Positions 1 through 61,516 of a stretch of DNA of 61,516 nt are shown here, one piece after another. Source of the DNA: a virus. The position numbers were made by a program, and so were the translations under genes. The notes beneath the pieces are model-generated. The model worked only from the letters and a program-made list of their open reading frames with translations. It was not told the origin of the DNA and searched no databases. Within the stretch, counting starts at the first letter, position 1. Each line of letters opens with the position of its first letter. The DNA lies in the IMG/VR virus record IMGVR_UViG_3300027908_000008, positions 1 to 61,516 of that record; one strand, given 5' to 3'.

Positions 1-99
1 GCGTTCGGAAGGCGATAAGCCGATCATACCGTCGTTGAAGGCAACCGGATCGCACTTGAACCAAGGGAGACCGCTCACGCCCGCACGCGCCAATCTCTG
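1..99. repeat. Terminal redundancy, copy 1 (identical to 61418..61516)
   Basis: Direct reading: nt 1-99 (gcgttcggaaggcgataagccgatcatacc...cacgcgccaatctctg) are repeated exactly at the window end. Confidence 0.95.
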
Positions 100-662
100 G
101 AATCCTTGTTGGATTTGCCGAGATTGCAGTCTTCACAAAGGATTTGCAGGTTCTCTAGGCAAAGCTCTAGTTCTGGAGCGACAGAGCGCGGTCGGATGTG
201 GTCAACGTGGAGAACGATCCCATTCTGCTTCGAGCGTCCGCACAACTCGCAGCGTCCGTCAGAGAGCGCCAGCGCCTTATACCTAAGCTCTCTCCACTCC
301 CTGCTTTCGTAGAAAGTGGACGGCTCTAATCCTCGTTTTCGCCCCCGTACGGAGGGCAAGTCTCCATGCATCCCGGGTCCGTCGTAGCGGGCTAGAAGCC
401 ACTTCCAAGCTCGATCCTTCGAAATCCGATGGCCGGCCAACACAGAGACCATCGCTACGACGGATGCTCCAGACGCTTTCGGATCGTGGCCGGCAGCAAG
501 GAAAAGTCGCTTACAGTGACGCAGCAATGCGGCGCGCTGAGCGCCCTTCAAAACTGGACGCTTCATCGCGACTTGAAACCAAGTGACGGTTTCAGTATTT
601 TGCCCATGGGCGAAGACCTCCCTCCCGCTACAGGTCTGAAGGCGGCGCGGTGCTGGATACAC
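75..662 (-). CDS. HNH endonuclease
   Basis: C-terminal HNH motif GIVLHVDHIRPRS...NLQILCEDCNLGKSN; likely real start at M33 (nt 566, MKRPVLKG). Confidence 0.75.
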   Translation of the reverse strand: MYPAPRRLQTCSGREVFAHGQNTETVTWFQVAMKRPVLKGAQRAALLRHCKRLFLAAGHDPKASGASVVAMVSVLAGHRISKDRAWKWLLARYDGPGMHGDLPSVRGRKRGLEPSTFYESREWRELRYKALALSDGRCELCGRSKQNGIVLHVDHIRPRSVAPELELCLENLQILCEDCNLGKSNKDSRDWRVRA

Positions 663-680
663 CCGCCGCCCGCCTTTTTT
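641..680 (+). terminator. GC-rich hairpin followed by T6 (terminator-like, plus-strand polarity)
   Basis: ggcggcgcggtg / cacccgccgcc arms with a 7-nt loop, then cgcc-tttttt; no plus-strand gene lies upstream, so its function is uncertain. Confidence 0.3.
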
Positions 681-700
681 GGACCTAAGCCACAGTCAGG

Positions 701-916
701 TCAAGACGTGCTGACGAGCGCTGCAGCCTGCTGGCGCATGGCTTCTCGCCCCTCGGCCCTAGCCCGGCCCACAGCGCGCTTGACGGCATCCGGCTGGAAC
801 ATCTCGCCCGATGCGCACCAGATCGACACAGCCACCTGACGCCACGTCTTGCCGCTGGCCCTGAGGCGCTCAGCAAGCTCGACCGGGACCACGTGCGCGC
901 TAGTCGCGACGGTCAT
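701..916 (-). CDS. Hypothetical small protein (71 aa)
   Basis: ATG at 916 (MTVATSAHVVPVELAERL...); high third-position GC; the longer track ORF 701..1066 runs into the upstream gene. Confidence 0.5.
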   Translation of the reverse strand: MTVATSAHVVPVELAERLRASGKTWRQVAVSIWCASGEMFQPDAVKRAVGRARAEGREAMRQQAAALVSTS

Positions 917-1088
917 GGCGATCCCGTGTGAGATGTCTCCAAAGTAAGTGATCGCGGTTCGCGTCTTCGTCCTGGCCGAGCATGATCTCCGAGGCCTTGG
1001 TCCAGCCGTAACAGGAAGTGAGGCGCGTGAGCATGTCGGCGCGCTCTTCGGCGTCGAGCGAGCCATAGAAGCTGGTTCGGGCGGTCAT
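900..1088 (-). CDS. Hypothetical small protein (62 aa)
   Basis: Track ORF; high GC3 over the first ~45 codons; ATGA overlap with the upstream 59-aa ORF. Confidence 0.5.
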   Translation of the reverse strand: MTARTSFYGSLDAEERADMLTRLTSCYGWTKASEIMLGQDEDANRDHLLWRHLTRDRHDRRD

Positions 1089-1264
1089 TGCTTCTCCTTG
1101 GCTCTCCGGGCCTGCATGTATTTGCGCAAGCGTTCATTGTAGCAGATACGGCATTTGAACGTGCCGTTGCCCACCGGACTGGAATTGAAGGGGTGCTTTA
1201 GGTGGCCGCAGCGGAAGACGCCAGCGCCCCCGCTATAACCCTTAATGCTGCCGGTTCCTTCCAT
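1085..1264 (-). CDS. Zinc-ribbon miniprotein (59 aa, CGH...CRIC...YM motif)
   Basis: Below the track cutoff; hand translation MEGTGSIKGYSGGAGVFRCGHLKHPFNSSPVGNGTFKCRICYNERLRKYMQARRAKEKQ; paralogous motif at 5437..5655 and in the C-terminus of 2088..2540. Confidence 0.5.
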   Translation of the reverse strand: MEGTGSIKGYSGGAGVFRCGHLKHPFNSSPVGNGTFKCRICYNERLRKYMQARRAKEKQ

Positions 1265-1340
1265 GGCTTTTTATATGTGGATAACGGTTGCGCTGTCTAG
1301 GCGCACGGTGTAGTTATCTCATACCAACAGGAGAGACCAC

Positions 1341-2087
1341 ATGGGCGCCGAACAGGCCCTACAAACCGTTAACGAAGCACCGATAGTCGCGGCTGACGCA
1401 GCTACCATCATGCAGATCATCGCTAGGGCGGCTAGTGACGCCAGCATCGATATCGACAAGCTGGAGCGCCTCGCCGGCATGTATGAGCGTATGACCGACC
1501 GCCAAGCGATCCAAGCTTTCGGTGCGGCTATGAGCGCCGCCCAAGGCGAAATGGGCCGCGTCGCAGCCGACGCCAACAATCCACAGACCCGTAGTAGGTA
1601 CGCCAGCTATGCGGCACTGGATCGGGAACTGCGCCCAATCTACACGCGCTACGGCTTCTCTCTAAGTTTCGGTACTGGAGATGGCGCTCCCGCAGACTAC
1701 GTGCGCGTCACCTGCACCGTCGCTCACGCGGAAGGCCATCGCGAGCCCTACCACGTGGACATGCCCGCCGATGGCAAGGGCGCGAAGGGCGGCGACGTGA
1801 TGACCAAGACGCACGCAACCGGCGCGGCCATGACCTACGGCCAGCGCTACCTTCTCAAGCTGATCTTCAATATCGCCGTGGGCGACGACAACGACGGGAA
1901 CGCCTCGGACTTTCCCGGCGACTGGATTGACGAAAAGCAGGTTGAGGAACTGACCAAGCTGATGGATGACGTGGGCGCGGATCGCACGCGGTTCCTCAAC
2001 TTCCTCAAGATCGACACGCTGGCGCACCTTCCGAAGAAGCGCCTCGCCTATGCCACCGCTCAGCTCGAAAAGAAGCGCAGCGCCTAA
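1341..2087 (+). CDS. ERF-family single-strand annealing protein
   Basis: SRYASYAALDRELRPIYTRYGFSLSF ... THATGAAMTYGQRYLLKLIFNI resembles the ERF superfamily; GGAG RBS upstream. Confidence 0.8.
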   Translation: MGAEQALQTVNEAPIVAADAATIMQIIARAASDASIDIDKLERLAGMYERMTDRQAIQAFGAAMSAAQGEMGRVAADANNPQTRSRYASYAALDRELRPIYTRYGFSLSFGTGDGAPADYVRVTCTVAHAEGHREPYHVDMPADGKGAKGGDVMTKTHATGAAMTYGQRYLLKLIFNIAVGDDNDGNASDFPGDWIDEKQVEELTKLMDDVGADRTRFLNFLKIDTLAHLPKKRLAYATAQLEKKRSA

Positions 2088-2540
2088 ATGTGGCCCGCGA
2101 CTGCAAACTTGCGGCACGGCGGCGCTAGACGCTCCGGGCGCGCTCCCGAGTACAACGTGTGGCACAAGATGCTCCTGCGCTGTCGGGACCCTCAGTCGCG
2201 TAGTTACCCAGACTACGGAGGGCGTGGAATCACGGTGTGTGATCGCTGGCAGGATTTCGCCAATTTCTACGCCGACATGGGCGCGCGCCCAACTCCCGCG
2301 CATACGCTGGAGAGAACCGACAATAACGCGGGATATTCGCCTTCCAACTGCATTTGGGCGACAAGGAAGGTTCAAGCGCAGAACCGACGCCCGCGCAAGC
2401 TGGCGATATCCTGCAAGCGTGGACACGCACTCTCCGAAGACAATCTTTACCAGCGCCCGGACGGCAAACGCGGTTGCCGCATTTGCCGCCACCAGAACAT
2501 GCGCGACTACTACGCGCGAATGAAAGGACAGCCCCTATGA
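2088..2540 (+). CDS. Phage DNA-binding protein (YNVWxxMxxRC / YGGRGI / ERTDNNAGY family, often annotated HNH/AP2-like) with C-terminal zinc ribbon
   Basis: Motifs EYNVWHKMLLRC, DYGGRGITVCDRW, LERTDNNAGYSPSNCIWAT; C-terminus CKRGH...GCRICRHQNMRDYY. Confidence 0.55.
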   Translation: MWPATANLRHGGARRSGRAPEYNVWHKMLLRCRDPQSRSYPDYGGRGITVCDRWQDFANFYADMGARPTPAHTLERTDNNAGYSPSNCIWATRKVQAQNRRPRKLAISCKRGHALSEDNLYQRPDGKRGCRICRHQNMRDYYARMKGQPL

Positions 2541-3178
2541 GCGAAGCCGAATTGATCCAAGGGAGCCCCGAGTGGCGCGCCGCGCGGGCCGGGAGCCTTG
2601 GCGCGTCCCAGATAGCCGACGTGATAGCCAAGACTAAATCCGGGTGGGGCGCCAGCCGAGCGAATGTGATGGCCTCGCTGGTCGCAGAGAGGCTGACGGG
2701 TCAAGCACAAGAAGGATACACTAACGCCGCTATGATGTGGGGAGTGGAAAAAGAACCGGAGGCGCGCAACGCCTACTCGTTCCACTGCGACGTGGACGTG
2801 AATCAGGTCGGCTTGGTCAAGCACCCAACCATCGTCGGCACCCACGCTAGCCCGGACGGCCTACTTGGGAGCGACGGCCTGCTTGAAGTGAAGTGCCCCC
2901 TGACTTCAACCCACATTGAAACCCTGCTGGGCCAGAATGTGCCGGGCAAGTACGTCACGCAGATGCAATGGCAGATGGCCTGCACCAAGCGCCAGTGGTG
3001 CGACTTCGCGTCCTACGATCCGTGTCTGCCCCCGGAAATGGCGCTGTTCGTGAAGCGCGTTCACCGCGACGATGCGATGATTTCCAAACTAGAGCGCGAG
3101 GCCGTGGCCTTCCTGAATGAGCTTGACGCCACGGTCGCTCAACTGCGGTCTCGCTACATGAGGGCGCAAGCTGCGTGA
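2537..3178 (+). CDS. YqaJ-like viral recombinase exonuclease (PD-(D/E)XK)
   Basis: Start ATG 2537 (ATGA overlap); GSPEWRAARAGSLGASQIADV ... ASPDGLL...GLLEVKCP, typical YqaJ. Confidence 0.8.
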   Translation: MSEAELIQGSPEWRAARAGSLGASQIADVIAKTKSGWGASRANVMASLVAERLTGQAQEGYTNAAMMWGVEKEPEARNAYSFHCDVDVNQVGLVKHPTIVGTHASPDGLLGSDGLLEVKCPLTSTHIETLLGQNVPGKYVTQMQWQMACTKRQWCDFASYDPCLPPEMALFVKRVHRDDAMISKLEREAVAFLNELDATVAQLRSRYMRAQAA

Positions 3179-3621
3179 GCGAAAAGCCCACCATCCTGCT
3201 AACGAGCCGAGAAACGCGCCAGAGAGCCGCGTCCTGGGCGCTGAACGCCCCTCCAGGGACTATCGTTGAGTTTCGCCAGCCCAAGCGCACCGTGGACCAG
3301 AACGCCCGCCTGTGGGCTCTCCTGACCGACGTGGCCCGGCAAATTGAGTGGGCCGGACGGAAAAGGACGACCGAGGCGTGGAAGGATATCTTCACGGCGG
3401 CGCTTCGGTCTGCGAAACACGAACTGGACGTTGTGCCCGGCATCGAAGGCGGCTTCGTTCTCCTTGGAATGCATACGTCCAGCATGTCCAAGGCCGAAAT
3501 GATTGACCTGCAAACCCTGATCGAAGAGTGGGGCGCCAGAAACGGAGTGATGTTCAGTGATCTGGAACCGGGAGCAGGTGAACGCGACACCAAGGAAGCC
3601 GCTCAGCCTAGCGCAACGTAA
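3175..3621 (+). CDS. ninB: NinB/Orf-family recombination protein
   Basis: RTVDQNARLWALLTDVARQIEWAGRKRTTEAWKDIFTAAL...VVPGIEGGFVLLG parallels lambda NinB (SLDQNRKLWACLGDVSRQVEWHGR...). Confidence 0.8.
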   Translation: MSEKPTILLTSRETRQRAASWALNAPPGTIVEFRQPKRTVDQNARLWALLTDVARQIEWAGRKRTTEAWKDIFTAALRSAKHELDVVPGIEGGFVLLGMHTSSMSKAEMIDLQTLIEEWGARNGVMFSDLEPGAGERDTKEAAQPSAT

Positions 3622-3934
3622 CGTCCTCTCCATCCGCCAGAACTGGCGATGCGGCTGCGGATGCGGTGGAACACTGATCTCAGAACCCGTCATTGACGAG
3701 CACCTGATTCCGCTGGAGCTGTCAGGCAGCAACGACCTCTCGAATCGCGCGCTCTACCTCGTCGCCTGCGCCAAGCTGAAGACCAAGAAGGACCGGCGCG
3801 ACATTGCCAAGGCGCACAGGCTCATTCGCAAAGCCAACCCAGAAACCCGGAAGGTCACGAAGCGCCCAATCAGATCGAGAGGCTTTCAGAAGGACTTACG
3901 CAAGCGCATGGACGGCACGGTCGAGCGTCGCTAG
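3557..3934 (+). CDS. Small HNH-type endonuclease
   Basis: CGCGCGGTL...IDEHLIPLELSGSNDLSNRALYLVACAKLKTKKD; start uncertain because the track ATG overlaps ninB by 65 nt. Confidence 0.6.
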   Translation: MIWNREQVNATPRKPLSLAQRNVLSIRQNWRCGCGCGGTLISEPVIDEHLIPLELSGSNDLSNRALYLVACAKLKTKKDRRDIAKAHRLIRKANPETRKVTKRPIRSRGFQKDLRKRMDGTVERR

Positions 3935-4887
3935 TTCTTCCGCCGCTCCAGCCGCTCGTCGGTCGGCTCCTGCCCCACCCGCGCGTCCGGCGGGGAGTAG
4001 ATTGCCGACAAGATCGCCCTCCCTATCGTCTCCGGAATGATTGGCGGGTTCAGGTTTCCGAGGGCGTGGATGCGGTCCACCGTGTCGGAAGTCCTTGAAG
4101 CCACTCTAGCCAGTCCGGATTCAGGCTCCCAAGTATGGCGTTCTTGCCGTGCGATTGCAGTCCCGATCGGCGCGAGGCTGTAGGCGTCGGCAGCAGTCCC
4201 CTCATAACTAGCGATGCCAAGCTCGGGCTTTTGCGGCGGTATTCGGCTGGAGAGCCTCTGTCTTTCCAGTCCCGGGCCATGGGCGTAGGGACAAGCGATT
4301 GATTTACCGCACGCCCGAGTTCGTTCCAGCTTGGCCCGTTCGTCTTGCCGTCCGGGCTGGCCCCATGCAGCGTCGGCCAGAGTTGCGACGATCCAGACGC
4401 GATCACGGATGTGGGGTGCGTCAAAGGCGGCAGCCGATAGGCAATGCCACTCCGCATCGTACCCGAGCGCGGCCAGGTCTCCGAGGACTCGGCCAAAGTC
4501 AGCGCCTTCATTGATAGTAAGGAGACCGACCGAGTTCTCCAGCAGCAGTCCTCTGGGTCGTATCTCGCCAGCGAGACGGGCGATGTGCGTCCATAGTCCA
4601 GAGCGTGGATCGTCCATGCCAAGTCCCGTGCCCGCTGGGCTGTTGCCCTGGCAGGGCCAGCCGGCAACGATCCAGTCGGGAACAAGTCCATCTGCCCGCA
4701 GTCGCTCTCCGGTGAGTTGCTCGACATCTTCGTAGATCGCGACATCGGGCCAGTGTTTCCTCAGGATGCGACGACAGAAAGCGTTGATCTCGCAGAAGGC
4801 GATTGTGGAGAATCCGCCGGTTCGCTCCAGGCCGAGCGAATAGGCGCCGACGCCTGAGAACAAGTCGAGCGTTTTAAGCCGGCTCAT
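3931..4887 (-). CDS. dcm: DNA (cytosine-5)-methyltransferase
   Basis: Motif I DLFSGVGAYSLG, IV GWPCQGNS, VI LLLENSVGLL, VIII FDAPHIRDRVWIVA, X ALGNLNPPIIPETIG. Confidence 0.85.
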   Translation of the reverse strand: MSRLKTLDLFSGVGAYSLGLERTGGFSTIAFCEINAFCRRILRKHWPDVAIYEDVEQLTGERLRADGLVPDWIVAGWPCQGNSPAGTGLGMDDPRSGLWTHIARLAGEIRPRGLLLENSVGLLTINEGADFGRVLGDLAALGYDAEWHCLSAAAFDAPHIRDRVWIVATLADAAWGQPGRQDERAKLERTRACGKSIACPYAHGPGLERQRLSSRIPPQKPELGIASYEGTAADAYSLAPIGTAIARQERHTWEPESGLARVASRTSDTVDRIHALGNLNPPIIPETIGRAILSAIYSPPDARVGQEPTDERLERRKN

Positions 4888-4906
4888 TCGACGTGCTCGC
4901 CCCTCT

Positions 4907-4927
4907 GATTTGCAAAAAATGCAAATC
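4907..4927. promoter_or_regulatory. Perfect 8-bp inverted repeat GATTTGCA-A5-TGCAAATC between the gcrA-like and dcm genes
   Basis: Read directly; lies in the AT-rich 58-nt gap upstream of the dcm start; may be an operator or a weak hairpin. Confidence 0.35.
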
Positions 4928-4945
4928 GGAACCAGATGGAGGCAC

Positions 4946-5440
4946 TCAAGATAATCTCTCCAGCCGCATATGCCTTTTGTCCGACCTCTCGCCCGCCGCC
5001 GCTCTCACATGCTCGGCGCAGTAGCTCAGCCCGATTTCCTTGCGTTGGCCGCAGAAGTGGAAGTCGGAGCGGGACGGGTCGCCCAGAGGCCAACGGCAGC
5101 AGTACGGCGTCAGGGCCAGCACGGCGTCGCTGGACGCCATGGCCGGCCTGGGTGAGGCTGGGATGGGGATTGGTACCGGCCGGGGCTGTGCGGCCCTGTC
5201 GCGCCCCTTCTGCGCCGCCACCTTAGCGACCGCTGCCTTGGCGCCCTCGTTGCTGAGCCGGTTCAGCTTGACGGCCTCGGGCGTCTTCTTCCACCCGCGC
5301 CTGGTCGCTATGCCGGTCACGACGCCGCGCCCGGTCAGGTTCAGCATCTGCGAGACCACCAAAGCCGTCAGGTTCTGCACGACGTAGAGCGCGTGGATTT
5401 TGCGCTCCAGGGCGAGGGAGATGCGGGGCTCGCCGCTCAT
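4946..5440 (-). CDS. gcrA: GcrA-like cell-cycle regulator homologue
   Basis: Start M86 of the track ORF (ATGA overlap at 5437-5440); N-terminal HTH-like LNLTGRGVVTGIATRRGW; C-terminal CRWPLGDPSRSDFHFCGQRKEIGLSYCAEH. Confidence 0.75.
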   Translation of the reverse strand: MSGEPRISLALERKIHALYVVQNLTALVVSQMLNLTGRGVVTGIATRRGWKKTPEAVKLNRLSNEGAKAAVAKVAAQKGRDRAAQPRPVPIPIPASPRPAMASSDAVLALTPYCCRWPLGDPSRSDFHFCGQRKEIGLSYCAEHVRAAAGERSDKRHMRLERLS

Positions 5441-5655
5441 GCGTTTTCCCGCCACGGATCGTGTTTCGGCTTGGCAGGCTCGCCCTTGTACGGCCACCCG
5501 CCTCGCCAAGTCCGCATGTAGTCCCGCAGGTAGGCGTTGCGGCACAGCCGGCAGCGTGGGTGATCGCCGCCGGTCGCGTTCTCGGCGACTCGCGCGTGGC
5601 CGCAGCGGAAGGTCGCCCCCTTCGGCGCGTCGGCGGGGGTCATGCCGCTCTCCAC
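5437..5655 (-). CDS. Zinc-ribbon miniprotein (CGH...CRLC...YLRDYMR)
   Basis: FRCGHARVAENATGGDHPRCRLCRNAYLRDYMR; paralogue of 1085..1264; high GC3. Confidence 0.55.
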   Translation of the reverse strand: MESGMTPADAPKGATFRCGHARVAENATGGDHPRCRLCRNAYLRDYMRTWRGGWPYKGEPAKPKHDPWRENA

Positions 5656-5675
5656 AGGATGGGCGCTTGGTCACG

Positions 5676-6212
5676 CTAGATGCGGTGAACACCACGAGCG
5701 AGCGGATGCTTCGGCGCGCCGGTGTTCGTCTTGCCCCAGCACCATAGGTCCGGGTAAGGCGATTCGCCGCTTTGGATTTCCTCGACTACGTGCTCAACGA
5801 ACATGTCATCCCACGCTATCGCGCCCCAGCAGACGAACACTTGGTGAGCCCGCTTCGCCATATGGACAACCGCCGGCAGGTTCTCGAAGTAGAGGGCGTC
5901 GCGTGCCGACCAATCGCCGCCGTCGATCCCGTTGACGATGCGTCTGCACTCGGCTGGGCTTGGCGAGCAGAACGGGTAGAGGTTGGCCGCGTCGTAGCCG
6001 CCAAAGCCAGCGCGTTCGAACCAGCCATTCCACCAGCGCGAGGTCGGATCGTCCTTGTCGGCATCAGCGGTCGAGGGGTTGCAGCCCAGCACGAGCGCGC
6101 GTGGTCCCGGTCCCCAATCGCGGGATAGTCGAACGCGGCAACCGTCACGCGAGAAGAACGCCGAGCGGCGCAGGACCGGCTCACCAAATAGGTCAAGTGC
6201 AGGGCTATTCAT
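5676..6212 (-). CDS. DUF1643 domain protein
   Basis: RVRLSRDWGPGPRALVLGCNPSTADADKDDPTSRW...GFGGYDAANLYPF matches the DUF1643 pattern. Confidence 0.7.
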   Translation of the reverse strand: MNSPALDLFGEPVLRRSAFFSRDGCRVRLSRDWGPGPRALVLGCNPSTADADKDDPTSRWWNGWFERAGFGGYDAANLYPFCSPSPAECRRIVNGIDGGDWSARDALYFENLPAVVHMAKRAHQVFVCWGAIAWDDMFVEHVVEEIQSGESPYPDLWCWGKTNTGAPKHPLARGVHRI

Positions 6213-6442
6213 AACGCCAGCTTCCGCAAATCTTCGGTCCTCTGAGCGATAAGCTCATCAAGCGCCGAGTTGAGCCTAGCCCATCCGTCCACCAACGGCT
6301 GACGCCTGCCTTTGCGATAGTTCGAGATGACCGAAGCGTGCGTGCCGGCGGCTTCCGCTAGCTCTTCGTCCGTGATGCGCGCAGCCTTGCGACGCGCGTC
6401 GAACTCAGTCATCTGCTCAGCGAATGCTTTCATAGGCGGCAT
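6209..6442 (-). CDS. XRE/Cro-like HTH transcriptional regulator
   Basis: ITDEELAEAAGTHASVISNYRKGRRQP helix-turn-helix; divergent from the early operon. Confidence 0.6.
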   Translation of the reverse strand: MPPMKAFAEQMTEFDARRKAARITDEELAEAAGTHASVISNYRKGRRQPLVDGWARLNSALDELIAQRTEDLRKLAL

Positions 6443-6485
6443 GGTGGCCTAAACGCGATCACACGTCAAGCATGACGATTTCGTA

Positions 6486-6513
6486 TTGACAGGCTTAGTG
6501 GTGGTGATAGCTT
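6486..6513 (+). promoter_or_regulatory. Candidate sigma70-type promoter for the rightward early operon
   Basis: TTGACA (6486-6491), 16-nt spacer, TG-n-TAGCTT (6505-6513), about 50 nt upstream of ATG 6562. Confidence 0.3.
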
Positions 6514-6573
6514 GTCCCCATCAACCACCGCCCCGGCTAGGGGGGAAGAGGGAGGAACGAGATGACCGATCCA

Positions 6574-6581
6574 TTCACGAG
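6574..6581. repeat. Target-site duplication TTCACGAG (left)
   Basis: The same 8-mer directly abuts the other inverted repeat at 7115..7122. Confidence 0.7.
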
Positions 6582-7114
6582 GGGACCTATATACGTCTAT
6601 GACCCACAGGCGTATGAGTGGGTCCGACAGGCCGGCGTTCAGGGCTGCCAGGGCCGTTGAAGCTGTCGGTTTGCGAAGCGTGGCGCAGACGGTGAAGGAC
6701 AAACCAAGCCGTCTTCTGAGTGATGCCCAGATCGGTCGCGAGCGTCGTGCTGGCGATGCCCTTGGGATGCGCCGTGATCATCCAGATCGCCGCGTACCAA
6801 GTGCGGAAGGGCAGCTTCGTGTCTTGGAAGATGGTCCCAACGCGGATGCTGAAGCGCTTGCGGCAGACGTAGCACTTGTGGGTGTTCGTGCCGGTGAGCG
6901 TGCCGATGCGCGCTTCGTCGGCGTTGCCGCAGAGCGGGCAGAACTTCCCATTCGCCCAGCGGATCGCCGTGAAGTGATCAATCGCAGACTGCTCGGTCGG
7001 GAAGGCCGCGAACAGCTCGGGAAGGGTCTTGAATTGCTTGATCATCGTCGGGCGTCTCCAGTGAGAACACCCTATGCCCACCCGCTTGCTGGGTCAAGCA
7101 CGTATATAGGTCCC
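6582..7114. mobile_element. IS1595-family mini-element (533 bp, internally deleted)
   Basis: Perfect 15-nt terminal inverted repeats GGGACCTATATACGT (6582-6596 and 7100-7114), extendable imperfectly to about 26 nt; flanked by an 8-bp direct repeat; encodes only the transposase N-terminal domain. Confidence 0.7.
6587..7045 (-). CDS. Truncated IS1595-family transposase (zinc-ribbon + HTH N-terminal domain only)
   Basis: MIKQFKTLPELF...GKFCPLCGN...KCYVCRKRFSIRVGTIFQDTKLPFRTWYAAIWMI...ITQKTAWFVLHRLR aligns with the N-terminus of 52496..53476; no DDE domain. Confidence 0.7.
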   Translation of the reverse strand: MIKQFKTLPELFAAFPTEQSAIDHFTAIRWANGKFCPLCGNADEARIGTLTGTNTHKCYVCRKRFSIRVGTIFQDTKLPFRTWYAAIWMITAHPKGIASTTLATDLGITQKTAWFVLHRLRHASQTDSFNGPGSPERRPVGPTHTPVGHRRI

Positions 7115-7122
7115 TTCACGAG
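7115..7122. repeat. Target-site duplication TTCACGAG (right)
   Basis: Identical to 6574..6581. Confidence 0.7.
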
Positions 7123-7435
7123 CCACTACTCCTTCGAGTACGCCGCGACGCACGCGACCAACCCGAACGCGCGCCGTATGCTGTTCCTCGAAGCTGCCCG
7201 TCACTGGCGCGGCTTGGCCCGCAACATGATGGACCTACAGCGCTCCTACGGGCGCGGTCGATTCGACGGTGTTGACGGGCGTATCGCTGCTCAAGCCCTC
7301 CACTTCGCCAAGATCGCCTTGGCGGCCATCTAGGAAAATCAACGGGGTGAGGTTGATTCCTCTTAAAGAGCCGAGACGAAAGCTCGGTCGCCCCTAACCC
7401 TCCCACCCCAGACCACAAGACGGAGAAGAGAAACA

Positions 7436-7642
7436 ATGCCTAAGATCGAAGATGACGGCGACTTGAAGGTTCGCCACTCGGCGCAGGAGCTGATCGGTGT
7501 CCGCATCGCCAAGATGGAACGCGACTCGCGCGACAACTGGCTGGTTTACGGGTTCGACGGCAGCGAGGGCCGGATCGCCATGGTCGCGATGATCAGGGCC
7601 GATGGGTTCTACGACTGCGACGGCAACTATTTCGGCGACTAG
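7436..7642 (+). CDS. Hypothetical protein (68 aa)
   Basis: Track ORF with GGAGAAGAG RBS upstream; first intact gene of the plus-strand early block. Confidence 0.5.
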   Translation: MPKIEDDGDLKVRHSAQELIGVRIAKMERDSRDNWLVYGFDGSEGRIAMVAMIRADGFYDCDGNYFGD

Positions 7643-7664
7643 CAGCACAGGAGAAAGGCCAACC

Positions 7665-7700
7665 GGCCGCAGCGACGCCCCCGACTACAACGCTGCGGCC
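7665..7700 (+). other. 10-bp perfect stem hairpin (ggccgcagcg / cgctgcggcc, 16-nt loop)
   Basis: Read directly in the intergenic gap before the pentapeptide gene; no U-tract. Confidence 0.3.
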
Positions 7701-7742
7701 CATTAGCCCTTCACCATCCCCGACCGGGGCAGAGGAAATGAG

Positions 7743-8471
7743 ATGACCAAGGCCAAGCCGCACACCGAGACGATTACGATCCAGAAGCGTTGGTCGTGGC
7801 TGACCGCGCTCAGCGTCGAGGTCGAATGCGATCCGACGCTCTCGCCACGCATCAAACTGGGGCTGGCGCTAAAGGTGGCCCACGAGGCCAAGCAAGGCCT
7901 GACGGGCGCGGACCTGAGGGACGCGGTCCTGAGGGACGCGGTCCTGACGGGCGCGGACCTGATGGACGCGGTCCTGAGGGGCGCGGACCTGACGGGCGCG
8001 GTCCTGAGGGACGCGGTCCTGACGGACGCGGTCCTGAGGGGCGCGGACCTGACGGGCGCGGACCTGACGGGCGCGGTCCTGAGGGGCGCGGACCTGAGGG
8101 GCGCGGACCTGACGGGCGCGGTCCTGAGGGGCGCGGACCTGAGGGGCGCGGACCTGACGGGCGCGGACCTGACGGGCGCGGTCCTGAGGGGCGCGGACCT
8201 GAGGGGCGAAAAAATCGAGCGCATCTTCGCCATCGCCGGCCGGCTCGACGGCTACACCTTCTACGGCATCCAACTGCGCACTGGCGGCGTCAAAATCTCC
8301 GCCGGATGCCGCTGGTACACCATCGAGCAATTCCGCGAGCACGTCGCCAAAAAATACCCAGACACCGACAAGGCGCGCGAGACGCTCGACATCATCGAGT
8401 TCATCGAGAAGCGGGCCGTTGGCCTTCCGGCGCCGGTTGTCGAAGCTGTCACCGAAACGGTTGCGTCGTGA
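7743..8471 (+). CDS. Pentapeptide-repeat protein with a C-terminal non-repeat domain
   Basis: 20 consecutive units [20 protein letters not shown] etc. (A[DV]Lxx); GAGGAAATGAG RBS. Confidence 0.85.
7905..8204 (+). repeat. Tandem 15-nt coding repeats (20 units) inside the pentapeptide gene
   Basis: ggcgcggacctgacg / ggcgcggtcctgagg / gacgcggtcctgagg variants in an uninterrupted array. Confidence 0.9.
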
Positions 8472-8650
8472 GCGCGTCCAGCTTCCACACCAACGCTGAA
8501 TCCTGGTGCGCCAGCGGCATAGCCGCCCTCCTTGTCCGCTGCTTCTCCGACACCCAGCGCCGTCACGACGAAGCCCTTCGGATCGCCGAGGACTGCCTGC
8601 GGTGGTCGGAGCGGGCGCAGCGGTTTAGCAAGATCGGAGGGGCGACGTGA
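8468..8650 (+). CDS. Hypothetical protein (60 aa)
   Basis: GTG 8468 overlapping the upstream TGA (GTGA); in frame with the tail of track ORF 7790..8650. Confidence 0.4.
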
Positions 8651-9009
8651 GCAACCTGCGCAGCCCATGGTCCTTGAGTGGCGCCTTCATTGTGAATGAC
8701 GATGGGGACGCACTGGCGACTATCAAGTTGCATGGCTCCCAAGACCATCCGCGCAATCCGAATTGGAAGATTGACGCCCTTACCGACGAAGATCGCCAAG
8801 TCGGGTTGTTGATCGCTGCTGCACCCGATCTTTACGAGGCGCTTAAGCTCTTCGCCTCGCCCAGTATGAGCGAGAGTCGCCCATCGCGCGGAGAATCGTC
8901 CATCGGCTGGCAACGCGACGACGGTCTACTAGCTAGCCAGCGCGTGAAGATCGCTAAGGCCGCCCTCGCCAAGGCCACCGGCCCGACCAGCGGAGGGGGA
9001 GCGGAATGA
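8647..9009 (+). CDS. Hypothetical protein
   Basis: Track ORF; GTGA coupling to the upstream gene and ATGA to the downstream gene. Confidence 0.45.
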   Translation: MSNLRSPWSLSGAFIVNDDGDALATIKLHGSQDHPRNPNWKIDALTDEDRQVGLLIAAAPDLYEALKLFASPSMSESRPSRGESSIGWQRDDGLLASQRVKIAKAALAKATGPTSGGGAE

Positions 9010-9320
9010 ACGAGCAATGGGTAATACGCAAGGGATGGGGATTGAGCGCGGACGGCGCGCTTGTCGTCAAAGAGACAGCAAAGACGCTGCAGGTCAAAGA
9101 GCTGTGGGGAGATAAACTTTCGGGTCGTATCTCGCGCTGGCCAATCAAAGATGTCATCGCTCGGTACTCGACACGAGAAGAGATGGCCGCTGCGGCAGTG
9201 CGAGCGGATACCGCAAAGCGCGCCCTAGCGGATCGAGTCGAGTTGGCGATCAAGGAAAGAGAAGCTGCTATCACTGCGCAGCGCGAGGCTTGGACAGCCG
9301 CTTGGGAGCCAAGCAGATGA
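9006..9320 (+). CDS. Hypothetical protein
   Basis: Track ORF; ATGA overlaps at both ends. Confidence 0.5.
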   Translation: MNEQWVIRKGWGLSADGALVVKETAKTLQVKELWGDKLSGRISRWPIKDVIARYSTREEMAAAAVRADTAKRALADRVELAIKEREAAITAQREAWTAAWEPSR

Positions 9321-9625
9321 CCCTGCACCTTGCCACCCAAGACGGCGTTCCCATCCGCCTATACGCCAACAGCGCGGGCGAAATCCTGGCCGCTGACGGC
9401 CGGCGAGTCGATTGGGATGACGTATCAGACCTGATCGTCGCGAACGCCTCACAGGCCCTCCAGCTCGCCGCGCACGGCCGCCTGGTCACGGCCAAGCGGT
9501 TCGCCCGCGACGCGCTCGACCTACACGATGCTTGGGTCGCCGCGAAAGCCTGGCGCTCAGCATCTCAGCCAACAGCCCTCGACCGTGCGAGCGATTCCAC
9601 CAAGGAGGACCACGATGCCGTTTGA
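9317..9625 (+). CDS. Hypothetical protein
   Basis: ATG 9317 (ATGA overlap) within track ORF 9290..9625. Confidence 0.5.
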   Translation: MTLHLATQDGVPIRLYANSAGEILAADGRRVDWDDVSDLIVANASQALQLAAHGRLVTAKRFARDALDLHDAWVAAKAWRSASQPTALDRASDSTKEDHDAV

Positions 9626-10034
9626 CGCCGCGCCACCCGCCGAAGTCACCGCACGAGACCGGGTGATCCGGCTGCGGGATTTTCTCGACGCGCTTCCCGA
9701 CGAGCGGTTCGATATGGACGACTATCTCGTCTGGAATAAGTGCGACGGGCCTTCGCGGTATAACATGCCTATCGGAAAGGCCGTGAACATCTGCGGCACG
9801 GCCGCGTGCATTGCGGGATGGGCGCAAGCGTTGTTCGATCCCGACACTCCCCAAGACGAAGACATCGCCGCGAGACTGCTTGGGTTGAATTCAACCCAGG
9901 CCAGTGCGCTCTTTATCCCAGACAGTCGCGGCGTGCTGACTCGCGCCCAAGCCGTTGCTACGCTCGACCACTACCTCGCAACCGGCGAGATCGATTGGGC
10001 GAAGGCTGACGAAGCGGGGAGGGGGAAGACGTGA
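9615..10034 (+). CDS. Hypothetical protein
   Basis: ATG 9615 preceded by AAGGAGG; within track ORF 9528..10034. Confidence 0.55.
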   Translation: MPFDAAPPAEVTARDRVIRLRDFLDALPDERFDMDDYLVWNKCDGPSRYNMPIGKAVNICGTAACIAGWAQALFDPDTPQDEDIAARLLGLNSTQASALFIPDSRGVLTRAQAVATLDHYLATGEIDWAKADEAGRGKT

Positions 10035-10609
10035 GCGACGCGCCCGAGGCGTTCCCGCTGTCATGGCCTCTAGGCAAGCCGCGCACGCCTTGGCAGAAGC
10101 GCGATAAGGGGTCGTTCTCGGGAACGCGCGCCGAGACCATTGCGCGACTCCAACGGCAAGTCGAGTTGCTTGGCGGGCGCTGGCTCGTCATCTCGTCAGA
10201 CCTTCAGCTACGCAAGGACGGCCAGCCGCATGCAGGTCGCGCCGAACCCAGCGATCCCGGCATTTGCGCCTACTTCGAGATGAAGGGAAAGCCCTACGCA
10301 ATGGCCTGTGACCGCTATCAGACACTGGCCCAAAACGCAGCGGCAATCGCCAACCACATCGACGCGACGCGCCGAATCGAGCGCTATGGCGTAGCCACGG
10401 CTGCTGAGAGCCTACAGGCGTTTATCGCGCTACCCGCACCGAAACGTGCTCACGAAATCCTCGGCGTGGCACCCAGCGCGTCGCCTGACGAAGTGAGGCG
10501 GGCGTGGAGAGCTAAGATTGCAGACGCACATCCCGACAAGACCGGTACGCACGCAGCGGCTGCTGAAGTCAACGCCGCGCGTGATGAGATGTTGAGGGCG
10601 CTATCATGA
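10031..10609 (+). CDS. J-domain (DnaJ-like) protein
   Basis: C-terminal HEILGVAPSASPDEVRRAWRAKIADAHPDKTG with the HPD tripeptide. Confidence 0.75.
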   Translation: MSDAPEAFPLSWPLGKPRTPWQKRDKGSFSGTRAETIARLQRQVELLGGRWLVISSDLQLRKDGQPHAGRAEPSDPGICAYFEMKGKPYAMACDRYQTLAQNAAAIANHIDATRRIERYGVATAAESLQAFIALPAPKRAHEILGVAPSASPDEVRRAWRAKIADAHPDKTGTHAAAAEVNAARDEMLRALS

Positions 10610-10779
10610 GCACGGCCACAGGCTGGCGTTGCGGCCAAACCTTCCGCCGCAGGGCCACCGAAGCGCCCCTGCCGATCTCGGCTGGAGAGGTGTTCTACGC
10701 ACCGAGGCAGCCAGCTTGGCCGAAGTGGGCCATCGCCCTGGCGGTCGTGGCGCTGATTGTCGGGTTGTGGCCACGATGA
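10606..10779 (+). CDS. Small membrane protein (57 aa)
   Basis: Below the track cutoff; ATGA overlap with the upstream gene; hand translation ends ...WPKWAIALAVVALIVGLWPR. Confidence 0.35.
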   Translation: MSTATGWRCGQTFRRRATEAPLPISAGEVFYAPRQPAWPKWAIALAVVALIVGLWPR

Positions 10780-10804
10780 TGACTTACCCCGAGGTGAAAA
10801 CGAC

Positions 10805-11329
10805 ATGAATAGCCCCCGCTTCTACAGCTCGCTTGGCGATGTGCCGCACTTGCGCGGCGCCATCTCGCCGAACAGGTCACGGCGCATCTATGTCGCCTCC
10901 TCTTGGCGTAACGCGAACCAGCCGATGATTGTCGAGACCCTCCGCGCCTACGGTCATGAGGTCTACGACTTCAAGAACCCAGCGCCAGGGCAGAAGGGTT
11001 TCGGCTGGCGAGACTGCGGCGGCGCCGCAGCCGAGGACGGTCCCGGCAAGGGAGCGATGACGATCGCCAGCTACGTCGAGGCGATCCAGTCAAACCGCGC
11101 TAAGGAGGGCTTTGCCTTCGACATTGACGCTCTTGATTGGGCCGACACTTGCGTCATGGTCCTTCCGTGCGGTCGATCCGCACACCTCGAAGCTGGTTAC
11201 GCCTGCGGCCAGGGTAAACACGTCATCTGGGTTCTGAGCGATGACCGCTGGGAGCCCGAACTTATGTACCTCATGGGCCATGACTTCGTGGTTCCTTCCC
11301 GCCCCGAGGTCCGCCATGGAACCGACTGA
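10805..11329 (+). CDS. Nucleoside 2-deoxyribosyltransferase-like protein
   Basis: IYVASSWRN ... ADTCVMVLPCGRSAHLEAGYACGQGKHVIWV resembles the NDT/Rcl-type fold; ATG 10805 after GAGGTGAAAA. Confidence 0.5.
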   Translation: MNSPRFYSSLGDVPHLRGAISPNRSRRIYVASSWRNANQPMIVETLRAYGHEVYDFKNPAPGQKGFGWRDCGGAAAEDGPGKGAMTIASYVEAIQSNRAKEGFAFDIDALDWADTCVMVLPCGRSAHLEAGYACGQGKHVIWVLSDDRWEPELMYLMGHDFVVPSRPEVRHGTD

Positions 11330-11654
11330 CGCCCCGCACCGCGTCCAACTCAAGCGCACACGTGGCTGGAGGATGCCCCCAAATACAGTCAAGATCGACC
11401 GCTCGACGCGCTGGGGCAATCCGTTCTCGCGTCAGATGCTGGAGGCGCGCGGCGATCATGGCTGCCGTTTGTGTCAGGTGGTCACGTTCGAATATTCGCT
11501 AACCGAGCATGCGCGCACTCTGATCCGTGAGAGCCTCGCCGGCAAGAACGTAGCCTGCTGGTGTGCGTTGGACCAGATGTGCCACGGCGACATTCTGCTG
11601 GCCATCGCGAACGGCCACGAGCCGTACTTACCTTCGGAGCTGGCCCATGGCTGA
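11316..11654 (+). CDS. DUF4326 domain protein
   Basis: VKIDRSTRWGNPF ... LAGKNVACWCALDQMCHGDILL matches the DUF4326 pattern. Confidence 0.65.
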   Translation: MEPTDAPHRVQLKRTRGWRMPPNTVKIDRSTRWGNPFSRQMLEARGDHGCRLCQVVTFEYSLTEHARTLIRESLAGKNVACWCALDQMCHGDILLAIANGHEPYLPSELAHG

Positions 11655-12021
11655 CCCCCTCTCCGCTCTCCGAGCCACCGTCTCTGCGATGACGCCGGGG
11701 CCTTGGGAAGCGCACCGGAACCGTTTCGATACGCAACATATGCTCTACGAGGCCGGTGTTGCGGTCCCGCTCGGCGCGCTAGACTCCTACGACACGAACG
11801 GCCCTGGACCAACGAAGCGCCAGCGCGAAGCCAACGCCACCGGCATCGTCTCCGCCGTCGCTATCGCCCGCTTTGTGGCTGACCCAGAAAGCCTCGACAA
11901 GCTGGCGACCGATGTCTGGGACTGGCTCGGGAACAACTACATTGACCGGGAGTCGCCCGAAGACATCCGCGAGCTGATTGCCCTAGTTTTCACCCGCATC
12001 GCGAGAGCCGCCAATGCCTAG
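11647..12021 (+). CDS. Hypothetical protein
   Basis: ATG 11647 overlapping the upstream stop; within track ORF 11563..12021. Confidence 0.45.
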   Translation: MADPLSALRATVSAMTPGPWEAHRNRFDTQHMLYEAGVAVPLGALDSYDTNGPGPTKRQREANATGIVSAVAIARFVADPESLDKLATDVWDWLGNNYIDRESPEDIRELIALVFTRIARAANA

Positions 12022-12154
12022 TAACAACGAGATAATCGTCATTCTACTTGCTGGCCTTCTCCTTGAAGTCTGGGCCGCTGTCTGCATGATCGGCTGGGCC
12101 ATTTTCATCGCCAGAGATGCAATTGTCCGCGAAATCAGGGAGCGCCGCCCATGA
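12014..12154 (+). CDS. Small membrane protein (46 aa)
   Basis: Hand translation MPSNNEIIVILLAGLLLEVWAAVCMIGWAIFIARDAIVREIRERRP; ATGA overlap with the next gene; weak GC3. Confidence 0.3.
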   Translation: MPSNNEIIVILLAGLLLEVWAAVCMIGWAIFIARDAIVREIRERRP

Positions 12155-13014
12155 CCATCCACCCCCACAGCACAGAGGCGCTTGTGGCGGAGTGGCGCGA
12201 GATCAGCCCGCTTGCGCTCATCGATGCGGACGCGGGTCACATCAATGTAGGATTGCTCCGCCAACTAGTAAGGCTCACTGAGCGCCTCGCCAACGCTCTC
12301 GAAACCCCCTCCCGCGAGTCAGAAGCGAGAGCGCACATCTATTGCCCCGACGAGTTGGCCGAAACGGTCTGGAACGGCTCGCTGCCGCAGGTCGCGCAGG
12401 ACGTGGACGACACGCTGCGCACTTGGGGAGCCGGTGCGCTAGGCGCACTTGCTGACGATCTTGAGCGCGCCCTCGCCCCCCCCCCTGGAGGGGCGACTGA
12501 TCCCGTGCAAGACGCAGAGCCAGAAGGGCCGTCACTGACGGAAGCCGCGTATGGCCGAACAGGAGGCGCACATCCTCCGACGGGAGCCATCACAGAGATC
12601 GCTCGAATCATCGCACCTAGCGCCTTCTATCGGAAGCATAAGGGGCGACTATCGGGTGACGTGAACCCGGCGGATCGCGCGAAGAACAGGGAACGCGCCC
12701 TCGCCAAAGCCCGCGCCGTCCTCGCCCTCTATCCTGCCTCCCCGCCTGGAGGGGTGGGGGAAGGGCCGGACGATCTTACGACGCCGATGGAGCCGAACGC
12801 CTTGTACCTTTTCGAGGCCGATATCGTCAGCTTCCAGACAAAGGATGTCGTCACGGTCGCTCGCCGACGCGGCGAGCGGTTCGATGTGCTACTGAGCATG
12901 GACCGCACCGAAGTCGTTGGCTTTCAAGTGTGGGGCGCGAGAACATTCGGCGAATGGCTGCTGAACCAAAATCCCACCCCAGCCCCACCCCTCGGGGGAG
13001 GAAAAGGCCGATGA
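12151..13014 (+). CDS. Hypothetical protein (287 aa)
   Basis: Track ORF in operon context. Confidence 0.5.
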   Translation: MTIHPHSTEALVAEWREISPLALIDADAGHINVGLLRQLVRLTERLANALETPSRESEARAHIYCPDELAETVWNGSLPQVAQDVDDTLRTWGAGALGALADDLERALAPPPGGATDPVQDAEPEGPSLTEAAYGRTGGAHPPTGAITEIARIIAPSAFYRKHKGRLSGDVNPADRAKNRERALAKARAVLALYPASPPGGVGEGPDDLTTPMEPNALYLFEADIVSFQTKDVVTVARRRGERFDVLLSMDRTEVVGFQVWGARTFGEWLLNQNPTPAPPLGGGKGR

Positions 13015-13301
13015 TGCAAGTTCTTCCCGATCCAGGGCCGCTGTCACCGCACGAGTTGCTCAAGCTGACGCCGAAAGAGGCCGCCATGCTTGAAGCGCTA
13101 CGAGGGCTATTTGAGGCCATCGAAGTCACATCCCAAGCTGGGCCTGCGATTAAGGTCACGCTGCTGACGGACCATGCCTTCAAGGATTCTGCGGTCGTGC
13201 CGAGCGCGATCATCCGGGAGGCCAACCACCATTATTTCCTAACAGCCAAGGGCCTCTACCTCAAGCTCAGAAATCGCCACGCAGAGGAAGGCCGCCCATG
13301 A
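13011..13301 (+). CDS. Hypothetical protein
   Basis: ATG 13011 (ATGA overlap) within track ORF 12930..13301. Confidence 0.45.
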   Translation: MMQVLPDPGPLSPHELLKLTPKEAAMLEALRGLFEAIEVTSQAGPAIKVTLLTDHAFKDSAVVPSAIIREANHHYFLTAKGLYLKLRNRHAEEGRP

Positions 13302-13765
13302 CCCCCCACTCCAACCCCGACCTGAGAGAAGCCGCAGAGGCGCTGAGACTCGCGCTGCCAATTGTTCAGCACGAATACGACCAGCTTGTGAACAGCTACG
13401 GCAATGGTAACATCGAAGAGATCGAAGAGCGCTTTGCCTATAACGAGGCGGTAGAGGCGCGCACGGCACTCGCAGCGATTAAACAGGCGCTTGCCCTCAC
13501 CGCCAGCGCCTCCGGCGGCGAGCCGCGTATTCTCGGCGTCGATATCGGCCAGCGCCACGGCGACCGAAGCACGCGCACCTGGGGCAGCGTTGACGAAACC
13601 GGCCGCGTGACCATTGATCGAGTCGAAGAGTTCAACCCCTCCGCCCCCACCTACAACGTCTCCCGCCTTGAGTTCGACCAGTGGGTAGGGGAGACGAAGG
13701 TGCTGCGGGCGTGGGTGGAGGAGGTGCGGAAGGTGGTGGGGCTGGACCTGAGGGACGGGGAATGA
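13298..13765 (+). CDS. Hypothetical protein
   Basis: Track ORF; ATGA overlaps at both ends. Confidence 0.5.
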   Translation: MTPHSNPDLREAAEALRLALPIVQHEYDQLVNSYGNGNIEEIEERFAYNEAVEARTALAAIKQALALTASASGGEPRILGVDIGQRHGDRSTRTWGSVDETGRVTIDRVEEFNPSAPTYNVSRLEFDQWVGETKVLRAWVEEVRKVVGLDLRDGE

Positions 13766-13974
13766 GGCTAAAGGCCGAGGCCCATGTATCGTTCGAGACC
13801 GTCGGTGGCGACCACTCCTCGTATCGGCTGCAAATAAAGCGGGCGCATAATCACGAAGACGACAAGTCATTAGGAGTCGAAATCGTGCTATACCATGATG
13901 AGCGCATTATTGGCAGGGCTCACGAACCCTTCGGACAATGGGCGAAGATGTTTCACATGATCTCCAATGCTTGA
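13762..13974 (+). CDS. Hypothetical protein (70 aa)
   Basis: ATG 13762 (ATGA overlap) within track ORF 13681..13974. Confidence 0.4.
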   Translation: MRLKAEAHVSFETVGGDHSSYRLQIKRAHNHEDDKSLGVEIVLYHDERIIGRAHEPFGQWAKMFHMISNA

Positions 13975-14422
13975 CTTTCCTTGCGATGACTGCGGGCAGC
14001 AGTTCGCGGGCGAACTGGTCTTGCCCCGCGCCGACTGGCTGCGCGTCAATCCACAAGACGGCGGCATCCTTTGCCCCTCCTGCATCTGTGCGCGGGTACG
14101 ACGCTTGTCCGACACGATCAACGTCACCGGTCGCATCACATCGTCCGACGACAGTTTCGAGGTTTATCGAGCCATGACCGACCAACTCCCCGGCGAACTG
14201 AGGGACGAAGAGGTTGAGGCGATGGCGAGGGCTATGGTCGAGCACATCTGGGAACCGAGCTTTCCGGTCGCGATGCATGAGTTGGAAGGCGACAATAGCG
14301 CTGGCTTGGATTTCATGCAGCTAGCTCGCGTGGCTTACGCCGCCCTCGCTGGCTACCGGGCTAGGGACGAGCAGGTTGAGGCGCTGGCCCCCGCCAAGCT
14401 CGGGATGGAGCCGTTGGGCTAG
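13967..14422 (+). CDS. Hypothetical protein with an N-terminal CxxC...CxxC pair
   Basis: Track ORF; FPCDDCGQ...LCPSCIC; last gene of the plus-strand block. Confidence 0.5.
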   Translation: MLDFPCDDCGQQFAGELVLPRADWLRVNPQDGGILCPSCICARVRRLSDTINVTGRITSSDDSFEVYRAMTDQLPGELRDEEVEAMARAMVEHIWEPSFPVAMHELEGDNSAGLDFMQLARVAYAALAGYRARDEQVEALAPAKLGMEPLG

Positions 14423-14676
14423 GCCGGAAGGCCGTAACTCTGCTCTTCGTGCTCGTCCATCCCGTTGACCAGAGAGCCTGGGTTGGCGAGTCCGAACATC
14501 TTGGCGACTTCGGTTGCCTGCGTGGCGTTCTCGAACTCACCAAGCGCGCGAACGCCGGCGCGACCGTCGCGATAGTCGTGCCATTCGGTCACGATGTAGC
14601 GGCGCACGCACTTGACGCGAAACTCTTTGACAACCGGCGCAGACAGGTCGATTTCGTCGCGATTGGAATAGGCCAT
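14419..14676 (-). CDS. Hypothetical protein (85 aa)
   Basis: ATG 14676 preceded by GAGGAGAC; within track ORF 14419..14751. Confidence 0.5.
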   Translation of the reverse strand: MAYSNRDEIDLSAPVVKEFRVKCVRRYIVTEWHDYRDGRAGVRALGEFENATQATEVAKMFGLANPGSLVNGMDEHEEQSYGLPA

Positions 14677-14779
14677 TGGTAGTCTCCTCGACGGCCTCAG
14701 CCGCCAGTTTGCCCGGGACCGCCGAGCGCGGTTTCTATCTGACCCCCGCACGAACAGCGGGCTCAGCAGGCGGGAGAGC

Positions 14780-15361
14780 CTAGCTGATCGAAACCGGAAC
14801 CGTCACGCTGGCCGGCGAGGGCGTCGCAGAGTCGGTCACGGTGATCTCGCCCATCTCGGCCGCTGCCGGCGTCCCACCCACGTCGCCCGTCGCACTGACG
14901 GTCACGTCGGCGAGCGAGCTGGCGAAGGTAAAGGGAGCCGTGCCGCCGGTCACGGCGAGCGTCTGGCTCAGTGTGGCTCCGACCGTGCCGGTGATCGAGG
15001 ACGGGCTAACGGCGAGGGGCGTAGCGACTGGCGGCGGGAACTGAGCGCTGAGCGGCGCGATGTCCGACGCTTGCTGGGCAGTCGCGGCGTCCAGAGCCGC
15101 CTGGTCGCTTTCGAGCTGTGCGGCCTGAGCGGCCTGGATGGCGGCGCTGTCACCTGCCGCAGCGGCGGCTGCGATGCGCTGAATTTCGGCTGAGTTGGCG
15201 TTTAGCTTCGTGAGATCGATAGAGGCCATTTCATAGTTCCTTGCGACAAGCGCGGTTGTGAGGTGGGCGAGAAGTTCCTGCTGTTCGTGCGCGAGCCGCT
15301 GGAGGTGATCGTGGTGTCCGAACATCAGGGCTGATAATGCGCCAGAAGCGCGAAAGATCAA
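14780..15361 (-). CDS. Hypothetical protein, Ala/Gln-rich coil plus a T/S-rich beta domain
   Basis: Track ORF; alternative starts at M13 (15325) or M45 (15229, after AAGGAAC). Confidence 0.5.
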   Translation of the reverse strand: MIFRASGALSALMFGHHDHLQRLAHEQQELLAHLTTALVARNYEMASIDLTKLNANSAEIQRIAAAAAAGDSAAIQAAQAAQLESDQAALDAATAQQASDIAPLSAQFPPPVATPLAVSPSSITGTVGATLSQTLAVTGGTAPFTFASSLADVTVSATGDVGGTPAAAEMGEITVTDSATPSPASVTVPVSIS

Positions 15362-15443
15362 TGACTACGCCACGCCCGGATTTCGCGCGTGATTGCGTCG
15401 GCGAGGTAGAGCGGCAAAATCAGCAGAAGGCGCAGGAGGAAGG

Positions 15444-15665
15444 TCACTCCGGCTCGTTGGACGCCGCTGGCTGCTTCCCGGTCAGCCACATCGCCAGCAT
15501 GATCTTGGCGTCCACCATATTGCCGGCGACGCTCTCATCAGCTTCCTGCTGGGTGATCTTGCCAGACTTCACCCATGGCGCGGCGAATCCGACCAAGAGC
15601 GGTCGCAGGAAATCCTGCTCGGCCGTGGACATGGCCGCCGCCGCGAGGTTGTCGAAGAGGCCCAT
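15444..15665 (-). CDS. Hypothetical protein
   Basis: Track ORF, operon context. Confidence 0.45.
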   Translation of the reverse strand: MGLFDNLAAAAMSTAEQDFLRPLLVGFAAPWVKSGKITQQEADESVAGNMVDAKIMLAMWLTGKQPAASNEPE

Positions 15666-15668
15666 GGC

Positions 15669-16073
15669 TCAGCCCACCAGCGGCAAGTTGACCTTGCCGA
15701 CCTTGGCAAGCGCCGCTGAGATCAGCGTCGTCACCGACGTTTGACCAAGCGAAAGCGCCTGCTTCTGCATTACGCCGGCTTCGGCTGACAGGGCGGCGTT
15801 GACGATGTTGGCCGCGCCGCTGACGGAAGTCACCGACCCGAGGCCGGCCACGGCCGTCAGGAACTGCGTCAGATCGGCCAAGCCGGCTTGCTCAGCCGCG
15901 CCGAGGATCGGCGAGAAGAGACTGACGACCGTCTGCTCTGCAACACTCAGGTCGCGGTTGTCGCCGGCTTGCGTGGCGGTGATCTGATCGGGGGTGAGAC
16001 CGACCGAAGCGCCGAAGCCGAGCGCGGCGGCGATCTTTTCGAGGACAGTTGGAACGCCATTGGCTGCTGACAT
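15669..16073 (-). CDS. Hypothetical protein
   Basis: Track ORF, operon context. Confidence 0.5.
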   Translation of the reverse strand: MSAANGVPTVLEKIAAALGFGASVGLTPDQITATQAGDNRDLSVAEQTVVSLFSPILGAAEQAGLADLTQFLTAVAGLGSVTSVSGAANIVNAALSAEAGVMQKQALSLGQTSVTTLISAALAKVGKVNLPLVG

Positions 16074-16075
16074 GG

Positions 16076-16384
16076 TTAGGTTTCCTTCGGTTGAGTAGGG
16101 TTTTCGGGTAACGGTTGGGTGGTCTGTACCGACACTGACGAAGCTGGCGGCGTCTGCGCGGCCATCGTGGCGATTGTCTGATCCTTGTCGCTAGACGCCT
16201 TGGACGTTCCGAACATAAATCCCACAGCCCCCAGGAAGCCGCCAGCGCCGACAATCAGCGTCGCCAGGGAGGAGAACAGCTCGTTCTTCTCAAGGGTCGG
16301 GTTGAAGGCCACGGCGCCAAGGATGCCGCCCGTCAAGGCAAATAGGCCGATCATGGTCCAGCCGCGTGCGTCGGGAGAGGTCAA
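16076..16384 (-). CDS. Membrane protein (2 predicted TM segments)
   Basis: GWTMIGLFALTGGILGAVAF and LATLIVGAGGFLGAVGFMF hydrophobic spans. Confidence 0.5.
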   Translation of the reverse strand: MTSPDARGWTMIGLFALTGGILGAVAFNPTLEKNELFSSLATLIVGAGGFLGAVGFMFGTSKASSDKDQTIATMAAQTPPASSVSVQTTQPLPENPTQPKET

Positions 16385-16593
16385 GGCGCGTCTCGCTTTC
16401 CCACTCGAAGCAGGCTCCGAAGATCGGTGATGAATTGATCAAGTTCGAATATCTCAATCTCAACGGGACCATAGGCGTCGGCGTGCGTTCCGCTAGCGAT
16501 CGTCAGCGTCGTTCCGTCAAGTGTCGCAGAGTATCCACCATGCTTGGTTGAGGCGCGCCTCACGGAGGCTGCGAGTGGCTTCGCTTCGCTCAT
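16381..16593 (-). CDS. Hypothetical protein
   Basis: ATG 16593 (ATGA overlap) within track ORF 16381..16605. Confidence 0.45.
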   Translation of the reverse strand: MSEAKPLAASVRRASTKHGGYSATLDGTTLTIASGTHADAYGPVEIEIFELDQFITDLRSLLRVGKRDAP

Positions 16594-16724
16594 CTTCCCT
16601 TCCACACCCCGTCCGGTCGCTGGTCAGCCTGTTCTAGCCGCTTCTCGAAACTTCTCCAGCACCACCAGGCCGCGACGAATGCGCCGAGGGCTAGGGCGTA
16701 GATGAGGGCGAGCCAGAAGATCAT
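16590..16724 (-). CDS. Small membrane protein (44 aa)
   Basis: ATG 16724 (ATGA overlap); MIFWLALIYALALGAFVAAWWCW TM segment. Confidence 0.4.
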   Translation of the reverse strand: MIFWLALIYALALGAFVAAWWCWRSFEKRLEQADQRPDGVWKGR

Positions 16725-17113
16725 GCGACCGCCGTTGCTGGCCCGACCATGATCTGCGGCGGACGCGGAATCGTCTTGATCTGCGGTCGCCAGAGATGCA
16801 GGCAGTTGGGGTGGCAATTGACGTGATCAGACGGCGGAACGTGAAGCTGCATCGCCGTCTCGTCGTCCTTGAAGAACTCGCGCTTGACGAACTCCATCTC
16901 GCTCCAGGTCGGGCAACGAGTGCCGATTGAGACCGAGACGTGATCCCATCCACCGCCCGCACTGGCGATGATATGCAGGCGCGTGCGGCCCGTAGGATCA
17001 TCGGGCGATGGCATTTCGAACACGCCGGCCGTATCATCGCCAACGTCACCGTACATCTGCATGACGGCTGCGTCGGTGCGGCGGAAACGGTTGAGCGCGT
17101 AGAGACTTTTCAC
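16721..17113 (-). CDS. Conserved phage protein of unknown function
   Basis: LHIIASAGGGWDHVSVS...PTWSEMEFVKREFF...MQLHVPPSDHVNCHPNCLHLWRP recalls a recurrent prophage family; GTG start. Confidence 0.55.
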   Translation of the reverse strand: MKSLYALNRFRRTDAAVMQMYGDVGDDTAGVFEMPSPDDPTGRTRLHIIASAGGGWDHVSVSIGTRCPTWSEMEFVKREFFKDDETAMQLHVPPSDHVNCHPNCLHLWRPQIKTIPRPPQIMVGPATAVA

Positions 17114-17244
17114 GGATGCTGATCCTTGCCTTCCCCGATTTCGAGGTCCTTGGCTTCGTCTTCCTCGACTTGCTCGGTCAAGTTCGCGGCTGAGTCGGCC
17201 GGGAGTTCGGCGTCGTCTTCGGGGTTGGGGGGAAGGTCGGTCAT
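17110..17244 (-). CDS. Acidic miniprotein (44 aa)
   Basis: Hand translation MTDLPPNPEDDAELPADSAANLTEQVEEDEAKDLEIGEGKDQHP; GTGA/ATGA coupling at both ends. Confidence 0.3.
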   Translation of the reverse strand: MTDLPPNPEDDAELPADSAANLTEQVEEDEAKDLEIGEGKDQHP

Positions 17245-17489
17245 TGAGTGAGCGATCCGTCAGGGTTGATAATTGGCTGTCCGGGCATGGCGTGCGTTAG
17301 ACTTGGCGTGGTTCCGGCTGGGAAGTGCGAGAAACCTCGACGCGGGCAGCCGATACCCTGACAGGTTATTTCGGAGCCGGGCGGGCAGATGCATGCGGGA
17401 GGAATAGTGGGCATCATCTGCGGATTAGGAGACTGGCCATTGCAAGTGAACGGCCAAAGTCGGCATCTGCCAGTGCAGGCGCAACTCAT
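17241..17489 (-). CDS. Cysteine-rich small protein (82 aa, 9 Cys)
   Basis: ATG 17489 (ATGA overlap) within track ORF 17241..17747: MSCACTGRCRLWPFTCNG...ACICPPGSEITCQGIGCP. Confidence 0.4.
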   Translation of the reverse strand: MSCACTGRCRLWPFTCNGQSPNPQMMPTIPPACICPPGSEITCQGIGCPRRGFSHFPAGTTPSLTHAMPGQPIINPDGSLTQ

Positions 17490-17704
17490 TCGTCCTCCCC
17501 CGCCTTCCCCGCATCGAACGCCGCCTGAGCCGCCACCGGATCGGTCGCGAGGTCGATCACGTCGGTCAGGCACAGGTCGATAGCCGACGCCGCTTTGCCG
17601 AGAAACATCGCAATCCGGGCATAGTCGGTCTCCTGCATCGCGAAGCCGATATTGTTGTGGGCGATGCCTAGGTTTTCGGTGAGGTTGGAGGCGGTGTCGC
17701 TCAT
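17486..17704 (-). CDS. Hypothetical protein (72 aa)
   Basis: ATG 17704 within track ORF 17486..17758. Confidence 0.45.
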   Translation of the reverse strand: MSDTASNLTENLGIAHNNIGFAMQETDYARIAMFLGKAASAIDLCLTDVIDLATDPVAAQAAFDAGKAGEDE

Positions 17705-17828
17705 GCTCGGCGCCAGTGCCCGACCGCGTTGAACTTCGTTTCGCCACAGCGAGCGCATCGGCCGAGAGCGCCCTCGACGAAGACGTGCGGCGTTTTCGGA
17801 TCGCAGGGCGAGCGGTCTTTAGGGGCGG

Positions 17829-18224
17829 TCATGCTTTTGGCCTGACGATAACAAGCTGCCCATTCGCCAAAAGAACATCATAGACATGTCCCCGAAGGGC
17901 GGTCCACTTGGCTATTGATTTTGCCGAGTATCGACCAAACCACGTCCAAGAGGTCTTCCGGCCGGGATGGCGTCTCCACGCTATCGGAGTATGCGGTAGT
18001 GAAGGCTCTTGGCGACCCTGCGCCACCCTTTCGGCCTCACGTTGCAAAAACCATTCCCGACTGCAAAACGATGGTGGGCCACCATACTCAGGCTTGAGTT
18101 GGCCGTAGGCGTCGTACATTCCAGTGCCTATTAGGGCCTGACGAGCTGCCTCCGGGCTAGAAACGGCGTTCTCAGTCCACAGCCTGATCGCCTCCCGGAT
18201 AGCCTCGCGCTGCTCGTCCGTCAC
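17829..18224 (-). CDS. Hypothetical protein
   Basis: Track ORF; overlaps the endolysin stop. Confidence 0.5.
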   Translation of the reverse strand: MTDEQREAIREAIRLWTENAVSSPEAARQALIGTGMYDAYGQLKPEYGGPPSFCSREWFLQREAERVAQGRQEPSLPHTPIAWRRHPGRKTSWTWFGRYSAKSIAKWTALRGHVYDVLLANGQLVIVRPKA

Positions 18225-18739
18225 TTCCCCGTCATCCCCTGAGCCAGCGCGGCCGTGCGGCTCAAGCGCGCCAGCCAGCCGTTGCCGAACCGGCCGAACG
18301 TCGGGAGCGACCGATAAAAGGCTTCGCGAAGGGTGGCCATGTGCTCGATAATCAGAACTGGCGATAATGCCGCCACAGCGCGCGCCGTGTTCGGCCCGAA
18401 GGAGCCGTCAGGCGTGGTTGCGGCGGCGCTCTGGAGTGTGCGGATGGCCTTCCCGACGCCCTGGTTGACAGCGCAGTCGAAGGTCATCAGGTCAACGCCA
18501 TCGGGCAGCGCATCGCAGTGCGCGGCGTTGAAGTAGTCGGCGCGGTAGATGGGCGCCACATCTTCAGGCGTGAGAGCCTGCACGTCGGTAATCGTCACGT
18601 CGGGACCGCGCCAGCTTGCTAGAGTGCGAAGGGTGATTCCGAGATTCGTCGCGCCGCCTGGATCGGCCGGATCGTCAACGAAGCCGCCTTCAGAAGCGAG
18701 GACGATTTGCAGGCAGTTGGGGAAGTTGGCGGCGGTCAC
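18221..18739 (-). CDS. Endolysin, glycoside hydrolase family 108 with a peptidoglycan-binding C-terminus
   Basis: LASEGGFVDDPADPGGATNLGIT...IYRADYF...DCAVNQGVGKAIRTLQ...DGSFGPNT...FGNGWLARL; GTG 18739. Confidence 0.8.
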   Translation of the reverse strand: MTAANFPNCLQIVLASEGGFVDDPADPGGATNLGITLRTLASWRGPDVTITDVQALTPEDVAPIYRADYFNAAHCDALPDGVDLMTFDCAVNQGVGKAIRTLQSAAATTPDGSFGPNTARAVAALSPVLIIEHMATLREAFYRSLPTFGRFGNGWLARLSRTAALAQGMTGK

Positions 18740-18822
18740 GATAAGATGTCCCGCATCCCGCGCCAGACGATAAGCCCGACGACTAGGGCGACGGATAGGG
18801 AGAAGAGGAGGTAGGCCGTCAT
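18736..18822 (-). CDS. TM peptide (28 aa) immediately upstream of the endolysin
   Basis: Hand translation MTAYLLFSLSVALVVGLIVWRGMRDILS; ATGA and GTGA coupling. Confidence 0.3.
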   Translation of the reverse strand: MTAYLLFSLSVALVVGLIVWRGMRDILS

Positions 18823-18977
18823 GCGTGCGTCCCAAACACAACGCCGGTAATCAGCAGGAGGACCAATCCGCTGCTCTTCGCTACGTCAATTATCGATTTA
18901 GGCGAAGGACGATTGAGCACCACGAACATGCCAATCGCTGCGCCACCGATCAGATGGAGCCAGTCTGAGGCGTTCAT
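18819..18977 (-). CDS. Holin-like 2-TM protein (52 aa)
   Basis: Hand translation MNASDWLHLIGGAAIGMFVVLNRPSPKSIIDVAKSSGLVLLLITGVVFGTHA; ATGA coupling at both ends. Confidence 0.4.
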   Translation of the reverse strand: MNASDWLHLIGGAAIGMFVVLNRPSPKSIIDVAKSSGLVLLLITGVVFGTHA

Positions 18978-19231
18978 TCCGCCCCCTCGGTCGCGGGCTG
19001 GAGTAGGGCGTCAATTCCCGCTCTCCAAGCCTGCCTCATGCCAATGCCGCTTGTCCCGTCATCGGACGCGAAAGGGACGCCAGCATAGTAGCCAGCGATC
19101 ATAGCATCAGACAGATCGTTGCTCGGCTCGCGCATCGCCTCAAGCACGGCGCGGACGGCGTTCTCCCACGAGAACAGCTGGTTGACCGACGCGCTTTGTG
19201 CGGCTGCGGCAAGGCGCTTGATCTCGCTCAT
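18974..19231 (-). CDS. Hypothetical protein
   Basis: Track ORF, operon context. Confidence 0.5.
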   Translation of the reverse strand: MSEIKRLAAAAQSASVNQLFSWENAVRAVLEAMREPSNDLSDAMIAGYYAGVPFASDDGTSGIGMRQAWRAGIDALLQPATEGAE

Positions 19232-19536
19232 GCGCCCACCTTCGGCTTAGCTGGCGTCAGGTCTTCGGCGAAGCGGCGTACAGTGTCGGCGCGCGAGCCG
19301 CCGATTTTCTTCCACCGACAAGGGCACCAGTACGCATTGGGGGTTCTCTGCGGGAACTCACGTAGTGATACGCCAAGGGGCCGGCGAACCAGCATGCAAA
19401 TATGGTCTAGGCGGTGCATGTCGTGTATGGCGATGACCGTGGCGCGGTCTCCCTTGTGGACTACCGCAGGTCCACCACCGAATGCCGCGATGTCACAACG
19501 CGCTTCTAGAACATCGCCAACGCCGATCTCGCTCAC
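19228..19536 (-). CDS. Hypothetical protein
   Basis: Track ORF, operon context. Confidence 0.5.
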   Translation of the reverse strand: MSEIGVGDVLEARCDIAAFGGGPAVVHKGDRATVIAIHDMHRLDHICMLVRRPLGVSLREFPQRTPNAYWCPCRWKKIGGSRADTVRRFAEDLTPAKPKVGA

Positions 19537-19751
19537 CGCTTCGCCTCCGCTTCGGTGGGGGCGGCCGGGACAGGCATCCAGTGGTCCGGCTGCTCGTCAG
19601 GGATGCCGCCGAAATCGTCTTGTATCCAAAGACCATCGTCGCCAACGTGCGGGCCCCACAGGCCAATGTAGACCCACTTGTCGAGGTTATCGATCAGCAG
19701 TAGGCGCGTCCCATCCTTCGGCGCACTCTCAATCGGCAACCACTCAGCCAT
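19533..19751 (-). CDS. DUF551-like protein
   Basis: ATG 19751; MAEWLPIESAPKDGTRLLLID... resembles the DUF551 N-terminal pattern. Confidence 0.5.
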   Translation of the reverse strand: MAEWLPIESAPKDGTRLLLIDNLDKWVYIGLWGPHVGDDGLWIQDDFGGIPDEQPDHWMPVPAAPTEAEAKR

Positions 19752-19842
19752 TGTCGCGCTTCCCCAAGTTCGCCAGCACGACAACAGCAAGCAGCCCGAA
19801 GACGGTTAGGGAAAGGTCGGCGAGGTTAGTCATGGGTCAAGG

Positions 19843-20010
19843 CTAGCCCCCTTTCACGGTCGCGTCTATCGCTTCTTTCAGCGCTCGCGTGATCCACTTG
19901 CTCACCGAGACGCCTTCCGTGTGCGCGGCTCGCTTCACCGCCGAGAGCAGGTCGGTCGGCGTATGCAAGTAGAATCTTTCGAGCGGGATTTCGGGAGGAC
20001 GGCGGGACAT
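19843..20010 (-). CDS. Ribbon-helix-helix (Arc/CopG-like) DNA-binding protein
   Basis: ATG 20010; ERFYLHTPTDLLSAVKRAAHTEGVSVSKWITRALKEAI. Confidence 0.6.
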   Translation of the reverse strand: MSRRPPEIPLERFYLHTPTDLLSAVKRAAHTEGVSVSKWITRALKEAIDATVKGG

Positions 20011-20015
20011 TGCGC

Positions 20016-20045
20016 AGACGGTAGCTTGCAATAACGCGACCGTCT
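20016..20045. promoter_or_regulatory. Inverted repeat AGACGGT-N16-ACCGTCT just upstream of the RHH gene (candidate operator)
   Basis: Read directly, 6 nt from the RHH start codon. Confidence 0.4.
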
Positions 20046-20098
20046 AGGTATGAAGGCCAAATGGAACGTCTGCCCACCACTGATCGACAGACCCGCGC

Positions 20099-20172
20099 TC
20101 GCGGGTCGTCTAGCGGTAGGACTCTCGGTTTTGGCCCGAGCAACGCAGGTTCGATGCCTGCCCTGCGAACCA
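20099..20172 (+). tRNA. tRNA-Gln (anticodon UUG), CCA encoded
   Basis: Hand fold: acceptor tcgcggg/cctgcga (one G-U), D arm gtct-agcggta-ggac, anticodon arm ctcgg-ttTTGgc-ccgag, T arm gcagg-ttcgatg-cctgc, A-CCA. Confidence 0.8.
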
Positions 20173-20261
20173 TCCGACGGCGAGGCTAACTGAGACGCGC
20201 TGAAGCCCGGCGAGTGTCGGTAATCAGCGGTGCGAGAGCCTAGCAGGTTGCCCCTTAAACG

Positions 20262-20333
20262 GGGCCGGTAGCTCAGTAGCAGAGCGCCGCCTTCTGCTGG
20301 CGGAGGTCGGAGGTGCAAGTCCTTCTCGGCCCC
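20262..20333 (+). tRNA. Atypical tRNA, anticodon CUG (Gln) if functional
   Basis: Cloverleaf gggccgg/tcggccc, gctc-agtagca-gagc, ccgcc-ttCTGct-ggcgg, ggagg-tgcaagt-ccttc; pyrimidine at position 37, G at T-loop position 55, no CCA. Confidence 0.55.
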
Positions 20334-20435
20334 CCCCTTTCTAGGGCCGCTTCGGCGGTGACGTAAAACGAGGCGTCAGAACACGCCTATCGCACCGAAA
20401 ATCGGGACTAACGCCCCGACAGCGCACCTTCTCAA

Positions 20436-20512
20436 GCGCTTGTAGCTCAGTCGGATAGAGCATCGGGTTCCGGACCCGAAGGCCGCAAGTTCGAGTCTTG
20501 CCGAGCGCGCCA
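20436..20512 (+). tRNA. tRNA-Arg (anticodon CCG), CCA encoded
   Basis: Hand fold: gcgcttg/cgagcgc, gctc-agtcggata-gagc, tcggg-ttCCGga-cccga, gcaag-ttcgagt-cttgc, G-CCA. Confidence 0.8.
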
Positions 20513-20513
20513 A

Positions 20514-20717
20514 TCAGCACCGCGAGTGCAACAGCGACCCGCCACCGCCGCCAAGCATATCGGCGAGGAACAGCAAGCACCCGATGGCGATCACCAGCAC
20601 GATGATGATCATGATCGGCTGCGGGATCGTGATGCCCATGGCGCGGACGGCCCAGAAGCCAATCGCGAGCGCAGCGCAGGCGATCAGCAGGTAGATGAGG
20701 AGGTGGATGATATCCAT
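20514..20717 (-). CDS. Membrane protein (67 aa, 2 TM)
   Basis: ATG 20717; MDIIHLLIYLLIACAALAIGFWAV...IMIIIVLVIAIGCLLFLADML. Confidence 0.45.
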   Translation of the reverse strand: MDIIHLLIYLLIACAALAIGFWAVRAMGITIPQPIMIIIVLVIAIGCLLFLADMLGGGGGSLLHSRC

Positions 20718-20745
20718 CGCGGGCGGTCCTTTACGTCGCAACGGC

Positions 20746-20865
20746 TCAGGGCGACGGTTGTTCCGCTACGTGCATCCCGAAGGCGAACGCCACCAAGATC
20801 GCCAGCGCCACGGCGACTACGATAGCGCCGGCCAGGAGGGGGCTGAACGGCGGGCGGCTGGTCAT
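20746..20865 (-). CDS. TM miniprotein (39 aa)
   Basis: Hand translation MTSRPPFSPLLAGAIVVAVALAILVAFAFGMHVAEQPSP; ATGA overlap with the upstream gene. Confidence 0.3.
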   Translation of the reverse strand: MTSRPPFSPLLAGAIVVAVALAILVAFAFGMHVAEQPSP

Positions 20866-21293
20866 GTCCCCTTGTGTCGCGCGCTCGACACTTCCGCGAA
20901 CACATCGGCTGGAATCATACGGCTGATCTGCGCGGATAGATTCTCGTTCACGCGGCTCAGGCGCTCAATGGAGTTTTGCATGGCCGTGTGCTCTGCCTCA
21001 TCCTTCGATGCGTGCCTCAAAAAGGCATCGCGGATTGCCTCGATGGCTTTTAGCCGCTCCTCGTGCGCCTCGGTCCTGATGCTCACCCGCAAACCAAGTT
21101 CGGCGTTGGCGGTCACCGCCGAGACGAAGCCCGCCACGCGGAGGTCAAGTTCTTTCAGGTGTTTCTCCAGTTCGGCAATGGCGTCGGTGGTTTTGACATC
21201 CCGCCGCACAACCCCAAACACCCGGTCGGCGATAAGCAGTATCACGCCAATGCCCGTGAGGAGGGACGCCCACTGAACTGCAAGCTGGAGCAT
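20862..21293 (-). CDS. N-terminally anchored coiled-coil membrane protein
   Basis: WASLLTGIGVILLIADRVFGVV TM segment followed by heptad-like helices. Confidence 0.5.
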   Translation of the reverse strand: MLQLAVQWASLLTGIGVILLIADRVFGVVRRDVKTTDAIAELEKHLKELDLRVAGFVSAVTANAELGLRVSIRTEAHEERLKAIEAIRDAFLRHASKDEAEHTAMQNSIERLSRVNENLSAQISRMIPADVFAEVSSARHKGT

Positions 21294-21426
21294 CGCGCCT
21301 CAATTCCCCAACGCCCAGACGGTCGCCGTCCGCTCAAAACCATCCACGGCGCCCTTGTTGAGCGCTGAGCCAGTTACGTTCCCGGCACAGACTTCGGGTG
21401 GGATAGGTTCTAACATGGCTTGCCCC

Positions 21427-22893
21427 CTATTGGACCAGATTGTGCGTCGCGTCGGTTTGCCAGGCATCCATCAGCGTCGTGGTGCACGGGTTCGGATTGG
21501 AGCAGCCGTGGTAGAAAATGAAGTGCTGACCGTCCGCCGCCCCGAAGGCCCAGGACTGCGCGACGAGGCCGCCGGGGAAGCTGGTGGTGATCGTGCCCTG
21601 GCCGGTGGGGCCTTGAACGATCAGCGTCGATCCGGAGGTCCCGGACAGCACCGTCCACGACCCATTCAGCCGACCGTCGATGCCTGAGACGGTGACGCTG
21701 GAGCCGATGGTGAAGGATGCGGTGGTCGATAGGTTGAGCGTGATCTGGCCGGTCCCAGAAACGTAGGAACCCGAACTGATGGCGTAGTTGACGGGGGGCG
21801 CTTGAGCGCCATTGTTGACGAACTGTGTCCATGTCTGGCAGCCCGCCAGCGTGCCGTCGTAGTAGCTGCACGCGGAGCCTGGGCTCGATGCCGTAGCGAC
21901 CTTCCAAAGCAGCGCGTAGGTGTGCGGGCTTGAGAAGCTGGACTGCCCGGGATTGTTGAGCAGAAAGCGGAAGTAGTTGCCAGAGCGGTCAGGCTTGGAC
22001 CATGCGTGGTCGGTCTGCTGCCATTGGTTCAGGGAGTCGCCGAAGTTCCCCATGAACATCTCGAAGTCGTCGAACTCCGAGAAGGTGTCGTAGACCATCC
22101 CGACGTTGCCACCGGTCAGCGCCGAGGTCCCTGCGCCGGTGTTGCAGTTGAGGGTGAAGGAGCCCGAGCCGCTGACGGCATTAGGGACGTAGCAGGTAGT
22201 TCCCTGGAGCACCGCGAAGCCGCCCGTCCCGGTGAGGCTGGTCAGGATGACCGAGCCGAATTGCGTCAACGTAGTTGAGCCTGTCGGCGTGACGGTGAGC
22301 ACGCCCGTACCCGAAACGTAGCTGGCCGAGGCGATCCCAAAGTTGGTCTGCTGGCCGGTCCAGTTGCAGGCCGGCATGGCGGTCGCGGTGGTGCACTCCA
22401 GCCCCCATAGCCAGCCGGCCTGCCAATCCCCCGCGACGCTCGCCGCAGTCCACGATGACGTGACTTGGAAGTAGCCGCCTCCCCCGAAGGACGTACCCAC
22501 GAAGGTCTGCCCCTTGCAGGTGGCGGACGCGAGGTTGGCTTGGTAGCCGCCCGAGTTGTCGCCCACTGTCGCGCTGGTGGCGTTCAGGGTGAGGTTGGTG
22601 GTGATCGGCGTCTGGCCGAAGCAATCGTCGATGTAGAGCTTCTTGCCGGAGGGGTAGGTCAGCGCGGTGTCGACGTTGGTGGTGGTCCAGTCGCTCGTCG
22701 CTCCGTTGACCTTCCACGTCTCGGTGCAGAAGCCGGCGGCTGCGGCTGGTGCGGGTGCGGAAGCGCAGGGGTTCGGAGCTGGAGAGCCCCCGCCGTGCGT
22801 CCACGCCAGAGAACTCGTCGGGCAGGTGATCGTCAGCAGCAGGGCCGTGAGGATGGCCTTGCAGGCGACGGCGACGGAGAGCGGCATTTTCAC
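21427..22893 (-). CDS. Signal-peptide protein with a lectin/GH16-like signature and SYVSGTG repeats
   Basis: N-terminus MKMPLSVAVACKAILTALLLTITCPTSSLA; QAGWLWGLE ... SEFDDFEMF (ExDxxE spacing); two (A/S)SYVSGTGx(L/I)T modules. Confidence 0.55.
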   Translation of the reverse strand: MKMPLSVAVACKAILTALLLTITCPTSSLAWTHGGGSPAPNPCASAPAPAAAAGFCTETWKVNGATSDWTTTNVDTALTYPSGKKLYIDDCFGQTPITTNLTLNATSATVGDNSGGYQANLASATCKGQTFVGTSFGGGGYFQVTSSWTAASVAGDWQAGWLWGLECTTATAMPACNWTGQQTNFGIASASYVSGTGVLTVTPTGSTTLTQFGSVILTSLTGTGGFAVLQGTTCYVPNAVSGSGSFTLNCNTGAGTSALTGGNVGMVYDTFSEFDDFEMFMGNFGDSLNQWQQTDHAWSKPDRSGNYFRFLLNNPGQSSFSSPHTYALLWKVATASSPGSACSYYDGTLAGCQTWTQFVNNGAQAPPVNYAISSGSYVSGTGQITLNLSTTASFTIGSSVTVSGIDGRLNGSWTVLSGTSGSTLIVQGPTGQGTITTSFPGGLVAQSWAFGAADGQHFIFYHGCSNPNPCTTTLMDAWQTDATHNLVQ

Positions 22894-24116
22894 GGTCCTA
22901 CGCCAGTGAGGGAAAGGGAGGGGCCGCCGAGAGCGCCCGCTGGCACGTATGTCAATACGATGATGCCTTGCGCACCGGCGCTCGGCGAGCCGCCTTGGCC
23001 AGCTTCAGCGCAGCCGCCGCCGCCATAAAGGGCAGCGACTGGTGCGCCGGTAGTAGAAAAACCTCCTCCGCAGCCGCTTCCGGGACCGGCAGTTGGACCG
23101 GCAGTTGAGGTCCAAACGGTATCCTGAGACCCTGCGCCGCCGACACACACCGTTCCCCAAGAACAGCCACCGCCGCCCCCGCCATTCGTACCGGCGGTCG
23201 TGCTGGTACCTCCGGTCCCCGCGCCAGTGCTCAGGCGGTTTGTGCCGCCGTTTGAGCCTGTGCCGCTCGTAACGACGCCGCCGTTGGCGCCGCCATTTGC
23301 CCCGCCACCGCCAGAGCCGCCAAAGCGAAAACCGTTTCCTGTACCACCGTTGCCGCCGTTTCCATTCGGACCAGCCGCACCGCCGGCGCCCCAGCCTGGG
23401 AAACTCCCGCCGTTTCCTTGGGCACTGTTGCCGCCTGAGAACGTAGTTGAGCCGGTGCCGCTTGCGGCCGAACCGCCAGTTCCGTTACCGGAGATTAGCT
23501 TGCCACCCTGTGCCCCGACGGTAGGCGATGCGGCAAGGCTCGTACCGTTGAAGAAGGTATCGCCGCCATTGCCCGCAGCGGTGCTCCCCGAGGCATTCCC
23601 GGCAGTGCCGGCAGCACCAATCTGATATGGCACCAAAGCACCAGCCGTAAGGGCGAGCGAGGTCTGTGCCGAATAGGCACCACCGCCGCCTCCCGCGCCG
23701 CCCCCGCCTTGGCCACCGCTAGCACCGCCGATAACCTCGATTTTAGCCCCGGCATTATTCCAGTCAGAGGGTAGTTGGTAACCATAAGTCGTCGTCATTG
23801 CCTCTCCCATCGAGACAGTCGAGGACTGGCTAAGCGTACACGTAAAAATTGGACTTGAGCCTGTGCATGGCGCGGTCACATAGCTTCCAGCCGTCACGCC
23901 CGTTCCTACGACGAACATGCCAACGGGCGGCGATGTCAGACCGTTATTAAAGGCAATCGCGGAAGTAACGAGGGTTGTTCCCGCAATCGTAGCGGTCATC
24001 GACGCAGTGGGCGCGCCGGTTGGTGTCGTGAGGAACAGGACGGCCGAAGCGCACTGCCCCCACCCAAGGGCGAAGACCGCGCCGACGAGAGCGAGGAAGG
24101 ACTTCAGTCGCCACAT
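22890..24116 (-). CDS. Signal-peptide glycine-rich-domain protein (tail-fibre-associated type)
   Basis: Start M37 (24116) MWRLKSFLALVGAVFALGWGQCASA; IEVIGGASGGQGGGGAGGGGGAY...GGDTFF...GAQGIIVLTY. Confidence 0.6.
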   Translation of the reverse strand: MWRLKSFLALVGAVFALGWGQCASAVLFLTTPTGAPTASMTATIAGTTLVTSAIAFNNGLTSPPVGMFVVGTGVTAGSYVTAPCTGSSPIFTCTLSQSSTVSMGEAMTTTYGYQLPSDWNNAGAKIEVIGGASGGQGGGGAGGGGGAYSAQTSLALTAGALVPYQIGAAGTAGNASGSTAAGNGGDTFFNGTSLAASPTVGAQGGKLISGNGTGGSAASGTGSTTFSGGNSAQGNGGSFPGWGAGGAAGPNGNGGNGGTGNGFRFGGSGGGGANGGANGGVVTSGTGSNGGTNRLSTGAGTGGTSTTAGTNGGGGGGCSWGTVCVGGAGSQDTVWTSTAGPTAGPGSGCGGGFSTTGAPVAALYGGGGCAEAGQGGSPSAGAQGIIVLTYVPAGALGGPSLSLTGVGP

Positions 24117-24120
24117 GGGC

Positions 24121-26019
24121 TTACGGCGTGTGGTGGATGTTGACGAGATACGAGGTCGCAGCTGGGCTCGTCGTGTCATTGTCAGCTTGCCCAGCCGTGA
24201 TGCAGACCGAGGCCGCTGTCCCATAGGCGTCGTTCATCGGAATGTTCGTGCCGCCGCCCGAGGCTCCAGGGGCCGGGATCATGGCCCGCTCGCGCGGGGT
24301 TCCAGAGCCGCAGGTCTGCGATGCCTGAGCCACGTTGTAGAGCTTCACGAACACCGGGGTCGCTGCCGAGATAGAGGACGCGTCAACCGACGTGATCGTG
24401 CAGGCCGCGGCGCACACCGCGACCGAGGTGGTGTTGTTCGCGACGATGATCGAGGTGACCGTGCCGCCGCAGGAAGCGCAGCTGTTGGTCGAGCCGATCA
24501 ACGCCGTGCCTGCCGGGATCGACGCGCCGGTGTTCGAAGCGATAGTCTGGAGTGCAGCGGCGTCGGTGGTATCGAGGGTGGTGGTCACGCCGACCGAGGG
24601 CGCGCCAGTGCCAATCGGCCCGCTAATGGCAATCGATCCGCCAGGGGCGACGGCGACCCGCATGGTGTGCGTATCTGAAGGGCCGTTCCCGGTCGAGACC
24701 GTCGCGCCATTAAGACCGAGCACATCAACGCCTGGGGCGCCCGACGGGGTGATCAGCGGCTGGATCGAGCCGGCCGAGGAGTTCAGCGACGCGACGGCCG
24801 TGCCGGTTGAAACCGCCGTGATGTGGTACTCGACGAAGCGCCAACCGGCCGCCGGGACGAACCACGAGCCGCCGGCTGTGATGGCGGTTCCCGGAGTGAC
24901 GGCGGTCCCGGTAGTGGTGTTGAAGGCCGGGACGTTGAAGTAATTGGTCCCGTCGATCGAGGCGCGCACCAAGCCGGAAAGGCCGGTGAAGGTCCCGGTG
25001 ATCTGGAGTCCGACCGAACCCGCGCCCTGGCTGTTGACGATGATGTCGCCCGCGCCGGTGAAGCTCGTCGGCCCCTGGAGCACGTCATTTGGAGGGGCAT
25101 TGACCGTGATCGCAGCCCCCGGAGGCACAACGGAGCCGGCCGAGGAGTTGACGTTGAACACCTCCGAGCCGCCAGAGATGGCGGTCAGGTTGACACGCAC
25201 GAAGCGCCACCCCGAGGCCGGGACGGTCCATTGGCCCGCTGCGGTGGTGATCGGGGTCCCCGGCTGCACGATGGCGGCTGCGGGCGTGTAGGCCGCCACG
25301 CTGAACCACGTCGTGCCGTCGAGGCTGGCCTGGAAGGTGTAGGAGAGCCCGGTGCCCGAGCCGGTCGCCACGATGCCGACCGAGCCCGCGCCCTGGCTAT
25401 TGACTTGGGTGGTGGCCGCGCAGGCGGCGGTGCAGGTGATCGGGCCGGTGAGGACGTCGTTGGGGGGAGAGTTGACGGTGACGTTGACCGGCGCTGCGCT
25501 GGTCGAGCCGCCCGCCAGAGTCGGCGTGCCGGTGCCGGTGGTGATCGATAGCGGCGCAGACCCAGTCGCCGTGATGCCAGCGACGTTCGTATTGGAGCCA
25601 ATGTTGAAGGCAATCGACTGACCCGAATTGATCGGGTAGCCCGAGGTAGTTGCGGTGACGCTACCGTTGCCGAAGTTGAGGTAGGCCGTCACCGAGCCGT
25701 TATTGGTGATGACCGCCGTCGGGCCGGCGGAGCCGAAGGCGACATTAGACGTGACCGTGCTAGCGGCTAGGGAGGCCTGCCCTGTCGGGGCAAAAGCGGC
25801 GGTAGAAACTGTGCCGCTGAACGTCGCGTTGACGCAGCCTTTGCCGGTCGTATCTTCGTAGGGCGAAGCGTTTCGGCTAGGAGAAAGCGTCTGCCCGTTC
25901 GTCGTGCCGCAACTCGACGTGACGATAGGGACGGCAGACTGCGCAAACGCGCTGCCGGCAAGCCCAAACGGGCTCATCGCCAACAGCGCGATTAGCAGGG
26001 ATCGGAAGGCGGCCATCAA
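24121..26019 (-). CDS. Signal-peptide protein with two tandem ~115-aa beta-rich repeats
   Basis: MMAAFRSLLIALLAMSPFGLAGSAFA; repeats N(S/A)PPNDVL(T/Q)GP...VNSQGAGSVG...DGT(T/N)(W/Y)F...(A/S)GWRFV...NSSAGS at about 24745..25473. Confidence 0.6.
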   Translation of the reverse strand: MMAAFRSLLIALLAMSPFGLAGSAFAQSAVPIVTSSCGTTNGQTLSPSRNASPYEDTTGKGCVNATFSGTVSTAAFAPTGQASLAASTVTSNVAFGSAGPTAVITNNGSVTAYLNFGNGSVTATTSGYPINSGQSIAFNIGSNTNVAGITATGSAPLSITTGTGTPTLAGGSTSAAPVNVTVNSPPNDVLTGPITCTAACAATTQVNSQGAGSVGIVATGSGTGLSYTFQASLDGTTWFSVAAYTPAAAIVQPGTPITTAAGQWTVPASGWRFVRVNLTAISGGSEVFNVNSSAGSVVPPGAAITVNAPPNDVLQGPTSFTGAGDIIVNSQGAGSVGLQITGTFTGLSGLVRASIDGTNYFNVPAFNTTTGTAVTPGTAITAGGSWFVPAAGWRFVEYHITAVSTGTAVASLNSSAGSIQPLITPSGAPGVDVLGLNGATVSTGNGPSDTHTMRVAVAPGGSIAISGPIGTGAPSVGVTTTLDTTDAAALQTIASNTGASIPAGTALIGSTNSCASCGGTVTSIIVANNTTSVAVCAAACTITSVDASSISAATPVFVKLYNVAQASQTCGSGTPRERAMIPAPGASGGGTNIPMNDAYGTAASVCITAGQADNDTTSPAATSYLVNIHHTP

Positions 26020-26086
26020 GGTCTCCGGTCGAAAATAGGTCGGAGCCCTTCGGGCAGGTTACGCTTCGCGCACTGAAAAGCGGAGA

Positions 26087-26272
26087 TCAGTCCTTGTGGC
26101 CGTGGTGGTAGTGGTGGATGTGCACGTGCTTGTGCTCGCCCTTGGCGTGCTCCTTGCGACCAGCCGCATGGCCAGCCTTCACGTGCTCCTTGTGGCCTTC
26201 CTTGTGCGCGGCCTTCTTCATGCCGGCGCGTTCGTGGGCCTTGGCCTCACGCTTCGGTTCGTGGCGCATCAT
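26087..26272 (-). CDS. Histidine/lysine-rich miniprotein (61 aa, 15 His)
   Basis: MMRHEPKREAKAHERAGMKKAAHKEGHKEHVKAGHAAGRKEHAKGEHKHVHIHHYHHGHKD; nearly all codons end in G/C. Confidence 0.5.
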   Translation of the reverse strand: MMRHEPKREAKAHERAGMKKAAHKEGHKEHVKAGHAAGRKEHAKGEHKHVHIHHYHHGHKD

Positions 26273-26376
26273 GGCGCTTTCCTTTTCATCCGCCTGGCGC
26301 TCCGATGTAGAGACGCCTTCAAAGCGTATTCGCTGGCGCTTAGACCAGCGGCCGGCTTGCAATGTCCGGTAGGAAG

Positions 26377-26405
26377 CGGGCGCGAAAAGCCTTCGGCAGG
26401 CCCGC
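26377..26405 (-). terminator. Weak terminator-like hairpin after the tail-fibre gene
   Basis: Minus strand reads GCGGGC-CUGCCGAAGGCUUUUCGC-GCCCGC; inner GCCU/AGGC stem followed by UUUU. Confidence 0.3.
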
Positions 26406-26448
26406 AAACACTGTGACGCTAGCGCGTTTGCCTAAGTTCTTCAATCGG

Positions 26449-27276
26449 CTAATTGCCGAGAACTAGAACCGTCCCGGTGCGAGCAAATCCGTCCGTCGCG
26501 CCCTTGTTGACCGTGCAGCCGTTCACCGTTACCGAAGTCACGCCTACCATCTCAAGCGCCGCGTTGTTGATTGCGACCCACGGAAGGCCAAGCACCTGTG
26601 TCGGGAACATCAGCGGCCACGTCACAGCCTGTGAAGCACCGCCAGCCGAGCCTAGCGAAAATGTCGTCCACTGAAGAATCAGGCCAGCGAATTTGACGTA
26701 GCCAGAGGACGGACTTGTTGGAACCGTCGCACCGACAGCCGCCTCCACGAAAGCCGTAGTAGCGAGCTGTGTCGTGTCTGTACCCGGTGCGGCAGTTGGT
26801 GCAGTTGGTATCCCAGTGAGTGCGGGGGAGGCCAGCGGGGCGTAGTCCTGGCCCTGGACATAAGCCGTTGTCGCCAGGCTGTTCGAGTTGTCGTTCAGTG
26901 CCGTCGTGGGCGCGGTCGGTACGCCGGTGAAGTGCGGCGAATTGATCGGTGCGAAGCCGGTAATGATAGCGGCCGCAGCGACTAGGGCTATGGCGTCGTA
27001 AGTGAATGTCTCGCCGTCTGGGAACGCCAGCGTGCAATCGTAAGTCTGCGTCGCGTCCGCGAAGATTGTGGTCGAGTTTTCATAGAAACGACCAGCCGCA
27101 TCAGAGACTTGCGGGTTTGGGATGGGCGTCGCTAGGGCTTCGTCGGCGAACAGCGATGCAAGTGTCGAGCCCCCCGAGATGCGAACGGTCAGAGCGGCGC
27201 CGACTTGGAGCTGATCGTTCGCACCTATGCAGGGCTCAGCGAGCGGTAGAACGAGGCGACCGCTTGTCGTCGTCAT
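26449..27276 (-). CDS. Tail fibre protein
   Basis: SPHFTGVPTAPTTALNDNSNSLATTAYV and SPALTGIPTAPTAAPGTDTTQLATTAFV repeats; C-terminus GLILQWTTF...VTWPLMFPTQV (gp53-like C-terminal type). Confidence 0.75.
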   Translation of the reverse strand: MTTTSGRLVLPLAEPCIGANDQLQVGAALTVRISGGSTLASLFADEALATPIPNPQVSDAAGRFYENSTTIFADATQTYDCTLAFPDGETFTYDAIALVAAAAIITGFAPINSPHFTGVPTAPTTALNDNSNSLATTAYVQGQDYAPLASPALTGIPTAPTAAPGTDTTQLATTAFVEAAVGATVPTSPSSGYVKFAGLILQWTTFSLGSAGGASQAVTWPLMFPTQVLGLPWVAINNAALEMVGVTSVTVNGCTVNKGATDGFARTGTVLVLGN

Positions 27277-27396
27277 GGCGCGATGCCTGTGCTAGCGTTC
27301 TGAATGGATTTCATCGAAGCGGTCATCGCTGGCCTGTTCGCCCCGCACTTCCTTTGGGCGCTTGGCCTGCTAACCATAGTACATTTCATGATGGGG

Positions 27397-30003
27397 CTAC
27401 TGGGCATTGGCCCCTACCGGCGAGGGCTGAAACGCGTTCGGCAACCGGACACCAGCCAGGGCGCTCAGCGGGATTTCGACCGGCCGCACTATATTCCCCA
27501 GCCCGCTCAGTGCACTGTTCGTTACGGACCTTGGGGCGTTCGGCAGTGAGCGGGCAACCAGCGCAGGCGTGCCGCTAGGCCCGAGTCTAGAAGCCTGAAT
27601 AGCCCGCGATAGGCCCTTGACGCCGGCTAGGGCCGCGCCACCCGCCAACGTACCTGCGGCCACGGAGAGTGCATTAGGGTCGTGCAGCAACGCAAGTGCA
27701 GCCGCCGCGCCTTCGCCCATCCCCGTCGCGCCAATGCCAATCGGCCCCATCAGCGCCTTAGCACGATTGGCTGAGCCCGACTGAGGTGGTGGCTTGAGGA
27801 TCGACTGGCCAATCTGGGCCAGCTCGCCTAGATCGCCCGCTCCTTGACGTGCGACATTTTGAAAGTTGGAAAGCACCGCGCCACGAAGTAGCGGCGGGGA
27901 GATTTCGCCGTTGTCGCCAGATTTCGGCGCCAACTTCTCCACCGTCATAAGATTCTTGTACTGCCAGCGAGCGTTCTGAAACGCATCCCAATCGGTGGTC
28001 GGCATGTTCGCGGCGAGGCCATCGCCAAGGGCATCTTTGATCTGCGACGCGAAGCGGGCAACGTCCGAGTTGTCGTTTCTGGTCAGCAGATCGAGCGAGG
28101 AGCCGCGATTGGTGAGCGCCTGATACGCCTGACCTGAAATTCCGTTCGCATTTCTGACGCTGCCGATCTTCTCGGCCATGTTGAGGAGCGGCTTAGCGTC
28201 GTCGCCAAGCACTTCCTGTGCCTGACCGATGATCTGTCCGATTTTCGTCTGCACGGCGTCCGCCGTGGGCGCATCGATCCGATTGCGCGACGTGACATCG
28301 TCCAGCACGCCGCCGATTCGGGCGTGCGCTGTATTAAGTGCTGGGCCGGATACATCGCCACTGGGATCGCCATACGAGCCTGTCATGCCGCGCATGTAGG
28401 CTTGCCGCTGCTGGGCATTATTGGCTTGGTAGTCTTTGTTGCTGCCTAGCAGAACGTCGTCGGCATAGCGGTCATCGGCATTGGCCGAAATCTGCCCCAC
28501 CCTAACCGGAATGCCATACTTGTTGATGGCCGTGTCGGCGAGTTGAGCGAGGCCGGGTGAGACCGTCTTGTTGCCCACCAGGCTACTCGCGACGCTTCCT
28601 GCCTTGTCGAGAACCGCAGGAACCGCAACCCCCGCTAAAGCCCCCGTAGCGAGTTGCTGAGCCACTGGTGCGGAATTGGCTCCGACACTAGGCGCGGTGG
28701 CGGCAACGCCGCGTAGCGCGTTCGTACCGGCCTGGGCGAGCATCCTGCCGCCGGCGCCCAAAGCAGTAGGCGCCTCAAGCTCGGGAACCGCCGCTGCGGC
28801 TATCGTGGCAGGGACGGTTTGACCAATGAAGCGACCAGTTTGAGCATAGGGATCGCCGACATGCTTTTGCGCATAGTCGCTCTGTTGCTGAGCGACACCC
28901 TGCTGAGCCGCATCTGCCAGGTCTTTTTGAGAGATACCGCCCTGAGTGGTCGCTAGCGCGTCCATCATCGGGTCGCCGCTTCCTGCCGCTGCGATTCCGC
29001 CGCCAGTCAGGCGCGAGGCAGAGGCCGCCGTATCCATCCCGACGCCTTGAGCTAGGCCCTCAAGCCCGCTCTCGGCTTTCTCGGCCAAGCCGCCAGGATT
29101 GATATGTTCCTGGCCCTTGAGGTCCACCCAATGGATCGCGGGGCCGGTAGGCTGTGGACTGTCCGGCTCGAGGAAGTAAGGGTTGCTTGGCGAGCCAGCC
29201 ATGGCCTGCGTATCGAACTTACGGGCCGGGTCCTTTTCCATCTGCTGCGCAGTGGTTTGCTGCGCGGAAGTCATCGCAGAGCCGGTGGATTTGTAGATGT
29301 CGGTCGTGCCGGCAGGGAGTGCGCCAGCCGCCTCACCAGCAAGCGCGGCTTGGTCGTCAGCGCTCACGCCACTAGCGGATTTGGCAGAAGGCGTAGCCTG
29401 ATCCGGCGTCGTTATCGCCGTATGTTCATCGGGTGTGAGACCGATCGAGCTGGCCACATCGTTCGATGCGGTGTCAGTGACGGGCGAGCCCCTATACCCA
29501 TTGCCGAAAAGCTGCGTCCCAATCATCGTCCCGGTGGACGGATCGAACGGCGGCTTTACCCCGCGCTGCGCTACAATCTTCGGGTTGAAGAAGCTGTCGT
29601 AAGGCCCAGCGGTCACGTCCTTGACGTTGTTGAGCGCCGACTGAAATGCTGGGCTAGACGTATCCACGCTCTGAATGCGGCCGTTCTGGTAGGTCTCGAA
29701 TTGGCCCGGCTCGGAAAGAACCTGACTGACGGTCCTCCCGGTGTCCTGCACCCGCTTGAGGATGGCGCCGGCCACGTTTCGCTGGCTCTCCGGGTTGTTA
29801 GGATCGGCTTCGACCAGAGAGGCGCGGGCGATCAAGTTCAACCCGGATTCGTCAGGAAGCGGAGGCGGCGCAGACTGGGACGATGGCGCGGAAGTTTGAG
29901 GCGCAGGCGTCAGTGGCGCCAGCTCGGGCACACCAAGGCTCGCGGCTACGTCATCAGCTACCGCCAAGGTAGCCCAGCCGCTTCGCAGCAGCCGCCTCCG
30001 CAT
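27397..30003 (-). CDS. Internal virion/ejection protein with a SleB-like cell-wall hydrolase domain
   Basis: LIARASLVEADPNNPESQRNVAGAILKRVQDTGRTVSQVLSEPGQFETYQNG; 868 aa; start may be TTG 29967 or GTG 29931. Confidence 0.65.
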   Translation of the reverse strand: MRRRLLRSGWATLAVADDVAASLGVPELAPLTPAPQTSAPSSQSAPPPLPDESGLNLIARASLVEADPNNPESQRNVAGAILKRVQDTGRTVSQVLSEPGQFETYQNGRIQSVDTSSPAFQSALNNVKDVTAGPYDSFFNPKIVAQRGVKPPFDPSTGTMIGTQLFGNGYRGSPVTDTASNDVASSIGLTPDEHTAITTPDQATPSAKSASGVSADDQAALAGEAAGALPAGTTDIYKSTGSAMTSAQQTTAQQMEKDPARKFDTQAMAGSPSNPYFLEPDSPQPTGPAIHWVDLKGQEHINPGGLAEKAESGLEGLAQGVGMDTAASASRLTGGGIAAAGSGDPMMDALATTQGGISQKDLADAAQQGVAQQQSDYAQKHVGDPYAQTGRFIGQTVPATIAAAAVPELEAPTALGAGGRMLAQAGTNALRGVAATAPSVGANSAPVAQQLATGALAGVAVPAVLDKAGSVASSLVGNKTVSPGLAQLADTAINKYGIPVRVGQISANADDRYADDVLLGSNKDYQANNAQQRQAYMRGMTGSYGDPSGDVSGPALNTAHARIGGVLDDVTSRNRIDAPTADAVQTKIGQIIGQAQEVLGDDAKPLLNMAEKIGSVRNANGISGQAYQALTNRGSSLDLLTRNDNSDVARFASQIKDALGDGLAANMPTTDWDAFQNARWQYKNLMTVEKLAPKSGDNGEISPPLLRGAVLSNFQNVARQGAGDLGELAQIGQSILKPPPQSGSANRAKALMGPIGIGATGMGEGAAAALALLHDPNALSVAAGTLAGGAALAGVKGLSRAIQASRLGPSGTPALVARSLPNAPRSVTNSALSGLGNIVRPVEIPLSALAGVRLPNAFQPSPVGANAQ

Positions 30004-31759
30004 CGAATCGCTTCGGCCCCACTTCGCCCTTCACGGCCGCCTGCTGCGCGGGGTCCATGTACTGCGCCTGGAATACGCGCGGATCGAATAGCTTCATCCA
30101 GCCAGGAAGCCACTGGTTATAGGTCTCGTAGCCGTGTGGCGGGATGCCTGCGGCTGGGTTGCCGTTCTTCCACGTCTCCCAGGCTTGGCGGGTGGCGTTG
30201 CCATAATCCTCGTTGCCTTCGAGCACGCCGGTCAGACGCTTGATGCCTAGGGGCGACGTTTCTTCGTGGGGCGTAGTCCCCGCAGCGATATCTGTTCCTT
30301 GATTGGTCGCGGGCAGCCCAAGCTGAGACATCTGCTGCGCCGCAACCGACAGTGCCATCTTGCGCACCTCTTCATAAGCGGCGGTCTGATCGGTCGTGGG
30401 CGCGAATGGCGTCTTGATGCCGTACTCAGCCGCGATCTGGCCGATTTTCCCCCAGAACGGCGCTTGCGGGCCGGTGCTGATGTCGCCAGCCGCTTGACGC
30501 AGGTTATCAAGGTTAGCCTTTCGGCCCTTGTAGCCGTTGGTGTAGTTCTCGAAGGCGGTTGCGGCATCGACGCTCGCCTGTGCACCGCCAGCAATACCCT
30601 TCGCGCCTGCGATGGTCGGGCTCGCAATTGGTGCGCCGGCTTGGCCCCCGGTCGCGGTCGGCGCCTGACCAATCGGCACGAAATATGGTTTTCCCGATTC
30701 GTCGTAGTTGACGATGCCCTTCTGCACAGCCCCGCTAGGAAGCGTGATTTCCATCGGCGATCCCGCCGCCGAGCCCTTAGCGCTTGCTTCCGCCACTGCC
30801 TGCTGCACGGCCGGTAGCGTGTTGAGATTGGCGAGATTGGTCGCCGTCGTAGTACTGGCCGCAACCGTGGGGGCGAAAGCGGCATGGGCGGCCTCTTGGC
30901 GAGCCGGTCCGGTAAGTGCGATATCCTGCTGAAAACCTGGCGCCTGGTCGATACCAGTAGCCGCAGTGATCGCACCCTGTACCAGTGGTTGGCGAAGTGG
31001 TGAATTAAGGTGCGCCTGTGCGCTTGCGATATTCGGGTCGGACGCTTGAAGTTGTTGCGTATTCGGGTAGCCCACGGGAGGGCTTGCCGCTCCGGTATTC
31101 CATGCGTTCGTGGGATGGGTCGATAGATTGACGCCCGCAGGCGCACCACCCGCCATCGCGCCAAAATTCGCGGCGTGTTCGCTATAGTGGTTCGTTAGGT
31201 CGTCCAACGCCTCGTCAGAGAAGTTCGCGTCTGAAAGGTGCTGGCCCACCGCATCAAGCGCCTGTGTCGGCAAGCCCTGAGATGCAAACTGTTGTCGTTC
31301 GGCGTTCCATGCGGCTAGTCGCTGATTCGGAGGCGCGGCCTTGATGCGGCCCACCGCATCCGATGCGGCCTGCATGGTCTGCTGGGCTTGCTGCAATTGT
31401 TGTGGGGAGGGTTGAGCGGGTTGCGGCTGCTGAGAGGATTGTTGCGCGTCCTGCGCACGCTGCGCTGCGATGGCGTCCGCAGCCTCCCCAAACGCGCCCG
31501 TCGCCACAGGCAACTTCGCTTGATTGAGGGCGCGTTGATAAGCTAGGTCCAGCACGGCTTTGCCCTGATCTGCCATACCGATCTGAGCCAGCCCGTTTAG
31601 TGCGCTTCCGACCGAATCTGGATTACTGAGGTCAACGCCATGCAACGCACTCAGCGCGCGGTTCTGCTGGACAAGCGCAAGCTGAGAGGCCGCATTCTGC
31701 GTCTGCTGACCGGCGATTTGCCCAGGAAGCGCGGCGGCGTTCCAGTCTATGAAGCTCAT
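29954..31759 (-). CDS. Large internal virion/ejection protein (Q/A-rich)
   Basis: 601-aa track ORF, position equivalent to P22-type ejection proteins. Confidence 0.55.
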   Translation of the reverse strand: MSFIDWNAAALPGQIAGQQTQNAASQLALVQQNRALSALHGVDLSNPDSVGSALNGLAQIGMADQGKAVLDLAYQRALNQAKLPVATGAFGEAADAIAAQRAQDAQQSSQQPQPAQPSPQQLQQAQQTMQAASDAVGRIKAAPPNQRLAAWNAERQQFASQGLPTQALDAVGQHLSDANFSDEALDDLTNHYSEHAANFGAMAGGAPAGVNLSTHPTNAWNTGAASPPVGYPNTQQLQASDPNIASAQAHLNSPLRQPLVQGAITAATGIDQAPGFQQDIALTGPARQEAAHAAFAPTVAASTTTATNLANLNTLPAVQQAVAEASAKGSAAGSPMEITLPSGAVQKGIVNYDESGKPYFVPIGQAPTATGGQAGAPIASPTIAGAKGIAGGAQASVDAATAFENYTNGYKGRKANLDNLRQAAGDISTGPQAPFWGKIGQIAAEYGIKTPFAPTTDQTAAYEEVRKMALSVAAQQMSQLGLPATNQGTDIAAGTTPHEETSPLGIKRLTGVLEGNEDYGNATRQAWETWKNGNPAAGIPPHGYETYNQWLPGWMKLFDPRVFQAQYMDPAQQAAVKGEVGPKRFDAEAAAAKRLGYLGGS

Positions 31760-32485
31760 TTAAGACACCGTGATCGGGGGGGCCGTGATGCCCTGGAGCG
31801 CAGAGGGATCAATGAACTCTCCCGATCCGCCGATCTGGCCGGGGTTAAAGCTACTGCTACCGCCTAACGCGCTGCTGATTTGGCCATAACTTGAGCCGGC
31901 CAAGTTCCCCACGCCAGTCAGGGCGCTTCCAAAAGCATTGGCCCCTATGAGCCCCGCCGTTCCGGTCGCCCCAGCCGCCAAATTGCGCGCGTTGGCATTC
32001 TGGGCCGCGAGGTTAGTTCCGGCGCTGGCGTAGATGTTCGAGCCTTGAAGACCTTGCCCCTCCTGGTTCTGCAATAGCCCCTCGTATCCCTGTAGCGCGC
32101 TCCCGGCCTGCCCCTGAGCGTAGTTGTTCAGCGCCTTGGCTGTCGCGGAGGAATTGAAAGACGGGGCATTGGCGTACTCAATCCCTTGCTCGCCCTGACC
32201 GAGTTGGAACTGATAGTTGGTCGAGTTGAGGTAGTTCTTGAACGCCGCATCTGAAGCCGCCGGATTGCCTCCTATGCCTAACAGCCCAGAAAGCGCCCCG
32301 GCCGATTCGTTGCCGGCGCCGATGATCGGATTGACATCGTTGCCTATCGTGCCGAGCAGCGCGTTATTGGCCGCAAGTGTGGCGTTCGAGGCGTTGCCTT
32401 GAGCCTTCGCGGCATTACCCGCCGCACCCGATTGAAGGGCGGCAGACCCTAGGCTTGCGGCTGCACCGATGGCGGCGACTGGCAC
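31760..32485 (-). CDS. Gly/Ala/Asn-rich virion protein
   Basis: Track ORF in the ejection-protein block. Confidence 0.5.
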   Translation of the reverse strand: MPVAAIGAAASLGSAALQSGAAGNAAKAQGNASNATLAANNALLGTIGNDVNPIIGAGNESAGALSGLLGIGGNPAASDAAFKNYLNSTNYQFQLGQGEQGIEYANAPSFNSSATAKALNNYAQGQAGSALQGYEGLLQNQEGQGLQGSNIYASAGTNLAAQNANARNLAAGATGTAGLIGANAFGSALTGVGNLAGSSYGQISSALGGSSSFNPGQIGGSGEFIDPSALQGITAPPITVS

Positions 32486-33261
32486 TCAGCGTCTCCCGAG
32501 ACATCTTCGATAGGAGCCGCTTCGCGGGAGTGACGAACGTGCAGAACCTGCAAGCCATCGGGGCTATATTGAATGAGGCATGAGCCGATGTCTAGAACGA
32601 GCGGTCGGGCCGTGAGAACCTGGATTTGCCGATAGCCGGCGTGCGCTGACCAGCGGTTGTAAAGCGCGATAGCCTTCTCGACGTTGTTCTGAAGGCATCC
32701 CTCCATCGTGGCTCCCACTAAGGCGTCGTGCACCGGGTCCTCGCCATGATCGTCGGCGACAAGTTGATGGATCGCTTCGTGAAAACGCTGGCCGTCATAT
32801 CGGCTCGGCTTGTCGCGAATTGCCCAATCGACGTAGCTCAGCGAGCGATACGACCCGTCCACCATCTCGCCCATCAGATCGAACGCCTTCTCACGCCGGA
32901 ACACTTCTCGGAACCCAGCGTGCAAGGCCCAGACATCGGCGCCCTTGTTGCCGTCTGGAACCAGTGTGACGATTTCGACCGCATCGCTCTTGGTGAACAT
33001 CTCGCGCAGGCCTTCTGAGCGAGCCTCCAGCATCTGCCGGCCGCGTCCATCAGGCAGCGCGAGCGTGTGCACGGCATAGAGCCCTTGCTGCAGCTTCACG
33101 TAGATATAACCGCCTCTTTGCTCATCGGTCAGGAAGGCGAAGTTGTTCGGATTGGCGATAGTATCAGTCAGATCGAGCTGGTGCGTGCCGCCGAGCCAGG
33201 GGCGCACTTCGGGGTGTGCGGCGATCTCATTGAAGCGCGTCGCATCCAGCGTGCGAATCAT
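32449..33261 (-). CDS. Hypothetical virion-module protein
   Basis: Track ORF, operon context. Confidence 0.5.
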   Translation of the reverse strand: MIRTLDATRFNEIAAHPEVRPWLGGTHQLDLTDTIANPNNFAFLTDEQRGGYIYVKLQQGLYAVHTLALPDGRGRQMLEARSEGLREMFTKSDAVEIVTLVPDGNKGADVWALHAGFREVFRREKAFDLMGEMVDGSYRSLSYVDWAIRDKPSRYDGQRFHEAIHQLVADDHGEDPVHDALVGATMEGCLQNNVEKAIALYNRWSAHAGYRQIQVLTARPLVLDIGSCLIQYSPDGLQVLHVRHSREAAPIEDVSGDAECQSPPSVQPQA

Positions 33262-33587
33262 AGCGTGGCCCAGCCGATGTTCAGATTCACCACATTCGCC
33301 GCATCGGCCTTGGCGAACAGCTCTTGCGAGTTGACCAGGGATTGGCCCGAGAGCGGTAGCACGCTCGTTTGCCCTGCGCCTATGTTCATGGCGTTCACCA
33401 AAATCTCGCCAGTCGCGGGAGAGCCGCCAAGCGGCACGCGATAGACCGTCACCTGATGCGCGCCAGTGTCGTTGTTGCAGGCGGTGACCTTCAGGAACAG
33501 CATCTCGGTCGAACCGAAGGCCGCCAGCACCGGATTGGTGGTGGTGGCGATCAGAACCGCGTCGGTATTGCCAAGCGCAAGCGCCAC
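33258..33587 (-). CDS. Hypothetical virion-module protein
   Basis: Track ORF; ATGA overlap. Confidence 0.5.
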   Translation of the reverse strand: MALALGNTDAVLIATTTNPVLAAFGSTEMLFLKVTACNNDTGAHQVTVYRVPLGGSPATGEILVNAMNIGAGQTSVLPLSGQSLVNSQELFAKADAANVVNLNIGWATL

Positions 33588-33600
33588 GTTGCCTCTCCAG

Positions 33601-34074
33601 TCAGGCTATCTGATGCCATGCAACAGCGTGCCAAACATAGCCGACATATGTCGCCACCGTCGTATCATAGTAAAGGTCGCCCTCGGTTTTACCGGCCGCG
33701 ACCGGCGCACCCGTGCCGAAAGTCGCGACAATCGCCACGAAATCTAACTGGGATAGCGCAAGAAGCGCCATCAGCGACGGAAGGGTTGCTTGCGGCTCAC
33801 CAGCGGTCGCTACGGCCAGAAGATCGAGCGCGCTGACACTGGAGCCACCCGACGCAGCCAGGGCTTCCTGGGCGATCTGGAGGGCGTGCTCGGCATTCCC
33901 GGCCGCTGCCGCGATGGCCGCTTCCAACGCAGCGATCTGCGCCGGTGTCAGGTTGGCACTATTCGAGAAGGTCTGAAGCCATCGGCGCCAGGGCAGGGAG
34001 AACTGTCCGTCGCCACCCAACACCGGGACCGTCGTCGGCGGGATATTCGGAGTGGTGACGCCTGTGCTACTCAA
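33601..34074 (-). CDS. Hypothetical coiled-coil protein (tail needle/plug candidate)
   Basis: Track ORF directly after the gp10-like gene; Ala-rich helical centre. Confidence 0.45.
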   Translation of the reverse strand: MSSTGVTTPNIPPTTVPVLGGDGQFSLPWRRWLQTFSNSANLTPAQIAALEAAIAAAAGNAEHALQIAQEALAASGGSSVSALDLLAVATAGEPQATLPSLMALLALSQLDFVAIVATFGTGAPVAAGKTEGDLYYDTTVATYVGYVWHAVAWHQIA

Positions 34075-35489
34075 ACGCGTGGCTCATTCGCTGAACCACC
34101 TTGGATAGCGACAATCACCGGGTCGAGTATCTTGAACTCGCCCACCCAGCCAGGCTGCTGCACCAAGCCGAGATTGCGCCATGTCGCCTTATAGTTATAG
34201 GCCCCAACCGGCCCAATCGCGCCATCCAGCCATGAGGTCCATGTCCTCGCGCCATCGTAAGAGAACCGCGCCTTGGCGACCGGGGCTGGTGCATCAGGCG
34301 CTCCAACACCCCGCACGCAGGCCAGCGACACATTGTTAAGCCGCTGCACCCCACCCGTCAGCCAGATCACCGCTGTGGTCAGCACCTGCCGCGTCGCGCC
34401 ATCGTCGGTCTGATTGCTGGCGTCCAGTAGCCAGACGCGACCGTCTATTCCCGAGCCGACCCATATCGTGTCGCCTTGGCCGGTAGAGGTCTGCCCAAGA
34501 TATAGCCCAACATCGCTATCCTGCTGAGCCTGGCTACCCCACTGCGCCCACGGGTCTGTGCCCGCCGCTGCGGCGGCGCAGTCATAGGCGTAGCTCTCAC
34601 CCAAGCCGACGAGGTTCATCACGTAGAACCAGTGACCCTCGATCCCGGCGCGGAATGAGATGATCTGCGCGGCATTGTCGGCGTTGGCCCGTAGGCGATC
34701 ATCGATGTACGGTGTCGAGACCTTGATCGGCACGGCCGACGAGCGATAGACCGAGAGGTCGTCTCCCACCCAGAACAGGGCGTTGTCGATATCGGTGACG
34801 ACAGAGCTTTGGGCAGGAGTTCCCCGGATATAGGTACGCCCGAGCGACTCGGCGAAGGGCGCGGTCAGCGAGCCGTTGAAGTCCCAAATCTCGGTGCGGT
34901 CGGTCTTGAGGAAATACAGCTCTTCCGCCAGCACCGCGACCTCGATAATCGGGCCGGGCGAGGTCTGAGCGAAGGAGAAGTTAGCGGCGTTGATGCTGGT
35001 CGCGTCGCCGACCTTGGAAAAGAAGAACTGGTTAATGCCGGATACCGTGTAAACGAAGATGTTGTAGAGCACGACGACGCTGGAGAACGGCGGCAGGCGC
35101 GAGACGCCGTCGTCGAAGAACTGTATCTGGGTGAGCGTCGTGCCGTCATAAACATAGAGACCACCGCCCGTCGTGATGGCGAGCTGCGAATTGGTCGCCG
35201 CCATGCGGGGGTTGGTACCATACGGGATAGCGCTGATGAGCGACGTATTGCCGTAGAGTGATCCGGCCGAGACGCTGAACAGCCGACCGTTGAAGAGGCC
35301 AGGATTCTGGAGTTGCCGCAGGATCGGCCCGGAGCCCAGCGTGCCGTAGAGCGTTAGCCCCGGACGCCCGATTCTGACTGTCTTCTTGGGGCCGTTAGGC
35401 GATGCCTCGGCGTAGCAGTTTACCGTGCGGAGGACGGGTCCGCCAATAGAGGGGCGGCCAGAGACGCCGGTGGCGAAATCAATATCCAC
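34071..35489 (-). CDS. P22 gp10-like tail hub / packaged-DNA stabilisation protein
   Basis: 472 aa; N-terminal ...LRTVNCYAEASPNGPKKTVRIGRPGLTLYG... and beta-propeller-like repeats; gene order fits. Confidence 0.5.
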   Translation of the reverse strand: MDIDFATGVSGRPSIGGPVLRTVNCYAEASPNGPKKTVRIGRPGLTLYGTLGSGPILRQLQNPGLFNGRLFSVSAGSLYGNTSLISAIPYGTNPRMAATNSQLAITTGGGLYVYDGTTLTQIQFFDDGVSRLPPFSSVVVLYNIFVYTVSGINQFFFSKVGDATSINAANFSFAQTSPGPIIEVAVLAEELYFLKTDRTEIWDFNGSLTAPFAESLGRTYIRGTPAQSSVVTDIDNALFWVGDDLSVYRSSAVPIKVSTPYIDDRLRANADNAAQIISFRAGIEGHWFYVMNLVGLGESYAYDCAAAAAGTDPWAQWGSQAQQDSDVGLYLGQTSTGQGDTIWVGSGIDGRVWLLDASNQTDDGATRQVLTTAVIWLTGGVQRLNNVSLACVRGVGAPDAPAPVAKARFSYDGARTWTSWLDGAIGPVGAYNYKATWRNLGLVQQPGWVGEFKILDPVIVAIQGGSANEPRV

Positions 35490-35498
35490 GCCAAGTCA

Positions 35499-35699
35499 CT
35501 ACATCCGATGGCGTTCGGCGCGCGTCGTCAGCCCGGGCGCATGCGTGACGCCGGTTTCGTGCTCTTTTTGGAACACATCCACGCGGCGCTCCGACTTGGG
35601 GGCTTCGTAGCCCATGCTAATCGCTTTTCTTTGCGAAATAGCCTTGGTCGATCCAGGCTTAGGCCCATCGGCGTTGGCCCAGTTGGTTCCGGTCTTCAT
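35499..35699 (-). CDS. Small basic protein
   Basis: Track ORF, operon context. Confidence 0.4.
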   Translation of the reverse strand: MKTGTNWANADGPKPGSTKAISQRKAISMGYEAPKSERRVDVFQKEHETGVTHAPGLTTRAERHRM

Positions 35700-35968
35700 T
35701 TGTCGGTTCCTTTGAACGGATCGTGACCGTCGCGGTTGAGGACGCGGTCCTTGAAGAACGGCCCATGCGCGTCCACGTGAAACGGAATGCGCTGCGGATC
35801 GCCGCGCTTGCGCGCCTTGTGGGCCTCCGCGTAGGTCCCGTAGTCGCGCATGGCGTCCGCCGCCTTATCGCGCGGCGAGTCTTCCCACGCCCTGTCGCTG
35901 ACGCCCTGCTCCTTGGCGCCGATCTTATCGGAGCGGCGATCCGCCTTCGTGCCCTCGAAGCGCTTCAC
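35696..35968 (-). CDS. Small highly charged protein
   Basis: Track ORF; ATGA-type overlaps. Confidence 0.45.
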   Translation of the reverse strand: MKRFEGTKADRRSDKIGAKEQGVSDRAWEDSPRDKAADAMRDYGTYAEAHKARKRGDPQRIPFHVDAHGPFFKDRVLNRDGHDPFKGTDK

Positions 35969-36219
35969 TTGCTAAGCCCCTTCAAAGTCTCGGCTAGCTG
36001 GGCGCGCTTGCGCTCGGTTGGGTTCTTGCTGTGCTCGGCCTTGGCCAGCTTCTTGGCCGGGATTTTCTCGCTCTGCGGTACATGCAGCTCGCGATGCAGC
36101 GCGCCCTTGTGCTTCACAGCCCCGGCGATCCAGTGCTCTGGTTCTCCGCGCCCCGAGTCCTCCCGGTGCTCGTGGTAGGACTTGTGCCGCTCCTTGGCCG
36201 GACGCGTCTCGGCGGTCAT
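35965..36219 (-). CDS. Small basic/His-rich protein
   Basis: Track ORF; KERHKSYHEHRED...KHKGALHRELHVPQSEKIPAKKLAKAEHSKNP. Confidence 0.45.
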   Translation of the reverse strand: MTAETRPAKERHKSYHEHREDSGRGEPEHWIAGAVKHKGALHRELHVPQSEKIPAKKLAKAEHSKNPTERKRAQLAETLKGLSK

Positions 36220-36225
36220 CGCGCG

Positions 36226-36396
36226 TCAGTCCTTCGAGCGGACAGCGTTGCGGCCAAGTTCGCGGTCCCACGTCTCGGCCTTCTTGCCCTTGCGCTCCGC
36301 GCCGCGTCCGTGCGGCTTCGGCGGTTCGCGGCCGCCGCAGGCGTACTCTTTGCGGAAGTGCGCGTGACGTTCGCGGGCGTCCATGTGTTCGGTCAT
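36226..36396 (-). CDS. Small basic protein (56 aa)
   Basis: ATG 36396 after GGAG; within track ORF 36226..36576. Confidence 0.35.
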   Translation of the reverse strand: MTEHMDARERHAHFRKEYACGGREPPKPHGRGAERKGKKAETWDRELGRNAVRSKD

Positions 36397-36549
36397 GGGA
36401 GGGGGACTCCGACAATGATGGTGCGGGTCGCCCTTCGGGCCAGCGCGAAAGGTAGGCGATTTCGTGAGGCGTAGCAATGACGAACGATGGTATAAGGACG
36501 GAGCGGTCGGCTCGCCTTCAACGAGCCGCCGCCCCTGACCAACAACGTC

Positions 36550-37059
36550 ATGCGAGGACGTGAGATGGCTACCCAAGGACTTACCACGCTTGCCCGGTTT
36601 GAGACGAAGTTTCTCCGACTAGGCGCAGCCGAGTGCTGGCCATGGCAGGCAGGGCGAGACAAGGACGGGTATGGTGCTTTCTATCTCGGCACGAACAATG
36701 TGCGCGCTCACTCCGCTTCTTGGCGATTATACAGGGGAGACATACCAGATGGTATGTGGGTTCTACACAAGTGCGACAATCCTCCCTGTGTAAATCCAGA
36801 TCACCTATTTATAGGAACGCCATTAGATAATGTAACCGACATGATAATAAAAGGTCGTAGACGCGTAATGATTGGAGATCAGCGATTCAATACTAAGTTA
36901 TCCGCAAGTGATATTCCTGTCATTAGGCAATTATTGATGAAAGTAAATAGTATAAGCGCTATTGCGGATGAATATGGGGTAACTAGGGGGGCGATTGGTT
37001 CTATTAAGTACGGTAATTCGTGGAATCATATACCGCTAACCTCTCCAAAAATTACCTGA
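36550..37059 (+). CDS. HNH homing endonuclease (HNH_3 type) with a C-terminal HTH
   Basis: ECWPWQAGRDKDGYGAF...VRAHSASWRLY...LHKCDNPPCVNPDHLFIGT; antisense to the flanking genes; 3' half about 36% GC. Confidence 0.8.
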   Translation: MRGREMATQGLTTLARFETKFLRLGAAECWPWQAGRDKDGYGAFYLGTNNVRAHSASWRLYRGDIPDGMWVLHKCDNPPCVNPDHLFIGTPLDNVTDMIIKGRRRVMIGDQRFNTKLSASDIPVIRQLLMKVNSISAIADEYGVTRGAIGSIKYGNSWNHIPLTSPKIT

Positions 37060-37743
37060 CCCCTTTTTACCCCATGGTCTAAACCATACCGACGTGGGCC
37101 GGTCGAAATCCTCCACCTTGCGATGCCAGTCGGCGGCATGCTGCGCGATTCGTGTAGCGGTCGCGGCATCGGCCGCCGCCACGCCTTGGTCATCCATCAG
37201 CGCATCAGCCAAGCCATAAGTGAATCCCAATATCCACTCACTCGGCACGTCTATAGCATCGCTCGGCAATACAACGTCGTTAGCCTCGCGAACAACCGTG
37301 GCATTGATTGTCCCTCCGAGCTGCGGAACCGGCCAAATCCACATCTGCGTCGTGGACACCTGGCGGTCGAACATGAAGATAGACGGAGACTGCGCGGGCG
37401 ACATCTTATTAGGCAATAACATATAGTCCACGTAACTAAACTGTCCGAGCGGACGTTCATAAAGGTTGGGCGCGGGGGTGATTACCCATCGCGCTTCCTC
37501 GATCCCGGCTACGTAGGGCGTAATAGCTACCGTTTGCGCCATGGCGGGTGCGGTCAGCGCTATCTGTGTCTGCCGGAAGACGTTCGGCCCATCGGTCTGC
37601 AACGCCTTCAGCAGCCCGTTGATGACGATCATGCCTTGCGCGTTCTGATCGTCGTTAGGCACCCATGGCGGCGTCAATACCCCCAGCATTCGAAATGCTC
37701 GGGTGATGGCCCCTTGGGCGGTCAGGGTCCATGTAACCGACAC
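37036..37743 (-). CDS. Head-tail adaptor/head completion candidate
   Basis: ITRAFRMLGVL...INGLLKALQTDG...YVDYMLLPNK...MWIWPVP...PSEWILGFTYGLADAL pattern seen in podovirus adaptor-position proteins. Confidence 0.45.
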   Translation of the reverse strand: MSVTWTLTAQGAITRAFRMLGVLTPPWVPNDDQNAQGMIVINGLLKALQTDGPNVFRQTQIALTAPAMAQTVAITPYVAGIEEARWVITPAPNLYERPLGQFSYVDYMLLPNKMSPAQSPSIFMFDRQVSTTQMWIWPVPQLGGTINATVVREANDVVLPSDAIDVPSEWILGFTYGLADALMDDQGVAAADAATATRIAQHAADWHRKVEDFDRPTSVWFRPWGKKGSGNFWRG

Positions 37744-37750
37744 GACGTTC

Positions 37751-38410
37751 CTACCTCACCCTATAGATGCCGAAGTAGGAAAGCCCCGTAACCGTCAAGT
37801 TGGCGCCGGCATTACTGGTGTTGTCCACCACGCCCATGAATACCACGTCACCCGCCGTGCAATTCAGGCCGCCGGAGACGTCGGCATTGAAGAACCCTTT
37901 CGGCCCATTGCTCAATATCCCCGGACGCACATTGCTGTTCAGCACCTGGCCATCCGTTGGCCATGGCGCCTTTCCGCACTCGATGAAAACCTCGAAATCA
38001 CCGTCGAGGGGTCCAGGTCCAGGCGTTTCTGCGTAGACGAGGTTGATTGAGGCGTAGACCTGATAGATGCCTGAGACAGGAATGGTGAAACCCGGTCCTG
38101 TCGCGCCGAAGGCCCCATGCGCCGGACTTCCAGCCGGCGTAGGCGTCGTGAGGCTCGCAACGCCATCGGGGTTGTAGGCAGGGGTCGGCGCCGAGCTGGT
38201 GACGAGGCTGTTCCACGGAACCCAGAACGTGTCGGGGACTTCCTGCCCGGCCCACGCCACGTCGCCCGTCAACGTCATCTGGGCCGCAGCTTGAATCAGA
38301 AAACTGGGGTCCTCGATCCACATCGTACCCGTGCCGATCCGATCGATGACAAAGGCATCGGTTGGCAGCAGAAAAGTCGCCTCGGGGTAATTCCTAAACT
38401 GCGGCATCAA
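37751..38410 (-). CDS. Virion protein with a jelly-roll-like C-terminus
   Basis: Track ORF; SGIYQVYASINLVY...FEVFIECG. Confidence 0.45.
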   Translation of the reverse strand: MMPQFRNYPEATFLLPTDAFVIDRIGTGTMWIEDPSFLIQAAAQMTLTGDVAWAGQEVPDTFWVPWNSLVTSSAPTPAYNPDGVASLTTPTPAGSPAHGAFGATGPGFTIPVSGIYQVYASINLVYAETPGPGPLDGDFEVFIECGKAPWPTDGQVLNSNVRPGILSNGPKGFFNADVSGGLNCTAGDVVFMGVVDNTSNAGANLTVTGLSYFGIYRVR

Positions 38411-38416
38411 ACTGCC

Positions 38417-39640
38417 TCATGGTGTCGAAATCGCAGGAAGGTCTGAGTCGGACTGAGTGGGGTAGATCACCACCGCCGTAACGGTCGGCGTTCCATCGTT
38501 GCCTTGTATCAGCCCAAGGCCCCAGTAATTAAATGGATCAGGATAACTCAACTTACCCAGCGAAACCACGGGAGAGCCATTAAGGCTCATGCGAAGTTTT
38601 GACCCGTCAGAGGAAATGGCGGCCCTATATGGGGGTGTCGCAACACCCGCTGTGTTGGGAGAATTGTCGGAGGCGCTTAGGTTGACCGAGAACACCTGCG
38701 CGTTAGTCAGGTTAACTTGCGCACCTTCCCCGTTCGTATTCGCATTGTTGTAGGCATTGGACAGAACCGAGCTGCTGCCTGGAACTAAGCTCATATACAG
38801 CACCAGCGTGACATTGGGGTAGAGCGCGAAGATGTTCTGATTGAAGGTGGGCCATGTCTGAGTGTCGGAGTTCGCTTGCAGCCCCAGCCCAGCAATCCAA
38901 TCCTGCACGGGATCGAAATTCCCATTTGGACTATATGCGTAGAACAGCGGGCCAAACGGATCGCGAGCCGCGTCGGGCGTAACCGCATATCGATTCTTGG
39001 CGACATCGGCCACCATCAGGGGCGCGTCACCACTTGGCACTGCGTAGTCAGCCAGCCACGTTGGCGCCGGCTGATAAAAGGACCATTGCCGGCCATCAAA
39101 CCCGATGGCCCAGCCAGCCGGGAAAGGCGCCGGATCGAGCACTAAGCTATTGCTGTTGCTCGGCGCGCCGACGCGGCCCGTGATGAAGGTCACATCGTCC
39201 GCCAGCACGTTCGGGCTAATCGGCGTGCCGATGGTCGATGGCTGACCGGGCTCAGGAATGTTCGGCGAGGCTGTCACGCTCTCTGTCAGCGACATGGGCG
39301 ATAGCGCGCCTGGTAGCTGGTTCTGGCCGCCGTTGTGGTACTGCCCCGGCGGCGCGACGATAAAGCCGCCCGTGACGCTCTGGAGGGCCGTATCGTCGGT
39401 CAGGCGGTCGGGGTTGTCTTGCGGCGGGCGCGCGTCGGGGAACGGGATGCCCTCGGGGTAAACGCGGGGCGGCTGCATTTGCGGCGGGCGAGGATCGAGA
39501 CACTTGCGATCAACTCGCAAGTTGTCCCATTCGACGTAAAGCTGGCTTCGCCTCACTCGCTGGCCGCAACGATCGCAAATCGCCCAAGCGTCGGCGGGTT
39601 TGTAGGTGTCGTAATTTCGGTAATGCAGGGTCGTTGACAC
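38417..39640 (-). CDS. Virion protein with an N-terminal CDRCG zinc-ribbon motif
   Basis: AICDRCGQRVRRSQLYVEWDNLRVDRKCLDPRPPQ. Confidence 0.5.
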   Translation of the reverse strand: MSTTLHYRNYDTYKPADAWAICDRCGQRVRRSQLYVEWDNLRVDRKCLDPRPPQMQPPRVYPEGIPFPDARPPQDNPDRLTDDTALQSVTGGFIVAPPGQYHNGGQNQLPGALSPMSLTESVTASPNIPEPGQPSTIGTPISPNVLADDVTFITGRVGAPSNSNSLVLDPAPFPAGWAIGFDGRQWSFYQPAPTWLADYAVPSGDAPLMVADVAKNRYAVTPDAARDPFGPLFYAYSPNGNFDPVQDWIAGLGLQANSDTQTWPTFNQNIFALYPNVTLVLYMSLVPGSSSVLSNAYNNANTNGEGAQVNLTNAQVFSVNLSASDNSPNTAGVATPPYRAAISSDGSKLRMSLNGSPVVSLGKLSYPDPFNYWGLGLIQGNDGTPTVTAVVIYPTQSDSDLPAISTP

Positions 39641-39700
39641 GAAGGCGCGACCTCACGCGGGTTGGCCCAAAAATCATCCAATCAGGTTGTTGGTTGGAAG

Positions 39701-40624
39701 CTATAACCCAGCCGTTGCAAACGTGCTCCGCCAGTCACCAACAGAAGGAATGAATCGGCAAGTAGTCTTGGCCTTGGCATTTTCCGAGTCGAACTCACTG
39801 TCCCTCTCTAATTCAGGCTCTCTACGCCAGATAGATACTAGGCCTTTATTGCGCTGAGTTGACGTAAATAGGTACCACGCCTGGGTAGTCTCGACCCCCA
39901 GGTACGGATTGACCAGCGCGCCTTCGGGCATCAGCCCCATCTGCTTGATCGCGTTGATGTCGTTGTTCGCCGTCGAGGTGCGGAGCTGCGATTCGAGCAC
40001 GCGTGTGGCGTTGAACATGTCGGCGGCCGAGAGCAGCAGCCGGCGCGGGTGCAGGCTGATCTGAAGGCCGCGCGAGTTCTGCGCCAGGTAGACGCGCTTG
40101 ATCATGTCCTCCAGCGAGGACTCGCTGAAGTCGGCGTTGACGGTCGGAAGGTTGGACTGGTTGCCCGACTTGGTCGGATGCGAGGCGCTGTAGAGGGGCT
40201 GGCCGTCGCCATAGAGGTAGGAGCCCGAGAAGCCGTTCAGGAACACGTTGGCGTGGGCCAGTTCGATGGTGGTGTGCAGCGAGAAGGCCAGCGACTCGGC
40301 GCGGGGCAGGCTGACTTCGGTGTAAAGCTGGTCCTCCAGTTCCTCACGCGTCACCTGATAGCCGAGACCCAGCACGTAGGGCGTCGCCAGCGTGGCGTAG
40401 CCTTCGGCGTCGGCGTCGTAGGTAATCGGCGCACCTTCCGTCTTGGTGCGGGCCAAGCCGAAGCCGGTGGCTTCGATCAGGCGCTCGGTGGCGAGTTCGC
40501 CCTCGACCTTGTCGAAGCACTCGCTCCAGACATCGGGAAACTCGTCGTAGTTCAGCCCGAACCATTCAAGCACGCCAGGCCATAGGCCGTCAGGGTGGTT
40601 TGAGCGGGTGATTACTGCGGCCAT
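39701..40624 (-). CDS. Major capsid protein
   Basis: 307 aa; position after the scaffold; ...GDGQPLYSASHPTKSGNQSN...LLLSAADMFNATRVLESQL...TTCRFIPSVGDWR resembles HK97-fold coat proteins. Confidence 0.7.
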   Translation of the reverse strand: MAAVITRSNHPDGLWPGVLEWFGLNYDEFPDVWSECFDKVEGELATERLIEATGFGLARTKTEGAPITYDADAEGYATLATPYVLGLGYQVTREELEDQLYTEVSLPRAESLAFSLHTTIELAHANVFLNGFSGSYLYGDGQPLYSASHPTKSGNQSNLPTVNADFSESSLEDMIKRVYLAQNSRGLQISLHPRRLLLSAADMFNATRVLESQLRTSTANNDINAIKQMGLMPEGALVNPYLGVETTQAWYLFTSTQRNKGLVSIWRREPELERDSEFDSENAKAKTTCRFIPSVGDWRSTFATAGL

Positions 40625-40656
40625 GGGGCGGCGTCCTTATGCTAGCGGGCTATGGC

Positions 40657-41301
40657 CTAGATGCCGGTCCCAGTGCTGGGGGTCTGTTCGGTCGAAGCGT
40701 TCAGGCGAACCAGGAACTTGCAGTTCGCCGAGCCAGCCACGTTGTCGGGCTCGGGCAGCACGCCGACGATGTTGAGCTGCGCGTTGGCTGACGTGCCGAC
40801 CTGGTTGGCGGCCAGTTGCCAGCCGGACCAGCCCGTGTAGATTGAGCCGGCGCCGCTCGCGAGATTGGCGTTCTTGCCGACGATGGTCGAAGCCGGAACG
40901 CCACCCGAGTCGTTGGACTGCACCGAGAAGATCGTGCTCGGGTCGTCGGCAACGAGGACATACCAGACGGATGCATCGTTGGCCGGTTTATAGGCGGGGC
41001 CAGGATTGCCCGAGAGGCCGAACAGCGAGCCCGGATTGTAGTTGCCGAGCTGTGTCGTGCCCTTGCCCTGGAACCCGACGATCACGCCGGTGATCGGGTG
41101 CGAGGACCCAACCGCGACGAGGTTGACGCCGTTGATCCCGTTCACATCGGCGGAAGCCGCAAGCTTGACCACCGGATCGCCGACGTACATGGCGTTAGTG
41201 GTGCTTGCGGGGACCGAGTAGAGATTGACGCTGTCGCGCCAGTCCTTCGCGCCCTGAATCTGGACAGGGACGAGGCCGTAAGGGGTATTCGGGTTTGCCA
41301 T
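40657..41301 (-). CDS. Capsid-associated structural protein (decoration candidate)
   Basis: Track ORF immediately upstream of the capsid gene. Confidence 0.45.
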   Translation of the reverse strand: MANPNTPYGLVPVQIQGAKDWRDSVNLYSVPASTTNAMYVGDPVVKLAASADVNGINGVNLVAVGSSHPITGVIVGFQGKGTTQLGNYNPGSLFGLSGNPGPAYKPANDASVWYVLVADDPSTIFSVQSNDSGGVPASTIVGKNANLASGAGSIYTGWSGWQLAANQVGTSANAQLNIVGVLPEPDNVAGSANCKFLVRLNASTEQTPSTGTGI

Positions 41302-41313
41302 TTCGGCCTTCCT

Positions 41314-41886
41314 CTACTTGAAGTTCGTCGGCGCGCGACGGCGCAGGGCCGAGCCGCCCATTTTCACCCCGGCGGGCACGTAGCTGACGCCTTCGTCCAG
41401 ATCGGAGCCGGCCGGTGCGCCCTCGCCTGATGGCGCGCCATCGGCTGCGCCGTGGTAGACACGGCCCTCCATCATCGCCTCGCGGCGCTGGACGATGTCC
41501 TCGTTGTCCTCCTGCCAGAAGTCTTTCGGCTTGCGGCACAGGTAGGTGTAGGTCGGGTTGCCGGCGCGATCCGCCTCGGCGAACATCCGCACCCGTTCGG
41601 TCGATTCCGAGTCGGTCGCCTCGGGATTGAACCCGTCTCCGAGATCGCCGGTAGTGACGAAGTCGTAGTCGTCCATCTTAGTCGCCATGCGCAGGCGCCC
41701 GGGCCGATCATCGATCCAGCGGTAGACGTAGTTTTCCTTGTCGAGGCATTCGAGCGGGATGCAGTCCAATCGGTACTGCATCATCCGATTGAGCGAGCCG
41801 GCGTTGCGGCGGCGGCGCTGCCCTGCCACTGCTTGGGCGCGCGGTGGGCGACCACGGCGGGGGGCTTCGTGTGTCTCGACTTCCAA
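41314..41886 (-). CDS. Hypothetical head-module protein
   Basis: Track ORF; Arg-rich N-terminus. Confidence 0.45.
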   Translation of the reverse strand: MEVETHEAPRRGRPPRAQAVAGQRRRRNAGSLNRMMQYRLDCIPLECLDKENYVYRWIDDRPGRLRMATKMDDYDFVTTGDLGDGFNPEATDSESTERVRMFAEADRAGNPTYTYLCRKPKDFWQEDNEDIVQRREAMMEGRVYHGAADGAPSGEGAPAGSDLDEGVSYVPAGVKMGGSALRRRAPTNFK

Positions 41887-41929
41887 GGCGCCGCGCTCCT
41901 GTGTGCGTCAGAAGCGCGGTGTTGCGCCC

Positions 41930-42877
41930 CTAACTCGGATTCTCGGCCCAATAGCTCTTGGCGTAGCGGTCCTGGGCCTGTTGGACCGTCAGCCCTCGAT
42001 TGGTGAACAGCCGTTGCAGGCGCTGTTCGAATTGCTGACGCATCGCGGACGGGATGTCCGCAAAGCCCCGCTCGGTGGTTGCCCTGGTCGTCTGTGTCGT
42101 GCGGCTCGGGGTTTGCACGACGGGCGGACGCCTGACTTGAGAGAGCGGGATTTCTTCCTTTGGCGCTTCGCGCACTGGCGTCGTCTCAGCGGCGCCAAAG
42201 TACTCGGGGAACCGCTTTCGTGCCGCCATTTCGCCGGCCTCAAGCTGGTCCTCGATACTGAATCCGGCGGCTTCGGCCTTTCGGATGGCCGTCACCGCGA
42301 CCGCCTGAGCGCCTTGGTCCTCGTTGAACCAGGAATTGCGCGCGATCCATGCCGCCGTCTTGGGATGTGGCCCGGAGTGGGCCGCAACTTCCCTGGCGGC
42401 GGCGGCGGCGGCTTCGGGGTCCTTCGCGTCGGCGGCGGCCCTGACCTTGGCTTCCGCCTCGGCAAGCAGTCGTCTGCGATCTTCCTCGAACGCCGCCTCG
42501 GCGGCTTGGGCCGCCCGCTTGGCTCGTTCGGCTAACTCTGCGTTACGCTGACGAGTCGCGACGAGTTCGGTGGGGGTCCGGTCAAGGAACTGAAACTCGT
42601 CTTCCCACTTGGTGGGATCGCGCTTCCATTCTTCCTTGGGCGCCCAGCCCATTCGCTTTGCGATCCGCTGGGCCAACTCCCTCTCACCTTCGGTGGGCTG
42701 AGTTGCTTGTTCCGATGATTGCCCCGCTTCCGCTTCGGCGTCAATAGCCGGCGTTTCGACGGTTTCTGGGGCAGGTGTTTCGACTTTGGTTTCTTCCAGA
42801 TCAGCCGCGACATTACCGGGCTGGCCGTCCACGATCTCTTTCATGGAGCGGCGGGGTATATTTAGCGTGCGGGGCAT
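41930..42877 (-). CDS. Scaffolding protein candidate
   Basis: 315 aa, E/A/K/R-rich and helical, located between the portal and capsid genes. Confidence 0.55.
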   Translation of the reverse strand: MPRTLNIPRRSMKEIVDGQPGNVAADLEETKVETPAPETVETPAIDAEAEAGQSSEQATQPTEGERELAQRIAKRMGWAPKEEWKRDPTKWEDEFQFLDRTPTELVATRQRNAELAERAKRAAQAAEAAFEEDRRRLLAEAEAKVRAAADAKDPEAAAAAAREVAAHSGPHPKTAAWIARNSWFNEDQGAQAVAVTAIRKAEAAGFSIEDQLEAGEMAARKRFPEYFGAAETTPVREAPKEEIPLSQVRRPPVVQTPSRTTQTTRATTERGFADIPSAMRQQFEQRLQRLFTNRGLTVQQAQDRYAKSYWAENPS

Positions 42878-43002
42878 TGCGTCGCGGGTCCTTGCGCTTG
42901 GCGAAGTTTAGCCGTAATCGTTGCTTCGCTGCGCCGTTGGCGTGGCCCCACCCTAGAAGCCCCCCGCCCAGCCGACGCACCCCGTGTCGGCTGGGTTTGG
43001 TT

Positions 43003-43482
43003 TTAGTCCTGCGGCGGCTCGATCACGCCACCCACGTCCTTGTCCTTGATCAGCCGGTAGCGGCGGCCGTCCTTGCCGACCGCCTCGCCGCCGGCGTAGC
43101 GAGCGATCCAGACGAGGTCGCCGACCTTGGGCGCCAGTTCCGGGTAGCTCTCGTAGAAATCGTCGTAGTTGAAGGCGACGGGACTGGCCGAAATGATGCG
43201 CCCGCACTGCATCGCCATTTCCATCTGGTCGCGGGACTCGGCCGTGATATAGATGCTGCCGAGCTTGTCTGGCATCTCCGGCATGGCCACCAGCACGTTG
43301 TATTCGACCATGCGTATGCCCGGCATGCATTCGTTCTGGCCTGGGATCAGCTTGAGCACGGTGTCCTTGATCTGGCCGTAGAACTCCACGTCCGGCTTGC
43401 GGCGCGCCATGGCGCCGGCCAGCGAGTCGGCGAACTTGTCCATCTGGCTCATGGCGGGCGGTGCAGCGACAGGCTTGTTCAT
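43003..43482 (-). CDS. GroES/Cpn10-like co-chaperonin
   Basis: VEYNVLVAMPEMPDKLGSIYITAESRD...CGRIISASP...KVGDLVWIARYAGGEAVGKDGRRYRLIKDKDVGGVI follows the GroES pattern. Confidence 0.55.
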   Translation of the reverse strand: MNKPVAAPPAMSQMDKFADSLAGAMARRKPDVEFYGQIKDTVLKLIPGQNECMPGIRMVEYNVLVAMPEMPDKLGSIYITAESRDQMEMAMQCGRIISASPVAFNYDDFYESYPELAPKVGDLVWIARYAGGEAVGKDGRRYRLIKDKDVGGVIEPPQD

Positions 43483-43793
43483 CGATTTCCCTTCGGGTTG
43501 ATCTGGATTTCAGAATAGCGGCCCCAATCGGTTTCGAGGAAGGCCATATAGCAGTCGGCGCGAGTGCGCAGTTCAAGCAGCGATTCTGGCGTCGCCTCTC
43601 CGGATGCCCACGAGCGAGAGACCCAATCCTCCCGGCAGGCCAGCGCCATCGCTTCGTAGCGAGCCGCGACCCATTCAGTGACCGGATGGCTGGCCCAGGC
43701 CGCAAACTCTTCCGAGGTCAGCGCGGTGGGGCCTCGGTAGGGTTTGGGGCAGACACCTAGGAAAGGCTGGGGTAACGGCTGAGCACGCGCCAT
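43479..43793 (-). CDS. Hypothetical protein
   Basis: ATG 43793 within track ORF 43479..43808. Confidence 0.45.
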   Translation of the reverse strand: MARAQPLPQPFLGVCPKPYRGPTALTSEEFAAWASHPVTEWVAARYEAMALACREDWVSRSWASGEATPESLLELRTRADCYMAFLETDWGRYSEIQINPKGNR

Positions 43794-43987
43794 CAGGCGT
43801 CCGCCCACGTTTCACCAGCCACCGCATCGAGCGGCAATCGGGCCAGATCGTCATCAACGAATCGCCGCTCGCGGCGGTCGAACACGCCCCAAGCCGGACC
43901 CTCAAGATACGCCTGCGCCACATAGCGCTTGGGCGAATCGTTGAACCAGACGGCTTCGAGCTTAAGGTGCTGGGGATGGAGTTGCAT
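43793..43987 (-). CDS. Hypothetical protein (64 aa)
   Basis: ATG 43987 within track ORF 43793..44038. Confidence 0.4.
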   Translation of the reverse strand: MQLHPQHLKLEAVWFNDSPKRYVAQAYLEGPAWGVFDRRERRFVDDDLARLPLDAVAGETWADA

Positions 43988-46214
43988 GTGGCCCTTCGGG
44001 CGGCTCGGGAGGTTGAAGAGTTTCCAGATCGGCGACACTACCCGTCTGCGCGATCCTGTCGGCTTCCTTGTGGATGTCGTGCGTATCCTTCGCGGCCAAG
44101 CCCAACTCCCGCGCCGTCTTGGCGTGCACCAATCCGGTATCCGCCACGCTCTTCTGCGCCTTGATCTGCGCGTCCGTCAATTTGGTATGCACCTCCGCGC
44201 CTCGTAGCTCGGCATCGGCCGACTTGAGCTTGGCGGTGGCGGCGATGTCCTCAGTCTTGGCGATCATCAGCGGGTTAGGCGGCACATCGGCGAAGAACCT
44301 GTCTGGTCGGTCGGTGTCCATCGTTTCCAGCGCATCGCGCGCCAACTCACGCGCCGGCCCAGGTTGCGTCATACCAGCGGCCTGTCCAATCTCCGATTCG
44401 GCCAACTGCATCTGCGTCTGGATACGGGCGATCTTCTGCATCTTGGTCACAACGGCGGGATCAGCGACGGGCTGAATATCGGTTCCGTCGCCAGAGAAGT
44501 CAGCGTCGAAATCGCCGCCTGTCAGTTCGGCATACTGTCTGCGCTCCCGATCCGTGCCCCAGCGCTTGAGGCAGCGGTACATCAACCGGAACTCGGCCTT
44601 GAAGCCGCGATAGACCCGCTTGTAGATCGCGCTGAACGCCTGGAGCGCCTGGTTCTGCAAGGCGAGCGTCGTGCCCACCGGGGCCGTAGAGGGGGCCTCA
44701 CCCGTGATCACGTCCTTGACCGACGCGATATCCTTGGCCGCCGCTAGCAGTAGTTCCAGCAGCTTGAAGGTGACATCGGACGGGTGAGGTACGGTGCGCT
44801 CCCAAATGGCGTTACGCAGATCGGGGCCTGACGTGCTGACCACCTTGTACTCGCCCGGTTGGAAGAACAGCGAGCCGCCGGCGCCTGAGCCTTGCAGCCT
44901 GACCGACGAACCAATGAAGCCGCCGCCGGCGATCTCGGCCGTGCCGGCGTCGAGAAGCTGGTTGATCGAGGTATCAACGCTGTCAGTGATGCTCTCCAGC
45001 AACTTGCCAAAGCCGATACCGTAGAACTTTCCGCGCGGGTCGGGCAGGAACAAGTAGGGCGCGTACAGTTCCCAGCGGTCGATCCGCATGACCTGACCGC
45101 TGGTCTGGTTGATCATGATGTCGGCAAGCGTATAGGCCGGCTCGATCCGCATCAGCGTCTTGGTGTCTATGTCAACCGTGACCACGTAGGGCTCAGCCAA
45201 GCCGTCCTCGTCCAGATCGTCCAGCCGGTGCTGTTCGATGAACTTGCGGGGTTGCTCGGGGTCCTCGCCGATCTTGGGTAGGTCTACGTCGGGCCGGTAG
45301 ATGCCGGTGCGCTGGCGCTGCTCGACTTCGTAGGGGTAGACCTCGAAGTCTTCCGTGATCCTTGGGCAGCGATACAGGCTCTTCGTGTCGTTGTGCACCG
45401 TCAAGCGGAGCGCGCTGACGTATTCCGAGCACAGGCCCGACGTGCCCATGTAGATTTTCTTGAACGCCGCGCCGGTGATCGGAATCTGGTGCAGCAGGAG
45501 GTCGGTGTCGCCCTCCCAATCGTCCATCTGGTAGAAGATCAGCCAGTTGAGGAAGTGCTTGACGCGCTCGGCTCTGGCGTTGCGCGCGTCGATGGCAAGC
45601 GAGGCTTGCTGTTCCTGCTGCTGTTGCGCCGCGAGAGCCTGCGCTGCCTGCTGAGCCTGTGGCGAAGGCGGCTGACCGGGAGGCTGACCGGGTGCGGGCT
45701 GCGGCGGTGGATTGGCCTGCGCGACCTGTCCCGGCGTCGGCTTCTTGTGCGGGGGCATGAACACTTTGACGCTGACGACGCTATCGCCCTTGACCAACTC
45801 AGGCCCAGCCCGCGCCGCGAATTGCTGGCTGGCAGTGGTCAGGATCGGGTAGTGGATGTCAGCCGAGTTGTCCCACAGGCCCTCGCCTGAGGCGTAGCCA
45901 GACGACTCGGTTCCTTCGCCCTCTTCCTGCGCCGCTATCGCCAGCGACCGCTCGGCCAGGTTCTTCCACGACATGCGCGAGGCGTCATCGATTTCCCACT
46001 GGCGCACGGCCTCGACGCCAATTCGACCTAGTACGGCGGGGTCCAGCAGGTGCGAGATGTCGCCGTTCGCGTCGGTGAAGCCGCGAAGGCGTTGCAGACT
46101 TTCGGGCTCAGCGCCGGTCTCGTTGCCGGGCGGCGTGAGCCCCTGCGTTGACGTGTCAATCGTCGCTTGCGGCTCGGGTGTCGGGATGCGCTGGACGCGA
46201 GTAATGAGGGCCAT
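43962..46214 (-). CDS. Portal protein
   Basis: 750 aa (P22-portal size class), upstream of the scaffold/capsid genes; carries a P/Q-rich low-complexity insert. Confidence 0.65.
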   Translation of the reverse strand: MALITRVQRIPTPEPQATIDTSTQGLTPPGNETGAEPESLQRLRGFTDANGDISHLLDPAVLGRIGVEAVRQWEIDDASRMSWKNLAERSLAIAAQEEGEGTESSGYASGEGLWDNSADIHYPILTTASQQFAARAGPELVKGDSVVSVKVFMPPHKKPTPGQVAQANPPPQPAPGQPPGQPPSPQAQQAAQALAAQQQQEQQASLAIDARNARAERVKHFLNWLIFYQMDDWEGDTDLLLHQIPITGAAFKKIYMGTSGLCSEYVSALRLTVHNDTKSLYRCPRITEDFEVYPYEVEQRQRTGIYRPDVDLPKIGEDPEQPRKFIEQHRLDDLDEDGLAEPYVVTVDIDTKTLMRIEPAYTLADIMINQTSGQVMRIDRWELYAPYLFLPDPRGKFYGIGFGKLLESITDSVDTSINQLLDAGTAEIAGGGFIGSSVRLQGSGAGGSLFFQPGEYKVVSTSGPDLRNAIWERTVPHPSDVTFKLLELLLAAAKDIASVKDVITGEAPSTAPVGTTLALQNQALQAFSAIYKRVYRGFKAEFRLMYRCLKRWGTDRERRQYAELTGGDFDADFSGDGTDIQPVADPAVVTKMQKIARIQTQMQLAESEIGQAAGMTQPGPARELARDALETMDTDRPDRFFADVPPNPLMIAKTEDIAATAKLKSADAELRGAEVHTKLTDAQIKAQKSVADTGLVHAKTARELGLAAKDTHDIHKEADRIAQTGSVADLETLQPPEPPEGPHATPSPAP

Positions 46215-46522
46215 CAGATCATACCCTCGGCACGGGCCTTCTCAATCCGCGCGAGTTGTTCGTCCGACATCGGCGAGCCCTCGGCTTTATAACGCACCAG
46301 TTCCTTTGTCAGCCACAACTCATACTCGGCGTATATTTCTTGCAGCCGAGCGATTAGCGCAGGTACTGAGGCCGGTTCGTCCCACCAGCAATAGGTTACG
46401 CCCGTAGACGAATCGTCATATCCGCCGCGCTCTTCGTGCCTCCACGCGATATGCGCGATTTTATTTCCGTCGCCCGGGACGAATTTGACTTGCCGTGATC
46501 CCCAGCCGAAATGGATTTCCAT
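46214..46522 (-). CDS. Hypothetical protein (102 aa)
   Basis: ATG 46522 within track ORF 46214..46660. Confidence 0.45.
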   Translation of the reverse strand: MEIHFGWGSRQVKFVPGDGNKIAHIAWRHEERGGYDDSSTGVTYCWWDEPASVPALIARLQEIYAEYELWLTKELVRYKAEGSPMSDEQLARIEKARAEGMI

Positions 46523-46791
46523 CAGTCGTCCCGCACAATGAGCTGAACGACCGTCTTTTGCGCCGGCCTTTCCTCTTCGTCGTCCTTCGGGCCAAAGTCC
46601 TCGCGCGTGCCGGCTGAGCCGTATAGCAGATAGCTTTCGAAGAAGACCGTCAGACCCCAAAGGCGTGGCGTATATCGCCCATCCTCATCTGGGCAAAACG
46701 CAGACGCAGCCAAGCGGCAGGCTTCGCGGCGAATCCAGAAACCGAACAGAAAATACCGCAGATCGAACTTATCTCGCGCCTCGTCAGCCAC
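46522..46791 (-). CDS. Hypothetical protein
   Basis: GTG 46791 within track ORF 46522..46890. Confidence 0.4.
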   Translation of the reverse strand: MADEARDKFDLRYFLFGFWIRREACRLAASAFCPDEDGRYTPRLWGLTVFFESYLLYGSAGTREDFGPKDDEEERPAQKTVVQLIVRDD

Positions 46792-47026
46792 CGTCGTGGC
46801 CCCTCCCCTTCGGCGCAGTCTCTTCCTTCGCCAGCTCAGCCCGCTTCGCCGCGTCGTGCTTGCCGAGCCAAGCGCGCACCTTCTCGACATCCTCGGGCGA
46901 AATCTCGATAGCGGTGACGGTCGGGCTCAGCGCCCCGCGCGCTTCGAGCTGCACCCAGCCCCCGGGCTTGTGGGTAAAGCGAAGCAGCGTGCCGTCTTCG
47001 AAGGGGATTTCTAGCGGTTCAGGCAT
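46784..47026 (-). CDS. Hypothetical protein
   Basis: Track ORF. Confidence 0.45.
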   Translation of the reverse strand: MPEPLEIPFEDGTLLRFTHKPGGWVQLEARGALSPTVTAIEISPEDVEKVRAWLGKHDAAKRAELAKEETAPKGRGHDGG

Positions 47027-47210
47027 TTCCGTTCCAAGCTCTGATTGCGAACGCGCTCGCCGCCGAGAATAACGTTAGTGCGATCACGATTCGCAGAGCC
47101 ATCGTTGCGCTAGGGACGGGCCGATCATTCCACGATACTTCAACGGCTCCCGGCGCTAGCAGAAAGCCGCACCCAAGTACGGCGAAAAAGACGGCTCCCA
47201 ACCAGATCAA
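47019..47210 (-). CDS. Membrane protein (2 TM)
   Basis: Track ORF; TTG start. Confidence 0.4.
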   Translation of the reverse strand: MIWLGAVFFAVLGCGFLLAPGAVEVSWNDRPVPSATMALRIVIALTLFSAASAFAIRAWNGNA

Positions 47211-47359
47211 TATCCAGCCCTCTTGTTCCTCACCCTTCGCCCAACCGGCGCACGCTCGGCCTCGCGCAGCCTCACGGCCCGCACCCAGTCCTGGTGCGTC
47301 GCGTTCAGCTTCGCTTCCTCGACTTCGGCGGGGGTGTAGGTGCGGGGGGCGTCAGACAT
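47207..47359 (-). CDS. Hypothetical protein (50 aa)
   Basis: ATG 47359 within track ORF 47207..47389. Confidence 0.35.
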   Translation of the reverse strand: MSDAPRTYTPAEVEEAKLNATHQDWVRAVRLREAERAPVGRRVRNKRAGY

Positions 47360-47567
47360 TCTTGCACAGCCACGGAGCGCGCAGGACAAGCTGTCTGGCG
47401 ATTAGCGTCAGAGGACCGTAAGGCACACTCGGCGAGCCGAAGCCAAACCACCATCGGTCGCCATACCGACGCTCAAGCCATTCAATGTGCAGCAGTTCGC
47501 GAGTGCGCGGCCAGACAAGCAGCAGGGCCGTAGTGGTGCCCGCGAAGAACCAAGCGATCTCAGCCAT
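47352..47567 (-). CDS. Hypothetical membrane-associated protein
   Basis: ATG 47567 within track ORF 47352..47603. Confidence 0.35.
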   Translation of the reverse strand: MAEIAWFFAGTTTALLLVWPRTRELLHIEWLERRYGDRWWFGFGSPSVPYGPLTLIARQLVLRAPWLCKNV

Positions 47568-47958
47568 GGGCTTGCCAACACGCTGCAAACCGCATCGGGG
47601 CATTCATGGGGGAACCAGATGCCCGATAGCGGATATAGGTCGTCAGCGAGTTGGCGTGAAAGCGCCAACGCTCATTGCCGATGTCAACCACGCCATCCGA
47701 GATAGGCTTGGGACATTCAGGCACGCTTTGGCGATCCAGAATGTCAGCGCCATCCGACTTGGCGAAGTCCAGCGTCGTGAGCGTGATTGTGCGTGTTAGT
47801 TCGCGCCGGGTCACGCCATCGCCCTCCACAGGGAACCCTTGACGCCAATCTGTAACGACCAGGTGCGAGGGGCGTCGCTCATCGTCTCGCGATATCCCCG
47901 AGAACGTAAAAACCTTCGTAAAGCGAGTATTTTCCGGCTCCTGATTTCGGACGCACAA
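47560..47958 (-). CDS. Hypothetical protein
   Basis: Track ORF; 80-nt overlap with the upstream ORF makes the start uncertain. Confidence 0.4.
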   Translation of the reverse strand: MCVRNQEPENTRFTKVFTFSGISRDDERRPSHLVVTDWRQGFPVEGDGVTRRELTRTITLTTLDFAKSDGADILDRQSVPECPKPISDGVVDIGNERWRFHANSLTTYIRYRASGSPMNAPMRFAACWQAHG

Positions 47959-48277
47959 TCTTGGTCGCGCCCTCTTCGGGATTGATCAGTAGCACGACCT
48001 CTCCGGGATATTCCCAAGGTAGCGATATCACCATCGCGCCAAACTCGTCGCGGGGAGCAAAATAGTTGAAAGCCGCACCGAAAACGCACATCTGCGAGTG
48101 TTTCGTTCCGCCCATGTGGTCTGTGATGTCAACCAAGGGGCGGAACTCCCGCTCGGCTAGCCACGCGTTGATCTGGCCCACCAACGGATAGGTGTCTAGT
48201 TCCAGCCCGCTAGTCTCAGCCTCGATTGAATCCTCGGCACAGGAGATGCAAAGCAGGACGCTGTCCACGTAGCTCAT
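47879..48277 (-). CDS. Hypothetical protein
   Basis: Track ORF. Confidence 0.45.
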   Translation of the reverse strand: MSYVDSVLLCISCAEDSIEAETSGLELDTYPLVGQINAWLAEREFRPLVDITDHMGGTKHSQMCVFGAAFNYFAPRDEFGAMVISLPWEYPGEVVLLINPEEGATKIVRPKSGAGKYSLYEGFYVLGDIARR

Positions 48278-48516
48278 CGCGCCGGTCCATCGTGGTTCAC
48301 GGCGCGGGGGCGCAACGGCACGCCTCGCAGTCCAGGATCGTCGTCAGGAACGGTTATCTCGACTTTCTCAGTCGGCAAACCGCCCCATGGAGTGTTCCAA
48401 CGCCACCAAAGCTTAACGCGCGCCCAAGGCGTCAGCTTGGCAGTCTGCGGATGTGCGGTCGAAAATAGGCCGATACCATCGTTCATCGCATCGGCCTCGC
48501 TCAGGTCTTCGGCCAC
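48274..48516 (-). CDS. Hypothetical protein
   Basis: Track ORF; GTG start abuts the terL stop. Confidence 0.4.
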   Translation of the reverse strand: MAEDLSEADAMNDGIGLFSTAHPQTAKLTPWARVKLWWRWNTPWGGLPTEKVEITVPDDDPGLRGVPLRPRAVNHDGPAR

Positions 48517-50133
48517 TTAGTAGCCTCCCCTCGGATTGCGCACGCGCCTTTGGCGGGGCGGCGTGTTCTGCGCTAGCATATTCGCCGCGAACGGAACAGC
48601 GAAAGTCAGCGCCGCTGCGTCGCCTAGGTCAGGCGAGGCACCCAACCGCTTCTTGATCTTCTCCTTGTCCTCCAGCACCAGCTCGTTGTTGGTGTTGTGC
48701 CGCGTCGCCTGCGGACCCCACACCGGGGCGCCGATATCGGCATGAAGCGCATCGCTATCCGGCACTTGCACCCCGCCAGGCGATTCGAACCAGTCGCGCA
48801 TCAGGTCCCACATCTCAGCCCGGCGGTTGAGGTACATCTCCTCGCCAGTCGGGCCACGACCTATCGGCGACGAGCCGAAGTTGACCGCGTTCAGCCTGGC
48901 GCCGTAGCCCATGTCCATCAGGTTGTCGTACACGCCAGCCCCGTTCGAGCCGACATCGATGTTGACCGCGTCTGGGCTCAGACGGTCGATTACCGTCGCA
49001 AGTCGCTGGGCGAGGTAAACCGTATCGCCCTCAGGCTCCCACGTCTCGCAGATGCGCTGGCCAAGCCGGCGCCCGCAGCGGTCGATGATGCCCACCCGAT
49101 CTTGGTCGCGGGCCGGATCGATACCGAGAATGATCGGCCCGCGCCCAATGATTTCCTCTTCCGGCTTGCGCGCCTTCATGATGCTGAGCGCCGGGATGAA
49201 GCTGTTGCCCGACGTCTGGAACGCGAGATCGAACGTCGCGGGGTATTCGGCGTGGAAGTCGGGGCAGATTTTCTCCGGATCGAGCGACTTGCCTTGGGCG
49301 ATCTCGCGATTGGTCAGGTAGGCCCAGTAGACCTGCTCCCACGTCAGCTCGTGCAATTCGCCGTATTCGCGGAACTCCGGCGGACACCTGTCGGCGAAGG
49401 ACTTTGGGCATTTCTCCTGATAATCGTCGCCCCAGAACCACGGAATGAAGATCGCTTCGTACTCAGACTTCTCGTGAATCGCCGCCATGGCGTAGCTGTG
49501 GAAGACATTTCCGATGCCGTCGGCGGTCGATTCGAGGATGCCCTCGGTTCCGTCCACCTTGGCGAGCGCCGTGGTCAGCAGGGACTTCACGTGGCTTTCG
49601 GCGTTAGGCCAGTAGCTGACCTCTGAGCCGTGGAAAAGCTGAATGGTGTCCGACCGTCCTACCTCTTTGCTCCCCGCCGTTGCGACATGGTAGCCGCAGT
49701 CGTTGGCGGCAAATACCAGCTCTTTCGCGTTGGCCGCCTTGGTCTTGGGGCGCATGTGCGCCGGCATCAAGTCCTGGAACCGCTGCGCCATGCCGAACAA
49801 GTTCGCCGTCGCGGGGTCTTCGTGCGTGAGGATGAATGCCCTGAGGGCCCTTGAGGATCGCCAAAGCTTCCAATAGAATCGCGCCTGGATATAGGTGCTG
49901 ATCCCGAGCTGACGTCCTTTGACGATCAGGGCACGAACCCACCTCTTCGTCTCTAGCTGACGCTCAAGTCGTGCGTGCAAATGCCGCTGCGCTCGGTTGA
50001 GCCGAAACGGAACGACCTCGCCGCTCTTGGTTCTGATCTTGAGGCACGTCCGCGCGAAGAACTCGAAGTCGTCAACGCAGCGAAGGGCGAGTTGGCGGGC
50101 CTGGTCGAGGATTTCGGGCGTGATGGTGCTCAA
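48517..50133 (-). CDS. terL: Terminase large subunit
   Basis: 538 aa; Walker-A-like KGRQLGISTY, ATPase then nuclease halves (IILGIDPARDQDRVGI...); position upstream of the portal. Confidence 0.85.
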   Translation of the reverse strand: MSTITPEILDQARQLALRCVDDFEFFARTCLKIRTKSGEVVPFRLNRAQRHLHARLERQLETKRWVRALIVKGRQLGISTYIQARFYWKLWRSSRALRAFILTHEDPATANLFGMAQRFQDLMPAHMRPKTKAANAKELVFAANDCGYHVATAGSKEVGRSDTIQLFHGSEVSYWPNAESHVKSLLTTALAKVDGTEGILESTADGIGNVFHSYAMAAIHEKSEYEAIFIPWFWGDDYQEKCPKSFADRCPPEFREYGELHELTWEQVYWAYLTNREIAQGKSLDPEKICPDFHAEYPATFDLAFQTSGNSFIPALSIMKARKPEEEIIGRGPIILGIDPARDQDRVGIIDRCGRRLGQRICETWEPEGDTVYLAQRLATVIDRLSPDAVNIDVGSNGAGVYDNLMDMGYGARLNAVNFGSSPIGRGPTGEEMYLNRRAEMWDLMRDWFESPGGVQVPDSDALHADIGAPVWGPQATRHNTNNELVLEDKEKIKKRLGASPDLGDAAALTFAVPFAANMLAQNTPPRQRRVRNPRGGY

Positions 50134-50465
50134 GCCGCGATCTTCGCCCTAGCGTCGGCGTCAAGCCACCAGCCCTCACTCCACGTGTTGTGGATCGCGA
50201 TGCCGTGCGGCCTAAGGCGCTTGCGCATCCGGAAGATGTAGACATCGATTATCTTGTCGTAGGGCGGGTTGTCTCGGTCGCCATAAAGCGCCGCGTAGAT
50301 ACGTTGCCGGGTCGTGCATCCCTGTGTCTTCGCCAGCATCCCCAGAATGCGCGCCTCGTAGGCCGTCAGCCGCCATTCTGGGGGCGAGGCGTAGGTCAGA
50401 CCCAGCGCCTCCTCCAAGGCCGCCACGCGCCACTCCAGGGCTTCGATGCGCTCCCTGTCGGTCAA
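50130..50465 (-). CDS. Coiled-coil + OmpR/PhoB-type winged-helix DNA-binding protein (small-terminase candidate)
   Basis: RIEALEWRVAALEEAL then LTAYEARILGMLAK...IIDVYIFRMRKRLRPHGIAIHNTWSEGWWL; ATGA-coupled to terL. Confidence 0.6.
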   Translation of the reverse strand: MTDRERIEALEWRVAALEEALGLTYASPPEWRLTAYEARILGMLAKTQGCTTRQRIYAALYGDRDNPPYDKIIDVYIFRMRKRLRPHGIAIHNTWSEGWWLDADARAKIAA

Positions 50466-51262
50466 ATCAATCCGCGCCCCCGCAGGATGGCGCCTATCAT
50501 ACCGGGACCGTGCACCACCATCTCCAACCCCAGCGCCTTGAAGTTCCCGGCCGAAATAGCGGCGTCCCTCGCCTCCGCCATCCAGCTGCCAGTCGTCTCG
50601 AACTTCGCAACCACCTCGCCATCCTCGCGCCGCAACTCAACCGGCTGATTGTGCTCGGCAAGCGGTGCGGGTTGAGCCGAGGCGTGGTGCTCGCCGTCCG
50701 CCGAGTAGCAGCAATCCCATCCGTACATCTCGAACCGATGGTAGCCAAGGGCGCGGAACAGCGCCTGGGTGACGAGCGTGATGCTGACGGCACACGGAAT
50801 GGCGACTTTGCCGGCCGGAGCGGGCTCGAAATCATCCAGCCGCCAGATGCGAACGTCGCGCCCCTTCAGCTTGTCGAACACGCTCGGGTGCACCTTGCTC
50901 GCCAGCAGGTAGGTCATGGCGCTCGGTGGATCGTCGGGCAGGAAGTCGGCGACAAGCGACTGTTGGTCGCAGACGCACCAGTAGTCCGGCCTAAGGCCGC
51001 GTTCTAGGAACAGGCTTAGCGCGCCGTTGAGGGCGACAACGATCTCTTTGGTAAAACAAACAGCCCCTAGACGCTCCCACAGAGCCTCGTCGCGGGCGCT
51101 CGGCCCCGAGCCTACAATTATCACCGATCTGAGCGGAACGGCCTCAGGCAGCCCGCGTAGCTCGTTGGCGGCCATGTTGGCGCGGGCTTCCGCCTCGGGA
51201 GGCGTGGTGATCTGGAACGTGACCGTGGTGGCGACGCCTTCGGCGACTTGCGAGCCGTCCAT
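50462..51262 (-). CDS. DUF115/MptE-like (Maf-type) domain protein
   Basis: IIVGSGPS...VVALNGALSLFLERGLRPDYWCVCD...SITLVTQALFRALGYHRFEMYGWDCCY. Confidence 0.5.
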   Translation of the reverse strand: MDGSQVAEGVATTVTFQITTPPEAEARANMAANELRGLPEAVPLRSVIIVGSGPSARDEALWERLGAVCFTKEIVVALNGALSLFLERGLRPDYWCVCDQQSLVADFLPDDPPSAMTYLLASKVHPSVFDKLKGRDVRIWRLDDFEPAPAGKVAIPCAVSITLVTQALFRALGYHRFEMYGWDCCYSADGEHHASAQPAPLAEHNQPVELRREDGEVVAKFETTGSWMAEARDAAISAGNFKALGLEMVVHGPGMIGAILRGRGLI

Positions 51263-51265
51263 GCG

Positions 51266-52000
51266 TTACACGCCGCCGGCGCCCATGACGACGACGTGAA
51301 GGCCGTTACGGTAGAGGAATATTTCGCCCGAGCGCGCCTTGATGCTCACCTTCACGTTCGTGGCAGCGCCGGCAATCGTGCCGTTCGTGACGGGATAGAC
51401 GCTCAGAGCCGTGGCCGAATCATTGAACACCACGTAGCTCTTGTTGGTCCCGCCCGACGAAAGCCGAATCCCCCGCGTGGTCAGCGAGACCACGGCCACG
51501 ATCACATTGCCAGGCGTGACGGGAGTCGCGACCGACTGCTGATTGGTCCCGGCTGCATTGACGACCTGCAGGTTGCCGTCAATCGGCCCATTCCCGCCGC
51601 TTCCCGACAGGTTCATGTACCAGTTGCCGGTGATGCTGGTGTCGTAGCCTGTGGCGTTGTCGAAGGTCGCTACTGTCTGGGCCGGAAGGGTGACGGCTGC
51701 AGTGCTCGCGCCGCCGTTGATCGTGTCGCCGGAGCCGTTCGCCGGGAAAACGAGGACATCGTTATTCGTGGCGTTGATAACCGTGACGGGACAGCCCTTG
51801 AGATTCCAGGCCCCCGAGACCCCCACGGCTCGCGGAAGAGCCACCGCAGCTCCAGCAACAGCCGTCGTGATTCGGTTGACCTGAGCGGCAAGCGCAAGCG
51901 CCGTGGCCTGCGTAGCCGGGCTGACGGCCGTCAAAAGGTCAGCCGTCGATCCTCCCACGAAGGAAAATCGGGTGCTTTGGATAGTTGCCGTTTGGACCAT
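51266..52000 (-). CDS. Hypothetical beta-rich protein
   Basis: Track ORF; first gene of the minus-strand late operon after the island. Confidence 0.5.
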   Translation of the reverse strand: MVQTATIQSTRFSFVGGSTADLLTAVSPATQATALALAAQVNRITTAVAGAAVALPRAVGVSGAWNLKGCPVTVINATNNDVLVFPANGSGDTINGGASTAAVTLPAQTVATFDNATGYDTSITGNWYMNLSGSGGNGPIDGNLQVVNAAGTNQQSVATPVTPGNVIVAVVSLTTRGIRLSSGGTNKSYVVFNDSATALSVYPVTNGTIAGAATNVKVSIKARSGEIFLYRNGLHVVVMGAGGV

Positions 52001-52100
52001 GGCGAAGGGCTCTCTGTGCTGGTTGAGCCGCTTCGCGGGCAGGATGAGAATAGGCTATGCGAGGTAGCGCGCAAGCTTTCAGAATGATACGCTTGACCAC

Positions 52101-52319
52101 ATGACCGGCGAACAGCTCAAGGCCGCACGCAACGCCATCGGCGCGACTCAGCACCGACTAGCGGCACTGATTGGCGTTCAGCCGCTGATGGTGCTGCGCT
52201 GGGAAAACGACCAGACGCCTGTTCCAGTTCGGACGGCTCTGCTCATGCACGTCATGCAGGGCGGTCGGGTTACGCTGGAGGGGTTGGAGACGATCAGGGC
52301 GCTCTACGAGCCGGACTGA
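52101..52319 (+). CDS. XRE-family HTH regulator
   Basis: MTGEQLKAARNAIGATQHRLAALIGVQPLMVLRWENDQ. Confidence 0.6.
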   Translation: MTGEQLKAARNAIGATQHRLAALIGVQPLMVLRWENDQTPVPVRTALLMHVMQGGRVTLEGLETIRALYEPD

Positions 52320-52387
52320 GCCAGCCTCCGCTTCACGCTCGCGGGCGCAGTCAGCAGCCACAGCCAGTGGCGAAGGGTGTTGGTCAT
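52304..52387 (-). CDS. Possible 27-aa peptide with a strong Shine-Dalgarno sequence
   Basis: AAGGAG-N6-ATG; hand translation MTNTLRHWLWLLTAPASVKRRLAQSGS; 24/27 codons end in G/C. Confidence 0.3.
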   Translation of the reverse strand: MTNTLRHWLWLLTAPASVKRRLAQSGS

Positions 52388-52430
52388 TTTGCGCTCCTTA
52401 GCCAGTCGTTGAGGCGGCGATACCAGGACT

Positions 52431-52456
52431 GGCGATTATATACTTTGCAAACGCAT
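52431..52456. repeat. Left terminal inverted repeat (also carries TTGCAA-N16-TATAAG promoter-like boxes)
   Basis: Shares GG....TATATAC with the mini-IS terminus; 39 nt upstream of the transposase ATG. Confidence 0.55.
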
Positions 52457-52495
52457 TAGACTGCGCTATAAGAATCCATCAACGGATTCAAAGCG

Positions 52496-53476
52496 ATGTC
52501 CATTCTCAGCCAGCCCCATTTCCACGACGAAACCGCCGCTTTCGAGTACGTCGAAGCGGCTCTTTGGCCCCAAGGTCCGGTCTGCCCGCACTGTGGTTGC
52601 ATGGGTCGTGTCTCGGCGCTCGCGCCCGTCCGTGGACACGTCAGCAAGAAGAGCCCCGAAGGCGCGATCCGCCTCGGTGTGAAGTTCTGCGGCGACTGCC
52701 GTAAGCAATTCACCGTCCGCGTCGGCACGATCTTCGAAGAGTCGAAACTCCCCATGACGAAGTGGCTGCAAGCCATCTTCCTGATGGTTTCGAGCAAGAA
52801 GGGCGTGTCGAGCCACCAGCTCATGCGGACCCTGGAAACCACCTACAAGACCGCGTGGTTTCTCTCGCACCGCATCCGGGAAGCCATGCGCGAGGGCGAC
52901 CTAGCGCCGTTCGGCTCGGGCGGCGGCGATGTCGAAGTTGACGAAACCTACATCGGCCGCGAACCCGACGCCGGCACGGATCGCAGCGGTGGCGTGGACA
53001 AGATGAAGGTGCTGCGCCTGATCGACCGCACGACCGGCCGTAGCCGTTCAATGGTCCTGGACAACGTGAACACCCGGACGATTGCCGAAGCGGTGTCCGC
53101 CAACCTCGCTCGCGAGGCCCGTCTGATCACGGACCAAGCCGGCTACTACAAGCGCGTCGGCGCCACCTTCGCGGCGCACGTCACGGTCAACCACAGCATC
53201 AAAGAGTACGTCTCCAAGCTGGACCCGTCCGTGCATACGAACACGATTGAAGGCTCGTTTTCGATCTTCAAGCGCGGCATGCGCGGCGTCTATCAGCATT
53301 GCGCCAAGAAGCACCTGCACCGCTATCTGGCCGAATTCGATTTCCGGTACTCGCATCGCGTCGCGCTTGGCATCGGCGACGAAGAGCGCGCCGGCATCGC
53401 GCTGGACGGCTTCCGGGGTCGCCGCCTGACCTACCGATCAACTGACGGCTGGAACGCGGCCCAAGGCGACCGGTAA
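52496..53476 (+). CDS. IS1595-family transposase (full length; zinc ribbon + HTH + ISXO2-like DDE domain)
   Basis: VCPHCGC...FCGDCRKQFTVRVGTIFEESKLPMTKWLQAIFLM...YKTAWFLSHRIREAM...DVEVDETYIG...ITDQAGYY...TNTIEGSFSIFKRGMRGVYQHCAKKHLHRYLAEFDFRYSHR. Confidence 0.85.
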   Translation: MSILSQPHFHDETAAFEYVEAALWPQGPVCPHCGCMGRVSALAPVRGHVSKKSPEGAIRLGVKFCGDCRKQFTVRVGTIFEESKLPMTKWLQAIFLMVSSKKGVSSHQLMRTLETTYKTAWFLSHRIREAMREGDLAPFGSGGGDVEVDETYIGREPDAGTDRSGGVDKMKVLRLIDRTTGRSRSMVLDNVNTRTIAEAVSANLAREARLITDQAGYYKRVGATFAAHVTVNHSIKEYVSKLDPSVHTNTIEGSFSIFKRGMRGVYQHCAKKHLHRYLAEFDFRYSHRVALGIGDEERAGIALDGFRGRRLTYRSTDGWNAAQGDR

Positions 53477-53537
53477 GAGGCACCGCTCGCGCTGGATCAC
53501 GAAGCGTCACACCTAGGGGGCTCCATACAGACATGAT

Positions 53538-54239
53538 ATGTTCCGCGCGATGACTGCGCCGGCCGCCTCGCGTGACCCGCTGTTTGCAGGGTTCTACAGC
53601 CTGAAAGAGGCTGCAGTGCTGCTTGGGCTTCCGAACAATCGTCGCCTGAAAGGATGGCTTGACGGCTGGAACAACAGTGGCGCTGGTCCAATCATCAACC
53701 GCGACTTTCCCGAAGGCGCTGTGAGCTTCCTCGATCTGATGGAGCTTCGCTTTGTCGATCATTTCACGCGCCAGAACGTGCCGCTGCAAACAATTCGGCG
53801 GGCCGCTGAACGCGCGCGACATGAATGGGGGGTGCAACATCCCTTGGCGCTCTCAAATGCGAAATACCTCACTGACCGCCGCAGAATATTTGGCCAGGTA
53901 GCCGAAGAAGACGGCGACAAATACACATGGGATATGGCGACCAACCAGCTTGAGATGTGGGTCGCAATCGAGAACATCATCGTCAAAGGTGTTGAGTTCT
54001 CGCCGGCAACAGAGCTGGCTCGCCTCTGGCGCCCGCGCCCTGATTGCCCAAACGTTATTCTTGACCCGAGGATTGCCTTCGGGCGCCCGTCCATCGGTTC
54101 GCGCGGCGTCCCCACTGTCGCTTTGTTCAAGCAGTGGAAGGCCGAAGATGGCGATAGCGGCCGCGTAGCTTCGTGGTTTCACGTGAAAACGGAAGAAGTC
54201 ACCGAGGCGGTCGAGTTTGAGTTGCTGATGGCCGCTTGA
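53538..54239 (+). CDS. DUF433-domain protein with an N-terminal extension (antitoxin-like)
   Basis: C-terminus ILDPRIAFGRPSIGSRGVPTVALFKQWKAEDGDSGRVASWFHVKTEEVTEAVEF. Confidence 0.7.
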   Translation: MFRAMTAPAASRDPLFAGFYSLKEAAVLLGLPNNRRLKGWLDGWNNSGAGPIINRDFPEGAVSFLDLMELRFVDHFTRQNVPLQTIRRAAERARHEWGVQHPLALSNAKYLTDRRRIFGQVAEEDGDKYTWDMATNQLEMWVAIENIIVKGVEFSPATELARLWRPRPDCPNVILDPRIAFGRPSIGSRGVPTVALFKQWKAEDGDSGRVASWFHVKTEEVTEAVEFELLMAA

Positions 54240-54529
54240 AAATTCGAGCCGACGAACATGTCTCTCCCGAGATCGTTCGGGCCGTGGTTTCCATGGCCAT
54301 CAGTAAGGGATTCGAGTTTTCACACGTATACGAGGCCAACCAAGGAGGCCACAAAGACGAGCATTGGATAACGGCGTTCGCCAACGACGGCGGCGAGGCC
54401 ATCATCACAGCAGACAGCGATTTTCATAAGCGACCGGCACAAGTTGTAGCCGTGTTTAACACCGGGATGAAGGTTATTCACCTTCCGCCCAAGTGGGGAA
54501 ACGCTAAGTGTCACCTCCAGGCCGCTTAG
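54236..54529 (+). CDS. DUF5615/PIN-like (Mut7-C-like) protein (toxin-like partner of DUF433)
   Basis: MKIRADEHVSPEIV...KDEHWITAFANDGGEAIITADSDF; 4-nt overlap with the upstream gene. Confidence 0.65.
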   Translation: MKIRADEHVSPEIVRAVVSMAISKGFEFSHVYEANQGGHKDEHWITAFANDGGEAIITADSDFHKRPAQVVAVFNTGMKVIHLPPKWGNAKCHLQAA

Positions 54530-54545
54530 AGTATGATGAACATGC

Positions 54546-54577
54546 AAACAGCCCGGCCGAATTCGGCCGGGCTGTTT
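54546..54577 (+). terminator. Rho-independent terminator
   Basis: aaacagcccggccg-aatt-cggccgggctgttt, perfect 14-bp arms including an A/T tail. Confidence 0.65.
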
Positions 54578-54634
54578 CAGCGACGACCAAAACTTTCACG
54601 GGTCGCGGTCGCGCTGTCGCTAAGGACTTGATTT

Positions 54635-55201
54635 ATGGCAGATTCCCTGGAGTCGGTCAACGTTGCCGCACGCCTATATCGCCGGTGGATCGAGGACGCG
54701 CTCAAAACGCCGCCGACGATTTCAAGGGCCGGCAACATTGCGCGCTGGACTGGCGTTGCCGAGGGGCTAGAGGCCGCGGCGGCTGAGTTGGAGCGCCTTC
54801 GGGTTTGGTCGAAGCCGGTACCGGCTTCTTATGGCGACCTTTCGGATCTGCCAGCCGAGCTACTCGCCCAGCTCAGCGGCGCGAAGACTGACCCGCTCGA
54901 AGAGCAAATACACGCCATCGTCAAGGCGGCTGGTGATGAAATCGAGCTTGATATGGTCTTGATTGAGCTTTTCCGCCGTCATGGCGAAATACACCAGCGC
55001 AGGTTCATTACGAATAAAGCTTATCGCATGGCCCAGAAGGGTGTCATTCACATCGTTCCTGGCCGAAAAGGCGTCTATTCAATCCACCCTCAGGAAAAAC
55101 GGGTGGTCGAGGACGGTGACTTCGGCGGATATTCGTCAGCACCAAAACCGACAGCCAAGGAGACCTTCTCGGCCGATCTGGATGACGAGATTCCCTTTTG
55201 A
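54635..55201 (+). CDS. Winged-helix-like protein ending in an SSB-type acidic tail (DLDDEIPF)
   Basis: AAGGA RBS; ...IELFRRHGEIHQRRFITNKAYRMAQKGVIHIVPGRKGVYSI...; last residues SADLDDEIPF. Confidence 0.5.
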   Translation: MADSLESVNVAARLYRRWIEDALKTPPTISRAGNIARWTGVAEGLEAAAAELERLRVWSKPVPASYGDLSDLPAELLAQLSGAKTDPLEEQIHAIVKAAGDEIELDMVLIELFRRHGEIHQRRFITNKAYRMAQKGVIHIVPGRKGVYSIHPQEKRVVEDGDFGGYSSAPKPTAKETFSADLDDEIPF

Positions 55202-55206
55202 CGGAA

Positions 55207-55234
55207 AACGCCCCGCCGTTGCGGGCGGGGCGTT
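55207..55234 (+). terminator. Rho-independent terminator
   Basis: aacgccccgcc-gttgcg-ggcggggcgtt, 11-bp GC-rich stem with a TT tail. Confidence 0.6.
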
Positions 55235-55242
55235 CCGGTGTT

Positions 55243-55316
55243 GGGCCTGGCAAGAGCGGAGTGACGGCTACCCACCTACAGCTCCGAGGGTGCAAGTCCC
55301 TCCAGGTCCACCTCCA
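55243..55316 (+). other. tRNA/tmRNA 3'-end-like fragment (acceptor + T arm, no anticodon arm)
   Basis: gggcctg...gaggg-tgcaagt-ccctc-caggtcc-a-cc; the 3' part resembles the ...GGGTTCAACTCCCGCCAGCTCCACCA type of ssrA ends; same odd T loop as tRNA 20262..20333. Confidence 0.35.
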
Positions 55317-55367
55317 TTTAGTACCGAGTGAGCATGGCGAAACAGTGAACCGGGTGCAAGGCACCCT

Positions 55368-55661
55368 ATGGATTGGCGCACAAGGATGGCTCAGACGATT
55401 GGCCAGTTCCGCAAAGTCGGTGATCTGATCGCCGCCTTCACGCGGCTTGGCTGCGAGGTGCGTTACACGCGCGTAGTCGTCTATCTTGACCAATCCACAG
55501 GTCAACCCAGCGACCCGGTCCGCTTCCTCCACAACCCGAAAACCGGGGGGTTCGTACCCATTGGGGATTTGGAGGACGATGAGCGCGTTCCGCCCAGCGA
55601 AGTTGAAAACTGGGAACGTCGTCTTGGTGTGGGCTCCGTGGACAACGGCGCGGTCCAATAG
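55368..55661 (+). CDS. HicA-like protein (weak similarity)
   Basis: FRKVGDLIAAFTRLGCEVR ... VPPSEVENWERRLGV mimic the HicA ends; start may be 55386. Confidence 0.35.
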   Translation: MDWRTRMAQTIGQFRKVGDLIAAFTRLGCEVRYTRVVVYLDQSTGQPSDPVRFLHNPKTGGFVPIGDLEDDERVPPSEVENWERRLGVGSVDNGAVQ

Positions 55662-55742
55662 GGCATTAACTCCCAGTTAGGCGGCGCATGGGCGTTCTCC
55701 ACGCATTGACGCCACGTGTTTCGACGCTAGATAGAACCCCAC

Positions 55743-56081
55743 ATGAAAGCTGCGCAGACTATGCCTCGCATCAAAGTCAGCGTGGTGGCTTTTCAAGAGG
55801 GCGACCTGTGGGTCGCCCAATGCGTCGAATACGACATAGCCGCCCACGCCCCCGCTCTTCCGAAGCTACCGGAGGCATTCGAGAAGGCGATTGCCGAGAA
55901 CCTGTGCATCAACGCCGAGTTGGGGCGCCAGGGGCTTGACGGGATTCCCGCCGCGCCGCCGCGCTTTCGCAAACTCTTCAAATCTGGCCTGGAACTTAAG
56001 ACGCCGCGCCGCGCGCCTGCCTCTGACGTCGGCAAGGTTGAGATTGGACGGCTAAGAGTTGCCGAAGCACACGCAGCCTAG
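55743..56081 (+). CDS. HicB-like antitoxin-fold protein
   Basis: IKVSVVAFQEGDLWVAQCVEYDIAAHAPALPKLPEAFEKAIAENL...GLDGIPAAPP. Confidence 0.6.
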   Translation: MKAAQTMPRIKVSVVAFQEGDLWVAQCVEYDIAAHAPALPKLPEAFEKAIAENLCINAELGRQGLDGIPAAPPRFRKLFKSGLELKTPRRAPASDVGKVEIGRLRVAEAHAA

Positions 56082-56223
56082 CGCCGCCACTGGCGCCACG
56101 CAGATAGACAAGTTCCGCGACCTGGCGCGCGAGCTTGATTGCGACACCGACGAAGCCGCCTTCAAGGCGAAGCTGGTGAAGATCGCCAAGGCGCCACGTC
56201 AGCCGGCCGAAAAGAAGACGTGA
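56059..56223 (+). CDS. Small protein (54 aa) with a DKFRDLARELDCDTDEAAFKAKL motif
   Basis: Hand-translated from TTG 56059; below the track cutoff; the motif recurs in small alphaproteobacterial ORFs as I recall them. Confidence 0.4.
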   Translation: MPKHTQPSAATGATQIDKFRDLARELDCDTDEAAFKAKLVKIAKAPRQPAEKKT

Positions 56224-56447
56224 CCCCCGATCTAGGCGTCATTCTGATCTGCGCGACAATTGCCATTGCGGCAGGGCTTGTCCTGCGCGCACTCGGCGAG
56301 GTCGCGAATCAACTAGCCCAACTCCGCACGGAAATGCTGCGCTATCACACCCGGATGGGAGAGGGTCACCTTCTGCGCGAGATCGCTCATACGTCGGAGA
56401 AAATGGCGGAATACCTACACAGAATATCGGATCGAGACTTGGGGTAA
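56220..56447 (+). CDS. Small TM + helical protein (75 aa)
   Basis: GTG 56220 (GTGA overlap) within track ORF 56139..56447; LGVILICATIAIAAGLVL. Confidence 0.4.
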   Translation: MTPDLGVILICATIAIAAGLVLRALGEVANQLAQLRTEMLRYHTRMGEGHLLREIAHTSEKMAEYLHRISDRDLG

Positions 56448-56477
56448 GAAAAATACTTCAAGGGCTCGGCGGAGGCC

Positions 56478-57038
56478 TTAGAACAGCGCCCCGTCGGTCA
56501 AATGCGCCGGTTTTCCGTCAGCAATCATGGCATCAACGTTTACCTTCGTGCCGGGGGAGATAACCGATAATTGCGCCTGCCACTTCGCGGGAAAATCCAC
56601 GAAGAACCACGCAATCTCACCAATACTGAGTTGCACAGTCAGGATTCCGTTCCCGCCCATGCTCACGGTCGCCATCGTTGCCGAGAACCTGATCCGCTTG
56701 CCGATGTAAGGACGCAGAAGCAAATCCACCTGAAGGTCCGTGGGGGGAGTGCCGCTGTAGAGGGCCGTGAACTTGTCGGAGACCGACGGCGGCGCGTAGT
56801 CGGCTCCATTGATCGGAGGGGCGCTGGCCGCGACTTGCGCCGGAGGCGTCGGCGGCGGCGACCACTTGCGCACCACCCATAAGCCACCCGCGAGCAGAAC
56901 CAGCACAAGGGGCAGGTAGTTGACCCAGCCAAAACCGCGCGGCACCAGCGCTCGCAGCTTCGGCGCATCCTTGATGGCTTGGTTTCCAGCCATAATTAGG
57001 CTGGCGAGAGCCAAGCAGGCGTATTCGATAGCCCCCAT
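56478..57038 (-). CDS. Membrane-anchored protein of unknown function
   Basis: Two N-terminal hydrophobic spans, a Pro-rich linker and a beta-rich C-domain; start 23 nt from the right inverted repeat. Confidence 0.5.
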   Translation of the reverse strand: MGAIEYACLALASLIMAGNQAIKDAPKLRALVPRGFGWVNYLPLVLVLLAGGLWVVRKWSPPPTPPAQVAASAPPINGADYAPPSVSDKFTALYSGTPPTDLQVDLLLRPYIGKRIRFSATMATVSMGGNGILTVQLSIGEIAWFFVDFPAKWQAQLSVISPGTKVNVDAMIADGKPAHLTDGALF

Positions 57039-57061
57039 GCCCTCAGCATAGCTTCAGCGCC

Positions 57062-57087
57062 ATGCGTTTGCAAAAGGCATAATCGCC
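57062..57087. repeat. Right inverted repeat partner of 52431..52456
   Basis: Reverse complement reads GGCGATTATGCCTTTTGCAAACGCAT. Confidence 0.55.
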
Positions 57088-57136
57088 AAACCGAGGGCTC
57101 GGTTACAGTGAAGATCAACCGAGGGGCGTTTCCGGC

Positions 57137-58171
57137 ATGGTGGCTAATGGCGGTCGCGCGCGCCGTTGGGGCGCATACGCTGCATTTGGAATAACGGTTG
57201 CCCTCTTAGGGCAGGCGACCGCTGCTCAGCCACCACACCCAGGCCATGGAGCTGGCGACGCAGGCTCCGTAGCCAATCAAGCTCCAAAGACCACAACGCA
57301 ACCAAGCGCTCCGGTCCCCATCGAACGCGACGTAGAGCGCGTTGCCAGCGCGCTTGAATCCAAGAACACCTACGACCAGTCCACCAAGGGCCAGCAAGAC
57401 GCACACGAGGCCGCTAAGGCCGCGACAGACGCCGCCGCATCGGCCCGAGACGCCGCCAATTGGGCGGGGGGCATGCTCATCGCCGCTTGGGCTGAGACGA
57501 CCGTAACGCTCGTTGGCGTTATCTTGGTCGGCGCCACGCTCGTTTACGCGAAGAAATCCGCCGAGGCCGCCAGCGACGCCACTGTCGAGATGGGAAAGAC
57601 CGCTAAAGCAACCAAAGATGCCGCTTGGGCGTCCGAGATAGCGGCACGAAACAGCGTCACCGCCACAACCCTCATTAGAGAGAATACCAGGGCGGAATTG
57701 CGCGCCTATATTGCTCTCGAAGGGATAGATTTTGAATGGACAGACACTCACGCGGCCGTTGTTCAGGTGAGTTGGAAAAACAATGGCGCCACGCCTACCG
57801 TGCGGGCCTTGACCCAAACAAACGTGAGAATGGAAGACTCGGACATGCCAGAGGGGTTTGAATATCCAGACGTCACAAGGGACAAACCCGTAATAGTCTC
57901 TCTGGGTCCCGGACAACACCGTAATTTCCACACAAACGAGAAAATTCACGTAGTAGATATCGAGAACGTCCAATCCGGGTATAAACACATACATGTTTGG
58001 GGATGGATTGAGTACTGTGACGTCTTCGACGGAAAAATCAGACACAGATCGGAGTTTTGCTCGGTACTCAAGACTCTCGGAAAAAAGGCAGAGAAGGTTT
58101 CGTACGTCTGGAACTCCTATGGGCCTTTCAATGGGACAGACGGGGACTGCTATCGAAAGCCAACCACATAG
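57137..58171 (+). CDS. Membrane protein of unknown function (344 aa)
   Basis: Signal-like N-terminus, central TM GMLIAAWAETTVTLVGVILVGATLVY, lower-GC C-terminal domain. Confidence 0.5.
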   Translation: MVANGGRARRWGAYAAFGITVALLGQATAAQPPHPGHGAGDAGSVANQAPKTTTQPSAPVPIERDVERVASALESKNTYDQSTKGQQDAHEAAKAATDAAASARDAANWAGGMLIAAWAETTVTLVGVILVGATLVYAKKSAEAASDATVEMGKTAKATKDAAWASEIAARNSVTATTLIRENTRAELRAYIALEGIDFEWTDTHAAVVQVSWKNNGATPTVRALTQTNVRMEDSDMPEGFEYPDVTRDKPVIVSLGPGQHRNFHTNEKIHVVDIENVQSGYKHIHVWGWIEYCDVFDGKIRHRSEFCSVLKTLGKKAEKVSYVWNSYGPFNGTDGDCYRKPTT

Positions 58172-58209
58172 CGCGGCTATCGCCGCAATGACGCGCACCG
58201 CGCGCCTCC

Positions 58210-58602
58210 CTAACCGGACCTATCCCCTCTCATGAGATGGCCCCGGCAGGGCGAAACGGCTTCCACCGTCTGCGCCATAATACCGGTCTTGTCCTTCTTT
58301 GCCGCCTCGCGGCGCTTCCTCATGTATTCTCGCTGGTAGGCGTTGCGGTCGAACTTGGAGCCTGCTGGCCGTTCGCCGCCGGCAATGCCTGTGTCGCCGG
58401 CGTCAGCCAGAGCTGGTTCAGACGCGCCGCATAAATCTCGTTCGCTCCCCACTGGGTTTGCGGGATGCTGTATGGCCACGGCGAGGCGAGGTTTTGGTTC
58501 GGCATCGGTTGCCCGGAGTGGGGGCAAAGATTTGCAGACATGGACGTCGCCGCTCCATCGAGGCTCGCCGCAGAATTTGCAGGCCGGGGCTTTCATCGAC
58601 AA
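58210..58602 (-). CDS. Zinc-ribbon protein with a FDRNAYQREYMRKRR tail
   Basis: CKFCGEPRWSGDVHVC; the C-terminal motif is related to the YxRxYMR tails of the CGH/CRxC miniproteins. Confidence 0.5.
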   Translation of the reverse strand: MSMKAPACKFCGEPRWSGDVHVCKSLPPLRATDAEPKPRLAVAIQHPANPVGSERDLCGASEPALADAGDTGIAGGERPAGSKFDRNAYQREYMRKRREAAKKDKTGIMAQTVEAVSPCRGHLMRGDRSG

Positions 58603-58630
58603 CGAGTCTAACAGCGAAGTGCAGGTTAGT

Positions 58631-59143
58631 CTAACTCTTTTCCGGTTCGCCCTTCGCCTGCGCCGCGACGAGCCAGGCGTGCAAGTCGCCGGTCACGTTG
58701 TGGTCTACGCCAACTCGATCCCCATACTTCTTCGGGTTCTTGCGGCCAGAGGTCCACTTGAAGGCGTCTATCGCTACACGCCCAGCCGCTGGATCAAGCT
58801 CGCCACGAGCAATCTGACGTCCCATGTCGGCTATGTCATCATGGTCCGCATCACCTGAAAGCATCATCGCGCGCGCGTATTGGTCAACGAAACCAACTAG
58901 TTCTGGCCTTTCGTCGTGGTTAGCCGCCCACTTCAGCACGGCCGCCTTGCTTGGCATCGTGTCATCGCGGCAGATAGACCGAAGGCTCTCCCCCTCGATC
59001 AGTCGCTCGCAGATGGCGTTGGCGATAGCGTGGCTGAACTCGACCGGCTGCTTGTGTGCGGGGGCCGGCGCGTAGCGCTCAGCGGCCAGCCGCTGCATCT
59101 CGGCTTTCGCGTCTTCGGAGACTAATGGGGGAACGATGCTCAC
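58631..59143 (-). CDS. Terminase small subunit-like protein
   Basis: FSHAIANAICERLIEGESLRSICRDDTMPSKAAVLKWAANHDE...FVDQYARA...AFKWTSGRKNPKKYGDRV matches a widespread TerS-annotated family. Confidence 0.6.
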   Translation of the reverse strand: MSIVPPLVSEDAKAEMQRLAAERYAPAPAHKQPVEFSHAIANAICERLIEGESLRSICRDDTMPSKAAVLKWAANHDERPELVGFVDQYARAMMLSGDADHDDIADMGRQIARGELDPAAGRVAIDAFKWTSGRKNPKKYGDRVGVDHNVTGDLHAWLVAAQAKGEPEKS

Positions 59144-59175
59144 GCTCGCTTAGCTACCCCCCTCGCCCCTGTTGC

Positions 59176-59388
59176 TCAAGGGGGTGATTGCGGCTTAGTT
59201 TGTTTCTCGGCGATCTCAAGGGAGAGCCTGTCTCCGAGCCAGCCAGCTTGCTGGTAGGTCCATGCATAGGCGATGGCTCGGTAAACATCGTCGCGCTTGG
59301 CATGGGGAAAGCGAACCCGCAACTCCTTCAATAGGTTAGCACCAGTTAGGTCGCCCATCAATAGGTCTGCGATCTCTTCCCAAATCAT
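59176..59388 (-). CDS. Hypothetical protein (70 aa)
   Basis: ATG 59388 (ATGA overlap with the helicase stop) within track ORF 59176..59481. Confidence 0.45.
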   Translation of the reverse strand: MIWEEIADLLMGDLTGANLLKELRVRFPHAKRDDVYRAIAYAWTYQQAGWLGDRLSLEIAEKQTKPQSPP

Positions 59389-60905
59389 GCCGCACCAAAT
59401 CTGCGCTTGCGGATCAGTTCCTGCGATTTGGCATAGCGCAGGTTCATCGCCTGTATCCACGACATGACCTCTAACCCGCACTCACGAGCTGGAGCAGCGT
59501 ACTTTACCTGCGGGTCGTTTGGCCACACCCCGTAGCGAGCCCGATACTTGTAGGCGCACCATCCGTCAGATTTATTCCGGTCTCTGGCGTACGCTTTCAC
59601 CTGCGACATGAAGCTGACCTTGGTGATCCAGTCGTCGGATTTGTTGCGCTTGTCAGCCGTCTTCGATTCGCGCTTCTCGTTCAGCTCGACCAGCTCGCCC
59701 TCGCGGTGAACCACATCGGTCTGCTTCATCGTCTGTTCGGCGCCGCAGTTGGGGCAGGCTTTCGAGCGCAGAGGAATCACGAAAGCGCATTTCTTGCACT
59801 CGTGCGGCAGTGCCTCCTTGGGCTTCGGTTCGTAGGCGTCGCCCAGCGTTCCCTGGCTTAGTCGTTCGTGGTGAACATCGGTCACGAAGCCCAGCTTGAG
59901 CGTCGTGTCGGAGTGATCGAGTATCAGCAAATCTTCCTTGCCATTGGCCGTCCGAAGTCCCCGACCGAGGATTTGCACGTAGAGGATTTCGCTACGCGTT
60001 GGCCTGGCGAGCACGATGCAGCGCACGTCCCAATCCACACCTGTCGTCAGCACGCCGACGTTGCAGACCACCGGGATCGAGCCATCTCGAAAGCCTCTGG
60101 CTAGCGCCCGGCGATCAGCACCCTCGGTGTTCGCATCCACGTATCCGGCGTTGATCCCGTGAGCGAGGAAGCTGTCTTGCAGGCTCTTGGCGTGAGCGCG
60201 ATCCACGGCGAAAACCAGCGTTGGCCTTCCCTCTGCTTTGGCTCTCCAGGTGCTGACGACATCGGCCACCAATTCCCGCTTGTCCATGGCCCGGGACAGG
60301 TCGCCCTCGTGGTAATCCCCGGCGACGATGCGAACCCCGCGCAAATCGGGATGGCTCGGAGCGAAGACGCGGAACTTGGAAAGAAAGCCCTTCTCGATCA
60401 GGTCTTTGGTCGTCGCAGAGACTATCAGCGTGTCGTAGAGCCTGCCCAGCCCTCGCGTCCACGGCGTGGCGCTTAGGCCAATGAACGGCACGCCAAGCCA
60501 ATCCTCGTCTGCCATCCAGTCATGGAACAGCTTAAAATCACGGTGGGCCTCGTCCACCAGCACCAAGTCTGCCTTAGGGATTTTGCGCCGGCTGAGAGTC
60601 TGCACGCTGGCGATCTGAACGCGTTTGTTAGCGTCGGTCATGTGGTGCTGCGCCTGGATAACCCCCAAGTCGGTTATCCCTTCGGCCGCGAAGGCCCTCA
60701 CCGTCTGATCAATCAGCTCGATAGCTGGGACCGTGAAGACGATCCGCTTGCCCTTGTCCAAGGCCGACTGGACGATTGAGCCAGCTAAAACAGTTTTGCC
60801 GTAGCCGGTCGGAGCTTGCAGCAACGGGCGCCTGAACCCAGCCCTCAGGGCGTCGCGTAGCCGGTCAACCGCAGCCGCTTGGTGCGCGTGAAGCGTCTTC
60901 ACCAT
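59385..60905 (-). CDS. SF2 DEAD/DEAH-box DNA helicase with a C-terminal zinc ribbon
   Basis: Walker A LLQAPTGYGKTVLA, DEAH LVLVDEAHRD, helicase-C motifs, CKKCAF...CPNCG. Confidence 0.85.
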   Translation of the reverse strand: MVKTLHAHQAAAVDRLRDALRAGFRRPLLQAPTGYGKTVLAGSIVQSALDKGKRIVFTVPAIELIDQTVRAFAAEGITDLGVIQAQHHMTDANKRVQIASVQTLSRRKIPKADLVLVDEAHRDFKLFHDWMADEDWLGVPFIGLSATPWTRGLGRLYDTLIVSATTKDLIEKGFLSKFRVFAPSHPDLRGVRIVAGDYHEGDLSRAMDKRELVADVVSTWRAKAEGRPTLVFAVDRAHAKSLQDSFLAHGINAGYVDANTEGADRRALARGFRDGSIPVVCNVGVLTTGVDWDVRCIVLARPTRSEILYVQILGRGLRTANGKEDLLILDHSDTTLKLGFVTDVHHERLSQGTLGDAYEPKPKEALPHECKKCAFVIPLRSKACPNCGAEQTMKQTDVVHREGELVELNEKRESKTADKRNKSDDWITKVSFMSQVKAYARDRNKSDGWCAYKYRARYGVWPNDPQVKYAAPARECGLEVMSWIQAMNLRYAKSQELIRKRRFGAA

Positions 60906-61006
60906 CGGCTAAATCCCTACCGATGATATAGACTTTCGTGAATCTAGGCTCAGCCTAGCAGGATAGGTCTGTGACTCCGTGAGAGTCGTTCCTTGGTGAG
61001 CCACTT

Positions 61007-61094
61007 GAATCTCTCTCTTCATCTATATCTCTATCTGTTCGGAGGGTGTTCAACACGTGTTAGACAGCCGTTAAACACGTGTTGAACACGTGTT
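61007..61094. promoter_or_regulatory. AT-rich tract plus three copies of the palindrome AACACGTGTT (origin or operator candidate)
   Basis: Copies at 61052-61061, 61074-61083 and 61085-61094; preceded by gaatctctctcttcatctatatctctatctgttc. Confidence 0.45.
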
Positions 61095-61099
61095 CCATG

Positions 61100-61510
61100 T
61101 CATTGATCTTCTTCCGGATTTCCAACTACCCTGAGCTTGGGTCGCAGCGCGAACCCGCGAGCCTTGGCGCTAGCGCGCCCTGCGGCGCCGCGGCTTTCAA
61201 TGAAGGCTTGATAGGTCGCAATTTCCGCTTCGCAGCGGTCGTTGGTCAGGTAGGTGACGCCCTTGATAATGTGGGCGCGCAGCTTTCCCCTAGCGACTAA
61301 AGTTCGTCGGATCGGTCGCCATTCTTCAGCGGTAATCCCAAGTCGGCTTTGAATCTCGACCTCAGGGACTTGGGCGCCTCTCGCGTAGATGCACAGAATG
61401 GCAGTTGCGTAGGCACCGCGTTCGGAAGGCGATAAGCCGATCATACCGTCGTTGAAGGCAACCGGATCGCACTTGAACCAAGGGAGACCGCTCACGCCCG
61501 CACGCGCCAA
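61100..61510 (-). CDS. DUF1376 domain protein (replication-module protein)
   Basis: LPWFKCDPVAFNDGMIGLSPSERGAYATAILCIYARG; TTG start lies inside the terminal repeat (also present at 91-93). Confidence 0.7.
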   Translation of the reverse strand: MARAGVSGLPWFKCDPVAFNDGMIGLSPSERGAYATAILCIYARGAQVPEVEIQSRLGITAEEWRPIRRTLVARGKLRAHIIKGVTYLTNDRCEAEIATYQAFIESRGAAGRASAKARGFALRPKLRVVGNPEEDQ

Positions 61511-61516
61511 TCTCTG
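61418..61516. repeat. Terminal redundancy, copy 2 (identical to 1..99)
   Basis: Same 99-nt string as the window start; implies a circular or terminally redundant 61,417-bp unit. Confidence 0.95.

Follow-up and report, generated by a model that had tools for sequence, protein, structure and literature searches.

A single stretch of DNA read in two frames very probably encodes a heterodimeric C5 cytosine DNA methyltransferase in the viral sequence analysed here (61,516 nucleotides, positions 1 to 61,516 of IMG/VR record IMGVR_UViG_3300027908_000008, referred to below as the window). The two chains were named alpha (frame A) and beta (frame B). Purifying selection was shown to act on both frames where they share bases, and both were shown to be kept open in related loci. 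Dual coding is genuine at this locus: frame B codes for protein in its own right and is no shadow of frame A. The locus joins a kind of enzyme that has been known since 1995, namely that with the layout of M.EcoHK31I (YGGCCR), a two-polypeptide C5-methyltransferase of E. coli HK31 (Lee, Kam and Shaw 1995, Nucleic Acids Res 23:103, according to the passages on this enzyme in PMC2836561 and PMC3404938).

The two reading frames and their families

The reading frames and their features are given in Table 1. The beta ORF ends with a stop codon at 4050-4052, and its offset from frame A follows from the two first positions (4887-4745 = 142 = 3x47+1). From stop to stop, frame B spans 236 codons. In-frame ATG codons are found at 4745, 4727 and 4691 (codons 1, 7 and 19), with a GAGGA 12 nt upstream of the first one, which makes a ribosome-binding site of no more than fair quality. 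A conserved beta start codon was sought across the family and none was found; as the start is not conserved, no general start could be named.

Table 1. Reading frames and sequence features of the methyltransferase locus in the window
Feature	Positions	Strand	Remarks
alpha ORF (frame A), C5 cytosine methyltransferase large domain, linker and motif X	3931..4887	-	318 aa
beta ORF (frame B)	4050..4745	-	231 aa; +1 of alpha, wholly nested within the alpha gene
alpha motif I (DLFSGVGAYSLG), SAM-binding loop	4831..4866	-	F10, G12 and G14 invariant in the alpha alignment
alpha motif IV (GWPCQGNS), catalytic cysteine	4639..4662	-	P78 and C79 invariant in the alpha alignment
alpha motif VI (ENS)	4531..4539	-	E117 and N118 invariant in the alpha alignment
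beta putative docking block (SSETWPRSGTMRSGIAYRLPPL)	4422..4487	-	bases shared with alpha VLGDLAALGYDAEW
alpha motif VIII (APHIRDRVWIVA)	4384..4419	-	3' of the beta docking block; H159, R161 and R163 invariant
alpha linker, residues 169-252	4132..4383	-	sequence unconserved, frame open; bases shared with the beta PTP modules
beta PTP modules LWPTLHGA..GPSWNELGRAVN, LVPTPMARDWKD, LLPTPTASRRSG	within 4132..4383	-	probable target-recognition region
beta putative motif IX block (GSLNPDWLEWLQGLPTRWT)	4074..4130	-	fourfold-site constraint and alignment to CheeseTouch gp88
alpha motif X region (DRIHALGNLNPPIIPETIGRAI)	4012..4077	-	G277 and N278 invariant; mostly 3' of the beta stop

Frame A matched Pfam PF00145 with an E-value of 6e-38 over residues 5-176 only, and phrog_363 with an E-value of 2e-61 over residues 2-295. 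It holds motifs I (FxGxG), IV (PCQ), VI (ENV/ENS) and VIII (RxR) in one chain, the set by which it was assigned to the C5-methyltransferases, and in addition motif X (ALGN). Between motifs VIII and X there is only an unconserved linker. Motif IX and the conserved variable region between VIII and IX were sought in frame A and were absent, the Pfam match ending at residue 176. The alignment of the alpha family is strongly conserved over motifs I-VIII, cannot be aligned and varies in length from VIII to X, and resumes its conservation from W..EP.VGRVA.GVP.RVDRL.ALGN onward. In the window, the segment before motif X differs from the family at several positions (ES.LARVASRTSDTV vs EP.VGRVA.GVP.RV). 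When alpha was modelled alone with AlphaFold, pLDDT values of 85-98 were obtained for residues 1-170 and of 90-94 for the motif X helix, and values below 50 for linker residues 196-269. The best Foldseek match of the alpha model was M.HhaI (2uyc, E 4e-14).

Frame B matched phrog_1008, annotated as 'DNA methyltransferase', with an E-value of 1e-20, and phrog_26627 with an E-value of 2e-5. At E <= 1e-3 it matched 811 database proteins, nearly all of them unnamed. Searches of Pfam and NCBIfam with beta gave no match, and the beta profile gave only a chance match (E 0.33) against the PDB sequences. The beta alignment is the converse of that of alpha, being conserved and modular where alpha cannot be aligned. 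After a serine-rich and variable N-terminus comes a conserved core, ..YG..LA.YDP..SWRTSQ..FSETWPRSG.MRNG.AY.LP.L, which is followed by (W/L)PTPxAxD modules, varying in number, and then by GSLNPxWVEWLMGFPxGWT. The last block aligns to LNAAFAEWMMGLPDGHVT of Gordonia phage CheeseTouch gp88 (beta 208-228 to gp88 290-310, E 0.024 as a single comparison), on which basis beta is predicted to carry motif IX.

The co-occurrence of the two frames was evaluated in two sets of loci. The B-ascertained set consisted of 160 loci fetched via frame B, some of them on viral contigs and others in the genomes of bacteria belonging to many phyla; every one of them carried an overlapping frame-A methyltransferase ORF, and B was always A+1. 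The A-ascertained set comprised 80 viral loci fetched by frame-A patterns only. Frame B was present in +1 in 78 of these, the other two being a contig end and a disrupted copy. The two-frame layout was thus kept in all but two of about 240 related loci examined, and loci with both frames came from many phyla and ranged from 38 to 67% GC. This fixed co-occurrence indicates that frame B is never a free-standing gene and that the methyltransferase subfamily essentially never occurs without it. When phage genomes were searched with tblastn, the matches of both frames fell at the same loci, which included Synechococcus, Microcystis, Acinetobacter, Gordonia, Arthrobacter and Mycobacterium phages. 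In Acinetobacter phage ABMM1, ORFs of 304 and 298 codons start 4 nt apart, and only frame A is annotated.

Selection on frame B proves coding and does not tell function, and beta has neither a curated family nor a solved relative, so a real and selected protein with another role, e.g. a regulator, a DNA-binding accessory or an anti-defence protein, was also considered for frame B. Such a role is quite unlikely, since the parts missing from frame A, motif IX and the variable region, are exactly those that beta appears to carry, and they stand where a canonical enzyme has them, after VIII and before X. Arthrobacter phage Andrew has motifs I-VIII on gp43, and its gp44, encoded in +1 with an overlap of 239 nt, combines the docking block and the PTP modules with IX and X; blocks found in beta are there fused in frame to motif X, with the motif IX block directly before it. 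In CheeseTouch, the alpha frame (gp88) includes IX and X, which leaves only the core and the PTP modules for +1, and segment 290-310 of gp88 lies inside the protein's own PF00145 match (residues 4-331). Beta without alpha was found in none of the 160 loci, and the beta chain of M.EcoHK31I is needed for methylation, as stated in the passages on that enzyme in PMC2836561.

The locus had been described in a first-pass annotation made from the sequence without database searches. The translation bore out its frame A (3931..4887) with C5-methyltransferase motifs I, IV, VI, VIII and X, as well as a +1 frame open for 231 codons (4050..4745, minus strand), and all the peptide strings quoted for both frames were found in the translations. 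Its hand count of GC by codon position over 4381..4500 was correct (75/50/68% for A, which is equivalent to 50/68/75% for B), and the unusual codons pointed out at 4070..4125 are present (AGA, TCA and ACT in A; CTA, CAA and ACA in B). It had proposed a profile search with frame B as a check, and significant matches were found, as with phrog_1008. The frame-B motifs had been ascribed to another methyltransferase group, which did not hold; they correspond to the small-domain part, including the putative motif IX, that is missing from this same family's frame A.

Selection on both frames

The length of the +1 ORF in the window (63% GC) is unremarkable by itself, since as few +1 stops were obtained in 33 of 200 replicates when frame A was shuffled synonymously. 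The longest open +1 run was 236 codons, compared with a mean of 124 and a maximum of 275 in the shuffles. It is the homology described above, together with the comparative data, that raises frame B above chance.

Diversity at fourfold-degenerate sites of frame A was determined in 76 A-ascertained sequences (38-67% GC). An earlier test on B-ascertained loci was partly circular, because those loci had been found via the beta blocks under test, and the A-ascertained set was the one relied on; with it, the effect was weaker at the WPRSG block and still clear. Over alpha 1-105, the 29 sites had a mean diversity of 0.70. Under the WPRSG of beta (alpha 134-146) the mean was 0.53, with values of 0.43-0.56 across the docking block, and diversity was 0.28 at A152 and 0.43 at A168. 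At A157, P158, R161 and R163 of motif VIII the values were 0.72-0.74. Here the fourfold sites are saturated and the residues invariant, which points to selection on frame A only. The lowest mean, 0.21, was obtained for the 7 sites of alpha 253-271, which lie under the putative motif IX of beta; all 7 were lower than all 29 N-terminal sites.

A similar pattern was observed when third positions in the window were compared with those of its three closest relatives. The difference was 0.39-0.48 over alpha 1-105, 0.06-0.23 over alpha 134-168, 0.15 over alpha 253-272 and 0.46-0.58 over alpha 273-296, which follows the beta stop. Within alpha 253-272, the most variable position was alpha position 1 (0.35-0.40), which is beta position 3. 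The dual block was identical to that of Synechococcus phage Ssp-JY42 at 100 of 103 bases, whereas the PTP modules of the two differ by 62 codons. The wobble-like GC signal falls on alpha position 3 in the N- and C-terminal parts and shifts in the linker to alpha position 1, i.e. beta position 3, in both high- and low-GC loci.

Both frames are also kept free of stops. Over the equivalent of alpha 100-272, no +1 stop was present in 69 of 75 A-ascertained loci, and the mean number of +1 stops was 0.16, vs 4.17 in synonymous resampling and 9.24 in the +2 frame. Conversely, the frame A linker was without a stop in 144 of 145 B-ascertained loci, where 2.0 stops were expected from beta-synonymous resampling. 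The linker is kept open though its sequence is unconserved, which indicates that alpha is read through it to reach motif X. The first-pass annotation had suggested a comparison of homologues, and these results answer it in favour of coding: the homologues retain an uninterrupted frame B, and synonymous variation of frame A is suppressed where it overlaps the conserved blocks of B.

The order of the motifs, with I-VIII in A, the PTP modules and the putative IX in B, and X again in A, is the canonical order of a monomeric enzyme. It could in principle reflect a single polypeptide produced by ribosomal frameshifting from A to B and back to A, in which case the two full-length frames would not both be translated as such. 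This is very improbable. Two shifts in opposite directions would be needed, and the slippery-site search that the first-pass annotation had proposed came out empty, the whole gene having neither an XXXYYYZ heptamer nor a homopolymer >=5. A shifted ribosome would never read the alpha linker, which is nevertheless open in nearly all loci. In addition, the selected WPRSG block of beta lies 5' of motif VIII of alpha, which is itself selected in frame A; no single path can include both, and two polypeptides are therefore required. The precedent enzyme, M.EcoHK31I, consists of two separate chains in the description given in PMC2836561.

That frame B is a non-coding shadow, open through GC-richness and conserved only via frame A, is hardly credible: the shuffles would allow it, and the saturated fourfold sites over alpha 1-105 do mark that N-terminal part of B as only a shadow, but the conservation and modularity of B peak precisely where A cannot be aligned, 26 of the 28 loci with less than 50% GC have no stop in B against 3-9 expected, and under the putative motif IX the fourfold sites of A are nearly frozen while the most variable position is the third one of beta. 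Among the three options that the first-pass annotation had left side by side, dual coding was retained, and the shadow ORF and the frameshift isoform were discarded.

Proposed assembly of alpha and beta

In the heterodimer, alpha would provide the large catalytic domain (motifs I-VIII), with a probably disordered linker that tethers the C-terminal motif X helix. Beta would have a separate translation start within the alpha gene and would form the small domain, assembling with alpha on DNA. Its block SETWPRSG.MR.G.AY is predicted to dock on the strand of alpha just before motif VIII, and its putative motif IX (NPxWxEWLxGxPxxWT) to pack against motif X of alpha. The (W/L)PTPxA modules, which vary in number, would most likely read the target sequence. 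Once assembled, alpha and beta would present the same parts as a monomeric C5-methyltransferase. The enzyme would methylate the phage DNA and so allow it to escape host restriction.

The structure model of beta alone was poorly defined (pLDDT 57), a value too low for a fold search. The model of the alpha-beta complex reached an ipSAE of 0.87, vs 0.00 for the best of 3 controls; that mark is attained by 58 of 80 solved complexes and by 2 of 110 mismatched pairs. The runs agreed in at least 75% of the contacts, and the partner pLDDT was 58. Predicted contacts of beta with alpha start at residue 39 and include beta 90-100 with alpha 144-162 and beta 205-227 with alpha 253-283. The pass of this model may be due to the resemblance of both chains together to solved monomeric C5-methyltransferases, and it shows likeness, not binding. 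The complex model thus supports the predicted binding of alpha and beta and is not an independent proof of it.

Known two-chain enzymes, genomic context and distribution

The locus in the window has the layout of M.EcoHK31I, to which it was likened by published description only, as M.EcoHK31I was not recovered by searches of E. coli genomes and plasmids. According to the passages on it in PMC2836561 and PMC3404938, motifs I-VIII and X of M.EcoHK31I are on alpha, and the reading frame for beta, the chain with motif IX, is a different one that does not extend beyond the alpha gene; in the window, alpha likewise holds I-VIII and X, and beta is nested in +1 with the putative motif IX. The same passages state that several N-terminal Met codons of the M.EcoHK31I beta chain can be used as starts and that its first ~40 residues are dispensable. 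The window beta is similar in its ATGs at codons 1, 7 and 19 and in its predicted contacts from residue 39. The two loci differ in that the target-recognition domain of M.EcoHK31I is placed in alpha in those passages (PMC2836561, PMC3404938), whereas in the window it is beta that holds the conserved, modular PTPxA stretch separating VIII from IX. Moreover, M.EcoHK31I is part of a restriction-modification system, whereas the window copy is apparently an orphan in a phage early region.

M.AquI (CYCGRG) of Agmenellum quadruplicatum, i.e. Synechococcus PCC 7002, also consists of two subunits (Karreman and de Waard 1990, as presented in the part of PMC3404938 that deals with it). In that account the division falls close to where the large domain meets the small one, the large subunit ending within the variable region and the small subunit comprising the remainder with IX and X. 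A split into two subunits is likewise proposed for the window locus, but there alpha has motif X and the whole of beta lies within the alpha gene, so the locus is not of the AquI type. An M.AquI-like layout was found in a relative of the window locus, gp43/gp44 of Arthrobacter phage Andrew.

In monomeric M.HhaI and M.HaeIII (PDB 2uyc, 1dct) the catalytic fold is the same as that of alpha, and alpha and beta together would hold I-X as these enzymes do. Unlike in them, the small domain in the window would be a separate chain encoded in +1, with a disordered alpha linker in its place. The partition predicted for alpha and beta is also that of the 'Class J' circular permutants of M.MpeI and M.SssI, in which the motif X helix is covalently joined to the large domain, so that an enzyme divided after motif VIII consists of one piece per domain (PMC5944983). 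The window arrangement is natural, whereas Class J is engineered, with the pieces on separate genes and no overlapping frames. M.EcoHK31I has already been used in split-enzyme engineering (PMC2836561), and M.AquI is cited as a natural precedent for split enzymes (PMC5944983).

In the window, the locus lies in a phage-like early region, in which Erf, HNH, exonuclease, NinB and HNH genes are encoded on the plus strand. On the minus strand, the methyltransferase is accompanied by genes for a GcrA-family protein and a DUF1643 protein. A partner restriction endonuclease is not evident there, which makes an orphan anti-restriction role likely.

A wide spread of the two-frame layout was not described in the literature searched, where only M.EcoHK31I and M.AquI were named as two-chain C5 enzymes. 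We consider it rather probable that this layout is the standard architecture of a large phage and prophage C5-methyltransferase clade across many phyla and not a peculiarity of a single E. coli enzyme. In this clade it would be beta that contains the whole small domain, with the docking strand, the PTPxA recognition modules and motif IX, and the 'variable region' of alpha would be only an open tether of unconserved sequence. Specificity would then evolve as PTP modules are gained and lost when their repeated coding sequences recombine in steps that preserve both frames, and the frame of motifs IX and X would have moved between the chains several times, giving rise to AquI-, EcoHK31I- and CheeseTouch-like forms.

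To our knowledge, bacteria and phages seldom have long overlapping genes on one strand that are conserved between phyla. The overlap described here spans about 230 codons, and selection can be measured in each of its two frames. Gene callers give only one of the two proteins at such a locus or call it a pseudogene. As a result of single-protein gene calls, beta is represented in the databases by hundreds of entries that are named 'hypothetical proteins' and belong to no family. If alpha and beta assemble as proposed, the family would offer a natural split between large and small domains with modular recognition repeats, useful for specificity prediction and split-enzyme engineering. It also constitutes a large data set on two proteins that share one sequence. 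In the complex model, the predicted contact surfaces of alpha and beta are encoded by the same bases.

Contacts and variation within the overlapping frames

In the predicted structure of alpha (the frame A product, with C5 cytosine methyltransferase motifs I-VIII and X) together with beta (the +1 frame product), the closest contacts were placed between residues 144-149 of alpha and 93-97 of beta. The peptide segments predicted to touch are encoded by overlapping bases (window 4441-4478; see table).

When the gene was compared with that of Synechococcus phage Ssp-JY42, 186 nt at window 4197-4382, corresponding to 62 codons and two PTP modules, were found to be absent from the latter. This difference is flanked by the repeated sequence GCCGACGC, which encodes P-T-P, suggesting that recombination between these repeats adds or removes PTP modules while preserving both frames.

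Both frames depart from the family consensus at window 4078-4128. Just 5' of motif X, alpha reads ES.LARVASRTSDTV, against the consensus EP.VGRVA.GVP.RV, and beta reads WLEWLQGLPTRWT in place of WVEWLMGFPxGWT. Part of this divergence is common to the closest relatives of the window.

Layouts and annotation in relatives

The pair gp43/gp44 of Arthrobacter phage Andrew is an AquI-like variant of this methyltransferase family, as in M.AquI, whose small subunit carries motifs IX and X. In Andrew, alpha ends after motif VIII, and beta, in the +1 frame with an overlap of 239 nt, has the docking block, the PTP modules and motifs IX and X. Both genes are annotated as DNA methyltransferase, and the same two-gene annotation was observed for gp65/gp66 of Mycobacterium phage GigiOuiOui. 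A third layout is displayed by gp88 of Gordonia phage CheeseTouch, in which the alpha frame holds both motifs IX and X; the docking block and the PTP modules are all that the +1 ORF (1567-2118) contains. Between motifs VIII and IX, this alpha is rich in Arg and Ser and reads as filler.

In the E. coli PCP07014 prophage (L247 800-1561), PGAP labelled a relative of the Acinetobacter phage gene a pseudogene with an 'internal stop', a call that may reflect either a genuine break or the two-frame layout. In Microcystis phage Mwe-JY08, matches to both frames lie at the extreme end of the linear record (L004 1-753), which truncates the methyltransferase gene; the sole annotation in this stretch is an 86-aa 'hypothetical protein'.

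Neighbouring genes

The HNH-endonuclease-like ORF is convergent with the methyltransferase gene, with a 4-nt overlap of the stop regions, and shares 65 nt with the NinB gene. The GcrA-family gene is located immediately 5' of the methyltransferase gene, on the same strand. GcrA is a cell-cycle regulator of Alphaproteobacteria that senses methylation, which makes its occurrence in a phage, beside a cytosine methyltransferase, a curious combination.

Coordinates of the features in the window and in related phages
Feature	Record	Positions	Strand	Evidence
NinB gene	window	3175-3621		
HNH-endonuclease-like ORF	window	3557-3934	+	phrog_333, E 2e-7
Methyltransferase gene	window	3931-4887	-	
Bases coding alpha 144-149	window	4441-4458		
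Bases coding beta 90-100	window	4446-4478		
GcrA-family protein	window	4946-5695	-	PF07750, E 2e-16, domain at residues 111-244
DUF1643 gene	window	5676-6212		
Andrew gp43 + gp44	L245	858-2007		
CheeseTouch gp88	L003	1302-2345

Follow-up and report, generated by a model that had tools for sequence, protein, structure and literature searches.

The stretch from 52,431 to 57,087 of the window, that is, of the whole 61,516 nucleotides analysed, is very probably an IS1595-family transporter insertion sequence (tIS) of 4,657 bp, a kind of element already described for this family. As in a tIS, passenger genes lie inside terminal repeats together with a transposase gene, with variable cargo and target duplications seen in relatives. 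Among the IS1595 hallmarks, the zinc ribbon and DDE domains and short imperfect inverted repeats are present, and the 8-bp duplication is absent from this copy. The element would represent a visible vehicle that brought toxin-antitoxin-like and membrane-protein genes into the genome of a soil phage. As judged from sequence, mobility of this copy is putative, and movement at the family level is indicated by the duplications around its relatives.

Table 1. Features of the putative tIS and of the adjoining remnant (positions in the window).
Feature	Position	Strand	Basis or remark
IRL-A, left terminal inverted repeat	52431..52456	+	relatives' homology begins exactly at GG
Inward promoter-like element, transposase gene	52445..52472	+	TTGCAA (52445-52450), 16-nt spacer, TATAAG (52467-52472)
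IS1595-family transposase, 326 aa, N-terminal zinc ribbon and DDE domain	52496..53476	+	Pfam, NCBIfam
233-aa HTH/DUF433-like protein, candidate antitoxin paired with the PIN_10 gene	53538..54239	+	weak HTH_28 match, homology to L047
97-aa PIN_10/DUF5615 protein, putative toxin	54236..54529	+	Pfam PIN_10 3.2e-17, DUF5615 2.5e-9
Perfect palindrome, 17-nt arms, bidirectional terminator-like hairpin between cargo modules	54546..54577		inverted-repeat search
188-aa protein, tail DLDDEIPF resembling SSB C-terminal tip	54635..55201	+	homologs in relatives
97-aa protein, first gene of conserved two-gene module	55368..55661	+	homologs beside p112 homologs
112-aa protein (p112), second gene of two-gene module	55743..56081	+	13 homologs, pairing
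Conserved small gene S, 54 aa, family-specific	56059..56223	+	present across relatives
75-aa membrane-type protein	56220..56447	+	ORF list, gene call in L115
186-aa protein, N-terminal membrane segment, read inward from right end	56478..57038	-	ORF list
Inward promoter-like element, right end	57045..57073	-	TTGCAA (57073-57068), 17-nt spacer, TATGCT (57050-57045)
IRR-A, right terminal inverted repeat	57062..57087	-	family right-end type
tIS-B, right-hand remnant of second IS1595-type transporter IS	57088..58285	+	homology to L196
DUF6471 gene, 3' part, in tIS-B	57089-57196		reading frame cut by IRR-A
344-aa gene in tIS-B	57137-58171
IRR-B, terminal repeat of tIS-B	58259-58285		reverse complement CGGTATTATGGCGCAGACGGTGGAAGC

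Transposase, terminal repeats and related elements

The IS1595-type identity proposed for the transposase was borne out by matches to the Pfam families DDE_Tnp_IS1595 (PF12762, 1.4e-31) and Zn_ribbon_IS1595 (PF12760, 1.6e-8) and to NCBIfam transpos_IS1595 (NF033547, 1.2e-56, covering profile positions 2-215 of 215). The protein keeps the family-invariant residues C30/C33, C65/C68, D149, D213, E252, and K259, and looks intact; its reading frame starts 65 nt past the repeat tip. Homologs encoded on plasmids are labelled by PGAP just as "IS1595 family transposase".

The left repeat reads GGCGATTATATACTTTGCAAACGCAT on the plus strand and the reverse complement of the right one reads GGCGATTATGCCTTTTGCAAACGCAT; as the original prediction had it, they are identical at 22/26 positions, including a perfect 13-mer, with the other 4/26 differing between the ends. 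This likeness is beyond chance: shuffles predict 0.06 occurrences of the 13-mer, which was found exactly twice, and the 26-mer was found a single time when up to 3 mismatches were allowed. The pair is also the longest inverted repeat within 51.5-58.5 kb (27 nt including the flanking T/A, 85% complementary). Also as predicted, the repeat search of that interval found no inverted partner directly 3' of the transposase gene, and the 8-bp flanks of the element (ccaggact and aaaccgag) match at 1/8 positions, with no target duplication. The element is present as a single copy within the window and has only a single transposase gene and a single end pair. A composite transposon was considered and rejected, two complete flanking IS copies not being present.

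Relatives were collected via homologs of the transposase (48-68% identity), which yielded 55 related elements with both ends. In almost every one of the ~90 homologous loci, the terminus GGCGATTAT(A/G)TACTTTGCAAAC precedes the start codon by about 65 nt, and its GG tip is the exact point where the loci cease to be similar; the family consensus of the left repeat is GGCGATTAT(A/G)TAYTTT(A/G)CAAACCCA, of about 24 nt. An inverted copy of the terminus was found 1.9-4.6 kb downstream in the 55 relatives, with a 24-25-nt consensus common to both ends. Positions 8-13 of IRR-A show the ATGCCT variant that is typical of family right ends, and its sequence is nearly identical in the right ends of relatives L002 and L020. 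Directly outside the end pair, 48 of the 55 relatives show a perfect 8-bp direct repeat (9 bp in one), the repeats being unrelated, locus-specific sequences; therefore, the terminal repeats are the ends of transposition and the enclosed genes its cargo, which agrees with the predicted passenger-carrying IS of 4,657 bp. The transposase would bind the ~24-bp ends and move everything between them as one unit, creating an 8-bp target duplication as in these relatives.

Cargo varies among the relatives, and the transposase gene and the small gene S are conserved. The minimal relative (L206) measures 1,481 bp, includes S, and is flanked by a perfect duplication. A metagenome contig shows a transposase gene followed by genes for proteins of 179 aa and 84 aa, a p112 homolog (70% identity), and, on the minus strand, a gene for a protein of 227 aa; this order is that of the phage element. 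With 68% identity in the closest transposase relative, the exact 4,657-bp element has no second known copy beyond the same sample. In Sphingomonadales, members of the family were found inserted at a single fixed position within the promoter of the gene-transfer-agent cluster.

The boxes TTGCAA-N16-TATAAG and TTGCAA-N17-TATGCT proposed at the left and right ends are present, both directed inward. The left -35 box falls inside IRL-A, and regions upstream of the homologs show a like arrangement (TTGCAA/TTGACA followed by GCTATAAG/GGCATAAG); a consensus promoter scan did not flag the left element. Right ends of relatives show TTGCAA/TTTACAAAC-N17-GATATGA and then an ATG. From these boxes we infer a promoter function of both ends: the left one, with its -35 box in the repeat, would transcribe the transposase gene, and the right one, likewise with its -35 box in the repeat, would transcribe the 186-aa membrane-protein gene. 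Since the ATG at 57038 lies just 6 nt past the TATGCT box, this right-end transcript probably has little or no leader.

Cargo genes and the conserved gene S

A DUF433/DUF5615 pair had been predicted as part of the cargo, and the analysis upholds it. The TTG start of the PIN_10/DUF5615 gene overlaps the stop codon of the upstream gene (TTGA, 54236-54239), whose 233-aa product gave HTH_28 at 0.001 and nothing else in Pfam, and shares 31% identity with a cargo protein of relative L047 that matches DUF433 and HTH_66 and has a PIN_10 gene next to it. These likenesses support a candidate type II toxin-antitoxin-type pair. Logan assemblies break at the palindrome that follows.

The SSB-like tail predicted for a wHTH-type protein was found at the end of the 188-aa protein, which has homologs in the same slot in three relatives (L016, with 57% identity, L099, and L059), with the tail kept as DLD[DE]EIPF in L016 and L099. 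This protein had no family match in searches that included Pfam, NCBIfam, PADLOC, and phage families. A tRNA/tmRNA-like fragment, also predicted here, received no support from ARAGORN or Rfam. The next two genes form a pair that is conserved elsewhere too: homologs of the 97-aa protein (53% identity) adjoin p112 homologs in three chromosomal loci (L198-L200). The predicted HicA/HicB-like identity of the two is putative and drew no support from these searches, the conserved pairing being what is shown: neither product had a sequence match in Pfam, NCBIfam, PADLOC, or PDB, the 97-aa protein had no family match, and the low-confidence AF2 model of p112 (pLDDT 48) had no Foldseek match at E <= 0.001.

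The S gene was overlooked in the original prediction; it belongs to an unannotated family of genes of about 50 aa. It is co-oriented with the transposase gene, was found in 52/56 elements, and its product carries the motif Q-DKF[KR]-.ARELECD.DE..F and is modelled as a helical hairpin. When loci were picked by similarity to S, 3/3 had an IS1595 transposase gene upstream. The protein has 6,733 database homologs, with no named one among the 120 matches listed, and a published description of the gene could not be found. The GTG start of the following 75-aa gene overlaps the S stop codon, and its product had no family match. Finally, the 186-aa gene begins with an ATG 50 nt away from the repeat tip, and relatives have an ORF start 46-51 nt from their right tip; its product is distantly related to the protein encoded at the same position in L020 (phmmer 3.4e-5). 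The eight cargo proteins that were scanned gave no match to a phage protein family.

Insertion context and alternative readings

The element resides in a soil phage of ~61.4 kb, assembled circularly from a contig with a 99-nt terminal overlap, in which PHROGs identified TerS, TerL, portal, and helicase genes. In keeping with the predicted placement, it lies between TerS (58631-59143) and TerL (48517-50133), both on the minus strand, and on the strand opposite to these packaging genes. A search for close relatives of the phage, which might have supplied an IS-free genome for an empty-site comparison, found none. The independent mini-IS predicted at 6582 is real and extends to 7115; its inverted repeats read GGGACCTATATACGT and its 8-bp duplication reads TTCACGAG.

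Directly to the right of the element lies the remnant tIS-B. Its complete relative L196 measures 3,593 bp, ends in perfect 27-nt inverted repeats, and shows the duplication GTAACGGG; DNA homology to its interior and very end has sharp limits, exactly 57088 and 58285; the DUF6471 match in L196 scored 1.4e-22. No left repeat of tIS-B was found within the window. The lack of a target duplication around the 4,657-bp element is explained by its location inside this truncated second tIS: the element sits within the remnant, whose left half has been lost, most likely, we infer, through a deletion or recombination event adjoining the first element's left end. Deletion is a possible account of the missing duplication, one among several histories.

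A different history would be the entry into the phage of a hybrid unit of 5,855 bp (52431-58285) reaching from IRL-A to IRR-B, moved by one transposase that acted on two related, non-identical ends, which we regard as improbable. The two elements adjoin each other, GGnnATTATG...CA(A/G)AC is common to their termini, and the first one alone has no duplication; however, neither has the 5,855-bp unit (CCAGGACT on the left versus GTCTTGTC on the right), the transposases of the first element and of the tIS-B type are just 31% identical, and IRR-A cuts the DUF6471 frame cleanly, as in a simple insertion. Less credible still is that the real IS is a transposase unit of about 1.1 kb whose right end, near 53.5 kb, has decayed, and that the repeat at 57062 is foreign, for instance a solo end of another copy. 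Simple IS1595 members measure about 1 kb, and the missing duplication would also fit. In contrast to this, no repeat-like sequence follows the transposase gene, here or in the 55 relatives; a right terminus near 53.5 kb, named beforehand as a finding that would speak against the longer element, was looked for and no relative has one adjoining its transposase gene. In addition, the S gene, which accompanies the transposase gene in 52/56 elements and is retained even in the shortest relative, lies far past 53.5 kb, the metagenome relative has matching cargo order behind its transposase gene, and the repeat at 57062 is of the variant typical of right ends.

The least probable of these readings takes the 26-mers as a promoter or operator shared by two genes instead of ends, and the enclosed genes as ordinary phage morons. 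Each copy does lie just 5' of a gene, in like orientation and with the TTGCAA-N16/17-TATAAG/TATGCT boxes, and this copy has no target duplication. The promoter-like boxes in this alternative stand, but promoters cannot account for the direct repeats outside the pair in 48/55 relatives, so that the 26-mer is not merely a promoter; nor would they fit with the ending of similarity exactly at the GG tip or with 0/8 scanned cargo proteins matching phage families. The repeats can have a promoter role and still be ends.

Comparison with known systems

Transporter IS with passenger genes, as defined in bioRxiv 10.1101/2021.05.26.445724, are described in the IS1595 family, and ISNwi1-type members with passengers are attributed in PMC3129680 to Siguier, Gagnevin & Chandler 2009. 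The phage element resembles the ISNwi1 type in its single zinc-ribbon/DDE transposase beside one end, in the ~25-bp terminal inverted repeats, in the 8-bp duplication (in relatives), and in the passengers that separate the transposase gene from the far end. Its size falls within the range of ISNwi1-type passenger elements, ~1.75-4.75 kb, and the tip GGnnATTAT probably agrees with the ISNwi1 end motif of ISfinder. It differs from them in its location in a phage, nested in the remnant of another tIS, in the S gene, and in the inward promoter-like boxes at both ends.

The IS1595-family elements tISCpe8 of Clostridium perfringens and MTnSag1 of Streptococcus agalactiae carry lincomycin resistance (PMC5704250). 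They share with the phage element an IS1595-type DDE transposase, 25-bp terminal inverted repeats, target duplication, and a cargo moved as a unit. Beyond the family domains, there is no sequence relationship between them. Whereas they combine an antibiotic-resistance gene with mobilisation functions on plasmids or chromosomes of Firmicutes, here the cargo is toxin-antitoxin-like and membrane-protein genes in a phage of alphaproteobacterial type.

Phage morons are likewise blocks of non-phage genes set against the late operon between essential packaging genes, with promoter-like and hairpin terminator-like elements of their own; however, classical morons show no transposase or terminal repeats, and the 4,657-bp element shows both. 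Finally, Benler et al. 2021 reportedly described cargo-carrying Tn7-like transposons with defence and toxin-antitoxin genes. The IS1595 elements are similar in the variable cargo (rich in toxin-antitoxin, methyltransferase, and nuclease types) beside a conserved transposition core and in the site-specific insertion of part of the family, but their machinery is unrelated and much simpler, with one DDE protein instead of TnsABCD/E, and, at 1.5-4.7 kb, they are far smaller.

Terminal repeats and boundaries of the element

The segment 52431-57087 is very probably a genuine IS1595-family transporter IS (tIS), nested in the remnant of another tIS inside the phage genome. Its two terminal repeats (see table) are identical at 22 of 26 positions, including a perfect 13-mer, and rank as the longest inverted repeat within the 51.5-58.5 kb region. 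The 26-mer occurs a single time in the window at up to three mismatches, and the 13-mer exactly twice, against 0.06 occurrences expected from shuffles. The adjoining ORF matches Pfam DDE_Tnp_IS1595 and Zn_ribbon_IS1595 as well as NCBIfam transpos_IS1595, and its product retains the family-invariant zinc-ribbon cysteines together with D149, D213, E252, and K259. No 8-bp target duplication was found at this copy, whose flanks (ccaggact and aaaccgag) differ. The repeat search, shuffles, Pfam, and NCBIfam thus bore out in every detail the original prediction of an inverted 26-nt repeat pair, an adjoining IS1595 transposase, and unmatched flanks. The base composition of the element was not distinguishable from that of the phage.

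The ends were defined by comparison with 99 loci carrying transposase homologs (48-68% identity), drawn from Caulobacterales, Sphingomonadales, other Alphaproteobacteria, and IMG/VR contigs. Nearly every locus has GGCGATTAT(A/G)TACTTT(G/A)CAAAC about 65 nt upstream of the transposase start codon, with inter-locus similarity setting in exactly at the GG tip. An inverted copy of this terminus was found 1.9-4.6 kb downstream in 55 loci and never directly behind the transposase gene, giving a consensus end of about 24 nt; the ATG(C/T)CT variant at the right end of the window element is the form typical of right ends in its relatives. The 8 bases just outside the repeat pair were identical (8/8) in 48 of these 55 elements, the others showing a 9-bp repeat (one), a contig edge (one), or no duplication (five); a perfect duplication also flanks a minimal member of only 1,481 bp (L206). 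Locus-specific, perfect 8-bp direct repeats of this kind, bracketing a pair of inverted repeats, are what DDE transposition characteristically leaves behind, so the pairs are ends, and the genes enclosed by them travel with the transposase gene. The conserved terminus, its distant inverted partner, and the perfect duplications in relatives therefore support the claim that the repeats are the true ends of a passenger-carrying IS1595 element. The GGCGATTAT string also occurs at 36722 of the window, where it was considered as a solo end and rejected, since it falls within an HNH-type coding region and shows no similarity beyond the string itself.

The original prediction had offered a shared promoter or operator as an alternative explanation of the repeats. 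Promoter-like boxes are indeed present at both ends: the left one carries TTGCAA at positions 15-20 and TATAAG 16 nt further on, a layout shared by relatives, and the right one TTGCAA, a 17-nt spacer, and TATGCT, followed 6 nt later by the ATG of a 186-aa gene. In addition, an inward ORF begins 46-51 nt inside the right tip of 13 relatives; its product has an N-terminal membrane segment in most cases, and some of these right-end proteins are detectably related to the 186-aa protein of the window. Owing to its strict -10 rule, a scan for consensus promoters passed over the end-proximal boxes. A promoter function is compatible with the transposon reading and is not a rival to it; both ends would double as putative inward promoters, and the mRNA of the 186-aa gene at the right end is predicted to have little or no leader.

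Features of the phage window and of a related metagenome locus
Feature	Coordinates (strand)	Description
Mini-IS	6582-7115	534 bp; inverted repeats GGGACCTATATACGT; perfect 8-bp duplication TTCACGAG
TerL	48517-50133 (minus)	PHROGs
Left terminal repeat	52431-52456	GGCGATTATATACTTTGCAAACGCAT
IS1595 transposase	52496-53476	start 65 nt past the repeat tip
DUF433-like/PIN_10 pair	53538-54239 + 54236-54529	PIN_10 match, 3.2e-17; stop and start codons overlap; same pair in relative L047
188-aa protein with SSB-tip-like tail	54635-55201	homologs in the same slot of relatives L016, L099, and L059
Conserved two-gene module, 97 aa + 112 aa	55368-55661 + 55743-56081	no family match
Small conserved gene S	56059-56223 (+)	same strand as the transposase gene
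Membrane-type proteins	56220-56447; 56478-57038 (minus)	
Right terminal repeat	57062-57087	reverse complement GGCGATTATGCCTTTTGCAAACGCAT
Remnant of second tIS	57088-58285	truncated DUF6471 gene; 344-aa gene (57137-58171); terminal repeat CGGTATTATGGCGCAGACGGTGGAAGC (reverse complement of 58259-58285)
TerS	58631-59143 (minus)	PHROGs
Complete tIS of metagenome locus L196	4210-7802 of L196	3,593 bp; perfect 27-nt inverted repeats (CGGTCTTATGGCGCAAACGCCACAAGC); duplication GTAACGGG

The second element and the phage setting

A homolog (47%) of the 344-aa protein encoded to the right of the element was found in the metagenome locus L196, as cargo of a complete and different IS1595-type tIS that contains a transposase (31% identity to that of the window), a 75-aa DUF6471 gene, and the 344-aa homolog. 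The DNA similarity between both sequences starts sharply at 57088, in frame with the DUF6471 gene, and stops sharply at 58285, where the window has the matching terminal repeat. These limits mark the right flank not as phage DNA but as what survives of the right-hand part of a second tIS. A search of the window allowing up to 8 mismatches detected no left end of this second element. As judged from this comparison, the first element interrupts the DUF6471 gene of the second tIS, the left part of which is gone.

The duplication, the one family feature absent from this copy, would be lacking because the right flank is the truncated second element. Nor was a duplication found around a hybrid unit bounded by the left end of the first element and the right end of the second. 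The simplest history would be one in which the first element inserted into the second tIS, with an adjacent deletion or recombination then taking place at the left end of the former.

An exact 99-nt terminal overlap (1-99 and 61418-61516) and a second assembly of the same soil sample, permuted relative to the window, indicate a circular assembly of about 61.4 kb. PHROGs placed TerS, TerL, portal, and helicase genes on the minus strand, which confirmed that the block 52431-58285 lies between TerS and TerL and is mostly transcribed against both. The window also encodes ERF, YqaJ, NinB, GcrA-like, and methylase genes, as temperate alphaproteobacterial phages typically do. The mini-IS interrupts an ORF starting at 6563, and its own 164-aa ORF (minus strand) covers only the zinc ribbon at the N terminus of an IS1595-type transposase. 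With it, this phage of about 61 kb harbors three IS1595-derived elements.

No match to either phage flank was obtained by blastn against 50,697 phage records, searches of IMG/VR with TerS, a 244-aa protein, and the helicase returned only distant phages not sharing the synteny, and look-ups of exact proteins led to assemblies of the same soil sample only. Selection acts against ISs in phage genomes, which tolerate them poorly (PMC3429520), and the presence of the element in a phage is thus unusual. This location is not unique, as a member of the lineage with transposase, cargo, S, and right end lies at 1833-5481 of a phage-like TARA marine contig (L204), between integrase/HNH genes and a lysozyme gene.

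Cargo genes and the small conserved gene S

The DUF433/DUF5615 pair proposed for the cargo was backed by its PIN_10 match, its overlapping codons, and its recurrence in a relative. The next protein represents a group whose members combine a winged-helix-like core and a variable linker with a conserved tail at the C terminus, DLD(D/E)EIPF (also in L016, 8186-8698, and L099, 1487-1990), and to which no family assignment could be given. This tail resembles the tip of SSB, through which SSB recruits its partner proteins. A tRNA/tmRNA-like fragment that had been suspected near 55.25-55.33 kb found no backing, with nothing returned there by ARAGORN or Rfam (E <= 1). Between the cargo modules, 54546-54577 forms a perfect palindrome with 17-nt arms, where one of the two Logan contigs of this genome stops and the other starts, with an overlap of 28 nt; this break looks technical and not biological.

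The 97-aa and 112-aa genes form a conserved two-gene module, as their homologs are again adjacent, without IS and convergent, in the chromosomal loci L198 (6001-6599), L199, and L200. Neither of their products, for which a HicA/HicB-like identity had been suggested, had a match of any kind when compared with Pfam, NCBIfam, PADLOC, PHROGs, and PDB sequences, and an AF2 model of the 112-aa protein, built from 14 sequences, had a low pLDDT (48) and no Foldseek match. In another locus (L202), a homolog of this protein is placed after a ParE toxin pair. The gene order recurs in a metagenome contig, with the transposase followed by genes for 179 aa, 84 aa, a homolog of the 112-aa protein (70%), and 227 aa on the minus strand. 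None of the eight cargo proteins scanned had PHROGs or PADLOC matches.

A Pfam census of 101 cargo ORFs of relatives yielded DUF3800 (20), adenine methyltransferases (5), SocA_Panacea (4), PIN (4), NYN (2), NA-iREase1 (2), and PemK, DUF433, PIN_10, and Mrr_cat once each, plus a few others; no other passenger of this IS lineage comes near DUF3800 in frequency.

In an all-against-all ORF comparison, two genes were conserved across 56 elements: the transposase gene (56/56) and S (52/56). Relatives with S come from L002-L099 and L203-L208. The S protein is acidic, 45-55 aa long, with the motif Q-DKF(K/R)-.ARELECD.DE..F...L.K and an AlphaFold model consisting of a helical hairpin with disordered tails. 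Among 8,000 candidates scored, 6,733 were homologs at E <= 0.001, and the 120 matches listed carried neither a Pfam domain nor any label more specific than "hypothetical protein". Each of the three loci picked by S similarity alone was preceded, at 0.3-1.8 kb and on the same strand, by a gene for an IS1595 transposase. Its maintenance whatever the cargo, together with its presence in the minimal element L206, suggests that S serves the element itself and is not a passenger; it may regulate transposition or the end promoters. In the assemblies of the window itself, S was missed by the gene callers.

Known tIS and insertion sites of the relatives

The GGnnATTAT tip and the size of the element presumably fit the ISNwi1 subgroup with passengers; a literature search for "ISNwi1" returned unrelated papers only. 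ISs with passenger genes, or transporter ISs, have been described and are reported from the IS1595 and IS66 families only (bioRxiv 10.1101/2021.05.26.445724; PMC3129680 citing Siguier et al. 2009). Among the characterized examples are tISCpe8 and MTnSag1, with 25-bp repeats and duplications (PMC5704250), and the window element belongs to this same passenger-carrying IS1595-type kind. The kind is therefore already known, and what this example adds is a view of the means by which accessory genes reached a phage. Phages seldom reveal how they came by their accessory "moron" genes; here one element retains the whole vehicle (transposase, ends, and cargo) that brought TA-like and membrane-protein genes into the TerS-TerL interval, being thus a concrete example of transposon-mediated moron acquisition.

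A broader and only tentative reading, which we consider rather unlikely, would join these features into an undescribed two-gene tIS subgroup (transposase plus S) with inward-promoter ends, mostly TA/defence cargo, and targeting of promoter -10 regions. Its cargo may comprise DUF3800, Panacea, PIN, methyltransferases, NYN, and nucleases. Targeting seems to be directed to the AT-rich -10 region of particular promoters, and the sites may be a fixed position in the promoter of gene transfer agent (GTA) clusters, in either orientation, in Sphingomonadales, and often positions beside GTTC-N7-GTTC in Caulobacterales. If true, transposase expression, and perhaps element transfer, would fall under GTA, SOS, or phage-packaging regulation, and the family would be a shuttle of small immunity/addiction modules among chromosomes, GTAs, and phages.

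Of the first 99 loci, 21 carry the element 100-350 nt upstream of an RcGTA-like g1/terminase cluster, and so do two of the three S-selected loci (L031, L041, L043, L046, L050, L051, L053-L058, L068, L069, L073, L074, L076, L077, L087, L098, L099, L203, and L206). Most of these loci are from Sphingomonadales. At least 17 genomes share the same insertion point, TTGACATCGTGACGCT-N5-GG(T/C) followed by the duplicated 8-mer, in the promoter region of the cluster and 17 nt past a TTGACA box; in three more genomes the element is flipped at this point, and in two it lies a few bases away. The duplicated 8-mer is perfect within each genome and differs between genomes, a pattern that favors independent insertions into a preferred target over a single ancestral event. 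Sequence comparison thus points to this promoter site as a candidate target hot spot. At the level of the family, the S gene and this fixed insertion point are testable leads on the regulation and spread of small cargo transposons. No paper linking IS1595 elements to gene transfer agents was found in a literature search.

The GTTC-N7-GTTC motif, which we take to be the alphaproteobacterial LexA box, was found at other loci, beside five of the 55 elements and 10-25 nt away (L003, L020, L024, L030, and L080; Caulobacterales copies are among these relatives), versus 7 of 6,126 background windows (0.1%). It is also present in the flanks of L004, L017, L019, L029, L034, L038, and L039. In L024, the element is located between dut and a comM-like gene.
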